Source of the DNA: an uncultured Chloroflexia bacterium
GTDB lineage: Bacteria; Chloroflexota; Limnocylindria; Limnocylindrales; CSP1-4
Length of the DNA: 64,000 bases
Assembly (NCBI GenBank): GCA_963746845.1
Contig: CAVVCZ010000005.1
Coordinates: forward strand, 320,001-384,000
Reading direction: 5' to 3'
Of the stretch, positions 1 through 64,000 are shown piece by piece. Within the stretch, counting starts at the first letter, position 1; each line of letters starts with the position of its first letter. The position numbers and the translations under genes are program-made. The notes under the pieces were generated by a model. That model was given only the letters and a program-made list of their open reading frames with translations, searched no databases and had not been told where the DNA came from.

Positions 1-3000
1 GGCAGCGCCGGAGCATCGGTCGCCACGACGACCGGCATCGAGAGCCCGGCCGGCTCGACGAGCCAGACGGCGGCCGTGAGCGCGGCGAGATCGCCGAGGA
101 GGCGGTCTGCCAGCCGTGAGCCGGCGGCCCGCTGGCCCTCGAGGAGCGCGATCAGTTCCTCGACGAGCTCCGGCCCGTCCTCCCGCTCCACCGCGATGGC
201 GGCCAGCCGATGGGCCCCGACGCTGCGCGTGTCGAGGGCCGCAAGATGACGGCCGTCCGGATCGAACAGGAAGGCACGGCCGCCGGTCATCCCGGCCCCG
301 AAGTTCGCCCCGACCGGTCCCAGCACCACGACCGTTCCGCCCGTCATGTACTCGCAGCCGTGCGGGCCGAGGCCCTCCACGACCGCCCGAGCACCGGAGT
401 TCCGCACGGCGAACCGCATCCCGGCCCGCCCCACGACATGCAGCCGCCCGCCCGTCGCACCGTACAAGCAGGTGTTGCCCGCGATCGCCTGGCGATGCGG
501 CTCTGCGGCGAGCCGGGGCTCCGGCGCGATGACGACGGTGCCGCCGGACAGGCCCTTGGCCACGTAGTCGTTCGCCTGCCCGACGAGCCGCAGCTGGACG
601 CCCGGGCCCGTGAAGGCGCCGAACGACTGGCCGGCCGCGCCACGCAGCCCGAGCGCGATCGGCCCGGCGAGGTCGCCCCGCTCGATCGCCCCGGTCAGAC
701 CGGCGCCGAAGGATCGGTCGGCCGTCGACAGCGCGAGCCCGTCGGCCCGGAACCCGGACTGGCCGCGGAGCGCCGCCACGAGCCGTCGTTCGAGCGGACT
801 GGCCTCACCGTGCTGGACGTCGCGACCCGCCGATTCCGGCGCTCGTCGTCGGGCGGGGCTCGCGGTCCACGACGCCGCACCGACGACCGGCGCCAGGTCC
901 AGCGTCTGCAGCCGGCGATCCGGCACGAGGAACCGGCGCGATTCGCCGACCAGCTCGCCGACCTCGCGCGCGCCGACGGCCGCCATCTCGATCCGCAGGC
1001 TCTCGGCCAGGGCGAGCGCAAACCGCTCGACCTGGTCGGGCGTGCCGGCGAACTTGGCCCGCAGGTCCTCGCGCTGCGTCGCGATCCCGGTCGGACACGT
1101 GTCGAGATGGCACTGACGGGCCATGTCGCAGCCGACCGCAACGAGCATCGCCGTCCCGAACGCGAACTCCTCGGCGCCGAGGAGCGCGGCGATCAGCAGA
1201 TCCCGGCCGGTGCGGAGCCCGCCGTCCGTGCGAAGTGCCACGCGGTCGCGCAGCCCGTTCCGGAGCAGGGTCTGGTGGACCTCGGCCAGGCCGAGCTCCC
1301 ACGGCGCTCCGACGTGCTTGATCGAGCTGAGCGGCGAGGCCCCCGTCCCGCCCGCATGCCCCGACAGGTGGACATACGTGGCGCCCGCCTTCGCGACGCC
1401 GGCCGCGATCGTCCCGACGCCGCGGCTCGCGACGAGCTTGACGCCGATCCGAGCGGCCGGGTTGATCGCCCGGAGGTCGGCGATCAGCTGGGCGAGGTCC
1501 TCGATCGAGTAGATGTCGTGGTGCGGCGGCGGGCTGATGTAGCTCATCCCGGGCTGGCCGCGCCGGAGCGATGCGATCCAGGCGGTCGCCTTCTTTGCGG
1601 GCAGCTGGCCGCCCTCGCCGGGCTTCGAGCCCTGGGCGATCTTGATCTCGAGCTGCTCGCCGCGGGCGAGGTAGGTGGCGGTCACGCCGAACCGGGCCGA
1701 GGCGACCTGCTTGATCCGGGCGTCATGGCGCTCGCCGTTCGGTCCCGGGCTGTACCAGCCCGGGTCCTCGCCGCCCTCGCCGGTGTTCGCGGCGCCGCCG
1801 GCCCGCTGGATCCCGATCGTCAGCGCCTGGTGGGCCTCGGGCGACAACGCGCCGACGGACATCGCGCTCACGACGAACCGGCGGGCGATCGAGCGCGCGG
1901 GCTCGACCTTCGCGAGCGGGATCGGGTCGTGGCCGCGCGGGCGGCGGATCCGGAAGAGGTCCCGGACCACGGTCGGGGTCGCGGCGACGGCGGGCGTCGT
2001 GGCCGGCGCCGCGGGATCGACGGCCTCGGGCGCGAACCCGGACGCCGCCTGGATGGTCGCAACGACCTTCGGTGCGTAGCGGTGGACCTCGCCATCGGCG
2101 CGGAACCGGGCGAACCCCGGGTCCTGGAGCTTGTTCGCGGGCGTCTCCGGGGCGATGGATCGCGAGGCGGCTCGCCGGCGCAGCTGACGCTCGGCCAGCT
2201 CCGCGAGCCCGACCCGGCCCGTCCACGCGGGGGCCGCCGGGAAGCACCGATCACGCACGTCGGCCGCGAGCTCGACCGACTCGAACAGCCCACCGCCGAT
2301 GTACGAGGCCGCGGTGCTGATCCCCATCCGGGCGAGCGTCTTGCGCAGGCCGGCGTCGAACGCGTCGATCAGGTTGCCGACGGTGGCGGCCGCATCGAGA
2401 TCCTCGGCGCCCCGGCCGCCTGCCAGCTCGGTCGCCAGCTCCACCGCGAGCCACGGAACGACGACGGTGGCACCCGTCGCGAGGACCATCGCGGCGCCAT
2501 GGACGTCGAGGACGTCGGCCGCCTCGACCACGACATCGGCCCGGCCCCGGAGCCCGGCCCGGGTCAGCGCCGTGTGGACGGCGCCCGCCGCGAGGATCGA
2601 GGGCACGGGCAGCCGGTCGGCGTGATAACCCCGGTCGCTCACGACGAGAAGGTCGATCCGGCCGCCGGCCGCGGCCACCGCTTCCGCGGCGAGGCGATCG
2701 AGGGCGGACGCGAGACCCGCCGGCCCGTCGATCGCCGCCCAGGTCGCATCCAGCCGACGCGTCGGACCGGGGAAGGCGCGGAGGAGTGCCGGGAGGTCCG
2801 CGAGGAACGGGCGCTCGAGCCGGAGCGTCCGCGACGCGCGCGGCGGGCCGCCGAGCAGGGGCGAGCGACGGCCCAGCTCGACCCGGAGATCCATGACGGC
2901 CCGCTCGCGCTCCGGGTCGATCGGCGGGTTCGTCACCTGGGCGAACGACTGGCGGAGGTGGTCGGCGATCGGCCGGTCGATCCGCCCGAGCGCCGGCGTC

Positions 3001-4562
3001 GGTGTGTCGTCGCCCATGCTCCACAGGGGCTCGTGCCCCTCGAGAGCCATCGTCCGGATGTCGAGGCGGGCGTTCTCCGCGTGCAGACCGGCGAGGAACC
3101 GCAGATCCGAGGTCGTCTCCGGCCCGGACGCGGCCGGTGCGAGGGACGAGTCATCCTCGCCGACCGGGGGATCGGCGTGGGTGGGGCGGGGCGCGTCGTG
3201 GATCGGCAGGCGCCGGAGGAGGTGCGCCTTCGCCTCCGCGTCCTCGAGGATCAGCCCGCGCCCGGGCTCGACGAGGAACAGCTCGCCCGGTCCGAGACGA
3301 CCGCGCCGGACCGTCTCCTCGGGGCGCAGCGGGATCGCACCCGCCTCGCTTGCAACCGCGACGAGCCGGTCCCGGGTGACCGCGAACGCGGCCGGCCGGA
3401 GCCCGTTCCGATCGGCGATGGCCCCGACGCGCCGGCCGTCGCCGAAGACGATCGCGGCCGGACCGTCCCATGGCGCGAGGAACCCGGCGGTCCGGCGGCG
3501 CAGCGCGGCGACATGCGGATGGGGCGCACGACGCAGCCCGAGCGCCTCGGGCATCGCCGTCAGGAGTGCCGAGCCGAGATCCCAGCCCGTCGCCACGAGG
3601 AGCTCCAGCATCTCGTCGAGCGACTGGGAATCGGAGCCGTCCGCCGTGAGGAGGGGACCGGACGTGCGCAGCTCGGCGGCCACGGTCGCCGACGCCCCGA
3701 TCGGGTCGCCCGCCCGTCCGCGTACCTGGGCGCGATTGCCGCGGACCGTGTTGATCTCGCCATTGTGGGCGATCGTCCGGAACGGCTGGGCGAGGCGCCA
3801 CGTCGGCTGGGTGTTCGTGGCGTAGCGCTGGTGGAAGAGGGCGTACGGCACGCGGATGGCGGGCGAGCGGAGATCCGGGAAGAGATCGGGCAGCCGGGCG
3901 CCCGTCACCAGGCCCTTGTAGACGATCGTCCGGCACGAGGCGGACGGGATCGCGATGACCTCGCCGAGCCCGGCCGTGCGGGCCGCCGTCTCGAGCCGTC
4001 GGCGGAGGACGACGAGCCGCGCCTCGAACGCGGCGTCGGACATCGGGGCGGCCGAGCCGGGCGCCGGCGGTCGATGGATGAACGCCTGGACGAACGCGGG
4101 CCGGCAGGCCCGGGCCGCGGCCCCGAGGGCCGACGGGTCGACCGGCACGGTCCGCCAGTCGATCACCGCGAGACCGGACGCGCGGATCGCCTCGGCGACG
4201 AGCCGGCGCGCGGCGCCGGCGCGGGCGCCGGGCCCGGTCCGCGGAAGGAAGAGCTGGAGAACGCCGGGTCGTTCGGCGCTCCATGTCGAGTCCAGGCCGA
4301 GGGCGCCGAGGACGGTGGGATCAAGGGGGAGCGAGACGCCGGCGCCATCCGATGACGCGCCGTCGGCCCCGAACGCCCCGCGGTGGGCCAGGGCGGCCAG
4401 GCCGCCGAGCGCCAGGGGGAGGACCTCCGCCCGGCGGCTCCCGCCGGCGTCCGCGACGAACCCGATGCCGCACGCGTCGTGCTCGAACGCCGGGTCGTAG
4501 AGCGGCGCGACGACGTCGTCCGATCGACGGCGAGGGCGACGCTGTGGCGGTTCGACGGTCAT
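1..4562 (-). CDS. gltB: Glutamate synthase large subunit (3' end runs off the window)
   Basis: Manual reverse-strand translation from ATG 4562 gives LYDPAFEHDACGIG (N-terminal Cys of the GATase domain), LEIKIAQGSKPGEGGQLP and GCEYMTGG. The first and last motifs were checked to be in the same frame. It is absent from the ORF track, consistent with no stop before position 1. Confidence 0.95.
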   Translation of the reverse strand, partial: MTVEPPQRRPRRRSDDVVAPLYDPAFEHDACGIGFVADAGGSRRAEVLPLALGGLAALAHRGAFGADGASSDGAGVSLPLDPTVLGALGLDSTWSAERPGVLQLFLPRTGPGARAGAARRLVAEAIRASGLAVIDWRTVPVDPSALGAAARACRPAFVQAFIHRPPAPGSAAPMSDAAFEARLVVLRRRLETAARTAGLGEVIAIPSASCRTIVYKGLVTGARLPDLFPDLRSPAIRVPYALFHQRYATNTQPTWRLAQPFRTIAHNGEINTVRGNRAQVRGRAGDPIGASATVAAELRTSGPLLTADGSDSQSLDEMLELLVATGWDLGSALLTAMPEALGLRRAPHPHVAALRRRTAGFLAPWDGPAAIVFGDGRRVGAIADRNGLRPAAFAVTRDRLVAVASEAGAIPLRPEETVRRGRLGPGELFLVEPGRGLILEDAEAKAHLLRRLPIHDAPRPTHADPPVGEDDSSLAPAASGPETTSDLRFLAGLHAENARLDIRTMALEGHEPLWSMGDDTPTPALGRIDRPIADHLRQSFAQVTNPPIDPERERAVMDLRVELGRRSPLLGGPPRASRTLRLERPFLADLPALLRAFPGPTRRLDATWAAIDGPAGLASALDRLAAEAVAAAGGRIDLLVVSDRGYHADRLPVPSILAAGAVHTALTRAGLRGRADVVVEAADVLDVHGAAMVLATGATVVVPWLAVELATELAGGRGAEDLDAAATVGNLIDAFDAGLRKTLARMGISTAASYIGGGLFESVELAADVRDRCFPAAPAWTGRVGLAELAERQLRRRAASRSIAPETPANKLQDPGFARFRADGEVHRYAPKVVATIQAASGFAPEAVDPAAPATTPAVAATPTVVRDLFRIRRPRGHDPIPLAKVEPARSIARRFVVSAMSVGALSPEAHQALTIGIQRAGGAANTGEGGEDPGWYSPGPNGERHDARIKQVASARFGVTATYLARGEQLEIKIAQGSKPGEGGQLPAKKATAWIASLRRGQPGMSYISPPPHHDIYSIEDLAQLIADLRAINPAARIGVKLVASRGVGTIAAGVAKAGATYVHLSGHAGGTGASPLSSIKHVGAPWELGLAEVHQTLLRNGLRDRVALRTDGGLRTGRDLLIAALLGAEEFAFGTAMLVAVGCDMARQCHLDTCPTGIATQREDLRAKFAGTPDQVERFALALAESLRIEMAAVGAREVGELVGESRRFLVPDRRLQTLDLAPVVGAASWTASPARRRAPESAGRDVQHGEASPLERRLVAALRGQSGFRADGLALSTADRSFGAGLTGAIERGDLAGPIALGLRGAAGQSFGAFTGPGVQLRLVGQANDYVAKGLSGGTVVIAPEPRLAAEPHRQAIAGNTCLYGATGGRLHVVGRAGMRFAVRNSGARAVVEGLGPHGCEYMTGGTVVVLGPVGANFGAGMTGGRAFLFDPDGRHLAALDTRSVGAHRLAAIAVEREDGPELVEELIALLEGQRAAGSRLADRLLGDLAALTAAVWLVEPAGLSMPVVVATDAPAL

Positions 4563-4608
4563 CCGGACGGTGACTCCGATGGTCCGTCGGCGTTGGACCG
4601 ACGGTGGC

Positions 4609-4716
4609 TCGACCGACCGCCCGGGAGGAGCCGGACGGTCGGTCGATGGGTGGTGGGTCGGCGGGAGCCGACCGAGGGACGACGGCGGGCCGGGAGGTCT
4701 CCGGCCCGCCGTCGTC
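4609..4716 (-). terminator. Intergenic stem-loop cluster between amtB and gltB (possible terminator, processing or stability element)
   Basis: Perfect 16-bp stem at 4678-4716 immediately after the amtB stop; 16-bp stem at 4609-4646 with minus-strand loop CUCCUC. No U-tract. Confidence 0.45.
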
Positions 4717-4719
4717 GGA

Positions 4720-5949
4720 TCAGCCCTGGTAGGCCACCTCGCCATGGACGGCGAGGTCGATGCCGAGCTCCTCGTCCTTGGCCGAGATCCGGATCCCGAG
4801 GACGAGATCGACGACCTTGACAATCACGAAGGTGGCGACGACGGCGTAGGCGATCGTCGCGACGACCGCGACCAGCTGGGTCAGGACCTGGCCCGGATTG
4901 CCGTCGATCAGGCCGGAGTAGGCCGACTGGATGGCGGAGGTGGCGAAGACGCCGGTCGCGATGGCCCCGAAGACGCCGCCGACCCCGTGGACCGCGAAGA
5001 CGTCCAGCGCGTCATCGACCTTGAGTCGAGCGCGGAGGAGCGTCGCGCTGTAGCACAGCCCGCCCGCGACGAGACCGATGATGATCGCCCCACCGGGGGT
5101 CACGTAGCCGGAGGCCGGCGTGATCGCGACAAGCCCCGCGACGGCGCCGCACGCCGCGCCGACGACGCTGACCTTGCGGTGGTGTAGATAGCTCGCGCCG
5201 ACCCAGGTCAGGGTCGCCGCCGCGGCGGCGGTGTTCGTGACGATGAACGCGCTCGCGGCGAGCCCGCCGGCCGTCACTGCCGACCCGGCGTTGAAGCCGA
5301 ACCAGCCGAACCACAGGAGACCCGCGCCCAGGATGGTCATCGGGATGTCGTGCGGCTCCATCCGGTCGCCGTTGATGACGCGCCGGCCGATCAGGAGAGC
5401 GACGATCAGCGCCGAGAGACCGGACGAGGCGTGGACGACGGTGCCGCCCGCAAAGTCCAGGGCGCCCAGCTTGTACAGCCAGCCGTCGGTCGCCCAGACC
5501 CAGTGCGCGATCGGGGAGTACACGAGGATCGACCAGAGGATCGTGAAGAGAACGAAGGACGCGAAGCGCTTGCGCTCGGCGAAGGCGCCCGTGATCAGCG
5601 CGGGCGTGATCGCGGCGAACATCAGCTGGAAGGCCGCGAACAGGACGAACGGGATCGTCGTCGCGTAGATCGTGCTCGGCTCGAGCCCCACGTTGAAGAA
5701 CCCGACAAAGTCGAGGTTGCCGACGAGCCCGGGGATCCCGAACAGGTTGGCATCCGGGGCGAAGGCGAGGCTGAACCCGATCAGGATCCAGACGATGCTC
5801 ACGATCGCCAGCCCGAAGAAGCTGTGCATGATCGTCGAGAGGACGTTCTTGCGCCGGACGAGGCCACCGTAGAACAGGGCCAGACCGGGCAACATGATCA
5901 TGACGAGCGCTGTAGCCGCCAGCATCCAGGCGGTATCGCCGCTATCCAT
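4720..5949 (-). CDS. amtB: Ammonium transporter
   Basis: MDSGDTAWML start with GGAGG RBS; motifs PGLALFYGG, DFAGGTVVH, LLWFGWFGFNAGS, DDALDVFAVHG. Confidence 0.97.
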   Translation of the reverse strand: MDSGDTAWMLAATALVMIMLPGLALFYGGLVRRKNVLSTIMHSFFGLAIVSIVWILIGFSLAFAPDANLFGIPGLVGNLDFVGFFNVGLEPSTIYATTIPFVLFAAFQLMFAAITPALITGAFAERKRFASFVLFTILWSILVYSPIAHWVWATDGWLYKLGALDFAGGTVVHASSGLSALIVALLIGRRVINGDRMEPHDIPMTILGAGLLWFGWFGFNAGSAVTAGGLAASAFIVTNTAAAAATLTWVGASYLHHRKVSVVGAACGAVAGLVAITPASGYVTPGGAIIIGLVAGGLCYSATLLRARLKVDDALDVFAVHGVGGVFGAIATGVFATSAIQSAYSGLIDGNPGQVLTQLVAVVATIAYAVVATFVIVKVVDLVLGIRISAKDEELGIDLAVHGEVAYQG

Positions 5950-6076
5950 CAATCCCGTCCTCCGCGCGGCGGCCATGACTCCCGTAGGCCGCTCTGGCGG
6001 GAGGATGGGCGTCACGCGCGGGCGGTTCGCCGCCGGGCGGGTCCCGAAAAGGATGCGATCAGGTTGCGATTGGCTG

Positions 6077-6460
6077 CTACCGGGCCGCGCGCTCCCTCGA
6101 CGCGGCGGTCGCGTCGTTCTCGGCGAGCCGGATCCCGATCACCTTCGTCACCGTTTCGACCGGGATCGGCCGGTTGGCCGGGAAGCGGATCGTCCCGCGG
6201 CCCGCGAGGTACGGCCGGATCTCGTCGCCGAGCGCCTCGACCACCGCGTCGCTCGCCGGAAAGACGCTGTAGTGGTTCTTGTAGGCGTCGTACGAGACCA
6301 GGAAGTGGCCGTGCGTCTTGAACGCCGGCATCTTGTACGAGAGCACCTCATCCGCCTTCGGAGCGGCGGCGCGGATCGTCGCCCGGAGGATGTCCATCGC
6401 CGGGCGCTTGTCCGCCGGCAGCGCGGCGAAGTACTCGTCGACGGTCGTCGGTTCGGCCAT
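6077..6460 (-). CDS. DUF1801 / YdhG-like protein
   Basis: TVDEYFAALP...LRATIRAAAP...SYKMPAF...GTIRFP pattern; GAGGG RBS before ATG 6460. Confidence 0.8.
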   Translation of the reverse strand: MAEPTTVDEYFAALPADKRPAMDILRATIRAAAPKADEVLSYKMPAFKTHGHFLVSYDAYKNHYSVFPASDAVVEALGDEIRPYLAGRGTIRFPANRPIPVETVTKVIGIRLAENDATAASRERAAR

Positions 6461-6537
6461 GTCCGCCCTCCCTCGATGCCATGGATGAGCCACCGGGCTT
6501 CGATCCATGGTGCCATGCGCCGCATACCATCCGCGGC

Positions 6538-7272
6538 ATGACGCTCCACGATCGGGCCCGGTCACTCGCCGACCGCTGGCCCGAGACGCGCCGTCGCCGG
6601 GCGGCGGCCGTGATCGCCATCCTCGCGGTGTTCGTGGCTACGCTCATCGCTTCGTCGCGACTGCTCCGGCTCGTCTTCGAGGACATCGACGTCATCGCCT
6701 ACGTCGGTCTCTTCATCGCCTGCTGGATCGGCGCCGGCGGCGCGCTGGTGCCGGTCCCCGGGGTGCGGCCGATCAGCTGGTTCATGGTCATCCAGCAGTC
6801 CGCCGCGCTCAGCCCCCTGATCGTCATCGCGCTCGCGACGAGCGCGATGGTGCTCGGGCAGTCGTCGTACTTCGCGGCGACTCGGGCGGCGCTCCGCAGG
6901 CAGGCGAGGGCCGGACTCCAGGGCGATCCAGGTGCCGAACCCGCGTCGCCCGAGCCGGCGCCCGCCGAACCCGTTCCCGCGGGGCCGGAACCGGACGAAG
7001 GTGGTCCCGCCGGGGGCGGCCCGCGAGCGTTCCTCACCCGGATGAAGGACGGCGTCGAGGGTCGGGTTCGCCGGCACGCCACGAGCACGGCGTTCCTCGT
7101 GTCCGCCCTCCCGAGCCCGATGACGACGGTGGCCACGACGGCGTCGGCGTCGGCCGGCACCGCCTACGCGAAGTGGGTCGTCCCCACGTTCTGCGGATAT
7201 CTCGTGTTCGTGAGCATCCTCGCGGGCGTCGGGCAGGCCCTGTTCCAGGGCATCCGCGGGCTCGTCACCTGA
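6538..7272 (+). CDS. Membrane protein, DedA/VTT-like
   Basis: Several hydrophobic segments; LVPVPG, MVLGQSSYF and FLVSALPSP resemble DedA/SNARE-associated motifs. Confidence 0.55.
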   Translation: MTLHDRARSLADRWPETRRRRAAAVIAILAVFVATLIASSRLLRLVFEDIDVIAYVGLFIACWIGAGGALVPVPGVRPISWFMVIQQSAALSPLIVIALATSAMVLGQSSYFAATRAALRRQARAGLQGDPGAEPASPEPAPAEPVPAGPEPDEGGPAGGGPRAFLTRMKDGVEGRVRRHATSTAFLVSALPSPMTTVATTASASAGTAYAKWVVPTFCGYLVFVSILAGVGQALFQGIRGLVT

Positions 7273-7960
7273 CGGTCGACCGCTCCGCCTGACCCCGTCT
7301 GGCGGCGCGTTCGAGGCCGTCGAGCACCACATCGAGGCCGTACTCGAACTCGTCACCGTACTCGTACCCGGGCTGCATCACGTGCTCGGTGAGGAACTCG
7401 ACGAGGTTCGGGTACTCGTTGACGGGGAACGGCTCGAGCATGTCCTCCGCGACCGTCGCCGCGTTCGAGGCATCGAACGGCAGGCTCATCTTCGTCAGTG
7501 CGAACCCGTAGATGTAGCTGTCCAGGACGGAGTAGGCGTGGGCGACCATCTCCACGCTGAAGCCGGCCGCCCGGAGCCTGCCGATCACCGCGTCGTGATG
7601 GCGCAAGTTCGCCGGACCCGGACGCCGGCGCGACTCCATCAGGCCGATCGCCCACCGGTGGCGCGCCAGGGCGTCGCGAACCGAGATCGCCCGCCGGCGC
7701 ATCGCGATCTTCCAGTCGCCGCCACCGGACGGCACACCGATCTCGGTGAACACGACGTCGACCATCGCGTCGATGAGGTCGTCCTTGTTGGCGATGTGGC
7801 GGTACAGCGTCATCGGCGCGACGTCGAGCATCTCGGCGAGTGTTCGCATGGAGAGGGCCTCGAGCCCGTCCGCGTCGGCATGGGCGATGGCAGCGCTCAG
7901 CACCCGCTCGCGGCTCAGGCGGACGCGCGGTCCCGCTGTCGATGTCACGCCTGTGGCCAT
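7265..7960 (-). CDS. TetR/AcrR family regulator with TetR_C domain
   Basis: LSRERVLSAAI...GLEALSMRTLAEMLDVAPMTLYRHIANKDDL helix-turn-helix; C-terminal FEYGLDVVLDGL. Confidence 0.92.
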   Translation of the reverse strand: MATGVTSTAGPRVRLSRERVLSAAIAHADADGLEALSMRTLAEMLDVAPMTLYRHIANKDDLIDAMVDVVFTEIGVPSGGGDWKIAMRRRAISVRDALARHRWAIGLMESRRRPGPANLRHHDAVIGRLRAAGFSVEMVAHAYSVLDSYIYGFALTKMSLPFDASNAATVAEDMLEPFPVNEYPNLVEFLTEHVMQPGYEYGDEFEYGLDVVLDGLERAARRGQAERSTVR

Positions 7961-8003
7961 CCAGGAACTCCTCTGTCGTGCTCGAGGAATGAGGCGCTGT
8001 CTC

Positions 8004-8064
8004 TTGACAGCGTACACCGTACGCATTAGCGTACACCATACGCCACGGAGCGTACGCCGTACAT
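8004..8064. promoter_or_regulatory. TTGACA followed by three palindromic operator-like sites (GCGTAC-N3-GTACGC)
   Basis: GCGTACACCGTACGC 8010-8024, GCGTACACCATACGC 8029-8043 and GCGTACGCCGTACAT 8050-8064 lie between the divergent tetR and oxidoreductase genes. Confidence 0.75.
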
Positions 8065-8099
8065 CCAGAGCGGGACAGCCCAGGGAAGTCGAGGCCAGC

Positions 8100-9059
8100 A
8101 TGCAAGCGATCGTTCAAGACCGGTATGGCTCCGCCGAGGTGCTCGAAACCGGCAACGTCGACAAGCCCCGGATCGCCGACGACGAGGTCCTTGTCCACGT
8201 CCGCGCGGCGTCGATCCACCTCGGCGACTGGATCCTCATGACCGGTTCGCCCTTCGTCATGCGCTTCGCGACCGGCATGCGCCGGCCGAAGAACCGTGTG
8301 CCGGGAACCGATGTCGCCGGGACTGTCGAGGCGGTCGGCAAGGATGTGGCCGGGCTTCGGCCGGGCGACGAGGTGTTCGGGTGGTGCACTGGCGCCTTCG
8401 CCGAGTACGCGCGGGCACCCGAGGCCCAGTTCGTCCGGAAGCCGGCCAACCTCACGTTCGAGCAGGCGGCGGCCGTCGGCGTGTCCGCATCGACCGCCCT
8501 GCAGCTGCTTCGCGACGGGGCCAGGGTTCAACCAGGGCAGAAGGTACTGATCAACGGCGCCTCAGGCGGCGTGGGCACGTTCGCCGTTCAGATCGCCAAG
8601 GCCCTCGGAGCCGAGGTCACCGGCGTCACCAGCACGAAGAACGTCGCGATGGTCCGCTCCATCGGAGCCGATCACGTCATCGACTACACCCAGGAGGACT
8701 TCACGGAGGGCGCCGAGCGATACGACGTCATCCTCGACAACGTCGGCAACCACTCGATGGCCCGCACCCGGCGCGCGTTGACGCCGCTTGGAACCCTGAT
8801 CTCGAATGGCGGCGGCCATGCAAGCGGCAAGCTCGGACGGACGATCCGGACGATGCTCGTGTCGAAGTTCGTGAGCCAGCAGGCCGGCCCTTCGGTCAAG
8901 ATCCAGAACCACGACGACCTCGTCGCCTTGCAGGGCTACGTCGAAGCCGGAACGGTGACGCCCGTCATCGACCGGACCTACCCGCTGACCGAGACGCGCC
9001 AGGCGTTCGGGCACGTCGCCGGGGGACATGTCGCGGGCACGGTCGTCCTCACCGTCTGA
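8100..9059 (+). CDS. NAD(P)-dependent medium-chain dehydrogenase/reductase (Zn-independent, quinone reductase-like)
   Basis: MQAIVQDRYGSAEVL, PGTDVAGTV, GAFAEY, VLINGASGGVGTFAVQIAK. Confidence 0.9.
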   Translation: MQAIVQDRYGSAEVLETGNVDKPRIADDEVLVHVRAASIHLGDWILMTGSPFVMRFATGMRRPKNRVPGTDVAGTVEAVGKDVAGLRPGDEVFGWCTGAFAEYARAPEAQFVRKPANLTFEQAAAVGVSASTALQLLRDGARVQPGQKVLINGASGGVGTFAVQIAKALGAEVTGVTSTKNVAMVRSIGADHVIDYTQEDFTEGAERYDVILDNVGNHSMARTRRALTPLGTLISNGGGHASGKLGRTIRTMLVSKFVSQQAGPSVKIQNHDDLVALQGYVEAGTVTPVIDRTYPLTETRQAFGHVAGGHVAGTVVLTV

Positions 9060-9127
9060 CGCCGCGACGCCTCACGACAGCCACCCCACCACCGCAAACC
9101 TCACCCATCGCTCGGAAGGAGCCAATC

Positions 9128-9535
9128 ATGTCCAAGGCAACCGTCACGAAGTTCTTCATCGGCAGCCTGATCGCGTTCGCGGCCGGCGCCGTCGTCACCA
9201 TCATCGCCGTGGCCCTGGCGATGGCGAACGACCTGTTCGTGATGAACGGGTCCGACATCGTCGGGGTCCGAGGTGGCCCGCTGGCGTTGTCCCTGCTCCT
9301 GCTCGGGGTCGCGGGCGGCCTGACGGCCATCGGCGGGATGATCTCCGGCCTGGTGGCCTGGATCGGCGCGCTGCTCAACACGTGGCAGCTCGAGAGCAAG
9401 GCGTGGTTCGCCGTGCTGCTGCTGACCGGGATCTTCAACTTCGGGTTCGTCGCGATGATCGCGTACGTGATCGCCGGACCGGATGGCCGGGCGCCGATCG
9501 CACCGCGCGTCGCAGCGGCGCCGACCGCTGCCTGA
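9128..9535 (+). CDS. Hypothetical membrane protein (3-4 TM)
   Basis: AAGGAG RBS; hydrophobic helices ending in YVIAGPDG. Confidence 0.7.
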   Translation: MSKATVTKFFIGSLIAFAAGAVVTIIAVALAMANDLFVMNGSDIVGVRGGPLALSLLLLGVAGGLTAIGGMISGLVAWIGALLNTWQLESKAWFAVLLLTGIFNFGFVAMIAYVIAGPDGRAPIAPRVAAAPTAA

Positions 9536-9604
9536 CGGCAGCACCAGATGGGCGTCGGCCAGCCCGGCCGGCGCCCGTTCGCCGGTCCTGACACGGAGAC
9601 ACAC

Positions 9605-10543
9605 ATGATCCACGACACCCCATCCATGGCGGGCCAGACCGTCCTGGTCACCGGCGGAACGGGTGGCATCGGCAAGGCGACGGCCAGCGGGCTGTCCGCC
9701 CTCGGCGCGCGTGTCGCGATCACGGGACGGAGTCTCGCGCGCGCGGAGGCCGCAGCCCGGGAGATCCGCGACGAGACCGACAATCCCGACGTGCGGGGGT
9801 TCGCCGCCGACCTGTCATCCCAGGCCGAGGTGAGGCGTCTCGCCGCCGAGGTTCTCGAGATCTACCCGCGGCTGGACGTCCTGGTCAACAACGTCGGTGG
9901 CTTCTGGGCGACGCGCCATGTGACCGCCGATGGACTCGAGCGGACCTTCGCCCTGAACCACCTCGCGGCCTTCCTGCTCACGGAGCTGGTGCTGGACCGG
10001 CTGAGGGCCAGCGCCCCGGCGCGGGTGGTCACAGTCTCGTCCGGTGCCCAGTCGCTCGGAACGATCGACTTCGACGACCTGCAGGGCGCGCGGAAGTACT
10101 CCGGTCAGACCGCCTACAACCAGTCGAAGCTGGCCAGCGTAATGTTCACCTACGAGCTGGCCCGCCGCCTGCACGGCACCGGCGTGACCGCGACCGTGCT
10201 GCATCCGGGCGTGGTCAGCACCGCGTTCGGTGCCGAGGACCCGTCGCGGATCTTCAAGCTCGTCGTCCCGTTCTACCGGCCGTTCATGAAGACACCGAAG
10301 GACGGCGCGGCGACGTCGATCTACCTTGCGTCGTCGCCGGACGTCGCCGGCGTCACCGGCAGGTACTTCGCGAAGTGCCGACCCGTGAGCTCCAACAAGG
10401 CGTCGTACGACACTGCCGCCGCGACTCGCCTGTGGAGGGTCAGTGCCGACCTGGTCGGGTTGACGCCTGCCACTGCCGAGGAGCATGGGGGCCGGGTTGA
10501 GCGGCGAGCCGGGTGGGATTCGAACCCACGACACAGGGATTAA
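9605..10543 (+). CDS. Short-chain dehydrogenase/reductase (retinol dehydrogenase/WWOX-like)
   Basis: TGGTGGIG, DVLVNNVG, catalytic YNQSK, LHPGVV. The stop codon lies inside the antisense tRNA. Confidence 0.9.
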   Translation: MIHDTPSMAGQTVLVTGGTGGIGKATASGLSALGARVAITGRSLARAEAAAREIRDETDNPDVRGFAADLSSQAEVRRLAAEVLEIYPRLDVLVNNVGGFWATRHVTADGLERTFALNHLAAFLLTELVLDRLRASAPARVVTVSSGAQSLGTIDFDDLQGARKYSGQTAYNQSKLASVMFTYELARRLHGTGVTATVLHPGVVSTAFGAEDPSRIFKLVVPFYRPFMKTPKDGAATSIYLASSPDVAGVTGRYFAKCRPVSSNKASYDTAAATRLWRVSADLVGLTPATAEEHGGRVERRAGWDSNPRHRD

Positions 10544-10576
10544 AAGTCCCCTGCTCTGCCACTGAGCTACCGGCCC
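10505..10576 (-). tRNA. tRNA-Lys(TTT), CCA not encoded
   Basis: Minus strand GGGCCGGTAGCTCAGTGGCAGAGCAGGGGACTTTTAATCCCTGTGTCGTGGGTTCGAATCCCACCCGGCTCG folds as a cloverleaf, with anticodon loop CTTTTAA and T-loop GTTCGAATC; followed by CCG. Confidence 0.97.
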
Positions 10577-10627
10577 GTTCCGCAAGCGTACCGGACCACG
10601 TTGCGGGCGCTGGCGCCTCGATCTCGC

Positions 10628-10654
10628 CGCAACGCAACTCCTGGTTGCGTTGCG
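10628..10654. repeat. Perfect 11-bp inverted repeat upstream of the tRNA
   Basis: CGCAACGCAAC-TCCTG-GTTGCGTTGCG. Confidence 0.6.
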
Positions 10655-10853
10655 TAGTCGCGGTCGCGCCGAGACCCTCGAATCAGCCCGAAACGTCATC
10701 GGGGCTTGCGTTGCGGCCGGTTTCGCCCTCCGCGGAGCCGTGACGGGTGCGTAGTGCCACGGTGAGTTGCGTTTCGGACCGGGCGGCCTGGCAGAGGCCA
10801 GGATCCCGACCATACCTGTAGATTGACGCCGAAATCGGCTATTGTTCCTAGCC

Positions 10854-11279
10854 ATGGCTCGACAGGACACCAGCCTTCGCATCGGTCGCGCCGCCGAGAT
10901 GATGAGCGTGACGGTCGACACCGTCCGGCGCTGGTCGGACGACGGTCGGATCCGGTCCGTCCGGACCGACGGCGGCCAGCGCCTCATCCCGATCGACGAG
11001 GTCACCAGGGTGATCGGCGAGCGCCGGCGGACGACCGCCGACCGGACGATCGTCGCCCAGTCCGCCCGCAACCGGTTCGCCGGGATCGTGACCCGGATCG
11101 AGAAGGACCAGGTCGCCGCCGTCGTCGAGATCCTCGCGGGCCCGCATCGCCTCGTCAGCCTGATGACCGCGGAGGCCGTGGATGAGCTCGGCCTCCGGAT
11201 CGGCGACGAGGCGATCGGCGTCGTCAAGGCCACCAACGTGATCGTGGAGATCCCATCGAAGGGGGAGGCTCGTTCGTGA
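10854..11279 (+). CDS. Excisionase/MerR-type HTH plus TOBE domain molybdate-responsive regulator
   Basis: LRIGRAAEMMSVTVDTVRRW...GGQR HTH; SARNRFAG...VKATNV TOBE domain; overlaps the modA start. Confidence 0.88.
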   Translation: MARQDTSLRIGRAAEMMSVTVDTVRRWSDDGRIRSVRTDGGQRLIPIDEVTRVIGERRRTTADRTIVAQSARNRFAGIVTRIEKDQVAAVVEILAGPHRLVSLMTAEAVDELGLRIGDEAIGVVKATNVIVEIPSKGEARS

Positions 11280-12148
11280 AGATCCTGGGTCGTCGTCTGA
11301 TCCTGGTCGTCCTCGCGCTGGCGTGGCTCGTGGCCGCGTGCAGCAGCGGTGCGACCCCGTCGCCGTCCGGCGCCGCGCCGAGCGTGGCCGCCCCGAGCGT
11401 CGCCGCCAGCGAGGCTGCCCCGTCGGTCGAGGCCGCTCCCCTGACGGTCCTCGGTGCGGCGTCGCTCAAGGGCGTCCTCGCGAAGCTCCAGACAGCCTGG
11501 GAAGCCGCCCATCCCGGCTCGACCCTGACGATCTCGACCGACTCGTCCGCCGCCCTCGAGACCCAGATCGAGCAGGGCTCGCCAGCCGACGTCTTCCTGT
11601 CGGCCGACACCGCGAACCCGAAGAAGCTCGTCGACAAGGGCCTCGCCGACGGTGCCGCGGTCAACTTCGCCGGCAACACCCTGACGGTCATCGTCCCGAC
11701 GACCAACCCGGCCGGGATCTCGACGCCGGCCGACCTCGCAAAGACCGGCGTAAAGGTCATCGCCGCGGGCGATGACGTGCCGATCACGAAGTACGCGAAT
11801 CAGGCCGTTGCCAACCTCGCCAAGCTCCCGGGCTATCCGGCGAACTTCGAGGCGGCCTACAAGATGAACATCGCCTCGAAGGACGAGAACGTCAAGGGCA
11901 TCGTGACGAAGGTCGAGCTGGCCGAGGGGGACGGCGGAATCGTCTACGTCACCGACGCGAAGGCCTCGACGAAGGTCACGCCAGTCACCATCCCGAACGA
12001 GGCGAACGTGCCGGCGACGTACGCGGGCGTCGTCGTCAAGGCGTCCGCGCACCCCGCGACCGCGCACGCCTTCCTCGACTGGGTCGCCGGTCCTGAGGGC
12101 CAGGCCATCCTGACGACCTTCGGGTTCATCGCCCCGCTGCCGGGCTGA
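11276..12148 (+). CDS. modA: Molybdate ABC transporter substrate-binding lipoprotein
   Basis: Lipobox VAAC; GAASL, SSAALETQIEQGSPADVFLSA, ENVK, GIVYVTD. Confidence 0.93.
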   Translation: MKILGRRLILVVLALAWLVAACSSGATPSPSGAAPSVAAPSVAASEAAPSVEAAPLTVLGAASLKGVLAKLQTAWEAAHPGSTLTISTDSSAALETQIEQGSPADVFLSADTANPKKLVDKGLADGAAVNFAGNTLTVIVPTTNPAGISTPADLAKTGVKVIAAGDDVPITKYANQAVANLAKLPGYPANFEAAYKMNIASKDENVKGIVTKVELAEGDGGIVYVTDAKASTKVTPVTIPNEANVPATYAGVVVKASAHPATAHAFLDWVAGPEGQAILTTFGFIAPLPG

Positions 12149-12155
12149 TCTCCCG

Positions 12156-12938
12156 TTGACGCTCCTTCTCGCGGTCGGCGTCGGGCTCTTCCTGGGGCTG
12201 CCGGTCGCCCTGCTGGTCCTCCGCGCCCTGCTCGGAGGGTCGCTGCTCGTCTCGCTGACCGACCCGGCCGTCCTCGATGCGCTTCGGCTCTCGTTGATGA
12301 CGACGGCGATCAGCCTGGTCCTGACGATCGCGATCGCGACGCCGGTCGCTCATCTGCTCGCTCGTCGGCGGTTCCGTGGAGCGACCTTCGTCGAGGCGAT
12401 CGTCGACCTGCCGATCGTCCTGCCGCCGTCGGTTGCCGGGCTGGCTCTCCTGCTCGCGTTCGGCCGGCGCGGCGTCTTCGGGGATGCGCTCTACGCGTTC
12501 GGGATCTCGATCCCGTTCACGACGCTCGCCGTGATCATGGCCCAGATGTTCGTCTCGATGCCGTTCTTCATCCGGGCGGCGCGCGCGGGCTTCCTGGGTG
12601 TCGAGCGCGACTACGAAGACGCGGCGCGCGTCGATGGAGCCAGCGAGCGCCAGGTCGCCTGGTCCGTGACGGTGCCGCTCGCGAGCACGGCGCTGGCATC
12701 CGGGATCGTGATGACCTGGGCGCGAGCACTCGGAGAGTTCGGCGCGACAATCATGTTCGCGGGGAACGTGGCGGGACGGACCCAGACCCTGCCGCTCGTC
12801 GTGTATGGCGAGTTCCAGTCGGGCGACCTCGATGCGTCCATCGCCGCGGCGACGATCCTGGTGATCGCCGCGTTCGGCGTCCTCGTCGCCGTCCGGGGCC
12901 TTCGTTGGGGCCGGGCCCTGGACCTTCGTGCTGCCTGA
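12156..12938 (+). CDS. modB: Molybdate ABC transporter permease
   Basis: DLPIVLPPSVAGLALL, EDAARVDGAS, ARALGEFGATIMFAGN. Confidence 0.95.
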   Translation: MTLLLAVGVGLFLGLPVALLVLRALLGGSLLVSLTDPAVLDALRLSLMTTAISLVLTIAIATPVAHLLARRRFRGATFVEAIVDLPIVLPPSVAGLALLLAFGRRGVFGDALYAFGISIPFTTLAVIMAQMFVSMPFFIRAARAGFLGVERDYEDAARVDGASERQVAWSVTVPLASTALASGIVMTWARALGEFGATIMFAGNVAGRTQTLPLVVYGEFQSGDLDASIAAATILVIAAFGVLVAVRGLRWGRALDLRAA

Positions 12939-12966
12939 TCCGGAGCACCTGATAGGAGATCGACCG

Positions 12967-13179
12967 ATGAAGCTCAGCGCACGCAACCAGCTCCCCGCGA
13001 CCGTCAGGAAGGTCACCGAAGGCGCCGTCATGTCCGAGGTCGTCGTCGAGGTCGACGGCGGTCACGAGGTCGTCGCGGCGATCACCGCCGAGTCGGCCCG
13101 GAACCTCGGGCTCGCGGCCGGCAAGCGGGTCACCGTCGTGATCAAGTCGACCGAGGTGATGCTTGCCGTCGACGACTGA
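12967..13179 (+). CDS. Molbindin (Mop/TOBE domain protein)
   Basis: AGGAG RBS; MKLSARNQL...AAITAESARNLGL...IKSTEVM. Confidence 0.92.
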   Translation: MKLSARNQLPATVRKVTEGAVMSEVVVEVDGGHEVVAAITAESARNLGLAAGKRVTVVIKSTEVMLAVDD

Positions 13180-13183
13180 CCCG

Positions 13184-13675
13184 ATGGAGCCCGTCTCGCT
13201 CCGGCCGATCGGCATCATCCGCACGCCCTTCACGGAGTCCGCCGGCATGCCGATCCAGGCGGTGGCCGCGATCGGGGTGGCGGGCCGGATCGAGCTGGAC
13301 CCGACGCTGGAGGCCGGCCTGGCCGACCTCGACGGGTTCAGCCACCTGATCCTGATCTACCACCTCGACCGGGTGACGGAGCCCCGCCTGACGGTGACGC
13401 CGTTCCTCGACGATCGGCCGCACGGGATCTTCGCGACGCGGGCGCCGGCGCGGCCGAACCCCATCGGGATCTCGACGGTCCGGCTCGTGGGGATCGAGGG
13501 CGTCACGATCCTGATCGAGGACGTCGACATGGTCGACGGGACGCCGCTCCTGGACCTGAAGCCGTACGTGCCGGCGTTCGACGACCGGGCCGACGCCCGG
13601 ACCGGCTGGCTCTCGGACCGCCTCGGGCCGCTCGCCGAGACGCGGGCCGACGAGCGGTTCACATCGTCCGGCTGA
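13184..13675 (+). CDS. tsaA: TsaA/TrmO (YaeB)-like SAM-binding methyltransferase
   Basis: LRPIGIIRTPF, GIFATRAPARPNPIGIS, DGTPLLDLKPY. Confidence 0.88.
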   Translation: MEPVSLRPIGIIRTPFTESAGMPIQAVAAIGVAGRIELDPTLEAGLADLDGFSHLILIYHLDRVTEPRLTVTPFLDDRPHGIFATRAPARPNPIGISTVRLVGIEGVTILIEDVDMVDGTPLLDLKPYVPAFDDRADARTGWLSDRLGPLAETRADERFTSSG

Positions 13676-13680
13676 TCCAT

Positions 13681-13731
13681 CCGTCCTGGCGATCCGCCCG
13701 TCCCGGCGATCCGCCCGTCCCGGCGATCCGC
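13681..13731. repeat. Tandem repeat, 3 x 17 bp
   Basis: CCGTCC(T/C)GGCGATCCGC at 13681, 13698 and 13715. Confidence 0.9.
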
Positions 13732-13732
13732 C

Positions 13733-13888
13733 GATTTCTCACTGGGTGAGCTCCGCGAGGAGTTCGGTGGTCCGAATGCCCACCGGGCGGGCATCCGGCG
13801 ACCTTTCGGGAGGAGGTGCCGGGATCGCACGCAGGACGCCGAGCCATCCCTGGTGGAAGGGCCGCGCGGTGCTCAGCCCGGGAGAATC
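13733..13888. ncRNA. Putative structured RNA or palindromic element (nested rod-like fold, about 156 nt)
   Basis: Nested complementary segments: GATTTCTC/GAGAATC, CTGGG-TGAGC/GCTCA-G-CCCGG, CCGCG/CGCGG, GTTCGGTG-GTCC/GGAC-GCCGAGC, ATGCCC/GGGCAT, CCGGC-G-ACCT/AGGT-GCCGG. Family not recognised. Confidence 0.35.
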
Positions 13889-13965
13889 CCGGGATCGGAC
13901 GCCCGGCCGCGCGGAAGCTCGGCCGCGGGGACGCCTGGCCGGCACGGCCGGCACCGCGCCGAGCC

Positions 13966-14961
13966 TCAGGCCCGGTCGTAGACCTCGGGGTTGATCGGTG
14001 TCGGCAACCGTTCGCCGTGGATGCCGGCCAGGAGGTTGGCGGCGGCCATCTCGGCCATCTTTCCGCGGGTCGCGCGCGACGCGGAGGCGATGTGCGGCAC
14101 GATCAGGCAGTTCTCGAGCCCGACGAGCGGGTCGTCCATCGGGATCGGCTCGGGATCGGTCACGTCGAGCGCGGCCGCGAAGATCCGCCCGGTCCGCAAC
14201 GCATCGGCGAGCGCCGCGTGATCGATCACCGGGCCGCGAGACGTGTTCACGAGGACGGCGTTCGGCTTCATCCACGACAGCTTCTCGGCGTCGATCATGC
14301 CGCGCGTCTCGGGTGTCAGGTTCGTGTGGAGGCTCACGAAGTCGGACCGGGGCAGCATCTCCTCGAGCGGCATGAAGGTCGCCCCGAGCTCGGCCTCGAT
14401 CGTCGGGTCGACGCGCTGGATGTCCTGGTACAGGACCGCCATCCCGAACCCGCGTGCGCGGCGCGCCATCGCCTGCCCGATCCGTCCGAACCCGACGATC
14501 CCGATCGTCGCGCCGTGGACGTCCGGCCCGAGCAGCAGCAGCGGGCCCCACGTCTTCCAGTTGCCGGCCCGGACGTACCGGTCGCCCTCGGGCAGCCGGC
14601 GGGCGGCCGCCATCAGGAGCGCGAACGCGAGGTCCGCGGTCGTCTCGGTCAGGACGCCGGGCGTGTTGCCGGCCGGGATGCCGCGCGCCGTCACGGCCGG
14701 GACGTCGATGTTGTCGAAGCCGACCGCGTAGTTCGAGACGACCTTCAGGCCCGGCCCGGCGGCATCGAGGAACTCGTCGTCGACCCGATCGGTCAGGAGG
14801 GTCAGGACGCCGTCGCAGTCGCGGATCGCCTCGAGCAGCGTCGCGCGGGGCGGCGGCAGGTCGTCCTCCCAGACGCGGGCGTCGCAGGTGGCGAGGATCG
14901 GCCGGAGCCCATCCTCGGGGATGCGCCGGGCGACGAAGACGACCGGGCGGTCGACGGTCAT
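13966..14961 (-). CDS. D-glycerate dehydrogenase / glyoxylate reductase (D-2-hydroxyacid dehydrogenase family)
   Basis: [49 protein letters not shown]. Confidence 0.93.
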
Positions 14962-14972
14962 GCGACCCCCGG

Positions 14973-16172
14973 TCAGCGAGCCGAACCGGCGGCGACGGCG
15001 TCGGCCGGCAGCGCGTCCACGAAGGCCCGGATCCGATCCAGGGCCTTTGCCAGGTTCTCCCGGGAGGTGGCGTACGAGATCCGGACGTGCCCGATGCCGA
15101 TCCCGCCAAACGCGGTGCCCGAGAGGACACAGACGCCGGACTCCTGGAGGAGGCGGTCGGCCAGGACTCTGCCCGTCAGCCCGGTCCCCGAGATGTCGGG
15201 GAACACGTAGAACGCGCCCTTCGGGCTCAGGCACCGGATCCCGGGGATCGCGTTGAGCCCGTCGACGACGAGGTCGCGCCGGGCACGGAACTCCTCGACC
15301 ATCTCGGCCATGGGGCCCTGCGGGCCGCGGATCGCCTCGACCGCGCCGATCTGGGCGAACGTCGGGGCGCAGCTGATCGTGTTGATGACGAGCTGGCCGT
15401 ACGTCGGGATCAGCGACGGCGGCACGATCGCATAGCCGAGCCGCCAGCCGGTCATCGCGAACGTCTTGCTGAAGCCGTCGAGGACGATCGTCCGCTCCGC
15501 CATGCCCGGGAGCGAGGCAATCGAGACGTGCTCCTCGCCGTCGTACAGGATCCGGCCGTAGATCTCGTCGTCGAGGACGACCAGGTCGTGGCGGATCGCC
15601 AGCTCTGCGATCGCCTCGAGGTCCGCGCGGGTCAGGACGCCGCCAGTCGGGTTGGCGGGCGAGTTGATCACGAGCATCCGGGTGCGCGGCGTGACCAGCG
15701 AGGCGAGCTCGTCCAGATCGATCCGGAAGTCGTGCTCCATCCGGATCGGGACCGGGACCGGCGTGCCCCCGACGAACCGGGTGAGCGACTCGTAGATCGG
15801 GTAGCCGGGATCCGGAACGAGGACCTCGTCGCCCGGGTCCACGAGCCCGAGGATCGCGTAGAGCATCACGCCCTTGCCGCCGACCGTGACGAACACCCGG
15901 TCCGGCGTGACGGGGAAGCCCTTCCGGGCGGTCGCGTCCTCGGCGATCGCCGCGCGCAGCTCCGGGATGCCGGGGTACGGGGCGTAATGGGTCGCGCCGG
16001 CATCGAGCGCCCGCTTGGCCGCCTCGCGGATGTTGGCCGGCGTGTCGAAGTCGGGCTCGCCGATCTGGAGGTGGATGATGTCGCGGCCCTCCGCCTCGAG
16101 GGCGCGGGCGCGGGCGGAGACCTCGAACGCGGTCTCGGTCCCGATGTTGCTCATGCGGTGGGCGACGCGCAT
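14973..16172 (-). CDS. PLP-dependent class I/II aminotransferase (aspartate aminotransferase-like)
   Basis: [35 protein letters not shown]; AGGAGG RBS. Confidence 0.94.
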
Positions 16173-16275
16173 GACCACTCCTCCTGATCCGTCCGCGCAG
16201 TCTAGCGCCGCGGTCGCCGAGCGGCGCCGGCCCTTCGCGACAGGCGATCCGCGCGTCAGCGGCTACCATGCGTCG

Positions 16276-16707
16276 GTGACTCGATTTTTCGACCTCGACG
16301 AGGCGAACGCGGCCATCCCCGAGGTCCGCACGATCCTCGAGTCGCTCCGCGACCAGCGCGCGGAGCTGATCCGCCTGCGTGACGAGGTGCTCGCCCACGG
16401 CGCGGCGGACGAGGCCCGCGGGGAGGCCCGCGGCGACGCCCCGGCCGAGGCCCGGACCGACGCCGACGTCCGGGTCCTGCGCCTGCGGATGCAGGGCGTC
16501 ATCGACCGGATGCAGGCCGGGGTCGTCCGGATCGACGAGATCGGCATCACGCTCCGCGAGATCGAGACCGGCCTGATCGACTTCCCGGCGCTGGCCAGCG
16601 GCCGTCAGATCTGGCTGTGCTGGAGGCTCGGCGAGGGCGACGTCGAGTGGTGGCACGAGCTGAGCGACGGGTTCCCCGGCCGTCGGGCCCTGGCCGAGCT
16701 GACGTGA
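16276..16707 (+). CDS. DUF2203 domain protein
   Basis: FDLDEAN...GLIDFP...LCWRLGE...WWHEL..GFPGR. Confidence 0.85.
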
Positions 16708-17183
16708 TCGAGGGCGGCCGGCCGGCCGGCGTCAAGGCGGCGTCGCCGGACCGACCGCGGACGGTCCTCCAGGGTGGCCGCGCCAAGGCCTATCGACCGT
16801 TGCCGGAGCCCGATCGACGGGCGGCCTACGACGAGGCACTCGCAGCGTACGAGCGCGGCGACTTCTTCGAGGCGCACGAGCTCCTCGAGCCGGCCTGGAT
16901 GGGATCCGACGACCTCGCCGAGCGGGAGCTCCACCAGGGCCTGATCAAGCTGGCCGCGGGGTTCGTGCACGGCGTCCGGGGCAACCCGCTCGGGATCGCC
17001 AAGAACCTCCGGGGTGCCCGAGACCATCTCGCCGGCGCCGTCGGGACCGATGCGGAGGCCTGGTCCGGACTGGATCTCGAGGCGCTGATCGCCGCGATCG
17101 ACGAGCGGCTCGCCCGTCTGGCCGCCGACCCGACCGATGCCTCGATCGATCCGCCGCCGCTGCCGAGGAGGGAGACAGGATGA
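16704..17183 (+). CDS. DUF309 domain protein
   Basis: [14 protein letters not shown]...[15 protein letters not shown]; GTGA overlap with the upstream stop. Confidence 0.88.
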
Positions 17184-17569
17184 ATCCGTCCGGGGTGCCG
17201 TCGATCCAGCCCCGCGATGCCGCGATCGCGGTCGGCGTCGCCGGTGACGCCGCGGCCGCCGGCGACCCGTCGGCCCCCCTGATCGTCGACGTTCGCGAGC
17301 TCGACGAGTTCGTGGCGGACCGGATCGCCGGCGTCGCGCTGGTGCCGGTGTCCCAGCTCCTGACCCGCTTCGAGGAGCTGCCGCGTGACCGGCCGCTCCT
17401 GATGGTGTGCCGGTCCGGCAGCCGGTCCGCCGCCGCGACCCAGTTCCTCCTCCAGCGGGGCTGGACGGACGTGCGGAACATCGACGGCGGGATGCTCGCG
17501 TGGCAGCGCAACGGGCTGCCGGTGCGAACGGGTCCGCCCGGCCCGGATGAGGGTTCCCTCCCCCGCTGA
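17180..17569 (+). CDS. Rhodanese-like sulfurtransferase
   Basis: IVDVRE, active-site loop CRSGSRS, IDGGMLAW; ATGA overlap. Confidence 0.9.
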   Translation: MNPSGVPSIQPRDAAIAVGVAGDAAAAGDPSAPLIVDVRELDEFVADRIAGVALVPVSQLLTRFEELPRDRPLLMVCRSGSRSAAATQFLLQRGWTDVRNIDGGMLAWQRNGLPVRTGPPGPDEGSLPR

Positions 17570-17585
17570 CTGCCCGGAGCGGAGA

Positions 17586-19052
17586 TCAGGCCCGGGCCTT
17601 GAGCGCCTTCTCGCGCCGGCGCCGGTCGCGCCACTCCCGGATCTGCGTCTTGTGGGCGAATGCCCAGCCGATCGCGATGAAGATCGCGAAGTTGATGATC
17701 CCGACCGTGTTCGCCGCGAGGTAGCCGAGCTGCTGGCCGATCTCGCCGTTGATCGTCAGCGCCGGCACGGTCGCTCCGAACAGGCCCAGCTGGAAGAACG
17801 GCGCCGCGGGCGCGATGTTCGCCCGGATGCTCCCCGTCTGCACCCCGGCGGTGGTCGTGCCGCCGACGATGACCGCGTTCGGGCCGAGGATCAGCGGCGC
17901 GCCGCCGGCGTTGCCCTCGGGCGGCAGGTCGCTGACCACGAGGCGCTTCCACTCCGGGATGTCGCCGCCCGTCGTGGGGACGCCCCAGTACAGCGTGGAC
18001 TGCGGCGTCTTGCCGTCGCTGCCGCCGACGGCGTACAGGTTTCCGTTCGCCGCGAAGCCGTTGATGTTCGTGCGCGGCGCCGGGAGGTTGCCGGGGCCGG
18101 ACCGGACCCCGAACTGGACGAGGGTCGTCGCGCTCGTGCCCGTCCCGAACTCACCACGCTGCACGGTCCCGGTCGGCGTGCCGTCGGCCATCGTGCCGCC
18201 GTAGACCCAGACGTAGCTGCCCACGAGCGCGGCCGAGGCGTCGGTCACGGGCGTGTAGAGCTTGGCCGGCTGGACAGCCCACTTGCCGGGGGCGCCGGTC
18301 TTGTCGAACGTGGCCTTCCAGACCGTGTTGGTCGGTCCCGTCCCGTTCGTCCCGCCGACCAGGAACAGCCCGTCCGTCCCCGACAGGAGGACGGCACCGG
18401 CCCGCGGCTCCGGCAGGCCCAGGTCGAGCTTGGCGTCCTGGGCCGTCTGCCAGGTGCCGAGCTCACCGGTCGTCGCGTTCGGCGTGAGGACGAACACCGT
18501 GTTGGTCGGCTTGCCGTCCGCCCCAAACCCGCCGACGACGTAGATCTTGCCGCCCGAGTAGACGATGCCCGCATCCGACCGCGCGGCCGGCAGCTTCGGG
18601 CCGTCTGCGCTCCACTTGTCGAAGTTCCCGGCGCCCGAGACCTTCGACACGAACGTCGTGTCGACCGCGGTCTTCCCGTCGGACCCGCCGATGTACAGCA
18701 GGGTCGTGCCGGACTGGACGACCGCGCCGTCCGTCCGCGGCGCGGGCAGGGCGATCTCGGGCGGCGACGGAGCCCACGGCACGACGGCCCCGACCGGCGC
18801 CGGGCACGGCAGCGACTGGTTCCCCTCGGGGCAGAAGTTGACCGGGCTCCACGCGAGGATGCCGAGGTCGATCGTCTTGTTGACGGTGAAGTAGTAGGCG
18901 CGGTCGGGGATGTACCCGAGCATGAAGATCAGGAGGATGAACCAGGCGAACGCCTTGAGCGAGGCCCAGATCCAGCCGCTCGCGTCGAGCAGGCCGAACA
19001 GGGCCCGTCCGCGCGTCTGCGTCGTCCCCGGGTTCAGGGCCTGCTGCGCCAT
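17586..19052 (-). CDS. Membrane-anchored kelch-repeat beta-propeller protein
   Basis: N- and C-terminal TM helices flank six hydrophobic-GG kelch motifs (YIGG, VVGG, LVGG, VYGG, AVGG, IVGG); GGAGG RBS. Confidence 0.8.
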   Translation of the reverse strand: MAQQALNPGTTQTRGRALFGLLDASGWIWASLKAFAWFILLIFMLGYIPDRAYYFTVNKTIDLGILAWSPVNFCPEGNQSLPCPAPVGAVVPWAPSPPEIALPAPRTDGAVVQSGTTLLYIGGSDGKTAVDTTFVSKVSGAGNFDKWSADGPKLPAARSDAGIVYSGGKIYVVGGFGADGKPTNTVFVLTPNATTGELGTWQTAQDAKLDLGLPEPRAGAVLLSGTDGLFLVGGTNGTGPTNTVWKATFDKTGAPGKWAVQPAKLYTPVTDASAALVGSYVWVYGGTMADGTPTGTVQRGEFGTGTSATTLVQFGVRSGPGNLPAPRTNINGFAANGNLYAVGGSDGKTPQSTLYWGVPTTGGDIPEWKRLVVSDLPPEGNAGGAPLILGPNAVIVGGTTTAGVQTGSIRANIAPAAPFFQLGLFGATVPALTINGEIGQQLGYLAANTVGIINFAIFIAIGWAFAHKTQIREWRDRRRREKALKARA

Positions 19053-19123
19053 CGTCCTCCCATCCATCCGGGCGCCCCTGCGCCCGGCTCGATTGCCGGC
19101 TCCCCGGCCGTGCTGCGTGACTG

Positions 19124-20278
19124 CTACTTGACCTCGAGGGTCCCGAGCATCGTCGTCGGATGTACCTGGCAGAGGTACGTGTAGTTGCCGCTCTTCAGGG
19201 CCGGGACTGCGTACGACACCGTCTTGGGCCCGAGGAAGAACGCGGTGTCACCCATCGGGACGACGGACTTGCCGGCGTCCTCGATCACGATGTTGTGCTG
19301 GACCGTCGGGTCCTGGTTGTCGAACTTCAGCGTGAATGCCGTGTCCGCCTTGGCCTCGAGGGTCGTGGGCTGGAACCCGGCCGTCGCCGCGCCGCTCGGC
19401 GCCGTCACGGTCAGGACCGGCGCGTTCGGGTCGATCGAGGCCGCCGGAGCGGCGGACGATCCGCTGCCACCGGTCAGCGCGTCGAGGTAGCAGTCCGGGA
19501 ACGGCGTAGCGCCCGGTGCCGGCTTGTAGTTCGGGTCGCGCCATCCGGTGAACGTCTCGACCTTGCCGGTGGCCGGATCGATGATCGGCTCGTTCGTGGA
19601 CGGGTCGCGCTTCTCGTACGTGCCCTCGTTCGTGGCCCGCAGGAACGCGATCAGCTCGTCGATCTGGCGGTAGTTGAGCGGGCCGGGCGGGTTGCCCTTG
19701 TCCGACCAGACTGGCATCTGCGAGTTCGCGTTGCCGCACACATAACGGCCGCCGACCTGGAGGACGTTCCGGAGATAGCCCTCGTTGAGGTGAGCGTAGA
19801 GCTTCTCCTGGGAGTTCAGCTGCGGCCCGATGTAGCCCGCCGTGGCGGCGTCCGGCTCGTTGGGGCCGAGGCCGTTCGGGCCGTGGCAGCGAGCGCAGTT
19901 CGCCTCGAACAGGTTGTAGCCGCGCTGCACGTCGACCACCTGCTGGGCGGCCTCCTCGACCGCGAGGCGCGGCTTGGACAACCCGAGCGGCGAGCCGATC
20001 TCGTAGAACCAGTAGCCGACGATGAACAGACTGACGAAGATCACCGTCAGGAACCCGACCCAGCGAGCCGCGCCGGACTGGCGGACGATCCCGGCGGAGC
20101 GAGCCGGGGTCAGCCCGGCGTTCGACTTGATCGCGGGCGGGGCGGTGAACCGGTCCGCGGTCAGCTGGCTCTGCGGGATCGTCGCCGGCAGACGCTCCTC
20201 GGCGCCGCCGGCATCCGCGGCCGGCTCCGGCGTGCCCTCGGGCACCGGGGCCGGCGTCGACGGGGTCTGGTCGGTCAT
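19124..20278 (-). CDS. Membrane-anchored cytochrome c fused to a C-terminal cupredoxin domain
   Basis: TM helix; heme motif CARCH with candidate axial Met (QMP); type-1 copper ligands HNIV...CQVHPTTM. Confidence 0.88.
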   Translation of the reverse strand: MTDQTPSTPAPVPEGTPEPAADAGGAEERLPATIPQSQLTADRFTAPPAIKSNAGLTPARSAGIVRQSGAARWVGFLTVIFVSLFIVGYWFYEIGSPLGLSKPRLAVEEAAQQVVDVQRGYNLFEANCARCHGPNGLGPNEPDAATAGYIGPQLNSQEKLYAHLNEGYLRNVLQVGGRYVCGNANSQMPVWSDKGNPPGPLNYRQIDELIAFLRATNEGTYEKRDPSTNEPIIDPATGKVETFTGWRDPNYKPAPGATPFPDCYLDALTGGSGSSAAPAASIDPNAPVLTVTAPSGAATAGFQPTTLEAKADTAFTLKFDNQDPTVQHNIVIEDAGKSVVPMGDTAFFLGPKTVSYAVPALKSGNYTYLCQVHPTTMLGTLEVK

Positions 20279-20952
20279 CAGATGCAGCCGGTCGGGGTAA
20301 GGGGCGGGATGATGCCCGGCTGGCCGACGGCGACCGGCAGCGGGCCGAGGGTGATCTTGCCCGTGTCGAGGGTCAGCACGCCGCCGCTGTCGACGGTCGC
20401 CGAGAACCGGTCCATGCTCCGCGGCGCCGGGCCGTACTGGGCCCCGGCCGCCTTGATCCCGAGCCGGTCATAGCGCGACCCGTGGCAGGGGCACTCCAGC
20501 CAGAAGTTCTTCAGGCACGGGTTCGGCCGGCAGCCGAGGTGCGGGCAGCGCTGGTACAGCCCGCGGACGTTCAACGGCGTGCCATCGCCGGTCGTGTCCT
20601 CGCCGGGCGTGTAGCTCTGCTGGCTCGTGTTGATCAGGACGACATACGCCCGGGCCTCCGGGAAGTACGCCGGGAAGCCCTCGTCGATCGGCAGGTTCGA
20701 GTTCGCGAGCTTGACGTCCTCGTAGGTCCCGATCTTGACCTTGCTCCCGAACCCGCCGCTCAGGTTCGGCCAGATGAACCCGATCGTGCCCGCGGTGACC
20801 TCGAGCAGCCACAGCGTGATCGCGCCGCCGATCGAGTAGCGGAGCAGCTGGCGGCGCGAGATCCCCTGGACCTGGCTTCGCCGGAGCGATTTGATCGACT
20901 GCGGAACGAGAGCGCGCGGCTGGTCCGCGGGCTCGACGTGGTAGTTGCTCAT
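20278..20952 (-). CDS. qcrA: Rieske [2Fe-2S] subunit of a Rieske/cytochrome b complex
   Basis: Tat-like SRRQLL plus TM helix; CPHLGC and CPCHGSRY boxes. Confidence 0.93.
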   Translation of the reverse strand: MSNYHVEPADQPRALVPQSIKSLRRSQVQGISRRQLLRYSIGGAITLWLLEVTAGTIGFIWPNLSGGFGSKVKIGTYEDVKLANSNLPIDEGFPAYFPEARAYVVLINTSQQSYTPGEDTTGDGTPLNVRGLYQRCPHLGCRPNPCLKNFWLECPCHGSRYDRLGIKAAGAQYGPAPRSMDRFSATVDSGGVLTLDTGKITLGPLPVAVGQPGIIPPLTPTGCI

Positions 20953-20994
20953 GCGCGCGTGCTCGGGGTGGTCATGCAGGTCATGGTCCCGTGA

Positions 20995-21612
20995 TCAGAG
21001 GGAGAAGTGGAGGCCCGGCGAGGAGTTCTCGAAGAAGGGCAGGAAGGGGATGACGAAGCTGTAGCCGGGGCCGCGGAAGAAGATGCCGACGAAGGTCAGC
21101 GTCAGCCCGAGGCCGCAGAACAGCGTGAACAGGACGACCGCGGTCTTCCGCTCGGACGGCCGGGTCGTCGTCAGGCTGCCACGATCCACGTACGGGATCA
21201 GGGCCGCCCCGACGAGCACGAGCAGCGGGGTCAGGACCCCGGCGACCGTCGGGTGGAAGTAGGCGAGCAGCTCCTGGAGCCCGAGGAAGTACCACGGCGC
21301 CTTGGCGACGGCCGGGGTGACGTTCGGGTTCGCCAGCTCCTCCAGCGGCGCGTTGATGAACAGGCCCATCAGGAGGAGGAAGACGCTCATCATCCCGGCC
21401 GCGAGGAACTCGATCGAGAGCAGGTGCGGCCAGGTCATGACCGTGTCGTCGGGCTCCTTCTGGACCCGGACGACCGCATCCTGCTTGACGAGCGCGAGCA
21501 GCCGGTACGGCCGCGCCGACATCGGCACGCGCTGCTTGTCGATCTCCGTTCGACGAGCCGGGTCGACCGGCAGGACCACGCGCTTGTCCGGCGGGGACTT
21601 CGTGTCGGTCAT
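20995..21612 (-). CDS. Cytochrome b C-terminal subunit (subunit IV / PetD-like)
   Basis: TWPHLL, APLEELANPNVTP, KAPWYFLGLQELL (PEWY-equivalent), LIPYVDR. Confidence 0.88.
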   Translation of the reverse strand: MTDTKSPPDKRVVLPVDPARRTEIDKQRVPMSARPYRLLALVKQDAVVRVQKEPDDTVMTWPHLLSIEFLAAGMMSVFLLLMGLFINAPLEELANPNVTPAVAKAPWYFLGLQELLAYFHPTVAGVLTPLLVLVGAALIPYVDRGSLTTTRPSERKTAVVLFTLFCGLGLTLTFVGIFFRGPGYSFVIPFLPFFENSSPGLHFSL

Positions 21613-21729
21613 CGGCTCACACCCTCCGGGCCGATAGGGCAGCCGAGCGCAAGGCGGAGCCGAGCACGGGAGCGAGCGCACTCATGTGCGTGAGCGAGCG
21701 CGCGGAGGCGACAACGCGGCGAACGGCTG

Positions 21730-22458
21730 TCATAGCGGCCCGGAGATCCCGCCGTCCTTGCGGATGCGCCAAAAGTGGACCGCAAGGAAGATCGCCGCCG
21801 CGAGCGGGAAGACCATGATGTGGAGCACGTAGAACCGCAGGAGCGTGTTCTGCCCGACCTCCAGGCCGCCCAGCAGCATCCGGTTGAACGGGGTGTTGAT
21901 CAGTGGCGCGTAGCCACCCATGTTCGTTCCGATCGTGATCGCCCAGAACGCGATCTGGTCCCACGGAAGCAGGTAGCCGCTGAAGCTGAGCATGATCGTC
22001 AGGAAGAGCAGGACGACCCCGACGACCCAGTTGAACTCGCGTGGCGGCTTGTATGCCCCGTGATAGAAGACCCGCATCATGTGGAGGAAGACGAAGAACA
22101 CCATCAGGTGAGCGGCCCATCGATGGATGTTCCTGGTCAATAGCCCGAACGTGACCTGGCTCTGGATGTCCAGGATGTTCGTGTATGCGAGCGTCGCCGA
22201 CGGAACATAGAAGAACATGAGATACACGCCGGTGATCGTCAGGACGAGGAACAGGAAGAAGGACAGGCCGCCGAGGCAGAACGTGTAGGCGAACTTCACG
22301 GCGTGCTGGCGGACGCGGACCGGGTGGATGTGCAGGAAGACGTTGTTCATCACCGCGTACGCCCGCGACCGTTCGTCGTTGGGGTACGGCTGACGGAAGA
22401 GCGAGCGCCAGACCGGGCTCCGGCGGATGGTCTGGTCCACCCGCTCCAGGAAACTCAC
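21730..22458 (-). CDS. qcrB: Cytochrome b N-terminal subunit (cytochrome b6-like)
   Basis: FCLGG, TGVYLMFFYVPS, RNIHRWAAHLMVFFVFLH, GYLLPWDQIAFWA, RFYVLH-x14-H, GISGPL; GTG overlaps the upstream stop. Confidence 0.94.
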   Translation of the reverse strand: MSFLERVDQTIRRSPVWRSLFRQPYPNDERSRAYAVMNNVFLHIHPVRVRQHAVKFAYTFCLGGLSFFLFLVLTITGVYLMFFYVPSATLAYTNILDIQSQVTFGLLTRNIHRWAAHLMVFFVFLHMMRVFYHGAYKPPREFNWVVGVVLLFLTIMLSFSGYLLPWDQIAFWAITIGTNMGGYAPLINTPFNRMLLGGLEVGQNTLLRFYVLHIMVFPLAAAIFLAVHFWRIRKDGGISGPL

Positions 22459-24290
22459 CTGGCTCCTCCTGCGACGCCGGGCGTGCCGGCCAGCTGCGCG
22501 TCGCGGTACGACTCCTTGTAGAGCCGCCCGTCGGTCGAGATCTCCTGCAGCTCGAACCGCTCCATCGTAATGGCGTCGAACGGGCAACGCTTGACACACA
22601 AGGCGCAGCGGATGCAGCGCTCCTCGTCGAGGATCATCGCGGCCCCGTTCTCCCAGCCGTACGACTCCTCGATCTCCGGGAGCAGGCCCTCGGTCTTCAG
22701 CTGGTTGACGTCGACCATGTGGATGACGCCCTCGGGGCAGACGTCGGCGCAGGCGCCGCACAGGACGCACCGGAACGGGTCGAACCAGATGTTGTAGTTG
22801 CACATCAGGCAGCGGGTCGACTCCGCCACCGCGGCCGTCGCGTCGTAGCCGTATTCGACCGGGGTGTTGAAGTTGATCTCCGGGTCGGTCGAGGGCATCC
22901 GCGCGGCGAGCGGCGCCATCGGGATGTGCTGGCGCGGCAGGACGTCGTAGAGCTCCGGCATGTCGTGCCGCCAGGAGCTCGTGATCTTCACGTTCGGGCT
23001 GACCGTGACGTCGGTCCGGCCGGCGAGGTACCGGTCGATCGCGTAGGCGCACTTCTTCCCGTGGCCGGCTGCCTCGATGAGGGTCGTCGGGCCGGTCACG
23101 AAGTCGCCGCAGGCGAAGACGCCGCGGACGTTCGTCGCATACGTCGCCGGGTCGACCTTCACCCGGCCGCGGTTGATCTCGAAGGTCGACTCGACTGGCA
23201 GGAAGGTCAGGTCGGCGGCCTGCGACACGGCCGGGATGACGACGTCCGCGGGGATCGTGAACTCGCTGCCCTCGATCGGGACCGGCGACCGGCGACCCGA
23301 GGCGTCCGGCTCGCCGAGCCGGTTGCGGATGAACCGGACCGCCGTCACGTGGCCGTCCTTGCCGAGGACCTCGATCGGGCTCGCGAGGAACTCCATCCGG
23401 ACGCCCTCGCGCTCGGTCTCGCCGAGCTCCTCCTCGTCGACGACGAGCTCGGACCGCGTCCGGCGGTAGACGATCGACACGTGGTCGGCGCCGTGGCGGA
23501 GGCTCGTCCGCGAGCAGTCCATCGCGGTGTAGCCGCCACCGATCACGACGACGTCCTTGCCGACGTACAGCTCCTGGCCGAGGTTCGCCTTCTTCATGAA
23601 GTCGACGCCGTAGTCGACCCCGTCGAGTTCGCCGCCCGGGATGTCGAGCGCGACCGGGTCCATCGCGCCGGCCGTGAGGGCGACCGCGTCGTAGTCCCGC
23701 TGGAGCTCCTCGAACGTGACGTCGACGCCGACCGTCGTGTTGAACCGGAACTCGACGCCGAGGCGCTCGACGAGCCGGACATCCATCTCGATCGCCTCGC
23801 GCGGGAGGCGGAACGCGGGGACGCCGATCAGCATCGTCCCGCCGCCGTACGGCAGGCTGTCGAAGACCGTGACCCCGACACCCTTCATCGCGAGCTCGCG
23901 GGCGACCGCCAGCCCGGCCGGGCCGGCACCCACCACCGCGACCCGCTCCGGACGGGCGGTGATCCGGGGCATGACGTCGGGGATGCCCGAGGCCTCGTGC
24001 CACTCGACGAGGAACCGCTTCATCGCCCGGATCGCCAGCGGCCGGTCGATGTCGCCGCGGCGGCAGGCCCGCTCGCACGGGGCGGAGCAGACGTACGAGC
24101 ACATCGCGGCGACCGGGTTCGGCTCGCGCGACAGGATGTAGCCCTCCTCGAACCGGCCCTCGGCCGCGAGGTTCAGGTAGCCGCGGCAGTTCGTCCCGAC
24201 CGGGCACGCCTCCTGGCACTCGATGTTGCACTGGAGCCAGGAAGCGTCGACGGGCTGAACGAGGAATTCCTGGAAGGGGTCGATGGCCAA
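22455..24290 (-). CDS. FAD-dependent NAD(P)H oxidoreductase, GltD/NfnB/DsrL-like, with C-terminal 2x[4Fe-4S] ferredoxin
   Basis: CQEACP, MCSYVCSAPCERAC, VVGAGPAG, IGGGYTAMDC...YRR, CGD, RCLMC, CVLCGACADVCP, CIRCALCVKRCP. Start uncertain: TTG 24290 after GAAAGG, or ATG 24323. Confidence 0.9.
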   Translation of the reverse strand: MAIDPFQEFLVQPVDASWLQCNIECQEACPVGTNCRGYLNLAAEGRFEEGYILSREPNPVAAMCSYVCSAPCERACRRGDIDRPLAIRAMKRFLVEWHEASGIPDVMPRITARPERVAVVGAGPAGLAVARELAMKGVGVTVFDSLPYGGGTMLIGVPAFRLPREAIEMDVRLVERLGVEFRFNTTVGVDVTFEELQRDYDAVALTAGAMDPVALDIPGGELDGVDYGVDFMKKANLGQELYVGKDVVVIGGGYTAMDCSRTSLRHGADHVSIVYRRTRSELVVDEEELGETEREGVRMEFLASPIEVLGKDGHVTAVRFIRNRLGEPDASGRRSPVPIEGSEFTIPADVVIPAVSQAADLTFLPVESTFEINRGRVKVDPATYATNVRGVFACGDFVTGPTTLIEAAGHGKKCAYAIDRYLAGRTDVTVSPNVKITSSWRHDMPELYDVLPRQHIPMAPLAARMPSTDPEINFNTPVEYGYDATAAVAESTRCLMCNYNIWFDPFRCVLCGACADVCPEGVIHMVDVNQLKTEGLLPEIEESYGWENGAAMILDEERCIRCALCVKRCPFDAITMERFELQEISTDGRLYKESYRDAQLAGTPGVAGGAR

Positions 24291-24567
24291 GTCGAGGACG
24301 TGCCTTTCGAGTGTGGTCCACATCCCGGGGAGTCGTGCGTCCGGCAAGCCTGCAAGGCACCGCGGCCGGCGGTCCGAATCTACCATCGCGGGCTCGGCCT
24401 TCGCAAAGACGGGCGGTGCCGTCCGAGCGTGGCTGGACGGGCCGTCCGACGCACCCCGAGAGGCCTCCCCGCGTGCTCCGCGAGGTTGACCGCCGACGCG
24501 CACGCAGCTACGCTCGCGAGGGGGATCATTCGTGCGGCCGACGGGTGGCCGGGGAGGACAGCGGATC

Positions 24568-26367
24568 TTGACGGCGGGCGAGCTCACCTTCCTGGCCCTC
24601 GGCCTGCTCCTCGGGGTGGCCACTGGCGCCGCCCTCATCGAGATCCTCCGGTCCCGGCCGCGGGCACCGCGCGAGGTCCGCGTCACGGTCGCACGGAACT
24701 CGATTCACGCACGATTCCCGGCCACGCTGTCCGATCCGACCGCGTCGTTCGAGATGACCGGCCCGGCCCCGGGCGGGCCCGGCGATCGCCGCTGGCACGA
24801 CGAGCGGCCGGCGGAGCTGGCCGTCCTCCCCGGGCGGCGGATCGACGACGCGGGACCCCCGATGCGGTCCGCCACTGGAACACCTGTTCCATCCCGGCCG
24901 GCGCCGATCTGGCTATCGCCACTGGCGGCGGGATCGACGACGATGGTGCCGGTCCCGATGTCGATCGAGCCGGACCCGCTCACGGCGGCCCTCCGATCGA
25001 CCGCAGCCGCCGTGGCGACGGCCGCGATGGCCGGGCCGGGTAGCCGGGAGGCAACGACGCATCCGATGGCGACTGGCAACGCGGCTCCGTCCGGCGGCTC
25101 GGGCGCGGGCGGACACGGCGGCGGCTCCGATGGGCCGCCGGCGGATGCCCCGCGCGCCACGCCACCCGACGCCGGTCCGTGCGCGGACGAACGGCGCGTC
25201 GCCGACGAGCGCTGCGCGGTCGCATCCCGGGCACGGGCGGGCGCCGACCAGGCAGCCGAGGCACTGCGCGCCGCGCAGCGGACGCACGACGAGCACATGG
25301 CCGCCGCGGCGGCGGGCGCCCTGGCGGCGGATCCCCGTTCGGTCCGGACCGCGAAGGAGGCCGCGCAGGATCGATTCCGCGACGCGCGGGCGGCCGCGAA
25401 CACGCGCGACGACGTCGAGAGCGCCGCCCGCGCCTGGCTGGCCGAGATCAACCAGATCAACAACGAGACCCGCGAGGCCGCGGCGCGCGCCGAGCGCAGC
25501 CGCGCGGCAGCCACCGCGCTGGGGATGACGCTGGAGCGACTGGCGGTCGAGGCCGACGCGGCCCGGATTTCCGCGGCACGAGCCGACGAGGCCTGCATCG
25601 CCGCCCGTGAGACGGTCGCCGCGTGCGACGAGGCGCGGACGCTGGAGGCCGCCGCGGCCGCGAGGGCCGCCGCACAGGCGCCGGCAGCGCCACCTGCTCC
25701 GGCCGCCCCGGTCGCCGCGGCCGCCCCGATCGCCGACAAGCCGGGTCCGGCCCCGGCCGCCACGCCCGAGCCCGAGGAGGAGTTCGCCCTCAGCGGGTCG
25801 ATGGGCTCGCGGGCCGGCCAGGACGCGCTGATCCTGCGGATCCTGCGCGGCGACCGCGGCGCGATGCAGCACGCCGTCGCACGACTGGCGACCCCCGGCA
25901 GCGATGAGGCTCGTCACTGGCAGGCGCTCCTCGGCGGGTTCGCGGACGCATTGATCGCCCGGGCGATCGAGGCGTCGGCGTTCGACTTCCCGGACGACCA
26001 CTACTTCTGGGGCCCGTTCAACCACACGCAGAACCGCGACATCGCGGCCGGGCTGTCGTCCCTCGGCTTCCGGTTCGACGGGTTCGGCGGGTGGGTCGAC
26101 GACCGGATCCCGAGCCAGCGCGACCTCGCCCTCGCCGTCGGTTATGCGGGCCTCGACCCGATGCGGATCCGGCGCTGGCCGAACGAGACGGAGACACGCG
26201 AGCTGCTGTCGGGCGTCCGGGTCGCCGCCGACGAGTACGTGGCGGGCGCCGCCGGTGGGCTGACCCTCGGCGAGCTGGTCACGCTCCTCGGGCGCCGGGC
26301 CGACGGCCTGACCGAGCTCTGGAACAACTGGGGCACGGTCCGGCCGATCCTCCTCGAGGGCGGCTGA
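24568..26367 (+). CDS. Hypothetical membrane-anchored coiled-coil protein
   Basis: GGGGAGG RBS plus TTG; N-terminal TM helix, Pro-rich linker, Ala-rich helical region, globular C-terminus. Confidence 0.75.
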   Translation: MTAGELTFLALGLLLGVATGAALIEILRSRPRAPREVRVTVARNSIHARFPATLSDPTASFEMTGPAPGGPGDRRWHDERPAELAVLPGRRIDDAGPPMRSATGTPVPSRPAPIWLSPLAAGSTTMVPVPMSIEPDPLTAALRSTAAAVATAAMAGPGSREATTHPMATGNAAPSGGSGAGGHGGGSDGPPADAPRATPPDAGPCADERRVADERCAVASRARAGADQAAEALRAAQRTHDEHMAAAAAGALAADPRSVRTAKEAAQDRFRDARAAANTRDDVESAARAWLAEINQINNETREAAARAERSRAAATALGMTLERLAVEADAARISAARADEACIAARETVAACDEARTLEAAAAARAAAQAPAAPPAPAAPVAAAAPIADKPGPAPAATPEPEEEFALSGSMGSRAGQDALILRILRGDRGAMQHAVARLATPGSDEARHWQALLGGFADALIARAIEASAFDFPDDHYFWGPFNHTQNRDIAAGLSSLGFRFDGFGGWVDDRIPSQRDLALAVGYAGLDPMRIRRWPNETETRELLSGVRVAADEYVAGAAGGLTLGELVTLLGRRADGLTELWNNWGTVRPILLEGG

Positions 26368-26369
26368 CC

Positions 26370-27152
26370 TCAGCCCTGCGTCGCGGCCGCGGTCTCGGCG
26401 GCCAGACCCGGATCGGGACCCTCGTCCTCGTCATCGTCGAGGACGATCAGCCGCAGGGCTTCCGCGGCCGCCACGCCGATCGCCTCGCCCTCCTCGGCCG
26501 CCCAGCTCCGGATCCGCTCGGCGAGCTTGTCCGGCTCCCGGATCTGGCTGGCGTGGGCCGCCAGCGCGGCGATCTTCCGGTCGATCGTCGTCCCGATGTC
26601 GACGCGGACGTTCGGCTCGTTCGGCCAGAACAGGTACACGCGCTTGACCCGGTGCGCCCCGAGCCCGTCCCGGGCGAGCGCCGGGAACGCCATCGGGTTG
26701 CGGGCGGCCGGATAGACCGCGTCGACCGCGGCGATCCCGGCCTCGCGGTGATCCGTGTGGTTGATCCCACCGTCTCGGTAGAAGACGACCGTCGGGTCGG
26801 TCGCGAGGACCGCGTCCGGCCGGAATGTCCGGATCTCGCGCACAAGGTGCTCGCGCAGCACGAGATCGTTGACGAGCGCGCCGTCCGGCAGGTGGAGGAA
26901 TGTCACCCCCGCGTAGCCGACGATGGCGGCGGCGGCGCGCTGCTCACGCTCCCGGACCACGGCCAGCTCCAGGGGATCGGCGAATGGATCCTCGCCGCCG
27001 GCATCTCCGCTCGTGCAACACACGAGCCAGCCCACCGAACCCTCGTCGATCCAGCACGCCGCGGTGCCCGCCGGACCGAAGTCGGCATCGTCCGGATGAC
27101 CCGCGACGACCAGAAATCTGGCAGGACGCCAGGTATGGGCTACGTCATTCAT
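26370..27152 (-). CDS. PIG-L / LmbE family deacetylase
   Basis: AGHPDDADF, TSGDAG, REREQ, NHTDH, HASQ. Confidence 0.9.
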   Translation of the reverse strand: MNDVAHTWRPARFLVVAGHPDDADFGPAGTAACWIDEGSVGWLVCCTSGDAGGEDPFADPLELAVVREREQRAAAAIVGYAGVTFLHLPDGALVNDLVLREHLVREIRTFRPDAVLATDPTVVFYRDGGINHTDHREAGIAAVDAVYPAARNPMAFPALARDGLGAHRVKRVYLFWPNEPNVRVDIGTTIDRKIAALAAHASQIREPDKLAERIRSWAAEEGEAIGVAAAEALRLIVLDDDEDEGPDPGLAAETAAATQG

Positions 27153-27311
27153 CGGAGGGCGTTCCGTCCCTTGATCCGGTTGTTTCAGGTCTCGCGACGG
27201 GTCTATCATTCCGGCCGAGGCTTCGCTCGTCTCCCCCCACGAGCGAAGCCTCAAAGCTTGCCCGGTGTCGCGGGGGCCGGGACGAGCCCCACCCCTGATC
27301 CGTCTGTCGAT

Positions 27312-27797
27312 TCAGCCGGCGGCGACCGATTGCGCGTCGGCGAGGGCGGCCAGGACGTCCGCCGCGTGGCCCTCCGGCTTGACCTTCTCCCAGGTTTTCG
27401 CGACCCGTCCCTGGGGATCCACGAGGAATGTCCGGCGGGCAGTCCCCATGTACGTCTTGCCGTAGTTGGACTTCTCGACCCACGACCCGTACGCGTCGGC
27501 GACGGCGTGGTCCTCGTCGGCGAGGAGGAGGAACGGCAGGCCGAACTTCTCGCGGAACGCGCGCTTGCTCTTCGCGCCCTGCGGGCTGATCCCCCAGACA
27601 TCGGCGCCGCGCTCCGTGATCGTGTCGTGCGCGTCGCGGAACCCGCACGCCTCGGTGGTGCAGCCGGGCGTGTCATCGGTCGGATAGAAGTAGACGATGG
27701 TCCAGCGGCCACGCTGGTCGGCGAGTCGATGGATCGTGCCGGTCTCATCGGGGAGGGCGATCTCGGGAGCGAGCTCGCCCGGCGTCGGGATGCTCAT
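27312..27797 (-). CDS. bcp: Peroxiredoxin Q / bacterioferritin comigratory protein
   Basis: YFYPTDDTPGCTTEACGFRD; RRTFLVD; VKPEGHA. Confidence 0.95.
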   Translation of the reverse strand: MSIPTPGELAPEIALPDETGTIHRLADQRGRWTIVYFYPTDDTPGCTTEACGFRDAHDTITERGADVWGISPQGAKSKRAFREKFGLPFLLLADEDHAVADAYGSWVEKSNYGKTYMGTARRTFLVDPQGRVAKTWEKVKPEGHAADVLAALADAQSVAAG

Positions 27798-27799
27798 CG

Positions 27800-28468
27800 T
27801 CAGAGCCTAGCAGGGGTCTCCACCACGAGAAGCTGACCGGATCGGATGTCGAGGGCCGCGGCCGCGTCCGTGCGCACGTTCGACATCCCGCGCGAGGGCC
27901 CGCTCCGGAGCGGCTCGTCGTGGAGCGGATAGCGGAAACCGACGGTCGTGATGCCGAGGACGTCGCCGCCGAACGGCAGGAGCGAGACGAGATCGTCGAC
28001 ACGTCCCGACAGGTCGGTCCGGCCAGGGCCGGCGAGACGGATCCGTGTCCGCGCCCCGAGGAGGCACGCCGGCCGGCCGGCGAGAGCCGGATGGGCAAGC
28101 AGCCAGATGTTGCCGAGCTCGTGGTCGAGTCGCCGGCCGCCCAGGGCACCGAGGATCGTGATCCGGGCGGGATCGGCGCGGACGACCGCGAGCACAGCCA
28201 GCTCCGCGTCGGTCTCGTCCTTGTCGACCGGCGAGCGCTCGATGCGCACCCCGTCGGCAGCCAGGCGGGCGAGGTCGCCGGGGTCGATCGAATCGCCGTC
28301 GCCGACCCACTTGTCAATCCGCCGGCCCAGCGCAGCCGCGTGGCGCGCGCCGCCGTCGGCGGCGACGACGAGGTCGATGCGGTCCGACCAGCCGGGCCAC
28401 GCCCGATCGAGTTCCGCGACCGGGTCGACGGCGCCGTCCGCGAGGATCAGCGCGTGTTCGGTGGTCAC
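27800..28468 (-). CDS. thiN: Thiamine diphosphokinase
   Basis: AADGGA, VGDGDSI, DKDETDAELA, GALGGRRLDHELGN, GMSN. Confidence 0.93.
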   Translation of the reverse strand: MTTEHALILADGAVDPVAELDRAWPGWSDRIDLVVAADGGARHAAALGRRIDKWVGDGDSIDPGDLARLAADGVRIERSPVDKDETDAELAVLAVVRADPARITILGALGGRRLDHELGNIWLLAHPALAGRPACLLGARTRIRLAGPGRTDLSGRVDDLVSLLPFGGDVLGITTVGFRYPLHDEPLRSGPSRGMSNVRTDAAAALDIRSGQLLVVETPARL

Positions 28469-29148
28469 GCGGGATCGGCGCCGAGCCGCCGGGCCCGGCC
28501 GGCCCCGGCGATCGCCAGGTGGCGCTCGACCCAGGCGGCGACCGACGGCGCGACCTCGTCCGCCCCTGCGGCGAGGAGCTCGTCCCGGTCGCCGAGGACG
28601 GACTCGATGCCGACCGCCCGCGCCCCGACCGCCACCGCCATCTGCATGTCCGTCGGGGCGTCGCCGACGTAGACCGAGGCCTCCGGGCGATGCCCGTGGC
28701 CCGCGAGCCCGAGGGCCCGGCGGAGCGGCTCCGGATCCGGCTTGTGGACCGGCAGGTCGTCGCCGAAGACCCGGACCGGCAGGAGCACCCCCAGTCCGGT
28801 CCGCTCGAGCTGCGGCTCGACGACGACCCGATGGCCCGCCGTCACGATCCCCAGCGTGGCTCCGGCGTCGCGGAGCCGCGCCAGCGCCGCCGCGGCGCCG
28901 GCGAACGCCCGGATCGAGTCCCCGTCGTCCGCGAACGCGGTCTCCCAGAGGCTGTTCGCCTCGTCGAGCCGGTCGTCGGGCACGCCGAGCCGGCGATACA
29001 TCTCGCGCCAGTCCGGCGCGTAGTTGCGCCGGTACGAGACGACGTCGAAGGGCAGCCCGAACGCCTCCATGACCGCCGCGTTGGCGGCGTGGAACGCCCC
29101 GAGCGAATCGACGAGGGTCCCATCCCAGTCGAAGAGGATCGCCTCCAT
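28465..29148 (-). CDS. HAD family hydrolase (phosphoglycolate phosphatase-like)
   Basis: ILFDWDGTLVDS, KPDPEP, YVGDAPTD. Confidence 0.92.
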   Translation of the reverse strand: MEAILFDWDGTLVDSLGAFHAANAAVMEAFGLPFDVVSYRRNYAPDWREMYRRLGVPDDRLDEANSLWETAFADDGDSIRAFAGAAAALARLRDAGATLGIVTAGHRVVVEPQLERTGLGVLLPVRVFGDDLPVHKPDPEPLRRALGLAGHGHRPEASVYVGDAPTDMQMAVAVGARAVGIESVLGDRDELLAAGADEVAPSVAAWVERHLAIAGAGRARRLGADPA

Positions 29149-29223
29149 CCGGGCCGATGCTAGACGATCGCCGGGCACGTTCGGCCCGGGGACCGGCCGG
29201 GGATGATGCCGTAGACTCCGGCG

Positions 29224-29790
29224 GTGCCCGAGCCGCCCGACCATCCCGCGATCCTGCGCGTCCGCGAGGCCGCGTCGCGGAAGGGCGTGACGCTCGACGT
29301 CCGGGTCTTCGACGCGTCGACCCACACCGCGGAAGAGGCGGCCGCGACGGTCGACGCGGAGCTCGGCCAGATCGTCAAGTCGCTCGTCTTCGTGACGCCG
29401 GCCGACGACGGTGTGCTGGAGCCGGTGCTCTGCCTCGTCAGCGGCCCGAACCGGGTCGACCTCGCGCGGCTGGCGGCGGTCGCCGGTTCGCTGGACGTCC
29501 GGCGCGCGACGGCCCGCGAGGCGCAGGAGCTGACCGGCTTCACGATCGGCGGCATCCCGCCGTTCGGCCACGCCCGCCCGATCCGGACGATCATGGATCC
29601 GGACCTGACCCGGTTCCCGGTCGTGTGGGCCGCGGCGGGAACGCAGACCGCCGTCTTCCCCGTCCCGCCCGGCACGCTCCGGATCCTGTCGAACGCCACG
29701 GTCGCCCCGATCGCGGAGGAGCGGCGGGCCGCGGACCTCGAGGCCGAGGCGCAGGCTCGCGCCGCCGCGAGCCCCAACACCGGGGCGTGA
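29224..29790 (+). CDS. YbaK/EbsC aminoacyl-tRNA editing family protein
   Basis: THTAEEAA, QIVKSLVF, TGFTIGGIPPFGH, VWAAAGT. Confidence 0.92.
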   Translation: MPEPPDHPAILRVREAASRKGVTLDVRVFDASTHTAEEAAATVDAELGQIVKSLVFVTPADDGVLEPVLCLVSGPNRVDLARLAAVAGSLDVRRATAREAQELTGFTIGGIPPFGHARPIRTIMDPDLTRFPVVWAAAGTQTAVFPVPPGTLRILSNATVAPIAEERRAADLEAEAQARAAASPNTGA

Positions 29791-30383
29791 CGGACCGAGG
29801 CGCTGCGGCCCCCGCCCAGCCGCGCGACGCGACGATCGGCTACCCGGGTGGGTTGCGCGCCCGGTGGCGATGGGCCGGGAGCGGCCAGGGCGCCGCGGTG
29901 TTCGCGCTGACGGAGGCCGGCGGCACCCTGGAGGACCTCGGGCCGCTGGTCTCGCCCGCGTACGAGGAGCTGTGCCGGGCCGAGCTCCGGGTCGACGGAC
30001 CGGCCGGCGTCTGGACCGTCCGGCTCGCCTCGACGATCAGCGACGAGCCGGCGGGGCTGGTCTGGGACGACGCCGGGCTGCTCGTCGTGAAGTACGGCTT
30101 CCACACCTACGGCTTCGAGAGCCGGACCGGCGCGCTCCGCTGGTCGCATCGATCGGCGACCCCGGTCCTCGCGGTCTTCGGGTCGCCGCGCCTGCCCCAC
30201 GTCATCGTCCAGGCGGAGATCGAGACGTTCGCGATCGAGGCCGACGGGACGGTGGGCTGGCGGATCGCGCACAGCGACGTCGTGACGGAGGCGGCGCTCG
30301 TGGGTGGCCGACTCGTGCTGACGAGCTTCGGGGGCCCGTCGATGGCCGTGGATCCGGCAACGGGCCGCGCGTCGGCGGGCTGA
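29787..30383 (+). CDS. Hypothetical protein (partial PQQ-like beta-propeller repeats)
   Basis: GTGA overlap with the ybaK stop; TGALRW, DGTVGW and DPATG motifs. Confidence 0.6.
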   Translation: MTDRGAAAPAQPRDATIGYPGGLRARWRWAGSGQGAAVFALTEAGGTLEDLGPLVSPAYEELCRAELRVDGPAGVWTVRLASTISDEPAGLVWDDAGLLVVKYGFHTYGFESRTGALRWSHRSATPVLAVFGSPRLPHVIVQAEIETFAIEADGTVGWRIAHSDVVTEAALVGGRLVLTSFGGPSMAVDPATGRASAG

Positions 30384-30416
30384 GGCCCCGGGCCGAGGCG
30401 CGCCGGGCAGCAAAGG

Positions 30417-30528
30417 GCCCGAAGGAACCTACCCGCGGCGTGGGCGTTGATGCGATCGCTGCCGTTAGCCTGCGCTCGACCCCTCCGGGCTGGATCGAAC
30501 GCTATCGCCCCGTCATGGCCGGGGTCAA
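30417..30528 (-). ncRNA. Candidate small RNA with its own sigma70-like promoter
   Basis: Minus strand TTGACC (30528-30523), 18 nt, TAGCGT (30504-30499), then an 11-bp closing stem GCCCGGAGGGG/TTCCTTCGGGC spanning 30490-30417. No minus-strand gene follows. Confidence 0.3.
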
Positions 30529-30534
30529 TCCCCG

Positions 30535-30574
30535 TTGTCCACGACTTCGAACGCTGGCGCCGCGGTTATCCACA
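30535..30574 (+). promoter_or_regulatory. DnaA box (one perfect, one degenerate)
   Basis: TTATCCACA at 30566-30574; TTGTCCACG at 30535-30543. Confidence 0.45.
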
Positions 30575-30616
30575 GCCTGTCCCGATCCGGACGAAGGCGC
30601 GGGCTATCATCGGGCC

Positions 30617-31618
30617 GTGACTCCCCTCTCCCTCGCGGCCGTGGGTCTGCTCGCCCTCGTGATGGCGGGACTGATCCTCCGAACGTTCGGTCCGCGATAC
30701 CGGGTGGCGCGATTGCTCGCCACGACCCCGCGGGTGTCGGTCGCGGAGGCCAGCGCGATGGCCCGCGACGGGCGCCGCGCCTATGTCCGCGTCGACGGCC
30801 GGATCGACACCGAGGAGGACTTCGAGGGCCCGGACCACCAGCCGCTCGTCCTCCGCCGGGTCCGCCTGGAGCGGCGGTCGGGCCGGCGCTGGCGGGCGTT
30901 CGAGGACCACCGGCAGGTCGTTCCGTTCTCGATCAACGAGGGCCTCGACACGATCGCGGTCGACACGGACGCGCTCGACACCGGGCTGGTCGTCGTCCTC
31001 CGCGAGTCGGTCGGGACGGCCGCCGACCTCGCCGACCGGGTCCCTGCCGGAACCCCGCCGGACGCGCCCGTCAGGGCCCGGATCGAGCAGCTGTCCTCCG
31101 TGGAGCATGCGGTCGTGCTCGGCTATCCGGTGCCGTTGCCGGGGTCGCCGGCACCGGCCGACCCGGCCCCGCCGCCGACGGCGTCGCCCGAGCCGACGGC
31201 GCGGATCACCGCCGGACGGTCGCGGCCGCTGATCGTGACCGCCCTCGAGACGGACGAGGCGATGCGGATCCTCGCCGCCGACGGCCGGGGCCGGACCCGT
31301 CTCGCCGGTGCGCTCATCGCGGCCGCCGCGATCCTCCTCGCGGGCTCTGCAGTGTGGGCGTTGATCGGTGCCGTCGCGCCGGCGATCACGGCCCTCGTCC
31401 CCGGGTTCGGCGGGCTCGTGGCGACGACGCTGGCCGCCAGCCCCGAGGCCACCGCGGCGGCCGGCGGCGACCCCCGCAGCAACGGCCAGGGGCCGGGCCT
31501 CGTGGGGACGCCCGGCCTGGCGATCCTCGCGGTCGCCACGATCGCGATCCTCGCGATCGTTGTCACGACGGTGTACGTCCGGCTGACGGCCCCGACCCGT
31601 CGCGACCCGCCGCGCTGA
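30617..31618 (+). CDS. Hypothetical membrane protein
   Basis: N-terminal TM helix, soluble beta-rich middle region, two to three C-terminal hydrophobic segments; GC-rich third codon positions. Confidence 0.7.
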   Translation: MTPLSLAAVGLLALVMAGLILRTFGPRYRVARLLATTPRVSVAEASAMARDGRRAYVRVDGRIDTEEDFEGPDHQPLVLRRVRLERRSGRRWRAFEDHRQVVPFSINEGLDTIAVDTDALDTGLVVVLRESVGTAADLADRVPAGTPPDAPVRARIEQLSSVEHAVVLGYPVPLPGSPAPADPAPPPTASPEPTARITAGRSRPLIVTALETDEAMRILAADGRGRTRLAGALIAAAAILLAGSAVWALIGAVAPAITALVPGFGGLVATTLAASPEATAAAGGDPRSNGQGPGLVGTPGLAILAVATIAILAIVVTTVYVRLTAPTRRDPPR

Positions 31619-31785
31619 CCGTCGCGAGCCCCTCGGGCGGCGTCGCGAACCACGCGGGGAACCAGGGGATTCGCCTCGATTTCGGAGCCTCCCGAACGGG
31701 TGCGGGACTTTCGTCCTATTGGAAAGAACTGTGAGATTGATAGGCTCCGGCCCGTCGACTTGACATTTCCTCCAGTGGGACATCC

Positions 31786-34700
31786 GTGCCGAGCGCGCCT
31801 CTCACCCGCCCGATCGACGCCACCCTCTCGGTGACCAAGGCCGCCCGACTGCTGGGCGTCCATCCGAACACCGTGCGGGCATGGAGTGATGCGGGGCGCC
31901 TCCGCTACTACCGGATCAACCCGCGGGGCGACCGCCGCTACCGGCTCGGCGACCTGCAGCGGTTCCTGGCGGCGGCCGAGAACAGCCCGGATGTGGGTCC
32001 CGGCATCGCCGTGGGCACCCAGATCGCCGGGCGTCGCGGCGCCGCCATCGCCGCGGCCTCGGTCCGGGGAACGGACGGCCGTTCGATGCCCACGGACCGC
32101 GAGCGTCTCCGCCGCCGTGCGGACCTCGCGACGATCGGCGCGCTGACCCGGATCGCCGCCGATCCGGAGACCCTCGACGAGGTCCTCCGCCAGGCCGCGA
32201 TGGTCACGCGCGAACGGGGCGGATTCCGGACGGTGACGATCCACGAGCTCCGCCACGACCGGCTGGTCCCGCGGGCGAGCACCGCGTCGTCCTCGGCGCG
32301 CCTGCCGGACCTGCCGCGGACCTACGGGGCGATGGGCGCGGCCCTCGAACGGGCCGCCTCCGCCGATCCGGGCCCGGTGGCCGGTGACGGCTTCGGCGGG
32401 ATCGGCGACGGCGTCGGCGGGATCCGCGAGGTGACGATCGCGATCCCGGGCGACGAGCTGCCGTGGGGTGTCGTGACGATCGTCGCCGACCCCGACGGCG
32501 ACCAGACCGCGATCGACCCGGACCTCCTCCTCGAGCTCGCCGCCGCGATCGGGGTCGTCGTCGAGTCCGCCGTCCGGATCGACGAGGCGGCCCACCGCCT
32601 GCACCGGGCGGATGCCCTCCGGCGTGTCGCGGGCGACATCGGCAGCCGGCTCGATCTCGACCGGATCCTGTCCGGTCTCGTGGACCACGCGATGGTGCTC
32701 TTCAACGGCGACCGTGCCGCGGTGTTCCTCCGGACACCGGACGGCAGGGCGAACGCCGAGGTCAGCCGCGGTCTCTCGGCGCGCTACCTGGAATCGGTTC
32801 ACGACTTCCCGACCCGGTCGCTGCCCGCCATCGCCGCGGCGGCTCGTCGGCCGCTGTACGCCACGAACTACCGGAACGACCCGAGGGCGGCCGACGTGCG
32901 TGCGACGGTCGTCCAGGAGGGGTTCGACACGATCTGCACGGCGCCGCTGTTCGACGGGCAGGACCTGCTCGGGCTGCTGAACGTCTACCACGACACCCCC
33001 CACGAGTGGACGACCGACGAGCTCGACACGATGGCCGCGCTCGCCGAGCAGGCGGCGGTCGCGATCAAGAACGCCCAGAACTTCGAGCGGATGGCGGCGT
33101 GGGCCGCCCAGCTCCAGTCGATCCAGCAGCTCGGCGCCCGGCTCGCCCGGCTGGGCGACGAGCGCGAGATCGGCATCGCGATCGCGACCGAGCTGCGCCA
33201 GCTGATCGACTACCACAACGTCCGCGTGTACCGGCTGCGGGGCCTCGACCTGATTCCCGTGGCCATGCAGGGCCAGGTCGGCGAGTACGTGGACGAGACC
33301 CCGGAGCAGCTCGAGGTGCGCTACGGCGAGGGGATCACCGGCTGGGTCGCCGAGCACCGGATCGCCCAGAGCCTTCCCGACGCCGCCGCGGATCCCCGCG
33401 CGAACACGATCCCCGGCACGGACGACGACATGGACGAATCCATGCTCCTCGCCCCGATGACCTTCGAGAACCAGGTGCTCGGCGTCCTCGTCCTGTCCAA
33501 GCTGGGCCTCCATCAGTTCGCCGAGGACGACCTCCGGCTGCTCGAGATCTACGCGAGCTTCGCCGCCCAGGCGTTCGCGAATGCCGACGCGACGAGCCTG
33601 CTCCGCGCGCAGTCCGACGCGCTCGGTCGGCAGCTCGCGAACCAGCGCGCGCTCCTCGCGCTGACGGAGTCGATCCTGACGACCCTCGAGCCGCAGGCGA
33701 TCCTCGACCAGGTCTCGGAGCGTCTGTCGGAGCTCGTCGGCTACGACAACCTGTCGATCGAGGTCCTCGACCGGCTGACGGGCCTCCTCCGACCGCTGAC
33801 CGCCAAGGGCGTCCATGCCAGGGAGTATCTCGAGCCGTGGCTCCCGGGCGAGGAGGGCCTCGCCACCTGGGTGGTCGCCCACAACGAGCCGGCCCTCGTG
33901 AGCGACGAGGCCGCCGACCCGCGCGTCAACCAGTTCCGCGACACCGGGCCCCTCGACGGCAGCATGATCTGCGTCCCGCTGCGTGGCCGGGACGGCGCGA
34001 CCGGCGTGCTGACGCTGGAGCGGCTCGGCCTCGAGCAGCGCTACACGGAGGAGGAGTTCGAGCTCGTCCAGCTCTTCGCCGCGCAGGTCTCGATCGCCCT
34101 CCAGAACGCGGAGGTCCACCGCGCGGTCGAGATCCGCGCCCAGACGGACGACCTGACGGGCCTCCTGAACCACGGCACGTTCCAGGGCTGGCTCGCCCGC
34201 GACGCCATGGCGCCCGACCCGTTCAGCCTGATCATGCTCGACATGGACGACTTCAAGAGCGTCAACGACCGGCTCGGTCACCAGGCGGGCGACCGGCTGC
34301 TCGCGGAGATCTCGACGGCGCTCGTGGCCGCCGGCCGCGACACCGACCGCGTGTTCCGGTACGGCGGCGACGAGTTCGCCCTGATCCTGCCGGGGGCGGA
34401 CAGCGTCGCTGCGCTCGGGGTGGCCGAGCGTGTCCGTACGGCCGTCCAGGAGATCGGCGGCCCGGGCTCGATCTGGCACGACGCCGGCGTCGAGGTCAGC
34501 GTCTCGATCGGCGTGGCGACGTTCCCGCGCGACGGCGTCACGGCCGAGGAGATCCTTCTCGCCGCCGACCGCGCGTGCTTCGTGGCGAAGCGGACCGGGC
34601 ACGCCCTGATCGCGACCGCCGACGAGGGCCTGGCGATCGCCCGCGACTTCTCGTTCAAGTCACCGACGCCGATCGACGTCGCCGATCCGATGCTGTCCGC

Positions 34701-34827
34701 CGGCCCCGGGCCGGCGTTCGACTGGCCGAGCGCCGACGAGTCGAGCGAGGAGGCGGCGACCCGCCGGCGCACGACCGGACGCGGCGACCGCTCCGGGAGC
34801 TCCACGTCATCCGCCCGGGTGCCGTAA
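31786..34827 (+). CDS. Diguanylate cyclase with N-terminal excisionase-type HTH and tandem GAF domains
   Basis: LSVTKAARLLGVHPNTVRAWSDAG...RGDRRY HTH; GAF signatures (CTAPL, GEGITGWV...LLAPM, GLATWV...ICVPL); DDLTGLLN, DMDDFKSVND, RYGGDEF. Confidence 0.93.
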   Translation: MPSAPLTRPIDATLSVTKAARLLGVHPNTVRAWSDAGRLRYYRINPRGDRRYRLGDLQRFLAAAENSPDVGPGIAVGTQIAGRRGAAIAAASVRGTDGRSMPTDRERLRRRADLATIGALTRIAADPETLDEVLRQAAMVTRERGGFRTVTIHELRHDRLVPRASTASSSARLPDLPRTYGAMGAALERAASADPGPVAGDGFGGIGDGVGGIREVTIAIPGDELPWGVVTIVADPDGDQTAIDPDLLLELAAAIGVVVESAVRIDEAAHRLHRADALRRVAGDIGSRLDLDRILSGLVDHAMVLFNGDRAAVFLRTPDGRANAEVSRGLSARYLESVHDFPTRSLPAIAAAARRPLYATNYRNDPRAADVRATVVQEGFDTICTAPLFDGQDLLGLLNVYHDTPHEWTTDELDTMAALAEQAAVAIKNAQNFERMAAWAAQLQSIQQLGARLARLGDEREIGIAIATELRQLIDYHNVRVYRLRGLDLIPVAMQGQVGEYVDETPEQLEVRYGEGITGWVAEHRIAQSLPDAAADPRANTIPGTDDDMDESMLLAPMTFENQVLGVLVLSKLGLHQFAEDDLRLLEIYASFAAQAFANADATSLLRAQSDALGRQLANQRALLALTESILTTLEPQAILDQVSERLSELVGYDNLSIEVLDRLTGLLRPLTAKGVHAREYLEPWLPGEEGLATWVVAHNEPALVSDEAADPRVNQFRDTGPLDGSMICVPLRGRDGATGVLTLERLGLEQRYTEEEFELVQLFAAQVSIALQNAEVHRAVEIRAQTDDLTGLLNHGTFQGWLARDAMAPDPFSLIMLDMDDFKSVNDRLGHQAGDRLLAEISTALVAAGRDTDRVFRYGGDEFALILPGADSVAALGVAERVRTAVQEIGGPGSIWHDAGVEVSVSIGVATFPRDGVTAEEILLAADRACFVAKRTGHALIATADEGLAIARDFSFKSPTPIDVADPMLSAGPGPAFDWPSADESSEEAATRRRTTGRGDRSGSSTSSARVP

Positions 34828-34862
34828 CCGGCGCAACCGTCCGGCCGTCCCACCGCCGACCG

Positions 34863-35423
34863 ATGGCCGCTCACCCGACCGCACGCCGTCCCCTCGCTCG
34901 CCCCGGGCTTCCGTGCGTGGGCAGCCGCTCGGCACGTGCCGCGGCCGCCGCGCTCGCCGCGGTCTCCATCGCCGTCGCCGTCGCCGCCTGTCTGCCGCCC
35001 GTCGGTCGGGGCGATCCGGGGAGTGCGTCACCCGGCGTCTCCGCGACCCCGACCTCCCCGCCGACGCCGGTCTCGAGCGGCCCGACGCCCCGGCCGTCGT
35101 ACCTGGCGCCGACACCCACCCCGGCGCCGACGTTCGTCGTCTACCAGGTCGGGAAGGGCGACAGCCTGAACTCGATCGCGAAGCGGTTCGGGACGACCGC
35201 CCGCAGCATCGCCTTCTGGAACCGGGCGACGTACCCGAGCCTCGACCCCGAGTCGTCCGGCTACAAGCCGGACCTCCTTCAGCGCGGCTGGACGCTGCTC
35301 GTGATCCCGAACAGCGTCTTCGACGAGCAGACCCTGCCCGAACCGAGCGAGCTCATCGGCCCCTCGCCGACGCCGGCGCCGAGCTACGACGACGAAGAGT
35401 CGGTGGAGCCCGAGGCCAGCTGA
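34863..35423 (+). CDS. LysM domain lipoprotein
   Basis: Lipobox VAAC, Pro/Thr linker, YQVGKGDSLNSIAKRFGTT LysM. Confidence 0.8.
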   Translation: MAAHPTARRPLARPGLPCVGSRSARAAAAALAAVSIAVAVAACLPPVGRGDPGSASPGVSATPTSPPTPVSSGPTPRPSYLAPTPTPAPTFVVYQVGKGDSLNSIAKRFGTTARSIAFWNRATYPSLDPESSGYKPDLLQRGWTLLVIPNSVFDEQTLPEPSELIGPSPTPAPSYDDEESVEPEAS

Positions 35424-35441
35424 GCCGGTGACGCGGCGGGA

Positions 35442-36272
35442 TCAGCGCCGGATCGTGACGCCCTGATCCTCGACGAGCCGGAGGAGCTCCGCCGCATTCG
35501 CCTGGCTCGCGGCGACGCAGATCCGCCCATAGGAATCCTCGTAGACCAGCAGCGCTCCGGGGTCGACCTCGCCGAACGTGCCCTGCCACGGCACGTCCAC
35601 GAGCTGGTCCGGACCGCCGGATCGGCCGGCGATGTCGAGGTGGAGCCGGTCGCCGGCCCGGACCGGGCCGATCGCGGCCTCCAGGTCGGCCCGCAGGCCG
35701 GCGAGCTTGATGTTGCCGAACGTGTCGATGTAGACCACCGAGGATCGGAGCGCGCCGTCACCGAGGATCGGGTCGGCGATCGGCGACGGCGCGAGACGGG
35801 CCGGGTCGAGAGCTCGGCCGAGGTCCTCGATCGGGACGCCGAGCGACAGGTGGGCCGCGGCCGGGGCGAAGATGTCTCGACCATGGAAGCTGGTGCTCAC
35901 CAAAGGGAGTCGGTAGGCCTCGGCCTCCAGGACGTGGACCCGGTCGATGCCCCCGAGTCGGCCGGCTGCCGCGACGAGAAGCCCGTTGTCGGGGCCGACG
36001 AGGACGTCGCCCCGGCCCGTCGCGATCGCCACCGACAACCGCCCCGTGCCGACACCCGGGTCGACGACCGCGACGTGCTGCCCGATCGGCATCCAGGGGA
36101 GGGCGCACCACAGGAGGAGCGCCCCGTCGCGAATGGCGTACTTGTGGACGTCGTGGCTGATGTCGACGATCCGGGCGTCCGGTGCGATCCCGAGGATCAC
36201 GCCGTGGAGGATCCCGGCGCTCGGATCACGCGCGCCGAAGTCCGTGAGCAGGGTGATCAGTGGCTGGGCCAT
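35442..36272 (-). CDS. SAM hydrolase / SAM-dependent chlorinase-fluorinase family (DUF62)
   Basis: ITLLTDFG, VVDPGVGT, GPDNG, TSFHGRDIFAP, IDTFGN. Confidence 0.93.
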   Translation of the reverse strand: MAQPLITLLTDFGARDPSAGILHGVILGIAPDARIVDISHDVHKYAIRDGALLLWCALPWMPIGQHVAVVDPGVGTGRLSVAIATGRGDVLVGPDNGLLVAAAGRLGGIDRVHVLEAEAYRLPLVSTSFHGRDIFAPAAAHLSLGVPIEDLGRALDPARLAPSPIADPILGDGALRSSVVYIDTFGNIKLAGLRADLEAAIGPVRAGDRLHLDIAGRSGGPDQLVDVPWQGTFGEVDPGALLVYEDSYGRICVAASQANAAELLRLVEDQGVTIRR

Positions 36273-36339
36273 CCGGCGCGATCCTACGGCGTCCCTGCCG
36301 GCACGTGTGCAGGCCCGGATCGAAGGGACGCCGGAGACG

Positions 36340-36385
36340 AAAACCCCGAAGCGGCGCCTGGAGGAGGGAAGGCGCCGCTTCGGGG
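36340..36385 (-). terminator. Intrinsic terminator with anti-SD loop
   Basis: Perfect 16-bp stem at 36344-36385, minus-strand loop UCCCUCCUCC, followed by UUUU. Confidence 0.8.
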
Positions 36386-36460
36386 AGGAGGCCGTGACGA
36401 CGGGAGGAGGGTTCCATCGTCACCGCGGGTGGAGTCCGGGCTGGGAGCGCAGCCGCTCCG
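36340..36460 (-). ncRNA. Candidate 3'-UTR small RNA with three CCUCCUCC motifs (cuckoo-like)
   Basis: CCUCCUCC at 36403-36410, 36384-36391 and 36360-36367. The first and last are largely in hairpin loops. Confidence 0.5.
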
Positions 36461-36464
36461 TTGT

Positions 36465-36698
36465 TCAGTGCAGATGCGGATCCGCTGGCTCGGCGAAGTG
36501 ACCGGTGCGGTTCATCTCGCGGAGGAAGAGGAGCTGGTTGATCTGGCGGAGGGTCCAGTGCGTCTCGGCGACCGAGATCCCGGCGAGGTAGGCGGTGAGA
36601 TTGGCCGCCTCGTCAGGCGCCAGACCCCTCATGAGGAGGTTCCGGTACGTCGCCCGGGTGTGGACCTCCGGGCTCGAGGCCGGGCTGGACGACGTCAT
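36465..36698 (-). CDS. Small hypothetical protein (about 77 aa)
   Basis: Protein-like composition: TRATYRNLLMRGLAPDEAANLTAYLAGI...WTLRQINQLLFLR; GC-rich third positions; own terminator. May start at 36815. Confidence 0.75.
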   Translation of the reverse strand: MTSSSPASSPEVHTRATYRNLLMRGLAPDEAANLTAYLAGISVAETHWTLRQINQLLFLREMNRTGHFAEPADPHLH

Positions 36699-37076
36699 GG
36701 TGTCGGTGTCCGACCCAGACGCGACCGCGGAGGCCGCCGCGATGACTGGCCAGGACGAGGCGGCGCGAGACGATCGCCCCGTTCCCCGTTCCCCTCGACG
36801 CGCCTGGCCTGCCATGGTTCACCCGATCCGTCCTGATGTCTCGATCTGCGGGCGTCCTGCTCGCGATTGGTCCCTTCGTGATCGATCCGGGGAGCGGATG
36901 GTCCGGGGTCCGCGGATCGAGCTGTTCGGTGTGGTGATCGGGATGGTCGATCGATGGTCGTGCCCGCACGATGACCCGTCGGTCCCCCTCCCCCCGGTAC
37001 TTGCGCCGACTCCGTCCAACGTCCGATGCAGGGGGCCCCGGTAGACTCCCGATTCCACCCGACCCTGGAGCCTCGC

Positions 37077-38261
37077 GTGCGTGTCCGGACCTTCGAGCTG
37101 CGGCTGATCGGCCTCGTCCTCGCCGTGTGCTGGGTCGTGGCCGCCGCCGACGTCCTCATCGGCTATCGACCGGGCGGGCCGATGGACGTGGCCGTCGGGA
37201 TCGCCGCGCTCGTCCCCGCGCTTGTCGCCCTGGCCGGCGTCGTCTGGCCGCCGGTCGCCCGGGGCGATCGCGGCTTCGCGGCCATGATCTGCCTCGCCGC
37301 CGGCTGTCTCCTCCTCCTCGTCCCGTCGATCGCCGACGTCTCCGGCCAGCTGGGTGGCCGCGGGGCGCAGACCCTGCTGCCGTCCGTCGAGGCCGGCTAC
37401 CCGTGGGTCCTCGCGCTGATCGGGACGTGCCTGTTCAGCGGCTTCGGGATCGCCCGGCGGCTGCTCGGGCCGGCGGCCATGCGTCGCCACCGGATCTTCC
37501 GCGGGTTCGTCATCGCGTCGCTCCTGGCCGGCGGGAGCGCGCTGGTGTTCGCCGCCGCGGCCATGGCCAACGAGCTTGCGCTGCGTGATCGGATCGCCGC
37601 GGCGTCCCGGTTCGGACCGACCGAGCTCGACCGCGATCCGCCCTCGTGCGACGGAGCGATGGGGATCGGGACGTGGGCCGAGCTCGCGGTGCGTCTCGAT
37701 GGAACCGTCGACGGACGCTCGCTCGGCTCGGTCGACATCACGGGCGAGCGCTCGGTCGCTGACGTCCATTGGCTCGCCTACGTCGCGACCAACAACGAGC
37801 TGGGGTTCCATGGCACGGCCACCCTCGGCGACGGTGCGTGGATCCGCCTCACCTCGGGCGTCTGGCGGCGCGCGACGGCCGGCGAGGTCGGCGATCCGGA
37901 TCTCGACCTCACGGCCTTCCGGACCGCCCTCTCGCCGGAGGCCCGGGCAGCCGCGGAATCCCGCGGCGTCTCGATCGTCGAGGGCGCCCGCGCGCGGGAG
38001 TGCCGGATCGCGATCGACGGCCCGACGTTCAAGGCGGCGTTCCCGCAGGCCGCCTGGCTCATCGGCGACGCGGACCTCGCCCACTGGCGCGGCCAGCTCG
38101 ACTACTGGGTCTTCCTCGACGGGCAGATCGGGCGGATCACGGGCAGCGTCAACGGGGACGCGGCCGACATCGAACCCGGCGCGCTCCAGTCGACGATCCG
38201 CGTGGACCTGTCGGCGACGGATCGGAACACGCCGATCCACCTGACACCGCCGGCTCCGTGA
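37077..38261 (+). CDS. Multi-TM membrane protein with C-terminal LolA/LppX-like beta-rich domain
   Basis: About five TM helices, then a soluble domain ending LDYWVFLDGQIGRITGSV; GGAG RBS before GTG. The fold assignment is tentative. Confidence 0.65.
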   Translation: MRVRTFELRLIGLVLAVCWVVAAADVLIGYRPGGPMDVAVGIAALVPALVALAGVVWPPVARGDRGFAAMICLAAGCLLLLVPSIADVSGQLGGRGAQTLLPSVEAGYPWVLALIGTCLFSGFGIARRLLGPAAMRRHRIFRGFVIASLLAGGSALVFAAAAMANELALRDRIAAASRFGPTELDRDPPSCDGAMGIGTWAELAVRLDGTVDGRSLGSVDITGERSVADVHWLAYVATNNELGFHGTATLGDGAWIRLTSGVWRRATAGEVGDPDLDLTAFRTALSPEARAAAESRGVSIVEGARARECRIAIDGPTFKAAFPQAAWLIGDADLAHWRGQLDYWVFLDGQIGRITGSVNGDAADIEPGALQSTIRVDLSATDRNTPIHLTPPAP

Positions 38262-38319
38262 CGCGACGGAGCTGCCCGGGCGCGCCACCGACCTGCGCGG
38301 GCCCCGCCGGCCGGTGATC

Positions 38320-39330
38320 ATGGCGACCATGGACGACGAGCGCGGCTCGGCGAAGCGGGACCGGCTGGCCCGGATGACCCGGATCCTCGCCCTGCTCAAC
38401 GCCCATCCCGACGGGATGAAGCCGGCGGAGATCGCCCACCGCGTCGACTCGTCCGTGCGCACGGTCTACCGGGACCTGCGCTCGATCGAGGGCGAGCTCG
38501 GGATGCCGCTCTGGTCGGATGCCGGCCGCTGGGGGATCGAGGCCGAGAACTTCCTGCCGCCCCTGAAGCTGACCCGGAGCGAGGCGATGGCGGTCGTGCT
38601 GTCGGCGCGGCTGATGGTCCGCTACGCGGTCACCTACGACCCGGACCTCGCCGCCGCTTTCGAGAAGCTCGCCGCGATCCTCCCGCCGGCCCTGCGCGAG
38701 CACGTGGATCGGAGCCTGGACGCGCTCTCGCGCCGACGAACCGACGAGGCATTCAGCCGCCACGTGCATCTCCTGACCCAGGCGTGGGCAGAGCGCCGGA
38801 TCGTCGCGTTCGACTACGCCCCCGCGCCGTATGCGCCGGAGGCGGCACCGCGGACGGCCCGCGTCCGCCCCTACCTCATCGAGCCGTCGCTCACGACGCA
38901 CGCGCTCTACCTGGTCGGCTGGGACGAGACCCGTGCGGCGATCCGGACGTTCAAGATCGAGCGGATGCTGGACGTGTCGATCACGCCCGAAGGGTTCCCG
39001 CCACCGGACGAGGATGTGGTCGCCGGGATGTTCGAGCGAGCGTGGGACATCATCGCGGACCAGGAGCCGATCGACGTGGTGCTGCGCTTCTCCCCGGCGG
39101 TCGCGAGCCGCGTCCGCGAGGCGCGCTGGCATCCGTCCGAGCGGGTCGATCCGACCGCCGACGGCGGCCTCACCTGGCGGGCGACCGTCGCCGGCCCGAT
39201 CGAGATCCGCCTCTGGATCCTGTCGTGGGGCGCCGACGTGGAGGTGCTCGAGCCGGCCTCGCTCCGTGACGACGTCGCGGCCACGCTGCGTCGAGCCGCC
39301 GCGCGCTACGACGCGGCGGAGGGACGCTGA
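38320..39330 (+). CDS. WYL domain transcriptional regulator (HTH-WYL-WCX, PafBC/YafY-like)
   Basis: RLARM...SVRTVYRDL HTH; VRPYLI, LYLVG, RTFKIERM; WILSWGADVEVLEPASLR. Confidence 0.93.
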   Translation: MATMDDERGSAKRDRLARMTRILALLNAHPDGMKPAEIAHRVDSSVRTVYRDLRSIEGELGMPLWSDAGRWGIEAENFLPPLKLTRSEAMAVVLSARLMVRYAVTYDPDLAAAFEKLAAILPPALREHVDRSLDALSRRRTDEAFSRHVHLLTQAWAERRIVAFDYAPAPYAPEAAPRTARVRPYLIEPSLTTHALYLVGWDETRAAIRTFKIERMLDVSITPEGFPPPDEDVVAGMFERAWDIIADQEPIDVVLRFSPAVASRVREARWHPSERVDPTADGGLTWRATVAGPIEIRLWILSWGADVEVLEPASLRDDVAATLRRAAARYDAAEGR

Positions 39331-40730
39331 TGCCGCGTCATCCGTTCAGCGCGGTGAACCTGATCAGCGACCCGATCCACGGGTACGTCGAGCTGACGAA
39401 GCGGCTCACGCCCGCCGAGGCCCGCGACGCCGGCCTGCCGGACGAGGGCGCGGCGGAGGAGGACCTGCTCGACACCGCGTGGCTCCAGCGGCTCCGCCGG
39501 ATCAGCCAGCTCCAGAGCGCCCGCTGGGTCTTCCCGACGGCCGAGCACTCACGGTTCACCCACGGCCTCGGCGTGATGCACGAGGCCGGGCTGTGGGCCC
39601 GCTCGCTCTACCCCTCTCTCCGCGCAGCGCTGGCCGGCCGGGCCGAGCCCGTGCCGAGCGAGGGCCTGGTCGTCGAGACGCTCCGGATCGCCGGGCTCCT
39701 GCACGACGTCGGCCACGGCCCGTTCGCGCACTTCTTCGACGAGCACGTCCTGGTCGCCTTCGCGGCCCCGCCGGATCCGCGCCGGGCGGCCGGCAAGCGG
39801 CTCACCCACGAGGACCTGTCGCAGCTGATCATCGAGCGGGAGCTGGGGGCGTTGATCCGCGGGCTCCGCCGCGCGCCCGGCGCCCAACCGGAGCGAGATG
39901 CGTTCGCGACCGGTGAGGCGATCGACCCGCGCTGGGTCTCGTTCCTCGTGAGCAAGCCCGCCCTCGCCGACCCGGCGATGCCGGCCTGGGTCCGCTGGCT
40001 CCAGCCGCTGCTCTCGGGCGTCTTCACGGTCGACAACCTCGACTACGTCCGGCGCGACGCGTGGATGACCGGCGTCGCGATCGATGTCGACGTGGAGCGG
40101 CTCCGGCGCTACTCGTTCATCGGCGAACGTGGGCTGTCGCTGTACGAACCGGGCCTCGGCGCGCTGGAGCTGTTCCTTCGTGCGCGGCTGTTCCTCTATC
40201 TCCAGGTCTACTTCCACCGGACGGTCCGGGCGATCGACCTGGACCTGGCGGACGTGTTCGGCCCGTCCGTCCGGGCGATCTTCGGCGACGCCTCGCCGGC
40301 GGATGCGCTCAACGCCTACGCCGACCTCGACGAGTACGCGCTCGTCCATCGGGCGGCCCGCTGGACGCGGGGCGAGGACATCGCCGCGTCTCCGCGACCG
40401 GGCGACGGAACGGTGACGCCGGCGGTGGCCGAGGCCTGGCGGGCGATCCTGCTCCGCCGGCCGCGCTGGCGGTCCGAGGCGGAGATCCGCCTCGAGTACG
40501 AGGCGGGCGGCCTGCCCGAGGACGAGATCGCGGCACTCGGCATCAGCGAGCCCGGCCGCGTCCAGATCGACCTGGCGACGGTCGACGCCCGACCCGCGGA
40601 CGCGACGGCGACGGACTCCCTGCTCGCGGTCGAGGGCCGCGACGGCTCCGCGTTGTCGCTCGCCCGCTCGCTCGGACGGCTGCCCGCCTACGCGACGATC
40701 GCCCGGCGCTACCGACGCCAGGACGGCTGA
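39330..40730 (+). CDS. HD domain phosphohydrolase, SAMHD1/dNTPase-like (COG1078 type)
   Basis: DPIHG, QRLRRISQL, EHSRFTHGLG, LLHDVGHGPFAH, DNLDYVRRD, QVYFH; TGATG overlap with the WYL gene. Confidence 0.92.
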   Translation: MPRHPFSAVNLISDPIHGYVELTKRLTPAEARDAGLPDEGAAEEDLLDTAWLQRLRRISQLQSARWVFPTAEHSRFTHGLGVMHEAGLWARSLYPSLRAALAGRAEPVPSEGLVVETLRIAGLLHDVGHGPFAHFFDEHVLVAFAAPPDPRRAAGKRLTHEDLSQLIIERELGALIRGLRRAPGAQPERDAFATGEAIDPRWVSFLVSKPALADPAMPAWVRWLQPLLSGVFTVDNLDYVRRDAWMTGVAIDVDVERLRRYSFIGERGLSLYEPGLGALELFLRARLFLYLQVYFHRTVRAIDLDLADVFGPSVRAIFGDASPADALNAYADLDEYALVHRAARWTRGEDIAASPRPGDGTVTPAVAEAWRAILLRRPRWRSEAEIRLEYEAGGLPEDEIAALGISEPGRVQIDLATVDARPADATATDSLLAVEGRDGSALSLARSLGRLPAYATIARRYRRQDG

Positions 40731-40798
40731 CCGCGAGGACCCGCCGTCACGACGACCGGATCCAGGCGGCTCCCGCGGCCAGCCGCCCGAACCGGACT

Positions 40799-41815
40799 TC
40801 AGGAGGCGGCGCCGGCCGCCTTGATCGCCTTCGCGATCGAGCGGGTCCGGAGGGCAACGTCGCCGCCGGGCAGGACCAGGAGCGGGTCGATCCGGGCGAT
40901 CTCGTGCTTCGGCACCTTCATCCGCTTGATGATGTCGGCGCGGACCCCGAACAGCTTCGTCTCGCGCGGGCTGAACAGCCCGTAGTGCACGTGGCAGCCG
41001 GACGCGTGGCCGGTTGCGCCCTCGTGGCCGATGAGCTGGCCGGCGGTGACGCGCTGCCCGGCCTTCACGGTCACGTCGCGGAAGTGGGCGTACATGCTCC
41101 GGTAGCCGTTGCCGTCGTCGATGACCACGACGATCGGGAGCTGGCCCCACAGATCGCCCGCGTCGAGCCGCCGGTAGTACGGTCGCAGGTCGCCGACCCA
41201 GCCGATCTCGTCGTCGAAGTGGCGGCCTGCCGCGAGGACGACGCCGTCGTGGGCGGCCGCGACCGGCGCCCCGCAGAACGACGCCATGTCGACGCCGTCG
41301 TGGAAGAGCTTCCCGTCCTTGCTGAACTCGCCGCCCGGGATCGCCTTGAACGGCAGGCTGATCCGGCCGTTCGGGATCGGCCACTGGTAGCCGGTCAGGG
41401 TCGCGATCGGCGGCGCCACGGCGTGGGCCGGCAGGGGACCGTCGGGGTCGGTCGCCCGGACCAGGGCCGTCGACGGCCCACCGGACGGGGACGGGGCATC
41501 GGATGGCGCGGGGGACGTGGACGGAGCAGCGGAAGGAGCCACGGACGCAGCCGCCGGACTCGATGACGACGGCGACGAAGGCGGGCCGGCCGATGGCTCT
41601 CCGACGGCGCCGGCGACGCCGCCGGCGAGCGGCATGAGCGGCGGCGCGGTCGATTCGAGCGCCACGCCGACCAGCGGGATCGAGACTGCGAGCGCGATGG
41701 CCACGACGGCCAGCACGAGGAGCCGGCGCACGGGCAACCCGCGACGCTCCCGCTCGGTGAGGGGCGTCAGCGGGTGGTGGCCGATCCACGACGGAGTGAC
41801 CTGCGCGGTCGTCAC
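40799..41815 (-). CDS. M23 family metallopeptidase, membrane-anchored
   Basis: TM helix, Ser/Pro linker, HDGVD, YAH, GATGHASGCHVHY. Confidence 0.88.
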   Translation of the reverse strand: MTTAQVTPSWIGHHPLTPLTERERRGLPVRRLLVLAVVAIALAVSIPLVGVALESTAPPLMPLAGGVAGAVGEPSAGPPSSPSSSSPAAASVAPSAAPSTSPAPSDAPSPSGGPSTALVRATDPDGPLPAHAVAPPIATLTGYQWPIPNGRISLPFKAIPGGEFSKDGKLFHDGVDMASFCGAPVAAAHDGVVLAAGRHFDDEIGWVGDLRPYYRRLDAGDLWGQLPIVVVIDDGNGYRSMYAHFRDVTVKAGQRVTAGQLIGHEGATGHASGCHVHYGLFSPRETKLFGVRADIIKRMKVPKHEIARIDPLLVLPGGDVALRTRSIAKAIKAAGAAS

Positions 41816-41908
41816 GGGACGGGCATGCGCGGGCCGTTGGTCAGCACGACGGGGCACGAGCGGATGTGTACCACAACCCGCGCCCGGATGGGGCCGGGGT
41901 GGAGTCGA

Positions 41909-41936
41909 GCGCTCGGCCGGGGGGAGGGCCGAGCGC
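41909..41936 (-). terminator. 3' hairpin with C-rich loop after the amidohydrolase gene
   Basis: Minus strand GCGCUCGGCC-CUCCCCCC-GGCCGAGCGC. Confidence 0.45.
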
Positions 41937-41953
41937 CCGGGACGAGATGGCGG

Positions 41954-43357
41954 TCAGGCGGTGGCCTTGACCGGCAGCCAGCCCGGATCGGGCTCGCCGA
42001 ACTTCAAGAGGAGATAGTCGCGCGACGACTCGACGGCCTTGCGCGGCCCGTCGAGGGTCGCCACGAGCTTGTGGTCGCGCTTCAGGATCTGGCCATCGAC
42101 CAGGACGGTCTTGACGTTCGACACGTCCGCCGCGCAGACGACCGCGCCGACCGGATCGATGATCGGGGCGACGTTCACCGCCGACCCGTCGATGATCACG
42201 ATGTCCGCCTTCTTGCCGGGCGTCAGCGACCCGGTCCGGTCGGCGATCCCGGCGACCTCTGCGCCGCCGATCGTTGCCCACGACAGGACCTGGCGGGAGG
42301 TGATGAGCCCGGGCGACGCCTCGAGCCCGTCGAGATCCGCGTCCCATGCTTCCTCGTGCTTTCGTCCGCGCTCGGACCCGAAGATCGAGCGCATCTGGGT
42401 GAACTGGTCCGAGGGAGCCGTGGTGGCGACGTCGGACGACAGCCCGATCGGGACGTTGTAGTGGAGGGCCGTCACGGCCGGCGCCCAGCCGTGCCCCATC
42501 TGGACCTCGATCTGGGGCGCGAACGACACGTTGCCACCGGAGTCGCGGGCGAGCGCCCACTCCTCGTCGGTGAAGTGGGACGCGTGGACGTAGGTCGTGT
42601 TCGGATAGAGGAGGCCCATGTCGCGCAGGCCCGTGATCTGCATCTTCGTATAGCCGAACCGGTCCATCGCGACATGGACGGTGATGTTCAGCCCGAGCTC
42701 CTTGGCGAGCTCCCAGTCGTGCTTCACGACGTCGGCCTTGCAGAAGTTCGGGCCGCGGGTGGCGAGGGCCATCGTGATCAGGCCGTCATCCGAGTTGAAG
42801 TACTGCTTCCGGATCCTGCGCGCGTCCGGGCCGTCCGAGGTCAGCACGCTGCCAGCGTAATCCGGGCCGAACCACCAGTCCACGAGGGACGTGTTGCCGA
42901 AGCCATACGCGTAGACGGACCGGATCTTCGACTCCTGCAGCCCACGAATGCCGGCGTCGGCGTGGTCGGGGGTGTTGATGATGTGGGACCAGTCCACGAG
43001 CGTCGTGATCCCGGCATTGATGCACTCGAGGCTGCCCCACAGGTTGCCGGCATAGACGTCGTCCGGGCGGTAGTGCGGCGCGAACTTGTCGAGGATCGAT
43101 CCGAAGTAGGTGATCAGCGCGTAGTCCGGCGCGCACGTCCGGATCGACGTCTCCCACGTGTGTCGGTGGGTGTCGATGAAGCCGGGGATGACGATGTCGC
43201 CGGCGGCGTCGATCACCTGCGCGCCGTCGGCCGAGATCCCGGGGCGGACCTCGGCGATCCGATCGCCGTCGACCAGGACGTCGGCATCCGGCAGCTCGCC
43301 GATGCTGGGGTCCTGACTCAGGACGATCGCGTTCTTGATGAGGATCCGGTCGGCCAT
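41954..43357 (-). CDS. Metal-dependent amidohydrolase (deaminase-like, SsnA/AtzA type)
   Basis: PGFIDTHRH, TVHVA, YVHAS, LSSD, GSLTPGKKADIV; AAGGAG RBS. Confidence 0.9.
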   Translation of the reverse strand: MADRILIKNAIVLSQDPSIGELPDADVLVDGDRIAEVRPGISADGAQVIDAAGDIVIPGFIDTHRHTWETSIRTCAPDYALITYFGSILDKFAPHYRPDDVYAGNLWGSLECINAGITTLVDWSHIINTPDHADAGIRGLQESKIRSVYAYGFGNTSLVDWWFGPDYAGSVLTSDGPDARRIRKQYFNSDDGLITMALATRGPNFCKADVVKHDWELAKELGLNITVHVAMDRFGYTKMQITGLRDMGLLYPNTTYVHASHFTDEEWALARDSGGNVSFAPQIEVQMGHGWAPAVTALHYNVPIGLSSDVATTAPSDQFTQMRSIFGSERGRKHEEAWDADLDGLEASPGLITSRQVLSWATIGGAEVAGIADRTGSLTPGKKADIVIIDGSAVNVAPIIDPVGAVVCAADVSNVKTVLVDGQILKRDHKLVATLDGPRKAVESSRDYLLLKFGEPDPGWLPVKATA

Positions 43358-43430
43358 GGTTGCTCTCCTTGCTCGATCACGTCCCCACTGCGGGCTCCGG
43401 TCCGGCTCGATCCCTGGTTCCCCTCCTCCC

Positions 43431-44327
43431 CTACTGCCCGACGACCGCCCCGGCCCGGCGGGACCGGAGCTCGCCGGCGACGGTGGCGAAGTCGCGGTTC
43501 GCTCTTCCATCGGTCGCTGCTGCGCGGACGAGCTCGAGGTTGACGGCGGTCTGCGGGAGCGGCTGGCCGAGCGACTCGGCGGTCTCGGTGATCAGGCGCA
43601 GGTCCTTCTCGGTCAGGCCCAGCGAGAACGCGACTGGTGCCGTGTCCGGGTCGACGAACTGGGCCCGCTTGTAGCCGACGTACGGGGCGCCGGCCGCCCC
43701 GGACGCGATGACGTCGTACGCCACGGCGCGGTCGACGCCGGCCGCCTCGGCCAGGACGAGGCCCTCGGCCAGGGCGCCGTTCAGGCCGAAGATCACCGTG
43801 TTGACGGCCAGCTTCATCACCGCCCCCGCGCCGAGCGGGCCGAGGTGGAAGATCGCCTTGGCGAGGGACTCGAGCGCGGGACGGGCCAGCGTCAGGTCCG
43901 CCGCCTCGCCGCCGACCATCAGCGTGAGCCCGCCGGACTCCGCGAGGGTGACACTGCCGCTCACGGGTGCGTCGAGGATCCCGGCCCCGGTCGCCCTGAC
44001 CGCGCCGGCCACCGATCGGATCGTCGCCGGCAGGACGGTGCTCATGTCGACGAGCACCCCGCCGGGATGGGCGCCCGCGACGAGCCCGCCCGGCCCCGTG
44101 AACACGGACCGGACGGCCGCGTCGTCCGCGAGCATCGTGATCGCGACCTCGGCGGCGGCCGCGGCCTCGGCAGGCGTGTCGACGATCCGCGCCCGGATCT
44201 CCCCCGCCAGGGCCTCGCAGCTCGATCGGGTCCGGTTCTGGACGATCACGTCGTGGCCCGCGCGGGCGAGGGCGCGGGCCATGGCGCTGCCCATCCGCCC
44301 CGTGCCGACGATCGCGACCGTCGTCAT
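43431..44327 (-). CDS. Beta-hydroxyacid dehydrogenase (3-hydroxyisobutyrate dehydrogenase family)
   Basis: IVGTGRMG, DMST, DAPVSGS, MKLAVN, KDL. Confidence 0.92.
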   Translation of the reverse strand: MTTVAIVGTGRMGSAMARALARAGHDVIVQNRTRSSCEALAGEIRARIVDTPAEAAAAAEVAITMLADDAAVRSVFTGPGGLVAGAHPGGVLVDMSTVLPATIRSVAGAVRATGAGILDAPVSGSVTLAESGGLTLMVGGEAADLTLARPALESLAKAIFHLGPLGAGAVMKLAVNTVIFGLNGALAEGLVLAEAAGVDRAVAYDVIASGAAGAPYVGYKRAQFVDPDTAPVAFSLGLTEKDLRLITETAESLGQPLPQTAVNLELVRAAATDGRANRDFATVAGELRSRRAGAVVGQ

Positions 44328-44334
44328 CGCCGGC

Positions 44335-45321
44335 CTACTTCGCGTCCTCGAGCCGGCGGTGGATCGTCTCGACGATCCGCTCGACGGTCGGGATCGCGGC
44401 GTCCTCGAGGACCGGCGCCGACGGCAACGGGATGTGCGGGGTCGTGATCCGGACGAGCGGCGCGTCCAGGCCGTAGAAGCCCTCGTCGGCGACGATCGAC
44501 ACGATCTCCGCCCCCCAGCCGAGCGCGCGCGGGTTCTCCTCGACGGTGAACAGGCGGCTCGTCTTCGCGACCGACCGGAGCACGGCCTGGGCATCGAGCG
44601 GGATGAGGCAACGCAGATCGATCACCTCGGCGGAGATCCCGTGCTCCGCCCCGAGCCGCTCCGCCGCCTCGAGCGCTCGCGGGACCATCGAGGCGAGCGC
44701 GACGACCGTGCAGTCGGTCCCCTCGCGGAGGACCGCCGCCCGCCCGAGCGGCACGACGTGCTCGCCGTCCGGGACCTCGCCCTTCGTCGGCAGCAGCGCC
44801 TTCGAGGCGCAGAAGATCACCGGGTCGGGGTCGCGGATCGACGCGGCCATCAGGCCCATCGCGTCGGCCGGCGTCGACGGCGCGACGACCTTCAGCCCGG
44901 GGATCGCCATCGCCCAGTTCTCGACGGCCTGGCTGTGCTGGGCACCGAACCGGAGGCCGGCCCCGTTGGCGGTGTGGAGCACGAGGGGCAGCGACACCTG
45001 GCCGTCCGTCATGTAGCGGGTCTTCGCGATCTGGTTGATGACCATGTCCCAGGTCACCGCGAAGAAGTCGCTGAACATCAGCTCCGCGATCGGGCGGAGC
45101 CCGGTCATCGCGGCGCCCATCGCCGCACCGACGATCGCCTGCTCGCTGATGGGCGTGTCGCGGACCCGCTCCGGCCCGAACCGGTCGATCAGCCCCTCGG
45201 TCAGCTTGAACACGCCGCCGGCCGCCCCGACGTCCTCGCCGATCAGGACGACGGTCTCGTCGCGCGTCATCTCCTGGGCAATCCCGGCGGCGAACGCCGC
45301 GCGATACGTCAGTTCCGCCAC
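44335..45321 (-). CDS. ThDP-dependent 2-oxoacid/acetoin dehydrogenase E1 beta subunit
   Basis: IGEDVG, RVRDTPISE, GAQHSQ, EVIDLR. Confidence 0.93.
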   Translation of the reverse strand: MAELTYRAAFAAGIAQEMTRDETVVLIGEDVGAAGGVFKLTEGLIDRFGPERVRDTPISEQAIVGAAMGAAMTGLRPIAELMFSDFFAVTWDMVINQIAKTRYMTDGQVSLPLVLHTANGAGLRFGAQHSQAVENWAMAIPGLKVVAPSTPADAMGLMAASIRDPDPVIFCASKALLPTKGEVPDGEHVVPLGRAAVLREGTDCTVVALASMVPRALEAAERLGAEHGISAEVIDLRCLIPLDAQAVLRSVAKTSRLFTVEENPRALGWGAEIVSIVADEGFYGLDAPLVRITTPHIPLPSAPVLEDAAIPTVERIVETIHRRLEDAK

Positions 45322-46316
45322 TTCGAGCCCCCGTCCGCCCAGACCTGGGTCTCGATCACGTCGAGGCTCGGCTCCGGTCCCTCGCGCGCCTCGACCTCCG
45401 CCGCGGCGACCTTCGCCTTGACCTCCGCCTCGATCGCGTCGAGCTCGGCCGGGTCCACGCCGGCCGCCTCGAGCCGCGCCCGGTAGGTCGGGATCGGGTC
45501 CCGCGCCAGCCACGCCTTGACCTCGTCGTCCGGCCGGTACGTGCCGGGATCGGCCCGGGAGTGGCCGCCGTGGCGGTACGTGATCGCCTCGACGAGCGAC
45601 GGCCCGTCCCCGCTCCGCGCCCGAGCGATCACCTCGGTCGCGATCGCGAAGACCGCGTCCACGTCGTTGCCGTCGACGACGATCGGCGCCAGGCCGTACG
45701 CCGATGCCCGGTCCGCCGCCGGCCGCGCGACCGCGGTCACCTCGCCGATCGCGGTGTACTCCATGTACTGGTTGTTCTCGCAGGCGAAGACGACCGGAGC
45801 CTTCCACACCGCGGCGAGGTTCAGCGCCTCGTGGAACGCGCCGATGTTCGTCGTCCCGTCGCCGAAGAAGCAGACCGCGACCTGGCCGGACTTGCGGTAC
45901 TGGGCGGACCAGGCCGCCCCGAGCGCGATGGGCAGGTGGGCGCCGACGATCGCGTACGAGCCCATCATGTGGTGCTCGACGCTCGTGATGTGCATCGAGC
46001 CGCCCTTGCCGCCCATCAGCCCGTTGGCGCGGCCGAAGAGCTCCGCGTAGAGCGGTCCCATCGGGGCCCCGCGAGCGAGGGCGTGGTTGTGGCCGCGGTA
46101 CGTCGCGAACGAGTAGTCGTCCTCTCGCATCGCCGCCGCGAAGCCCGCCGCGACCGCCTCCTGCCCGACGCCGAGATGGGTCGTGCCCCGGACGAGGCCC
46201 TCGAAGAAGAGCTCCTGCGCGCGCGCCTCGAACGTCCGGCACTCGACCATCGTCCGGTAGAGGCCGAGACGCAACCCGACGTCCGGCGCCCGCACGCCGG
46301 GCTTCGTCGCGGCCAT
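45309..46316 (-). CDS. ThDP-dependent 2-oxoacid/acetoin dehydrogenase E1 alpha subunit
   Basis: HLGVGQEA, TYRGH, GKGGSMH, FFGDG...ENN, TYRHGGHS. Confidence 0.93.
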   Translation of the reverse strand: MAATKPGVRAPDVGLRLGLYRTMVECRTFEARAQELFFEGLVRGTTHLGVGQEAVAAGFAAAMREDDYSFATYRGHNHALARGAPMGPLYAELFGRANGLMGGKGGSMHITSVEHHMMGSYAIVGAHLPIALGAAWSAQYRKSGQVAVCFFGDGTTNIGAFHEALNLAAVWKAPVVFACENNQYMEYTAIGEVTAVARPAADRASAYGLAPIVVDGNDVDAVFAIATEVIARARSGDGPSLVEAITYRHGGHSRADPGTYRPDDEVKAWLARDPIPTYRARLEAAGVDPAELDAIEAEVKAKVAAAEVEAREGPEPSLDVIETQVWADGGSKWRN

Positions 46317-47554
46317 CAGTACGCGTTCGCCACGAACAGCTCGGCCGACGGGAAGCGGGTGATCACGTGCGGCCCATCGGCCGTGATGACGACCTCCTCC
46401 TCGATCCGGGCCGCCGAGACGCCGTCCTTGGCCGGGCAGTAGGTCTCGAGCGCGATGACCATCCCCTCCTTCAGCTCGACCGGGTGCTCGAGCGAGTTCA
46501 GCCGGCTGATGATCGGTCGCTCGTGGAGGAACAGCCCGACGCTGTGGCCGAACTGGAGGCCGAAGCACTCCATCTCGTTGGCGAACCCGAACTCCTCGGC
46601 CTTCGGCCAGACCTTCGCGACCTGGTCCGTCCCGACGCCCGGGCGCATGAGCTCGATCGACGCGTCGATCCACTCGCGAGCCTTCTTGTATGCGTCGCGC
46701 TGGGCGTCCGTCGCGGTCCCGACGACGAACGTCCGGTAGTAGCAGGTCTTGTAGCCGACGAACGTGTGGATGATGTCGAAGAAGGCCTGGTCACCGGGGC
46801 GGATGATCCGGTCGCTGAAGACGTGCGGGTGGGGCGAGCAGCGCTCCCCGGACACCGCGTTGATGTTGTCGACGTGCTCCGAGCCGAGATCGAACAGGAA
46901 GTGGGTCACGTTCGCGACGAGCTCGCTCTCGCGGATGCCGGGCTTCAGCTGCTCGGCGAGCATCTGGTAGGCGCCGTCGACCATCGAGCAGGCGGTGTTC
47001 AGGAGCATGATCTCGTCGATCGACTTGACCTCGCGCGCGTCGAGCATCACCTGCTGGGCGTCGCGGACCGTGATCCCCTCGACCTCGAGCGCGGCGATCA
47101 TCGGGGGCTCGACGATGTCGACCCCGAGCGGCATGTCGAGCACGCCCTCCGCCTTGAGGATCTCGCAGATCTCGCGGGCGGCCCGGCGGAACAGACCGGC
47201 ATCCGGGGCGACGGCCCCGCGCAGCCCGACCATCCCGGCGTGAATGTTGTCCTGGCGCAGCCACGGGCAGTTGAGCCGATGGTGCTTCGCCGCCGACCCG
47301 AAATCCCAGATGTGGGGCGTGCCGCCCCGCGTCTGGAGGGCATAGCGGGTCATCTTGTCGCGCGCCCACTCGCCGATGTGGGTGCTCGTGACGTACCGGA
47401 TGTTGTTGAAGTCGAACAGGAGGACGGCGCCGAGGTCCGATGCCTCGAGGGCGGCCTTCGCGCGACCGAACCGATACGATCGAAGACGGTCCGGGTTGAC
47501 GCGCTCTTCCCAGTCGACGGTCTGCGCACCGGGAGAGGCATACGGTCGCGGCAT
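46316..47554 (-). CDS. M24 family (Xaa-Pro peptidase / creatinase-like) hydrolase
   Basis: N-terminal creatinase-like domain (NIRYVT), REVKSIDEI, GHSVGLFLHE, IALET, RIEE. Confidence 0.88.
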   Translation of the reverse strand: MPRPYASPGAQTVDWEERVNPDRLRSYRFGRAKAALEASDLGAVLLFDFNNIRYVTSTHIGEWARDKMTRYALQTRGGTPHIWDFGSAAKHHRLNCPWLRQDNIHAGMVGLRGAVAPDAGLFRRAAREICEILKAEGVLDMPLGVDIVEPPMIAALEVEGITVRDAQQVMLDAREVKSIDEIMLLNTACSMVDGAYQMLAEQLKPGIRESELVANVTHFLFDLGSEHVDNINAVSGERCSPHPHVFSDRIIRPGDQAFFDIIHTFVGYKTCYYRTFVVGTATDAQRDAYKKAREWIDASIELMRPGVGTDQVAKVWPKAEEFGFANEMECFGLQFGHSVGLFLHERPIISRLNSLEHPVELKEGMVIALETYCPAKDGVSAARIEEEVVITADGPHVITRFPSAELFVANAY

Positions 47555-47701
47555 CGCTGACACCCTCAGGACCTGTCGAGCCGTGGTCGGCCAGCGGAGG
47601 CGGCCGGCCGGCGTCGATGCGTGGCGTTCAATGATGCTACACGCCGTCGCGGCGCCGCAACCCGCGGGCTACCATGGCCACCGAGCAGCACGGAGGCAGC
47701 G

Positions 47702-48388
47702 GTGGCTCGCAGCGGAAACGGCTCGGCGCCGGAATACCGGCCCTTCGGCGGCCACCTGCGCGAGGTCCGGCAGGCCCGAGGCCTGAGCCTTCGTGCCCTC
47801 GCCGAACGCGTCGGCGTGTCGCCCAGCCTGATCTCCCAGGTCGAGACGGGGCGGGCCAGGCCGTCGGTCCGAACGCTCTATGCGATCGCCAGCGAGCTGC
47901 AGATGTCCCTTGACGAGCTGCTGTTCCTCGATGCGCCGGCGGAGCCGCTCGAAGCGCCGTCCGACGGGAGTGCTGGGCCCTGGATCGAGATCCACCTGCC
48001 GCAGGATCCGGTCCAGCGAGCGGCGGACCGGAAGACGATCCGGCTGGCCTCCGGCGTCGTCTGGGAGCGGCTCACGACGGCCTCGATCCCGAGCGTGGAC
48101 TTCCTCCGGGTGACCTATGAGGTGGGCGGAGCGTCAAGCCCGGAGCGCGAGTTTCAGCGGCACGCCGGCCAGGAATGGGGCTATGTGGTCAGCGGGACGC
48201 TCGGCGTCACGATCGGCTTCGACGAGGTGGTGCTTGGCCCCGGCAATTCGATCGCGTTCGACTCGACGACCCCGCACCGACTGTTCAATGCCGGATCGGA
48301 GCCGGTACACGGCATCTGGTTCGTGCTCGGGCGGCGCTCAAGCGCGTTCGATCCGGGCCCCCACGCCGAGGCCGCCTCAGCCGGCTGA
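47702..48388 (+). CDS. XRE-family HTH plus cupin transcriptional regulator
   Basis: LREVRQARGLSLRALAERVGVSPSLISQVETG; HAGQEWGYV...FDSTTPH; GGAGG RBS before GTG. Confidence 0.92.
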   Translation: MARSGNGSAPEYRPFGGHLREVRQARGLSLRALAERVGVSPSLISQVETGRARPSVRTLYAIASELQMSLDELLFLDAPAEPLEAPSDGSAGPWIEIHLPQDPVQRAADRKTIRLASGVVWERLTTASIPSVDFLRVTYEVGGASSPEREFQRHAGQEWGYVVSGTLGVTIGFDEVVLGPGNSIAFDSTTPHRLFNAGSEPVHGIWFVLGRRSSAFDPGPHAEAASAG

Positions 48389-48403
48389 ATCCGTCCCCTG
48401 GCT

Positions 48404-48422
48404 TGTACAGTGGCACTGCACA
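48404..48422. promoter_or_regulatory. Imperfect palindrome, candidate operator upstream of the bicupin gene
   Basis: TGTACAGTG-G-CACTGCACA (8 of 9 positions complementary). Confidence 0.45.
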
Positions 48423-48446
48423 GCAGTCGAACTGGCGGAGGAGCCC

Positions 48447-49364
48447 ATGCACCACGTCGGCCGGATTGACTGGTCGTTCGCCGCGCAACCCCAGCCGGCG
48501 TCCATGCGCTCGTCCGGGCTCGCCCGGCAGGTCCTCGTCGGCCCGGCCCAGGGCGCCGTCCACACGGAGCTCGCGGCGGGCGCCTTCGCCCCCGGCGGCT
48601 GGCTGAACCGCCACGTCCACTCGTTCGAGGAGGCGCTGTACGTCCTGTCCGGTGAGCTCGTCATCGACATCGGCGGCGCGGTCCATCGACTCGTGGCCGG
48701 TGACTTCTGCCTGATGACGATCGGGACATGGCACGCCCTCGCGAACGGTTCCGACGGCGAGACCCGCTGGCTGTCGCTGAACACACCGCAGCGGCTGCCC
48801 GTGGACGGCGACCGCAGGGACACGTTCTTCGCCCGGGCCGCGTTCGACCCGGCCGGCCTGATCGCACGCGCCACCCGGCCGCGGTTCGGCGATCCGGCGG
48901 TGCGCTTCGTCGGCCACTACGACGGCACGCCGCCCCAGGTCGAGGCGCTTCGCGTCAGCGATCCGGCCCGCGGCCGCAAGCCGGCCGGCATGGACACCGC
49001 GATCCTCGCGTACAGCGGGATCTCCGTGAAGATGCTCGTCGACCGGGTGTTCGGCTCGGACCTCCTGACGATGTTCACCGTCGACTACGAGCTCAACGGC
49101 TCGGCCCAGCAGCACGACCACCCGTTCGAGGAGACCTACGTGTTCCTCGCGGGCGAGGTCGAGGCCGAGCTGGACGGCGAGATCCACACGCTCCGGCCGG
49201 GCGACGTCGTGTTCGCCGGGGTCGGGAGCGTCCACGGCTTCTACAACAACGGCTCCGAGAGGGTCCGGTGGCTCGAGACCCAGGCGCCGCAGCCGCCCGT
49301 CCGCCATGCGTATCGCTGGGCGCCCACCTGGACGAAGTTCGCGGAGGACAACGATGTCGAATGA
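48447..49364 (+). CDS. Bicupin metalloprotein
   Basis: Two cupin motifs: HVHSFEEALYV...WH and HDHPFEETYV...VH; GGAGG RBS. Confidence 0.88.
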   Translation: MHHVGRIDWSFAAQPQPASMRSSGLARQVLVGPAQGAVHTELAAGAFAPGGWLNRHVHSFEEALYVLSGELVIDIGGAVHRLVAGDFCLMTIGTWHALANGSDGETRWLSLNTPQRLPVDGDRRDTFFARAAFDPAGLIARATRPRFGDPAVRFVGHYDGTPPQVEALRVSDPARGRKPAGMDTAILAYSGISVKMLVDRVFGSDLLTMFTVDYELNGSAQQHDHPFEETYVFLAGEVEAELDGEIHTLRPGDVVFAGVGSVHGFYNNGSERVRWLETQAPQPPVRHAYRWAPTWTKFAEDNDVE

Positions 49365-50061
49365 CGGGGCGGTGGTCGTCGTCGGGGGCACCCGGGCGAT
49401 CGGGCTGGAGCTCGTCAGGCACTATGCGAACCTCGGTCACGAGGTCGTCCTGACCGGCCAGTCGGCCGCGAACGTCGAGTTTGCCGTCGCGGCCGCCGGC
49501 GCCGGCGGCCGCGTCCGCGGAGTCGTCTTCGACCTCGCCCAACCCGAGACGATCGCCCCCGCGCTCGCGGACGTCGGGCCCGTCCGGCGGCTCGCCCTCG
49601 TCGCGATCGACCGCGACCAGAACACCGTCCGCGACTACGACCTGACGCGGGGCCTCCGGCTCGTGACCCTCAAGCTCGTCGGCTACACCGAGACCGTCCA
49701 CACGCTGATCGACCGGTTGACGGACGACGCGTCGATCCTCCTCTTCGGGGGGATGGCGAAGGAGCGGCCGTATCCCGGCTCGACGACCGTCACCACGGTC
49801 AACGGCGGCGTGGTCGGACTGACCCGGACCCTCGTCGAGGAGCTGAAGCCGCTCCGGGTGAACTCGCTCCATCCCGGTGTCGTCGGCAACAGCCCGTACT
49901 GGGCCGAGAAGCCGGCCGCGATCGAGCGCTACACGTCGGAGACGCCGATGGGCCGGCTGGCGACGATGGACGAGATCGTGGACGCCGCGGTCTTCCTGCT
50001 CGAGAACACCGCCGTCAACGGGGTCGACCTGATCGTCGACGGCGGCTGGCACTGCCGCTAG
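49354..50061 (+). CDS. SDR family oxidoreductase (atypical active site)
   Basis: VGGTRAIG, RVNSLHPG, PMGR, VDGG; no YxxxK at the expected position. Confidence 0.85.
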   Translation: MSNDGAVVVVGGTRAIGLELVRHYANLGHEVVLTGQSAANVEFAVAAAGAGGRVRGVVFDLAQPETIAPALADVGPVRRLALVAIDRDQNTVRDYDLTRGLRLVTLKLVGYTETVHTLIDRLTDDASILLFGGMAKERPYPGSTTVTTVNGGVVGLTRTLVEELKPLRVNSLHPGVVGNSPYWAEKPAAIERYTSETPMGRLATMDEIVDAAVFLLENTAVNGVDLIVDGGWHCR

Positions 50062-50064
50062 GCG

Positions 50065-51381
50065 TCAGAGCAGTGGCGAGATCGCCGACATCACCGCGTT
50101 GATCGCCCGCTCCTTCCGGCCCACCGGCATCACGGCCGGTGTCGCGATCTCCATGTCCCGGTCGAACAGCTCGCGCGCGAACCGGTCGGCGACGGCCGGA
50201 TCGACGATCCGGAGCTGGAGCTCCCAGTTCTGGCGAAGGCTCAGGGCGTCGAGGTTGGCCGTGCCGGCGAGAACGGTATCGTCCGATAGGACGACCTTCG
50301 CGTGGGCCATCTCGGGATGCTCGCGCAGGTCGACCCCGGCGTCGCGCAGCGCCCGGAACCAATGCCGGACCGAGCCGCTCGCGGGCAGCGAATGCGGGTT
50401 CGACGGCACGATGACCCGGACGTCGACGCCGCGCTCGCCCGCGTCGATGAGACCGCGCAGGATCCCGTGATCGGACAGGTACGGCGAGATGACATAGAGC
50501 CGTCGACGCGCGTCGCGGACGGCCGCCCGGAACGCCTCGGTGATCGGGTGATGGCCTTCGCCGGGATTGTTGAGAAGGATCTCCATCGGGACGCCCGCGG
50601 CGTCGGCCGCGTCCGCGCCGGCGACCTCCGCAGGAAAGAATCGATCGAGGCCGGCCGGCGCCGGGGGCAACGGCCCGCCCTGGAACCGCCACGACAGCAG
50701 GAACACCGCCTGGAGCTGGGCGACGATCGGTCCCTCGAGGCGGAGCATCAGGTCGTGCGTGCCGGTCGCGTAGTGGTCCTCGATCCCCGGTCCGCCGACG
50801 TAGCCGACCCGCCCGTCGACGATGACGACCTTGCGGTGGTCGAAGTGGCCGAAGTCGTCGAACCGCCAGTCGATCCGGCGCTGGCCGAGGAGCCCGTCGA
50901 GATCGACGAACCCGCCCTGGTTGGCCACGACCTGGACGCCACCCGCGACGAGTGATGCGTAGAACTCCTTCGAGCCGAGACCGGGCTGGCTGAACGCCGC
51001 CTCGGTGATGACCCGGACGCCCACGCCGGCCTGCGCCTTGCGGACGAGAAGATCGCGGAACTGGTTGCCGATCTCACCGGCCTTGAAGCCGAAGATCAGG
51101 ATGTGGATGTCGGTCTCGGCGGTCTCGATGTCGGCGAGCATGCTCGGAAAGAACGACGCTCCGTCGATCAGCAGGTCCCAGCGCGTCGCCCGGGCCGGCG
51201 CGAAGTCCAGGGTCAGCTCGCTGCGGCGCGCGCGCCTGCCCAGCGAGGCAGCGACGATCGCGCGCGCCTCGGGCGGGGCGACGGGTGGCGGCGGAGGGGC
51301 GTGCCGCGGGCCGATCAGGCGGCGGGCGGCCAGCGCCGCGCCGACACCGGCTGCAGCAGCGGCGACGATGCGGGGTCTCAC
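50065..51381 (-). CDS. Phospholipase D family protein (cardiolipin synthase-like)
   Basis: Two HKD motifs: HRKVVIVD and HAKVVLSD...GTANLD. Confidence 0.9.
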   Translation of the reverse strand: MRPRIVAAAAAGVGAALAARRLIGPRHAPPPPPVAPPEARAIVAASLGRRARRSELTLDFAPARATRWDLLIDGASFFPSMLADIETAETDIHILIFGFKAGEIGNQFRDLLVRKAQAGVGVRVITEAAFSQPGLGSKEFYASLVAGGVQVVANQGGFVDLDGLLGQRRIDWRFDDFGHFDHRKVVIVDGRVGYVGGPGIEDHYATGTHDLMLRLEGPIVAQLQAVFLLSWRFQGGPLPPAPAGLDRFFPAEVAGADAADAAGVPMEILLNNPGEGHHPITEAFRAAVRDARRRLYVISPYLSDHGILRGLIDAGERGVDVRVIVPSNPHSLPASGSVRHWFRALRDAGVDLREHPEMAHAKVVLSDDTVLAGTANLDALSLRQNWELQLRIVDPAVADRFARELFDRDMEIATPAVMPVGRKERAINAVMSAISPLL

Positions 51382-51468
51382 GATGGCGAAGCGTACGTCG
51401 TGCGGAGGCCATCGAGTCGGGCGATCGAGTCGCTACTCTGTGGAGGGCTGCAACGCAGGGCGGAGGCC

Positions 51469-52665
51469 ATGGGACCGAACACCGATCCAGACGGCGCTGC
51501 GGACGGCGCCGTCACGAGCGACCCGGCCGGAGACCACGACGCGGCGCCGGCCGCGACCGATCCGGACCTGCCCGCGGATTCCGACGAGCCCGGCGGGTCC
51601 GGCCCGGCGGCCCCGTCGCGCAGGGCGGCGCTGCTGCGGTCCGGGTTCATCGTCCTGGTCCTGTTCATCGTCTTCGGCCTGATCCTGCCGCGCTTCGTCG
51701 ACTACCAGGAGGTCGCCGCGTCGCTGGCGGCCCTCACGATCGAGCAGATTGCCGTGATGACCGTCCTCGGGCTGATCGCATGGTTCGTCTGCGGCCAGCT
51801 GTTCACGGTCCTCATCCCCGGGATCACCCCGATCCGGGGGAACGTCGCCTACCTCATCCTGTCGGGGATCGGTTCCAGCATCCCGTTCGGGCCGTGGAAC
51901 ATGGGCGTGGTCTGGGTCGTGCTGCGCGGCTGGGGGATCCCGCTGCCGGACGCGACAACCGGCATCGCGCTGTACGGGATCATCAACACCCTGGCCCGGT
52001 TCGCCCTGCCGGTCCTGGCGATCGGCGTGATCCTCGCGACGGGCGACCTGAACGGTGGCCGGCAGGCCGCACTGGTCATCTCGATCATCAGCGGCATCAT
52101 CTTCGTGGTGGCGGTCGTCGTGATGCTGTCGGTCGTTCGGTCCGACGCCGCTGCCGATCGCGTGGCCCGGATCATCACCCGGTTCGTCACGTGGATCCTC
52201 ACGAAGTTCCGGCGGACGGAGCGTCCGGACGTCGACGGCTCCATCCACCGCTTCCGCGACAGCGTCGGCGAGGTCGTGCGGCAACGCGGTCTCCTGGGCC
52301 TCGGCGTGACGCTCTTCGCCCAGGTTCCGTGGTCGATCGCCTTCGTCACCGCGCTGCGCTTCACGGGCGTACCCGCGGACGTCATCTCGGCCGGCGAGAT
52401 CATCGGCGTGTTCGCGCTGGTCGCCGTCATCACGATCATCCCGATCGCGCCGGGCGGCGCGGGCGTGCCCGAGCTGCTCTACATCGCCGGCCTGACGGCC
52501 ATCGCCGGGCCGGGCTGGGAGGCGCAGATCACGGCCGGCGTCTTCCTGTTCCGCCTGTACGTGTGGTTCCTGCCGATCCCCCTCGCCTGGATCCTCCTGA
52601 AGATCGTCCGGCGCGGGAAGCCGATGCTGCCGACGACGGTCGAGCTTCGGTCGTACGCGGCATAG
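51469..52665 (+). CDS. Lysylphosphatidylglycerol synthase TM domain / putative flippase (UPF0104)
   Basis: Multi-TM; IPIAPGGAGVPE...LFRLYVWFLPIPL. Confidence 0.82.
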   Translation: MGPNTDPDGAADGAVTSDPAGDHDAAPAATDPDLPADSDEPGGSGPAAPSRRAALLRSGFIVLVLFIVFGLILPRFVDYQEVAASLAALTIEQIAVMTVLGLIAWFVCGQLFTVLIPGITPIRGNVAYLILSGIGSSIPFGPWNMGVVWVVLRGWGIPLPDATTGIALYGIINTLARFALPVLAIGVILATGDLNGGRQAALVISIISGIIFVVAVVVMLSVVRSDAAADRVARIITRFVTWILTKFRRTERPDVDGSIHRFRDSVGEVVRQRGLLGLGVTLFAQVPWSIAFVTALRFTGVPADVISAGEIIGVFALVAVITIIPIAPGGAGVPELLYIAGLTAIAGPGWEAQITAGVFLFRLYVWFLPIPLAWILLKIVRRGKPMLPTTVELRSYAA

Positions 52666-52695
52666 GCGACGGACCGCGACGGCCGGAGTCGTGAC

Positions 52696-53838
52696 GTGAC
52701 CGCCGACCTCCCGCCTCGCCCGACCGGATCCGGCCCGTCGCTCGTCCCGCGCTGGGTCCGCGGAAACACGAACCTCTTCGCGATGCTCGTCACGGCCGTG
52801 ATGGTCGGGATCGGGCTCTTCCTGATCGGCTGGCTCGCCCCGGTCCTCGCGCCGATGGGCCTCGGCCTGTTCATGGCCGCGCTCGCGGCCCCGCTGTTCA
52901 CCCGGCTCGAGGCACGTGGGCGATCGGCGGGGCTGGCCCTGGTCGTGACGATCGGCGTTCTCCTCGCGGTTGCCGTCGGCCTCGTCGCGCTGGCGCTGAC
53001 CGGCGGGCGCGCGCTCATCGACGGGATCGCGACCTACTCGAGCGAGCTGCAGTCCCGCTATCCCTCGGCAACGGAGACCCTCGCGACGAGCGGGGTCCTG
53101 GCGCTCCTCCGCGACATCCTGCCGCCCGAGGTGCTCACGAGCGTCCTCGGGGCGGTAGCCGGGATCCTGATCACGATCGGGCAGAGCCTCGTGTTCGCCA
53201 CGATCGTCGCCGCCCTGTTGCTCCTCGACGGTCAGCGTCTGTCACGCCTGGCGTCCGGTGGGTTGGGCAGCCAGAATCCGGTCTTCCGCGAGACGCCGGC
53301 GATCGCCCGGGCCGCGGTCACGTACTTCGTGGTCCGGATCCGCGTCAACGCGGTCACGGCCGCGGGCTTCCTGATCCTGCTGCTCGTGCTCGGTGTGGAC
53401 GACGCCCTGCTGTGGGCCGTCTGCGCCTTCTTCCTGAGCTTCGTCCCGTACCTCGGTCTCGTGCTCGCGATGATCCCTCCCGCCGTCCTCGCGCTGGCCG
53501 AGTCCGGGCCGCTGGCGGCCGCGACGGTCGTCGCCGGCGTGACGGTCCTCAATCTCGTCGCGGAGAACGTGCTCGAGCCCACCCTGACCGGCCGAGCGCT
53601 GCACCTGTCCACCTGGCTCGTCTTCACGATGTTCTTCTTCTGGGTCTGGCTGATCGGACCCGTCGGAGCCCTGCTGTCGATGCCGATCACCGTGCTCGTC
53701 GTGCTCGTCCTCCAGCACAACCCGCGGACGGAGTGGCTCGCCGCCCTGCTCGCCAACGCGCCGGAGCCCGATCAGCCGGGCGGGGCGCCGGTGTCTCCCG
53801 CCCATCGCCCGGACCGTCCGGAGGCGCAACGCGATTAG
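52696..53838 (+). CDS. AI-2E (UPF0118/PerM) family transporter
   Basis: FLSFVPYLG, ENVLEP, GPVGALLSMP. Confidence 0.88.
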   Translation: MTADLPPRPTGSGPSLVPRWVRGNTNLFAMLVTAVMVGIGLFLIGWLAPVLAPMGLGLFMAALAAPLFTRLEARGRSAGLALVVTIGVLLAVAVGLVALALTGGRALIDGIATYSSELQSRYPSATETLATSGVLALLRDILPPEVLTSVLGAVAGILITIGQSLVFATIVAALLLLDGQRLSRLASGGLGSQNPVFRETPAIARAAVTYFVVRIRVNAVTAAGFLILLLVLGVDDALLWAVCAFFLSFVPYLGLVLAMIPPAVLALAESGPLAAATVVAGVTVLNLVAENVLEPTLTGRALHLSTWLVFTMFFFWVWLIGPVGALLSMPITVLVVLVLQHNPRTEWLAALLANAPEPDQPGGAPVSPAHRPDRPEAQRD

Positions 53839-53847
53839 GCTGCCCCC

Positions 53848-54972
53848 ATGACCCAGCCATCGATCGATCCCCGGTTCCACATGCCGGCCCGCCGCGTCCT
53901 GGTGCTGGGGCTGTTCATCGTTGCCGTGTTCTGGTTCGCCCGGCCCGTCCTCCTCCCGTTCATCGTCGGGGCCCTGATCGCCTACGCGTTCTCGCCCTAC
54001 ATCGATCGGGTCCAGGCCCGGACCGGCCGGTCCCGGCTGCTGATCGTGGCTGCCTGCTATGGGGCCGGCGTCGTCATCCTGGTCGCGATCGTGGCCGCGT
54101 TCGCCGGGCCGGTCTCGCGCGAGGTGGGGCTCCTCATCCGGAGCGGGCCGGACGCGCTCGAGACGGCGCTCCGCCAGCTGTTCGGCGGGGACAGCGTCAC
54201 GATCGGCGATCGGACGCTGACGGTGGAGGAGCTCGCGACCCAGCTCCAGACTGCGGTCAACGCCTTCCTCCAGACGCCGGAGGGCGCCCTGCGGGCGGCC
54301 GAGCAGCTCCTCCATGGAACCCTCGACGTGCTCCTGACGGCGATCGTCACCTTCTTCCTGTTGCTCGACGGCGGACGGTTCGGCGCGACCGCGTTGCGCT
54401 TCGCGGACCCCGCGGACCGGGTCCAGATGCAGGAGGTGGCGGCACGGATCCATGTGGTCGTCGGGCAGTGGCTGCGGGGCCAGCTGGTTCTCGTGGTGTT
54501 CGTCGCCGTGGTCGTGACCCTGGTCCTCGGGCCGATCCTCCACCTCCCGAATGCCGCCGCACTCGGGGTGATGACCGGCGTGCTCGAGGTGATCACGTTC
54601 ATCGGCCCGTTGATCGCCGGCGCGGTTGTCGGGATCGTCGCCCTCTCGAGCGGCGGTCCGACGGTCGCGATCGCGGCGATCGTCTTCCTGTTCGTGCTCC
54701 GCCAGATCGAGGATGTCCTGATCATGCCGAACGTGCTCGGCCGGGCGGTCCACCTGCACCCGCTGGTCGCGCTGTTCGCGGTCGTCGTCGGCTCGACGGC
54801 GTTCGGCATCGTCGGGACGTTCCTGGCCCTGCCGGTCGCGGCAGGCATCAACGTCGCCCTGCACGAGTTCTTTCCGGAGGAGCTCGGCGCCCTCCCGGAC
54901 GGACGCGCGAAGGCCGAACTCGCGAATCCGGACGACGGAACGACGATCACGGAGCCTCGGTCGGCGACCTGA
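53848..54972 (+). CDS. AI-2E (UPF0118/PerM) family transporter
   Basis: FFLLLDG, WLRGQL, QIED..IMP, LHPLV, FGIVGTFLALP. Confidence 0.9.
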   Translation: MTQPSIDPRFHMPARRVLVLGLFIVAVFWFARPVLLPFIVGALIAYAFSPYIDRVQARTGRSRLLIVAACYGAGVVILVAIVAAFAGPVSREVGLLIRSGPDALETALRQLFGGDSVTIGDRTLTVEELATQLQTAVNAFLQTPEGALRAAEQLLHGTLDVLLTAIVTFFLLLDGGRFGATALRFADPADRVQMQEVAARIHVVVGQWLRGQLVLVVFVAVVVTLVLGPILHLPNAAALGVMTGVLEVITFIGPLIAGAVVGIVALSSGGPTVAIAAIVFLFVLRQIEDVLIMPNVLGRAVHLHPLVALFAVVVGSTAFGIVGTFLALPVAAGINVALHEFFPEELGALPDGRAKAELANPDDGTTITEPRSAT

Positions 54973-55024
54973 ACCCGGCCGGAGCCGGGTGGTCGGGCGC
55001 CCGACTCACGCCGGGAGGGTGGTT

Positions 55025-55063
55025 GCGGGCCGGGCCGTGGGAGGAGGACCCGGCCCGGCCCGC
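55025..55063 (-). terminator. 3' hairpin with CCUCCUCCC loop after araA
   Basis: Perfect 13-bp stem 8 nt after the araA stop; minus-strand loop GGUCCUCCUCCCA. Confidence 0.55.
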
Positions 55064-55071
55064 TGGGACGT

Positions 55072-56604
55072 TCAGAGCCCGTTGGCGAGGTGGTAGTAGA
55101 CGTCGTTCCAGCGGAGCTGGTCGCGGAGCCGGTCGAGCCGGGTCTCCTCGTCGATCAGGACGAACTCGACGCGGGACATCGAGGCGAAGTCGGCGAGCTG
55201 CTCCGGAGTGACCGCGTAGCCGAAGCCCGTGTGGTGCGAGCCGCCGGCGTAGATCCAGCCGGCAGCGTTGGTCGCGAGGTCCGGGCGCGGCTTCCAGACC
55301 GCCCGGGCGACCGGCAGACGCGGCAGCGGCTCGGGCGGGTCGATGACTTCGACGACCGTCGCCACGAGCCGGAACCGCTGGCCGAGATCGACGATCGACG
55401 CCGCGACCGCGGCCCCCGGGTGTGCGTCGAACACGAGCCGGACCGGGTCCGCCTTGCCGCCGATCCCGAGTGGGTGGATCTCGATCCGGGCCTTGCGCGC
55501 GGCGATCGACTCGCAGACCTCGAGCATGTGGGCGCCGAGGCTGAGGTCCCCGCTCGGGCTCATGTGGTACGTGTAGTCCTCCATGAAGGACACCCCGCCG
55601 GGCAGCCCGCTCGACATGACCTTCATCGCCCGGACCATCGCCGCGGTCTTCCAGTCGCCCTCGGCGCCGAAGCCGTAGCCGTCGCGCATGAGGCGCTGGA
55701 CGGCGATGCCGGGGAGCTGGGTCAGGCCATGGAGGTCCTCGAACGTCGTGGTGAAGCTCGAGAAGCCACCGGCGGCGAGGAAGCGGCGCAGCCCGACCTC
55801 GATCCGGGCCGCGTCGCGCAGCGAGCCGGCACGCTCGGCGCCGGGACAGAGCACCGGGTCGATCTCGTACTCGTCGATGTATGTCGCGATCAGCCCGTCG
55901 ACCTCGGCGTCGGTGGTCTCGTCGATCACCGCGACGAGGTCGCCGACGCCGAACGTGTCGACCCGGAAGCCGAGCCGGCGCGTCGCCTCCACCTTGTCGC
56001 CCTCGGTCACGGCGACGTCACGCATGTTGTCGCCGAACCGGGCGATCCGGCCGGTCTCCCAGTCGCGCTTCGCGGCCGCGGCCCGGGCCCATGCGCCGAC
56101 GCGCTCGTGCACATCGGGCTCGGTCCAGTGACCGGCGACGACCTTGTGCTCGATCCGCATCCGTGCGGCCATGAACCCGAACTCGCGGTCGCCATGGGCG
56201 GCCTGGTTCAGGTTCATGAAGTCCATGTCGATCGTGTCCCACGGGATCTCGCCGTGGTATTGCGTGTGCAGGTGAAGGAGCGGCCGCTGGAGCGACGCCA
56301 GACCGCCGATCCACATCTTGGCCGGCGAGAACGTGTGCATCCAGGCGACGATGCCGATGCAGCGCGGCGAGGCGTTGGCCTCGAGGAACAGGGATCGGAT
56401 CCCGTCGGCAGCGGTGACGACGGGCTTCGCCACGACCCGGACGGGGATCGCCGCGGCGGCGTCCAGGGTCGCCGCGACGGACGCGGCGTGCTCGGCGACG
56501 GTCTGGAGCGTCTCGGGCCCGTACAGGTGCTGGCTGCCGGTGACGAACCAGACTTCGTACGCCCCGAGGTCGATCATGCCGGGAGGCCTCCCCTCGCTGC
56601 TCAT
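55072..56604 (-). CDS. araA: L-arabinose isomerase
   Basis: WFVTGSQHLYG, WMHTFSPAKMWI, DFMNLNQAAHGDREFG, GFGAEGDWK, GAHMLEV, GGSHH. Alternative start 56577. Confidence 0.97.
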   Translation of the reverse strand: MSSEGRPPGMIDLGAYEVWFVTGSQHLYGPETLQTVAEHAASVAATLDAAAAIPVRVVAKPVVTAADGIRSLFLEANASPRCIGIVAWMHTFSPAKMWIGGLASLQRPLLHLHTQYHGEIPWDTIDMDFMNLNQAAHGDREFGFMAARMRIEHKVVAGHWTEPDVHERVGAWARAAAAKRDWETGRIARFGDNMRDVAVTEGDKVEATRRLGFRVDTFGVGDLVAVIDETTDAEVDGLIATYIDEYEIDPVLCPGAERAGSLRDAARIEVGLRRFLAAGGFSSFTTTFEDLHGLTQLPGIAVQRLMRDGYGFGAEGDWKTAAMVRAMKVMSSGLPGGVSFMEDYTYHMSPSGDLSLGAHMLEVCESIAARKARIEIHPLGIGGKADPVRLVFDAHPGAAVAASIVDLGQRFRLVATVVEVIDPPEPLPRLPVARAVWKPRPDLATNAAGWIYAGGSHHTGFGYAVTPEQLADFASMSRVEFVLIDEETRLDRLRDQLRWNDVYYHLANGL

Positions 56605-57245
56605 TGGCCGTACTCGCTCGTGTAGCGCCGATGGAGCCGCTCCACCGCCGCGTCGGGCAGGACCTCGGGGGTCCCGATCTGGAGCGCGGCCCAGACGGTC
56701 GCAGCGATATCCTCGACCATGACGGCGGTCTTGACCGCCGCCTCGGCCGTCGGGCCGACCGTGAAGACGCCGTGCTGCTTCAGCAGGATCGCCGGGCCGC
56801 CCCCGAGGCCGGCGACCACGAGCTCGCCGATCGCGTCGTCGCCGATGAACGCGAAGTCCGCGCACGGGATCTCCCCACCGAGCTCGTCGGCCTGGGCGGT
56901 GAGGTAGACCGGGATCGGACGGCCGACGGCGGCGAACGCGGTGGCGTAGCGCGAATGGGTGTGGACGATCCCGTGCACGTCGGGCCGCTGCCGGTAGATG
57001 TGGAGATGGCTGGCGGTGTCCGACGACGGATGGAACGTCCCCTCGACGATGCGGCCGTCGAGGTCGAGGACGACCATCGACTCGGCGGTCAGGTCCGCAT
57101 AGCGCACGCCGGACGGCTTGATCGCGACGAGGCCCGTCGCGGGGTCACGGACGCTGACGTTGCCGCCCGTCCAGACCACGAGGCGGTGACGCGGCAGCTC
57201 GGCGTGGAGTCGGACGAGCTCCTCGCGGAGCTCCTGCAGGCGCAT
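56601..57245 (-). CDS. araD: L-ribulose-5-phosphate 4-epimerase
   Basis: WTGGNVS, IKPSGV, PSSDTASH, HTHS, HGVF, YGQ. Confidence 0.95.
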   Translation of the reverse strand: MRLQELREELVRLHAELPRHRLVVWTGGNVSVRDPATGLVAIKPSGVRYADLTAESMVVLDLDGRIVEGTFHPSSDTASHLHIYRQRPDVHGIVHTHSRYATAFAAVGRPIPVYLTAQADELGGEIPCADFAFIGDDAIGELVVAGLGGGPAILLKQHGVFTVGPTAEAAVKTAVMVEDIAATVWAALQIGTPEVLPDAAVERLHRRYTSEYGQ

Positions 57246-57246
57246 G

Positions 57247-58941
57247 TCAGGCCGGCACCGCGACGGGCCGGGCGGCCATCGCCCGGGCGCGCAGCCCGCG
57301 AAGGACCTTCATCACGTCGTTCTCGCCCCGACCGAAATAGTCGTGGAGCCGGACGTACTCGTGGAACAGGATGTCGTAGACCGCCTGGTTGGCGGGGATC
57401 GGCTCGTAGACGATGTCCTTGAGCCGGGCCATCGACCGGGCGGCGTCGGCGATCGTGGCGGGCCCGCCGGCCTCGACCCCCGCGGCGACCGCCCCGAACA
57501 TCGCGGACCCGAGGGCCGGGGTCTGGTCGGACGCGCTCACCCGGAACGACCGACCCGTGACGTCGGCGTAGACCTGCATCACGAGCGGGCTCTTCTCGGC
57601 CAGACCGCCGCACGCGACCACGTCGTCGATCCGGATCCCGCTCGCCTCGAAGGCGTCGATGATCACGCGCGTCCCGAAGGCGGTCGCCTCGATCAGGGCG
57701 CGGTAGATCTCCTCGGGTGTGGTCGACAGCGTCGCGCCGACCAGCAGGCCGCCGAGCGCGGCGTCGACGAGGATCGACCGGTTCCCGTTCCACCAGTCGA
57801 GGGCGAGCAGCCCGGACTCGCCGGGGGCCTGGCGGCCCGCCTTCTGCTGCAGGAGAGCGTGGATGTCCATCCCGCGGTCGCGGGCCTCGTCGTGGTAGGC
57901 GCCCGGCAGGCAGTTGTCGACGAACCAGCTGAAGTGGTCGCCGACACACGACTGACCGGCCTCGTAGCCGATGTATCCCGGGATGATCCCATCCTCGACC
58001 CGGCCGCACATCCCGGGCACCGTCCGCTCGTCGGCGGACAGGACCATGTGGCACGTCGAGGTGCCCATGATCATCACCATCCGGCCGGGCTCGGTGACCG
58101 TCGCCGCGGGCACCGCGACGTGGGCGTCGACATTGGCGACGGCCACCGCGGTTCCGGGCAGGAGGCCCGTCCAGGCGGCCGCCTGGGCGCACAGCCCGCC
58201 GGCCCGCTCACCCTCCTGGTGCAGGTCGCGCCGCATCTTCTGATCGACGACGTCGGCGAACGCCGGGTCGAGAGCCGCGAAATAGGACCGGTCCGGGAAG
58301 CCATCGCGCTGCGACCACATCGCCTTGTAGCCGGCCGTGCAGGCGTTGCGTGTCTCGACCCCGGTCAGCTGCCACACGACCCAGTCGGTCGCCTCGAGGA
58401 GGCGGTCGGCGGCGGCGTAGATCTCGGGCGCCTCATCGAGGATCTGGAGGGCCTTCGCGAAGAACCACTCCGCCGAGATCTTGCCGCCGTACCGGCTGAG
58501 CCAGGGCTGCCCGGTTTCGCGGGCGACCTCGTTGATCCGGTCCGCCTCGGGCTGCGCCGCATGGTGCTTCCAGAGCTTGACCCAGGCGTGCGGGTTGGCG
58601 TGGTACGCCGGCAGCATCGACAGGGCCGTGCCATCGGCGGTCGCCGGGAGCATCGTGCACGACGTCACGTCGACGCCGATCCCGATGACGTCGGCCGGCT
58701 CGACTGCGGCCTCGCGGATGACGGCGGGGACGGCGGTCTTCAGGACGTCGAGGTAGTCGGCCGGGTCCTGGAGGGCCCAGTCGGGCGGAAGGACGACATC
58801 CGTGTCCGGGAGACGCTGGTCGATGACGCCGTGACGGTACGGTGTGACCGCCGTCGCGACCTGCCGGCCGTCGCCCACGTCCACGAGCACGGCACGGCCC
58901 GACTCGGTCCCGAAGTCGACTCCGATCGCGTACCGGCTCAC
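57247..58941 (-). CDS. araB: Ribulokinase
   Basis: IGVDFGTESGRA, KLWKHHAA, YGGKISAEW, GTSTCH, LDWWNGNRS. Confidence 0.96.
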   Translation of the reverse strand: MSRYAIGVDFGTESGRAVLVDVGDGRQVATAVTPYRHGVIDQRLPDTDVVLPPDWALQDPADYLDVLKTAVPAVIREAAVEPADVIGIGVDVTSCTMLPATADGTALSMLPAYHANPHAWVKLWKHHAAQPEADRINEVARETGQPWLSRYGGKISAEWFFAKALQILDEAPEIYAAADRLLEATDWVVWQLTGVETRNACTAGYKAMWSQRDGFPDRSYFAALDPAFADVVDQKMRRDLHQEGERAGGLCAQAAAWTGLLPGTAVAVANVDAHVAVPAATVTEPGRMVMIMGTSTCHMVLSADERTVPGMCGRVEDGIIPGYIGYEAGQSCVGDHFSWFVDNCLPGAYHDEARDRGMDIHALLQQKAGRQAPGESGLLALDWWNGNRSILVDAALGGLLVGATLSTTPEEIYRALIEATAFGTRVIIDAFEASGIRIDDVVACGGLAEKSPLVMQVYADVTGRSFRVSASDQTPALGSAMFGAVAAGVEAGGPATIADAARSMARLKDIVYEPIPANQAVYDILFHEYVRLHDYFGRGENDVMKVLRGLRARAMAARPVAVPA

Positions 58942-59023
58942 CGATGCTCCTCTAGACTCGTCCGAGGCCGTCGCCAGCAGGGAGTCGAACGTCGCCGGCG
59001 ATCGCCACTTGTGATCCGGCCCG

Positions 59024-59054
59024 GCTCCCGTTACCGTTCCCGCTAACGTTCACA
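59024..59054. promoter_or_regulatory. LacI-type operator array between araB and the regulator
   Basis: Minus strand reads GTGAAC GTTAGC GGGAAC GGTAAC GGGAGC; it resembles the array at 60354. Confidence 0.6.
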
Positions 59055-59111
59055 TCGGCGGTACCGTACCATCCGGGCCGACGTGAGGCAAGGCCGCAGT
59101 CGATCTTGGGG

Positions 59112-60215
59112 ATGTCAGGCGTGCAGGATCAAAGCCGGATCACGATCAAGGAGATCGCCCGCATGTGCGGCGTCTCGACGCAAACGGTGTCGCGGGTCAT
59201 CAACAAGCGACCCGACGTCTCGCCCGAGACGCGGCGCGCGGTCGAGGCAGCGATCGCAGCCACCGGCTTCCAGCCCAGCGCGGTCGCCCGCAGCCTGGTC
59301 CAGCGCCGATCCCAGACGCTCGGCGTCATCGTCGCGGGGCTGCGCTATTTCGGCGTCGCCCAGACGCTCAACGGGATCACCGAGGAATCGCAGGCGGCGG
59401 GCTACGGGGTTTTGCTGCGCGAGATCGACAGCACCGAGACGGTCGACATCGGTCCCGTCGTCGAGTTCCTGGTCGCCCACCGGGTCGAGGGGATCATCTT
59501 CGCCGTGCCCCAGCTCGGGAACAACGTGGCGACCGTCCGCGCTCAGCTCCCGAGCGCGTCACCGCCGGTCGTCTTCCTGAAGTCCGACGCGTCGCCGGCG
59601 TTCTCGACGATCGGCATCGACAACTACGGCGGCGCCCGGATGGCGACCGGGCACCTGCTTGCCCTCGGTCGGACGCGGATCGGCCACCTGGCCGGACCGA
59701 TGAACTGGCGCGAGGCCGAGGATCGCCACGACGGCTGGCGTGACGCGTTGCGCGAGGCCGGCGTCGAGCCGGGCCCGATCGTCGCCGGGAACTGGACCCC
59801 GGCCAGCGGCGAGGCCGCGTTCGACCGGCTCCTGGCGCAGGATCCGGAGCTGGACGGGATCTTCGCGGCGAACGACCAGATGGCGCTCGGGTTCCTGTAC
59901 GCGGCCCACGCCCGGGGCGTCTCGATCCCGGACGACATCGCCGTGGTCGGGTTCGACGGCCTCGACGAAGGGGCTCATTTCACGCCGTCGCTGACCACGG
60001 TGGTCCAGCCACTGCGCGAGCTCGGAGAGCTGGCCGTGCGCGAAGTGTTGTCGATCTCGGGAGCTGCACACGAGGAGGGATCCGTCCGGAGCCTGATGCT
60101 CGGGACGGAGCTCGTCGTGCGGGAGAGCGCGCCGACGGTGGCGCGCCCGGCAGGATCCGGTCCTGTCCGGTTCGTTCGCGTCACGCGGGCTGCCCGCCGC
60201 ACCGAGTCCGGTTAG
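59112..60215 (+). CDS. LacI family transcriptional regulator (arabinose locus)
   Basis: TIKEIARMCGVSTQTVSRVIN, ARSL hinge, NDQMALG, VGFDG, PSLTTV. Confidence 0.95.
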   Translation: MSGVQDQSRITIKEIARMCGVSTQTVSRVINKRPDVSPETRRAVEAAIAATGFQPSAVARSLVQRRSQTLGVIVAGLRYFGVAQTLNGITEESQAAGYGVLLREIDSTETVDIGPVVEFLVAHRVEGIIFAVPQLGNNVATVRAQLPSASPPVVFLKSDASPAFSTIGIDNYGGARMATGHLLALGRTRIGHLAGPMNWREAEDRHDGWRDALREAGVEPGPIVAGNWTPASGEAAFDRLLAQDPELDGIFAANDQMALGFLYAAHARGVSIPDDIAVVGFDGLDEGAHFTPSLTTVVQPLRELGELAVREVLSISGAAHEEGSVRSLMLGTELVVRESAPTVARPAGSGPVRFVRVTRAARRTESG

Positions 60216-60319
60216 CCGGCAGGATCCGCGGCTCCCGGACGACGGGGCCGGGGATCTCCTCGAGGACCCTGGCGCCGGTTCCCGGGCGCCGATCCCCGGT
60301 CCTCGGTCACCAAAAGTCC

Positions 60320-60383
60320 TTGACGGACGTTGCGCCCGGTGCTAGGTTGCAGCGGTTCCGTTAGCGATAACGGGAACGATCAC
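60320..60383 (+). promoter_or_regulatory. Sigma70 promoter followed by LacI-type operator array
   Basis: TTGACG 60320-60325, 17 nt spacer, TGn-TAGGTT 60343-60348; then GGTTCC GTTAGC GATAAC GGGAAC GATCAC. Confidence 0.7.
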
Positions 60384-60613
60384 AGCGACATCGCGTTCGA
60401 CAGGAGCGAGGGCTCCGCCTCGGGCGATCCCCGTCCATCGATGGGTCGCGAGGCGGCGTTGGAGGAGGTGCCAATGGTGTCCGGTAGCGCATGAGCCACC
60501 GAGTCGATGTCCTCCGAACCTGGTCGCACCGACTCGGTGTCGGCAGCGGACCAGCTCACCCGGGCGAAGCCCGAGCGTCCGTCCCCCAGGCACAGCACAT
60601 GGAGACGAGGAAC

Positions 60614-61690
60614 ATGACGAAGACAGGGATCATCCCGCGGATCGGAACGACGCTGGCGATCACCGCACTGTTGGCTGCCTGTTCGACGGCCAGCTCACCG
60701 TCCGCCTCGAGCGGCGGGGCTCCGAGCGCCGCGGCCCCCAGCGCGGCCGCTCCGAGCGCCGCGGCCCCCAGCGCCGCGGCGGCCGCGAAGACCTACAAGG
60801 ACATGTCGGTCGGGTTCATCCAGACCGGATCCGAGAGTGGCTGGCGTGCGGCCAACACGTCCTCGTTCAAGGAAACCGCCACACAGCTCGGCATCAAGCT
60901 CAACTTCTACGACGCACAGAACAAGCTGGAGAACCAGGTCTCGAGCTTCCACCAGTTCAACCAGGACCCGTCGATCAACGTGATCATCCTCGCGGCGCTC
61001 GACGTCACGGGCTATGACGACGTCCTCAAGGAGGCCCAGACCGCGGGCAAGGTCGTCGTCCTCGAGGACCGGCGCATCGACGCGGATCCGAGCATGTACT
61101 TCACCTACATCGGGTCCGACTTCGACCTCGAGGGCCAGAAGGCCGCGAAGGCGATGTGCGGCCTGCTGACGGCGAGCACCAAGAAGAACGTCGTCGAGAT
61201 CTCCGGCGCCGTCGGCGCCTCGGCGGCGATCGACCGGGCCAAGGGCTTCCGCGAGAAGATGGGCGAGTGCGGGATCGTCATCCCCGACGGGATGACCCAG
61301 ACCGGCAACTGGGGCGTTCCCGAGTCCAAGGCTGTCATGGAGGCCTTCCTCAAGAAGAGCAAGGACATCCAGGGCGTCTTCGCCCACAACGACGAGGAGG
61401 CGATCGGCGCCATCCAGGCGATCAAGGAAGCCGGCCTCGTCCCGGGCAAGGACATCCAGGTCATCGGCGTCGACGCGACGGCCGACGGCTTCAAGTACCT
61501 CATCTCGGGTGAGCTCGGTGCCGACATCGAGTGCAACCCGCTGCTGGCCCCGCAGGTCTACAAGGCGGCCCTCGCGGCCCTCAACGGCGACACCGGGATG
61601 CCGAAGTGGGTGCCGTCCGAGGAAGGCCAGTTCTTCGCCGCCCAGGGTGCGACAGAGCTGCAGACCATCCTGGCCACTCGCAAGTACTAG
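60614..61690 (+). CDS. Sugar ABC transporter substrate-binding lipoprotein (YtfQ-like, probably arabinose/galactofuranose)
   Basis: Lipobox LAAC, (PSAAA)x3 linker, QTGSESGWRAANT, AHND, ECNPLL. Confidence 0.92.
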   Translation: MTKTGIIPRIGTTLAITALLAACSTASSPSASSGGAPSAAAPSAAAPSAAAPSAAAAAKTYKDMSVGFIQTGSESGWRAANTSSFKETATQLGIKLNFYDAQNKLENQVSSFHQFNQDPSINVIILAALDVTGYDDVLKEAQTAGKVVVLEDRRIDADPSMYFTYIGSDFDLEGQKAAKAMCGLLTASTKKNVVEISGAVGASAAIDRAKGFREKMGECGIVIPDGMTQTGNWGVPESKAVMEAFLKKSKDIQGVFAHNDEEAIGAIQAIKEAGLVPGKDIQVIGVDATADGFKYLISGELGADIECNPLLAPQVYKAALAALNGDTGMPKWVPSEEGQFFAAQGATELQTILATRKY

Positions 61691-61700
61691 GCGCACACCC

Positions 61701-61735
61701 GAGGGCGAGGAGCGGCGACGCCGCTCCTCGCCCTC
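61701..61735 (+). terminator. Stem-loop after the binding-protein gene (mRNA stabiliser or attenuator)
   Basis: GAGGGCGAGGAGCGGCG-A-CGCCGCTCCTCGCCCTC. Confidence 0.6.
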
Positions 61736-61852
61736 GACCCATTCCACGACCAGTACCCTTCGTCACGCCCTCCCCGATCCACGACGAGTGATCGCGGCGA
61801 GCGTTGCTGCCCGATCGATCCGGTCCAGGCACCCGCGATCCTGAGGTCCGTG

Positions 61853-63374
61853 ATGTCAGACGCTGACGCCGACATCGTCGTCATGAGCGGCATCGACAAG
61901 TCCTTCCCCGGCGTCCAGGCGCTGCGCGGGGTCGACTTCTCCGTCAAGCGCGGCGAGATCCATGCCCTGCTCGGCGAGAACGGCGCCGGCAAGTCCACGC
62001 TGGTCAAGATCCTCACCGGCGTCGAGCCGCCCGACAGCGGGACGGTCACCTTCGACGGCGCCGAGGTGGCGATCCGCTCGCCGCTCGAGGCCCAGGCGAT
62101 CGGGATCAGCACCGTCTACCAGGAAGTCAACCTCTGCCCGAACCTGACCGTGGCGGAGAACATGCTGATCGGGCGCGAGCCGCGACGCTGGGGCCGCGTC
62201 GACTGGGGCGCGATGAACCGCCGGGCGCGGGAGGTCCTGAAGGGCCTCGACATCGACATCGACGTCACCCGTCCGCTCGGCTCGTACTCGGTCGCGATCC
62301 AGCAGATGACGGCGATCGGCCGGGCGCTCGTGATCTCCTCGGCGAAGGTGCTCGTCCTCGACGAGCCAACGTCGAGCCTCACCGTCCACGAGACCGAGCA
62401 GCTCTTCCGGGTGATGCGCCGGCTCCGCGACGAGGGCATGGCGATCGTCTTCATCACCCACTTCCTCGACCAGGTCTACGAGGTGACCGACCGCCTCACG
62501 GTCCTCCGCAACGGGGCCCTGGTCGGCACGTACCAGACCGCGACGTTGCCCCGGATCGAGCTCATCCGCCTCATGCTCGGGCGCAGCCTGACCGCGCTCG
62601 ACGAGATCGGGCGGCATCGGATGGAGACCGGCAAGCAGATCGGCGAGGACGTCCTGCTCGCGGCGGACGGGCTGGGCCTGGCCGGCTCGATCGAGCCGTT
62701 CGACCTCGTGCTGCACGCGGGCGAGGTCGTCGGGCTGGCCGGCCTGCTCGGCTCGGGACGGACCGAGGTCGCCAACCTGCTGTTCGGCATCGATCGGCCC
62801 GACCGAGGGAACGATGTCGATGGACGGCGAGGTCGTCCGGGACTTCTCGCCCCTCGGCTCGATCGAGCGCAAGGTCGCCCTCTGTCCCGAGGACCGCAAG
62901 GCCGAGGGGATCGTCGGCGAGCTCACGGTCCGGGAGAACATCGTGCTCGCGGTCCAGGCGAGCCGCGGCTGGTTCCGCCGCCTCGACTCGGCCCAGCAGA
63001 ACGCGATCGCCGACCGCTACATCAAGCTGCTGAACATCGCGACGCCGACCGCCGAGCAGCCGATGAAGAACCTGAGCGGCGGCAACCAGCAGAAGGTGAT
63101 CCTGGCCCGCTGGCTCGCGACCGAGCCGCGCCTGCTCATCCTCGACGAGCCGACGCGCGGCATCGACGTCGGGACGAAGGCCGACATCCAGCAGCTCGTC
63201 CTGTCCCTCGCCGGCGACGGCATGTCCTGCATCTTCATCTCGTCCGAGCTCGACGAGGTGCTGCGGACCAGCCACCGGATCGTCGTGCTGCGGGACCGGG
63301 CCAAGGGCGCCGAGTTCGTCGGCGAGGTCGACGAGAAGGCGATCATGGAAGCGATCGCCGGGGGTGCGGCGTGA
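61853..63374 (+). pseudogene. Sugar ABC transporter ATP-binding protein (YtfR-like) with a +1 frameshift (true lesion or sequencing error)
   Basis: GENGAGKST and LDEPTSSL are in the frame of ATG 61853; EDRKAEG, LSGGNQQK and LDEPTRGIDVG are in the next frame. Removing one G at 62807-62809 restores LFGIDRPDRGTMSMDG. Confidence 0.85.
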
Positions 63375-64000
63375 CCGGCATCCGCCGCCGGATCAGCTGG
63401 AGCCGGTTCACCGAGAGCCAGGTCTTCCTGCCGCTGGTGACCCTCCTGCTGATCCTGCTGTTCGACTTCATCTTCATCCCGGGCTTCTTCGACCTCGAGG
63501 TGAAGGACGGGCACCTGTACGGCAGCCTCGTCGACATCCTCCGCAACAGCGCGCCGACGGTCATCCTCGCGATCGGCATGACGCTCGTCATCGCCACCGG
63601 CGGCGTCGACCTGTCGGTCGGCGCGGTCATGGCGATCACCGCATCGGTGGCCTGCATCCTGATCGACCCGCGGATCGTCGGCGTCAGCCTCTCCGGCGAC
63701 ATCACCGCGGTGGTCGGCGATCCCACGTTCAGCTTCGCACCGATCCCGCTCGTGATCATCGTGCCGCTGATCGTCGGCCTGCTGTGCGGCGCCTGGAACG
63801 GCGTTCTCGTTGCGTACCTGCGGATCCAGCCGATGGTCGCGACGCTGATCCTGATGATCGCCGGCCGGGGCATCGCCCAGCTGATCACGAACGCGATCAA
63901 GATCATCATCTTCAACGACGCGTTCGCCTACATCGGCAACGGCTTCGTCGTGCTGCCGGTCTCGCTGTTCATCGTCGGCGGGGTGTTCGTCGCGGCCTGG
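63371..64000 (+). CDS. Sugar ABC transporter permease (YtfT-like), runs off the window
   Basis: GTGA overlap; manual translation gives LAIGMTLVIATGGVDLSVGA, GAWNGVLVAYLRIQPMVATL and GRGIAQ. Confidence 0.92.
   Translation, partial: MTGIRRRISWSRFTESQVFLPLVTLLLILLFDFIFIPGFFDLEVKDGHLYGSLVDILRNSAPTVILAIGMTLVIATGGVDLSVGAVMAITASVACILIDPRIVGVSLSGDITAVVGDPTFSFAPIPLVIIVPLIVGLLCGAWNGVLVAYLRIQPMVATLILMIAGRGIAQLITNAIKIIIFNDAFAYIGNGFVVLPVSLFIVGGVFVAAW

Follow-up and report, generated by a model that had tools for sequence, protein, structure and literature searches.

A flavoprotein gene of the NfnB type heads a Rieske/cytochrome b6 operon in a Chloroflexota bacterium

Within a 64,000-nucleotide stretch of Chloroflexota DNA (the window), a flavoprotein gene precedes the genes of a Rieske/cytochrome b6 complex, which raises the question whether the flavoprotein belongs to this complex and, if so, in which direction electrons would flow between the quinol-oxidizing core and NADP(H). 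Pfam and NCBIfam searches identified six tightly packed, co-oriented genes on the minus strand with the domains that had been assigned to them in the original prediction. The operon and its boundaries comprise the following features:

24532-26367, plus strand: divergent gene without known family, operon boundary (flanking gene call)
24291-24531, no strand: intergenic region common to the operon and the divergent gene, presumed operon promoter region
22455-24290, minus strand: flavoprotein, 611 aa; Fer4_20 at 19-101, Pyr_redox_2 at 116-411, 2x Fer4 at 501-580 (Pfam, NCBIfam)
21730-22458, minus strand: cytochrome b6, 242 aa (PF00033, 154.8 bits)
20995-21612, minus strand: subunit IV, 205 aa (PF00032)
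20278-20952, minus strand: Rieske [2Fe-2S] protein, 224 aa (PF00355)
19124-20278, minus strand: cytochrome c with cupredoxin domain (PF00034, PF13473)
17586-19067, minus strand: kelch membrane protein (PF01344)
17180-17569, plus strand: convergent rhodanese gene, operon boundary (flanking gene call)

Both predicted stop/start overlaps were found in the sequence. The flavoprotein stop and the b6 start share four nucleotides (GTGA, 22458-22455), with a Shine-Dalgarno sequence for b6 (GGAGGAG) at 22469-22463, and base 20278 is common to the TGA of the Rieske gene and the ATG of the cytochrome c gene. The flavoprotein start codon at 24290 is TTG, with an alternative in-frame ATG at 24323; database calls of this protein mostly have 611 aa, which fits the TTG start. 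The start of subunit IV is set at 21612 (ATG), within an ORF that at its longest reaches 21681; orthologue alignments begin at the Met encoded at 21612. No sigma-70-like site was detected in 24291-24531, a result that is weakly informative at 70% G+C. As anticipated, the gene order is conserved: 5/5 long loci, drawn from two families of the order, keep it, and the arrangement is therefore not due to chance. The order flavoprotein, b6, subunit IV, Rieske and cytochrome c recurs in three families of the class Limnocylindria. The best-conserved proteins of the operon are the flavoprotein and b6, with 82-85% identity between families.

The flavoprotein consists of an NfnB/GltD-like core followed by a C-terminal 2x[4Fe-4S] domain. 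The core displays the motifs GAGPAG at 121, GGGYTA at 251 and YRR at 275, and the protein has two complete CxxCxxCxxxCP motifs and four [4Fe-4S] motifs overall. A sequence motif scan revealed no hydrophobic or membrane segment. The predicted lack of a signal peptide, the YRR motif and the extra 2x[4Fe-4S] module were thus borne out, supporting assignment as a cytoplasmic protein of the NADP(H) type; the YRR motif matches that of NADPH-type relatives and suggests specificity for NADP. Among PDB sequences, NfnABC (9n5u_A, 373 bits; 9bov_A, 366 bits) scored above GltD (225 bits), and an AF2 model (pLDDT 83.6) yielded 9bov_A, 8oh5_C and 9n5u_A as top Foldseek matches. The nearest solved relatives are modules of NfnABC/StnABC. 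The flavoprotein shares with NfnABC/StnABC (Bfu-type) and NfnB (PDB 9bov, 9n5u, 8oh5, 4ylf, 5jca), in full-length alignment, Fer4_20, the FAD/NADPH core and the C-terminal 2x[4Fe-4S] wire. In contrast to NfnABC/StnABC, it adjoins membrane haem proteins and not HydB/HydC-like or NfnA subunits.

Cytochrome b6 has the haem-ligand His pairs 112/126 and 213/228 and a CLGG motif at 61, whose Cys serves covalent attachment of haem cn. A conserved C-terminal RIRKDG stretch is retained as well. A 58-residue N-terminal extension carries a conserved LH43xH45P motif, and spinach b6 matches from residue 59 onward (177.6 bits). Against the ExtP model NF040969, b6 scored 289.4 bits (cut-off 290), and subunit IV scored 54 bits against ExtQ. 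Subunit IV has three predicted membrane helices, the Qo motif APWY at 105 and approximately 63 cytoplasmic N-terminal residues. These sequence features are best explained by a complex III of the APWY type with split b6 and haem cn. The cytochrome b6f of chloroplasts and cyanobacteria with bound FNR likewise combines b6, subunit IV, a Rieske protein and haem cn, and an N-side NADP(H) flavoenzyme is proposed to feed haem cn. Unlike that system, the operon has no cytochrome f, and its flavoprotein is GltD/NfnB-like with FeS clusters and operon-encoded, not a plant-type FNR.

The cytochrome c is membrane-anchored by one helix (73-91) and monohaem (CARCH at 128), and is fused to a type-1 copper cupredoxin domain with the ligands His328, Cys370, His373 and Met377. 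CoxB and a 361-aa protein encoded in the oxidase operon carry paralogous cupredoxin domains. Membrane-tethered cupredoxins that connect a quinol oxidase module with a terminal oxidase are known as sulfocyanin (Sulfolobus SoxM supercomplex) and auracyanin (Chloroflexus); in this organism, in contrast, the cytochrome c subunit itself carries the fused cupredoxin, and CoxB carries a second one. The kelch protein forms a beta-propeller between an N-terminal (~29-52) and a C-terminal helix (~442-471), with Cys79 and Cys88 invariant; its AF2 model (pLDDT 76.6) matched best the kelch domains of LZTR1, KLHL12 and Keap1 in Foldseek, and in one family (f2) its gene adjoins or overlaps that of the cytochrome c. 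It probably serves on the outer face, as an accessory or assembly subunit. Both proteins had been regarded as unfamiliar accessory subunits. The kelch protein appears to be the only lineage-specific part of the operon; the cytochrome c-cupredoxin fusion is not unique to it, as a second bc locus from Chloroflexota (L131) likewise has a cupredoxin match behind its cytochrome c gene. The Rieske protein has a twin-arginine motif (RRQLL at 33) and the cluster motifs CPHLGC at 136 and CPCHGSRY at 154, including Ser159 and Tyr161, whose equivalents are linked to high-potential Rieske proteins in PMC12954380.

The b6 of the operon is the one cytochrome b of the host genome, which has a single COX1, a CuA motif in CoxB, and neither NrfD/ACIII nor cytochrome bd. 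The complex III of the operon must therefore run forward and feed the single CuA-type oxidase, and the operon encodes the sole quinol:cytochrome c/cupredoxin oxidoreductase of the organism. A complex I operon is present. PntB transhydrogenase was found in the host and in 5/5 relatives tested, and the flavoprotein is thus not needed as the sole source of NADPH. Neither MqnA/D, MqnC nor MenB was detected, and the energetic argument hinges on the quinone type. The araA/araD/FGGY-kinase, LacI and sugar-ABC genes of the window support the predicted sugar-using heterotroph. The source organism is a soil bacterium.

The suspected resemblance to anammox complexes was corroborated by the PDB matches of the Rieske protein and the flavoprotein. 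The best Rieske matches were 9rk4 (1.8e-10) and 9rk3 (5.6e-9), compared to only 2.4e-6 for b6f PetC; these are the two Kuenenia stuttgartiensis Rieske proteins Kuste4569 and Kustd1480 (PMC12954380). According to that report, all subunits of the complexes Kuste4569-4574 and Kustd1480-1485 co-migrate, and AlphaFold3 models connect the haems with FAD via four FeS clusters. Both systems share split b6 and subunit IV, the Rieske protein and an operon-encoded, NfnABC-like NAD(P) oxidoreductase that contains FAD and four FeS clusters, and the N-terminal His at b6 position 43 recurs in Kuste4571. However, a sequence motif scan detected no multihaem cytochrome in the operon, which has a monohaem cytochrome c with cupredoxin where Kuenenia is described with hexa-/octahaem cytochromes and an HAO-like subunit; the anammox models show five helices in subunit IV, against three in the present one; the operon starts with the flavoprotein gene and has the Rieske gene in fourth position; and the host is an aerobic heterotroph with this operon as sole complex III. 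The operon also resembles cytochrome b 'subfamily G' (Dibrova et al. 2017, PMC5600118) and the 'APWY clade' (Kao and Hunte 2014, PMC4122944) in its short b6 with CxGG, the APWY Qo motif and the co-occurring large NAD(P)-binding, Cys-rich oxidoreductase. Listed members include Chloroflexi, Nitrospirae and Planctomycetes, and the evidence in both papers is phylogenetic only. Kao and Hunte suggest that complexes of their clade operate in reverse, whereas the complex of the window must run forward. As co-occurrence of this cytochrome b clade with such oxidoreductases is already reported 'in many other cases' (PMC5600118), the novelty was originally overstated: the flavoprotein/b6 pairing is published (PMC5600118, PMC12954380) and has precedents in anammox bacteria and in comparative genomics.

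Neighbourhood searches found the expected flavoprotein-b6 linkage in four phyla, including Acidobacteriota, Nitrospirota and Eisenbacteria; in a sample of genome contigs, b6/IV were adjacent in 9/10 flavoprotein matches complete at both ends. Of 67 Chloroflexota genomes in which the flavoprotein matched at E<=1e-130, 64 also have this b6. In searches of the phylum, six genomes from two genera of the same family had neither gene, and a PF00033 scan of five of them gave weak matches only (24-36 bits). No flavoprotein match (E<=1e-130) was obtained in 37/101 Chloroflexota genomes with this b6 clade, indicating that the core complex works without it; eight such genomes whose b6 loci were fetched had none at E<=1e-100 either. 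These eight loci keep the LHxHP motif, which is therefore not specific to the flavoprotein. Outside Limnocylindria, the orthologue (41-43% identity) was unlinked to b6 in 12/12 loci; orthologues in other Chloroflexota families stand alone, without a conserved partner gene, and 5/5 tested genomes with an unlinked flavoprotein still hold this b6. A sister flavoprotein (L084) adjoins a 2-oxoacid:ferredoxin oxidoreductase cluster, a low-potential donor. The flavoprotein is also kept in genomes of about 1.1 Mb.

We propose that on the outer face electrons would pass from the Rieske protein to the tethered monohaem cytochrome c and from there, via the blue-copper domain fused to it, to the CuA oxidase with its own cupredoxin. 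On the cytoplasmic face, the attached NfnB-like flavoprotein would wire FAD/NADP(H) through four [4Fe-4S] clusters, probably reversibly, to the low-potential branch (haem bN/haem cn). The low-potential electron of quinol oxidation at the Qo site may then exit to NADP+ instead of reducing N-side quinone, and respiration would yield NADPH, as proposed for the anammox complexes (PMC12954380). That the flavoprotein is a bc subunit is quite probable, given the overlap with b6 and its Shine-Dalgarno sequence, the cross-phylum linkage, the co-occurrence and the likeness to anammox complexes; homology to Kuenenia suggests physical attachment. If it is a subunit, the chances that NADP+ reduction is the main direction are about even, with the high-potential Rieske signature, the YRR motif and the sister beside a low-potential donor in favor. 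The whole, a sole complex III with attached flavoprotein most likely working in NADP+ reduction, is our best explanation but a tentative one; PntB, the flavoprotein-less b6 genomes, the unlinked orthologues, the undetected MqnA/D, MqnC and MenB, the three-helix subunit IV and the missing multihaem cytochrome count against it.

The flow might also be opposite: NADPH would donate electrons that reach haem cn and the quinone site of the N side via the FeS wire, analogous to FNR on chloroplast b6f or to a built-in, non-pumping NADPH:quinone reductase, so that the complex would act as an NADPH:cytochrome c oxidoreductase. This is possible, if somewhat less probable. In its favor, the wire is made of reversible NfnB/GltD-type parts, quinone reduction by NADPH is a strongly downhill reaction, the supply of NADPH is already covered by PntB, and the retained CLGG Cys and RIRKDG stretch are compatible with a working N-side quinone site. 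However, about 250 mV would be wasted despite the complex I operon, NADPH instead of NADH would be an odd catabolic donor, and the high-potential signature (Ser159, Tyr161) would not be needed. PMC12954380 discusses the same option for Kuenenia and raises the same objection of energy waste.

It is improbable that the flavoprotein is a soluble, unattached NADPH:ferredoxin-type oxidoreductase that leads the Limnocylindria bc operon for co-regulation. The solitary orthologues, the sister serving the 2-oxoacid:ferredoxin oxidoreductase cluster and the many b6 genes without flavoprotein would suit such a role, but the 4-nt translational overlap, the linkage in four phyla, the joint presence and joint absence of both genes, the b6 retained in all tested genomes with an unlinked flavoprotein, and the co-migration in Kuenenia (PMC12954380) argue otherwise. 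Slightly less probable still is a safety valve or redox sensor, not a bulk NADPH source. With a reduced quinone pool and a high proton-motive force, the module would relieve or signal excessive reduction of the b haems and so limit formation of semiquinone and superoxide at Qo. Such a device would suit an aerobe that has one oxidase and this operon's product as its sole complex III, and a flavoprotein that is optional within the b6 clade. Avoidance of ROS was reportedly put forward by Dibrova et al. in 2013 as a driver of bc evolution, which also speaks for it; on the other hand, a 611-aa subunit with five cofactors, 82% identical between families and retained even at ~1.1 Mb, suggests core metabolic flux. 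Finally, the flavoprotein could be the GltD small subunit of glutamate synthase, as it weakly matches GltD-family models and a gltB without adjacent gltD lies on the same strand at 3-4562 of the window, 17.9 kb away. This reading was rejected as very improbable, in agreement with the original prediction: scores were far below cut-off (TIGR01317, 217 versus 447.7; TIGR01318, 272 versus 483), a 100* branch in the tree separates the flavoprotein from the GltD-type clade, which holds an Acinetobacter sequence, and the protein has the extra 2x[4Fe-4S] domain and is translationally coupled to b6.

Domain matches and gene order bore out the prediction of six co-oriented genes with the domains assigned to them in this window (G+C content approximately 71%):

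17586-24290, minus strand: six-gene unit encoding a flavoprotein with Fer4_20, Pyr_redox_2 and two Fer4 domains (611 aa), then cytochrome b6, subunit IV, a Rieske protein, a cytochrome c-cupredoxin and a kelch-repeat protein

PF00033, PF00032 and PF00355 were all matched within the operon, corresponding to a split b6, subunit IV and Rieske arrangement. Both predicted stop/start overlaps are present in the sequence: the b6 GTG overlaps the flavoprotein TGA (GTGA at 22458-22455), with GGAGGAG located five bases 5' of the b6 start, and base 20278 is common to the Rieske TGA, as its last base, and the cytochrome c ATG. The remaining three intergenic gaps comprise 117, 42 and 56 bases. At 24290 the flavoprotein has a TTG codon, with an ATG in the same frame at 24323; the 611-aa form matches most database gene calls. 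The unit is flanked by a convergent rhodanese gene and a divergent gene without known family:

24532-26367, divergent to the operon: 611-aa alanine-rich protein without Pfam family, retained at this position within the genus (50-68% identity); in the family with genomes of 1.1 Mb, AhpC occupies this position

In a run search of RNA libraries, shares were small (5-8% of words). The contigs of four soil RNA libraries, compared at 85% likeness, were short pieces from relatives and touched 27-30 of 30 bins, the almost empty bins at either end being left out of the evidence. Three RNA-library contigs (X4 record 22, X7 records 28 and 29) bridge the flavoprotein/b6 junction, with the limit that such contigs cannot reveal strand, level or a single transcript. 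A promoter and terminator scan of the operon region was uninformative, yielding no promoter-like site and two terminator-like sites versus 1.8 expected.

The flavoprotein lacks a hydrophobic segment. Its Fer4_20 domain contains eight Cys, followed by GAGPAG (FAD site) from residue 121, GGGYTA from 251, YRR from 275, an invariant R493-C494-xx-C497 and two complete CxxCxxCxxxCP motifs. Compared with solved structures, the sequence scored highest against NfnABC, and GltD ranked last among the matches below.

Matches of the flavoprotein sequence to solved structures
NfnABC, 9n5u_A: 373 bits
NfnABC, 9bov_A: 366 bits
StnABC, 8oh5_C: 313 bits
NfnB, 4ylf_B: 299 bits
GltD, 2vdc_G: 225 bits

A Foldseek search with the AlphaFold2 model (pLDDT 83.6) returned the same order of hits, the NfnABC and StnABC matches spanning the full length. 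The operon's FAD protein is thus cytoplasmic, binds NAD(P), carries motifs for four FeS clusters and has a fold like that of NfnABC. The NfnB-like NADPH/FAD/2x[4Fe-4S] core, recovered by both sequence and Foldseek, is common to this protein and NfnAB/NfnABC. In contrast to these systems, no NfnA (FNR-like) or HydB/HydC-like partner gene adjoins the operon flavoprotein, its neighbors being b6 and the family-less divergent gene; such partners do adjoin the paralogues at L098 and L096.

An assignment as GltD, which the original prediction had named among its refuting outcomes, was rejected. Scores remained below the GltD cut-offs (TIGR01317, 217 versus 447.7; TIGR01318, 272 versus 483), and gltB has no adjacent gltD, the flavoprotein gene being 17.9 kb away. 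The gltB region of the window is arranged as follows:

3-4562, minus strand: gltB, glutamate synthase large subunit (1520 aa), which may be ferredoxin-dependent, downstream of amt
4720-6015, minus strand: amt, ammonium transporter

In a tree of 82 sequences, a branch with a support of 100* set the flavoprotein apart from the GltD-type clade, which holds an Acinetobacter sequence and an own-genome paralogue adjoining an NfnA-like gene. The tree covers loci outside the Brocadiales, and the direct sequence comparison with Kuenenia is confined to its Rieske proteins. The bc-linked flavoproteins, i.e. those whose genes adjoin cytochrome b6/subunit IV genes, formed two starred clades in the free tree, one made up of Limnocylindria, to which an alphaproteobacterial sequence is sister, and one uniting Nitrospirota, Acidobacteriota and Eisenbacteria. 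Forcing all 11 bc-linked sequences into one clade cost 3.0 lnL (p-AU 0.467); single recruitment is thus compatible with the AU test and neither rejected nor demonstrated by it. The YRR motif is kept in Limnocylindria, three own-genome paralogues and Acinetobacter GltD and, judging from the NADPH-using relatives, probably marks NADPH specificity. Ser/Thr-Leu-Glu takes its place in the second bc-linked clade, which hints at NADH use there. The sister sequence, encoded by an alphaproteobacterial MAG (L084, 5905-11509), has the same architecture as the operon flavoprotein and adjoins the alpha/beta pair of a 2-oxoacid:ferredoxin oxidoreductase as well as another pyridine-nucleotide oxidoreductase.

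The membrane subunits carry both the haem-cn and the Qo motif, the CxGG and APWY definitions being taken from the available text of PMC5600118 and PMC4122944. Both His pairs of b6 are retained (112/126 and 213/228), and the haem-cn-binding Cys lies in CLGG at residue 61. The N-terminus is extended by 58 residues that are missing from solved b6 proteins and contain the motif LH43xH45P, in which His43 is invariant in 11/11 and 10/10 aligned b6 sequences. Subunit IV has three predicted helices and the Qo motif APWY at residue 105. The Rieske protein displays a twin-arginine motif and CPH...CPCHGSRY, a box whose Ser and Tyr are tied to high potential in the available text of PMC12954380. The cytochrome c subunit consists of one helix, one CARCH, which is its sole CxxCH, and a cupredoxin domain with a type-1 copper set. 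The selenite/tellurite reduction operon cytochromes ExtP and ExtQ of NCBIfam were rejected as candidates, both scoring below cut-off (289.4 versus 290 and 54.1 versus 150, respectively). The kelch protein consists of a six-bladed propeller between two terminal helices. The propeller, modelled with high confidence at about residues 85-420, resembles protein-binding kelch domains in a model-based fold search; the best-conserved regions of the protein are the membrane-proximal parts, including two invariant Cys.

Among solved structures, the window's Rieske protein matched best 9rk4 (Kuste4569) and 9rk3 (Kustd1480), ahead of all b6f and bc1 Rieske proteins. Both belong to the Rieske/cytochrome b complexes of Kuenenia stuttgartiensis (Kuste4569-4574 and Kustd1480-1485). 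According to the available text of PMC12954380, these are of the b6 type with an NAD(P) oxidoreductase bearing FAD and four FeS clusters, all subunits co-migrate, and the Rieske potentials are +303 and +335 mV; in an AlphaFold3 model given there, His43 of each b6 binds an extra haem b that links haem cn to the first cluster. The present operon differs by a single CxxCH plus cupredoxin in place of a hexa- or octahaem cytochrome c, and by three instead of five predicted helices in subunit IV. Unlike canonical b6f (PetBDCA), it has no cytochrome f, the high-potential haem subunit being a class-I cytochrome c with a cupredoxin. The sections of Dibrova et al. 2017 available (PMC5600118) also describe short 'subfamily G' cytochromes b that co-occur with such oxidoreductases, with a tree showing gene proximity 'in many other cases', and the supplementary tree may already include Limnocylindria-like genomes. 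The interpretation offered in the original prediction, a possible direct link between the cytoplasmic NAD(P)(H) pool and the Qi side, was reasonable, and its novelty was not upheld, as the class is already in print in these two partly available sources. New here are the aerobic setting, the status as sole complex III, the monohaem-copper relay and the lineage-specific kelch partner. As far as the available text of the Limnocylindria literature extends, one paper names a cytochrome a single time, as the cytochrome d terminal oxidase, and another names neither Rieske nor cytochrome b.

Within the order, a flavoprotein orthologue (at least 79% identity; whole or contig-end fragment) occurs in 30 of 31 genomes, a set of 31 that includes the unpublished G010, and was not found in G012 (83% complete). 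The predicted gene order is kept in relatives, all six genes being arranged identically in 5/5 long loci, three from the family with genomes of approximately 1.1 Mb and two from the window's genus.

Protein identity between the two families
Flavoprotein: 82-83%
Cytochrome b6: 83-85%
Subunit IV: 72-74%
Rieske: 62-64%
Cytochrome c-cupredoxin: 41-43%
Kelch: 37-40%

In a third family of the class (L105, L114, L018, L019), the order flavoprotein-b6-subunit IV-Rieske-cytochrome c is kept, and neither a kelch nor a cupredoxin match was found at these loci. By tblastn (E<=1e-2), no kelch homologue was detected in 8 loci outside the order. The protein homologue search gave no breadth, its flavoprotein relatives all being at least 87% and its kelch relatives at least 69% identical. 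In the few-contig assemblies of G004 and G009 (L013, L014), the reading frames of the cytochrome c-cupredoxin, Rieske and kelch genes are broken by frame changes, likely due to sequencing indels rather than to pseudogene formation.

The suggested search for the flavoprotein beside cytochrome b in other genomes did reveal linkage. A scan of public-genome contigs with a generic dinucleotide-fold pattern provided 79 flavoprotein-family loci among the matches listed, which are a sample and no census; b6/subunit IV genes lie next door in nine of these, and the nine make up all but one of the ten hits complete at both ends among the matches listed. We further searched 301 Chloroflexota genomes (at least 80% complete), counts that include the unpublished G068, G232, G197 and G292, on which alone no claim rests. 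The flavoprotein occurred in 67 genomes (E<=1e-130) and b6 of the operon's clade in 101 (E<=1e-80), with both in 64, the flavoprotein alone in 3 and b6 alone in 37. Neither was found by these searches in six genomes of the window's family from two genera (G175, G193, G202, G210, G226, G258; 93-95% complete), and all but G226, scanned for the cytochrome b family, gave weak matches only (24-36 bits). Outside the class, flavoprotein orthologues of 41-43% identity are unlinked to b6 in 12/12 loci, and 5/5 tested genomes with an unlinked flavoprotein hold b6 elsewhere (61-65% identity). Eight b6 loci of flavoprotein-less genomes have kept CLGG and LHxHP, His43 included (8/8), and at six of these (all but L126 and L129) no redox-enzyme family was found among 13 ORFs 5' of b6. 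The b6-only genomes, the unlinked orthologues and the eight flavoprotein-less loci show that cytochromes of this b6 clade occur with or without the flavoprotein, which is thus an optional module. Retention of LHxHP at those eight loci likewise indicates that the His motif is in all probability not specific to the flavoprotein. The Limnocylindria form is abundant in soil and freshwater metagenomes.

In the window's own genome (G000, 92% complete), the sole cytochrome b is that of the operon. A complex I operon and one COX1 are present; neither an NrfD-type alternative complex III nor cytochrome bd was found. A single cytochrome b adjoining the flavoprotein gene also occurs in 5/5 other genomes at least 91% complete. 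With one cytochrome b, one COX1, no NrfD-type complex III and no cytochrome bd, the complex must run forward, from quinol to the oxidase. This goes against the reverse operation suggested for APWY-type complexes in the available text of PMC4122944. Further cupredoxins were observed at the oxidase:

G000:C5:303891-308641 (L099:3891-8641), oxidase operon: CoxB with CuA motif and, at its C-terminus, an additional cupredoxin domain of the type-1 copper kind; after coxC, a 361-aa multi-helix membrane protein ending in a third such domain

Taken together with the cupredoxin of the bc operon, these suggest a wholly membrane-tethered copper relay.

The operon specifies a complex III that runs forward through a tethered relay of cytochrome c and copper, together with an NADP(H)-type flavo-FeS protein that is co-inherited with b6 and whose gene is translationally coupled to it. 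The flavoprotein would dock at the cytoplasmic face and trade electrons with haem bN/cn. We favor a mode in which quinol oxidation passes its low-potential electron to NADP+, given a Rieske protein with the high-potential signature, an NADPH-type nucleotide site and flavoprotein relatives that work with low-potential FeS partners. Input of electrons from NADPH on the N side is almost equally probable. Against NADP+ reduction speak PntB, which is present in G000 and 5/5 relatives tested, and the lack of quinone markers: searches of G000, G016, G019, G022 and G039 for the two known menaquinone pathways found no marker, although the respiratory chain is complete (PF02621, no match in G000; MenB, best score 120 bits versus a cut-off of 342.7; MqnC, 0/5 genomes). 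A tentative and rather doubtful extension is that quinol-driven NADP+ reduction by complex III is a widespread bacterial strategy and not an anammox peculiarity. In aerobic Limnocylindria, those with genomes of about 1.1 Mb included, one electron of each quinol would then pass from the only complex III over cytochrome c, cupredoxin and oxidase to oxygen and the other over haem cn, the FeS clusters and FAD to NADP+, with respiration directly setting the anabolic NADPH pool.

The role of the flavoprotein on Rieske/cytochrome b complexes is at present argued entirely from anammox bacteria, which grow slowly and have multihaem subunits. Of the forms seen, that of Limnocylindria is the simplest (one haem c, one copper, a three-helix subunit IV). 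It has no rival complex III, occurs in a host that uses oxygen and would be a convenient target for settling whether NADP+ can be reduced by a Q-cycle enzyme.

Three further regions were noted, the last of which is consistent with the predicted sugar-using heterotroph:

G000:C1:240000-256000 (L096:5522-8299, minus strand): complex I operon, nuoA-B-C-D-H-E-F, then a 925-aa protein
G000:C5:486545-487135 (L100:4543-5127): second Rieske protein, 194 aa, 50% identical
Window 55072-63997: L-arabinose isomerase, class II aldolase, FGGY kinase, LacI regulator and sugar ABC transporter genes

The 925-aa protein (Fer2_4, Fer4_20, Pyr_redox_2 and 2x Fer4) resembles NfnA of NfnABC, and in the 1.1-Mb genomes a paralogue lies about 4 kb from nuoD. 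It is followed by five co-oriented ORFs of 182, 129, 664, 557 and 296 aa, presumably nuoJ-N; no separate nuoG or nuoI was seen in this operon of G000. Complex I may thus also bear an NADP(H) module. The second Rieske gene has no cytochrome b nearby; it belongs to a row of genes of one orientation, with a PadR regulator two genes upstream, and may encode an alternative Rieske subunit.
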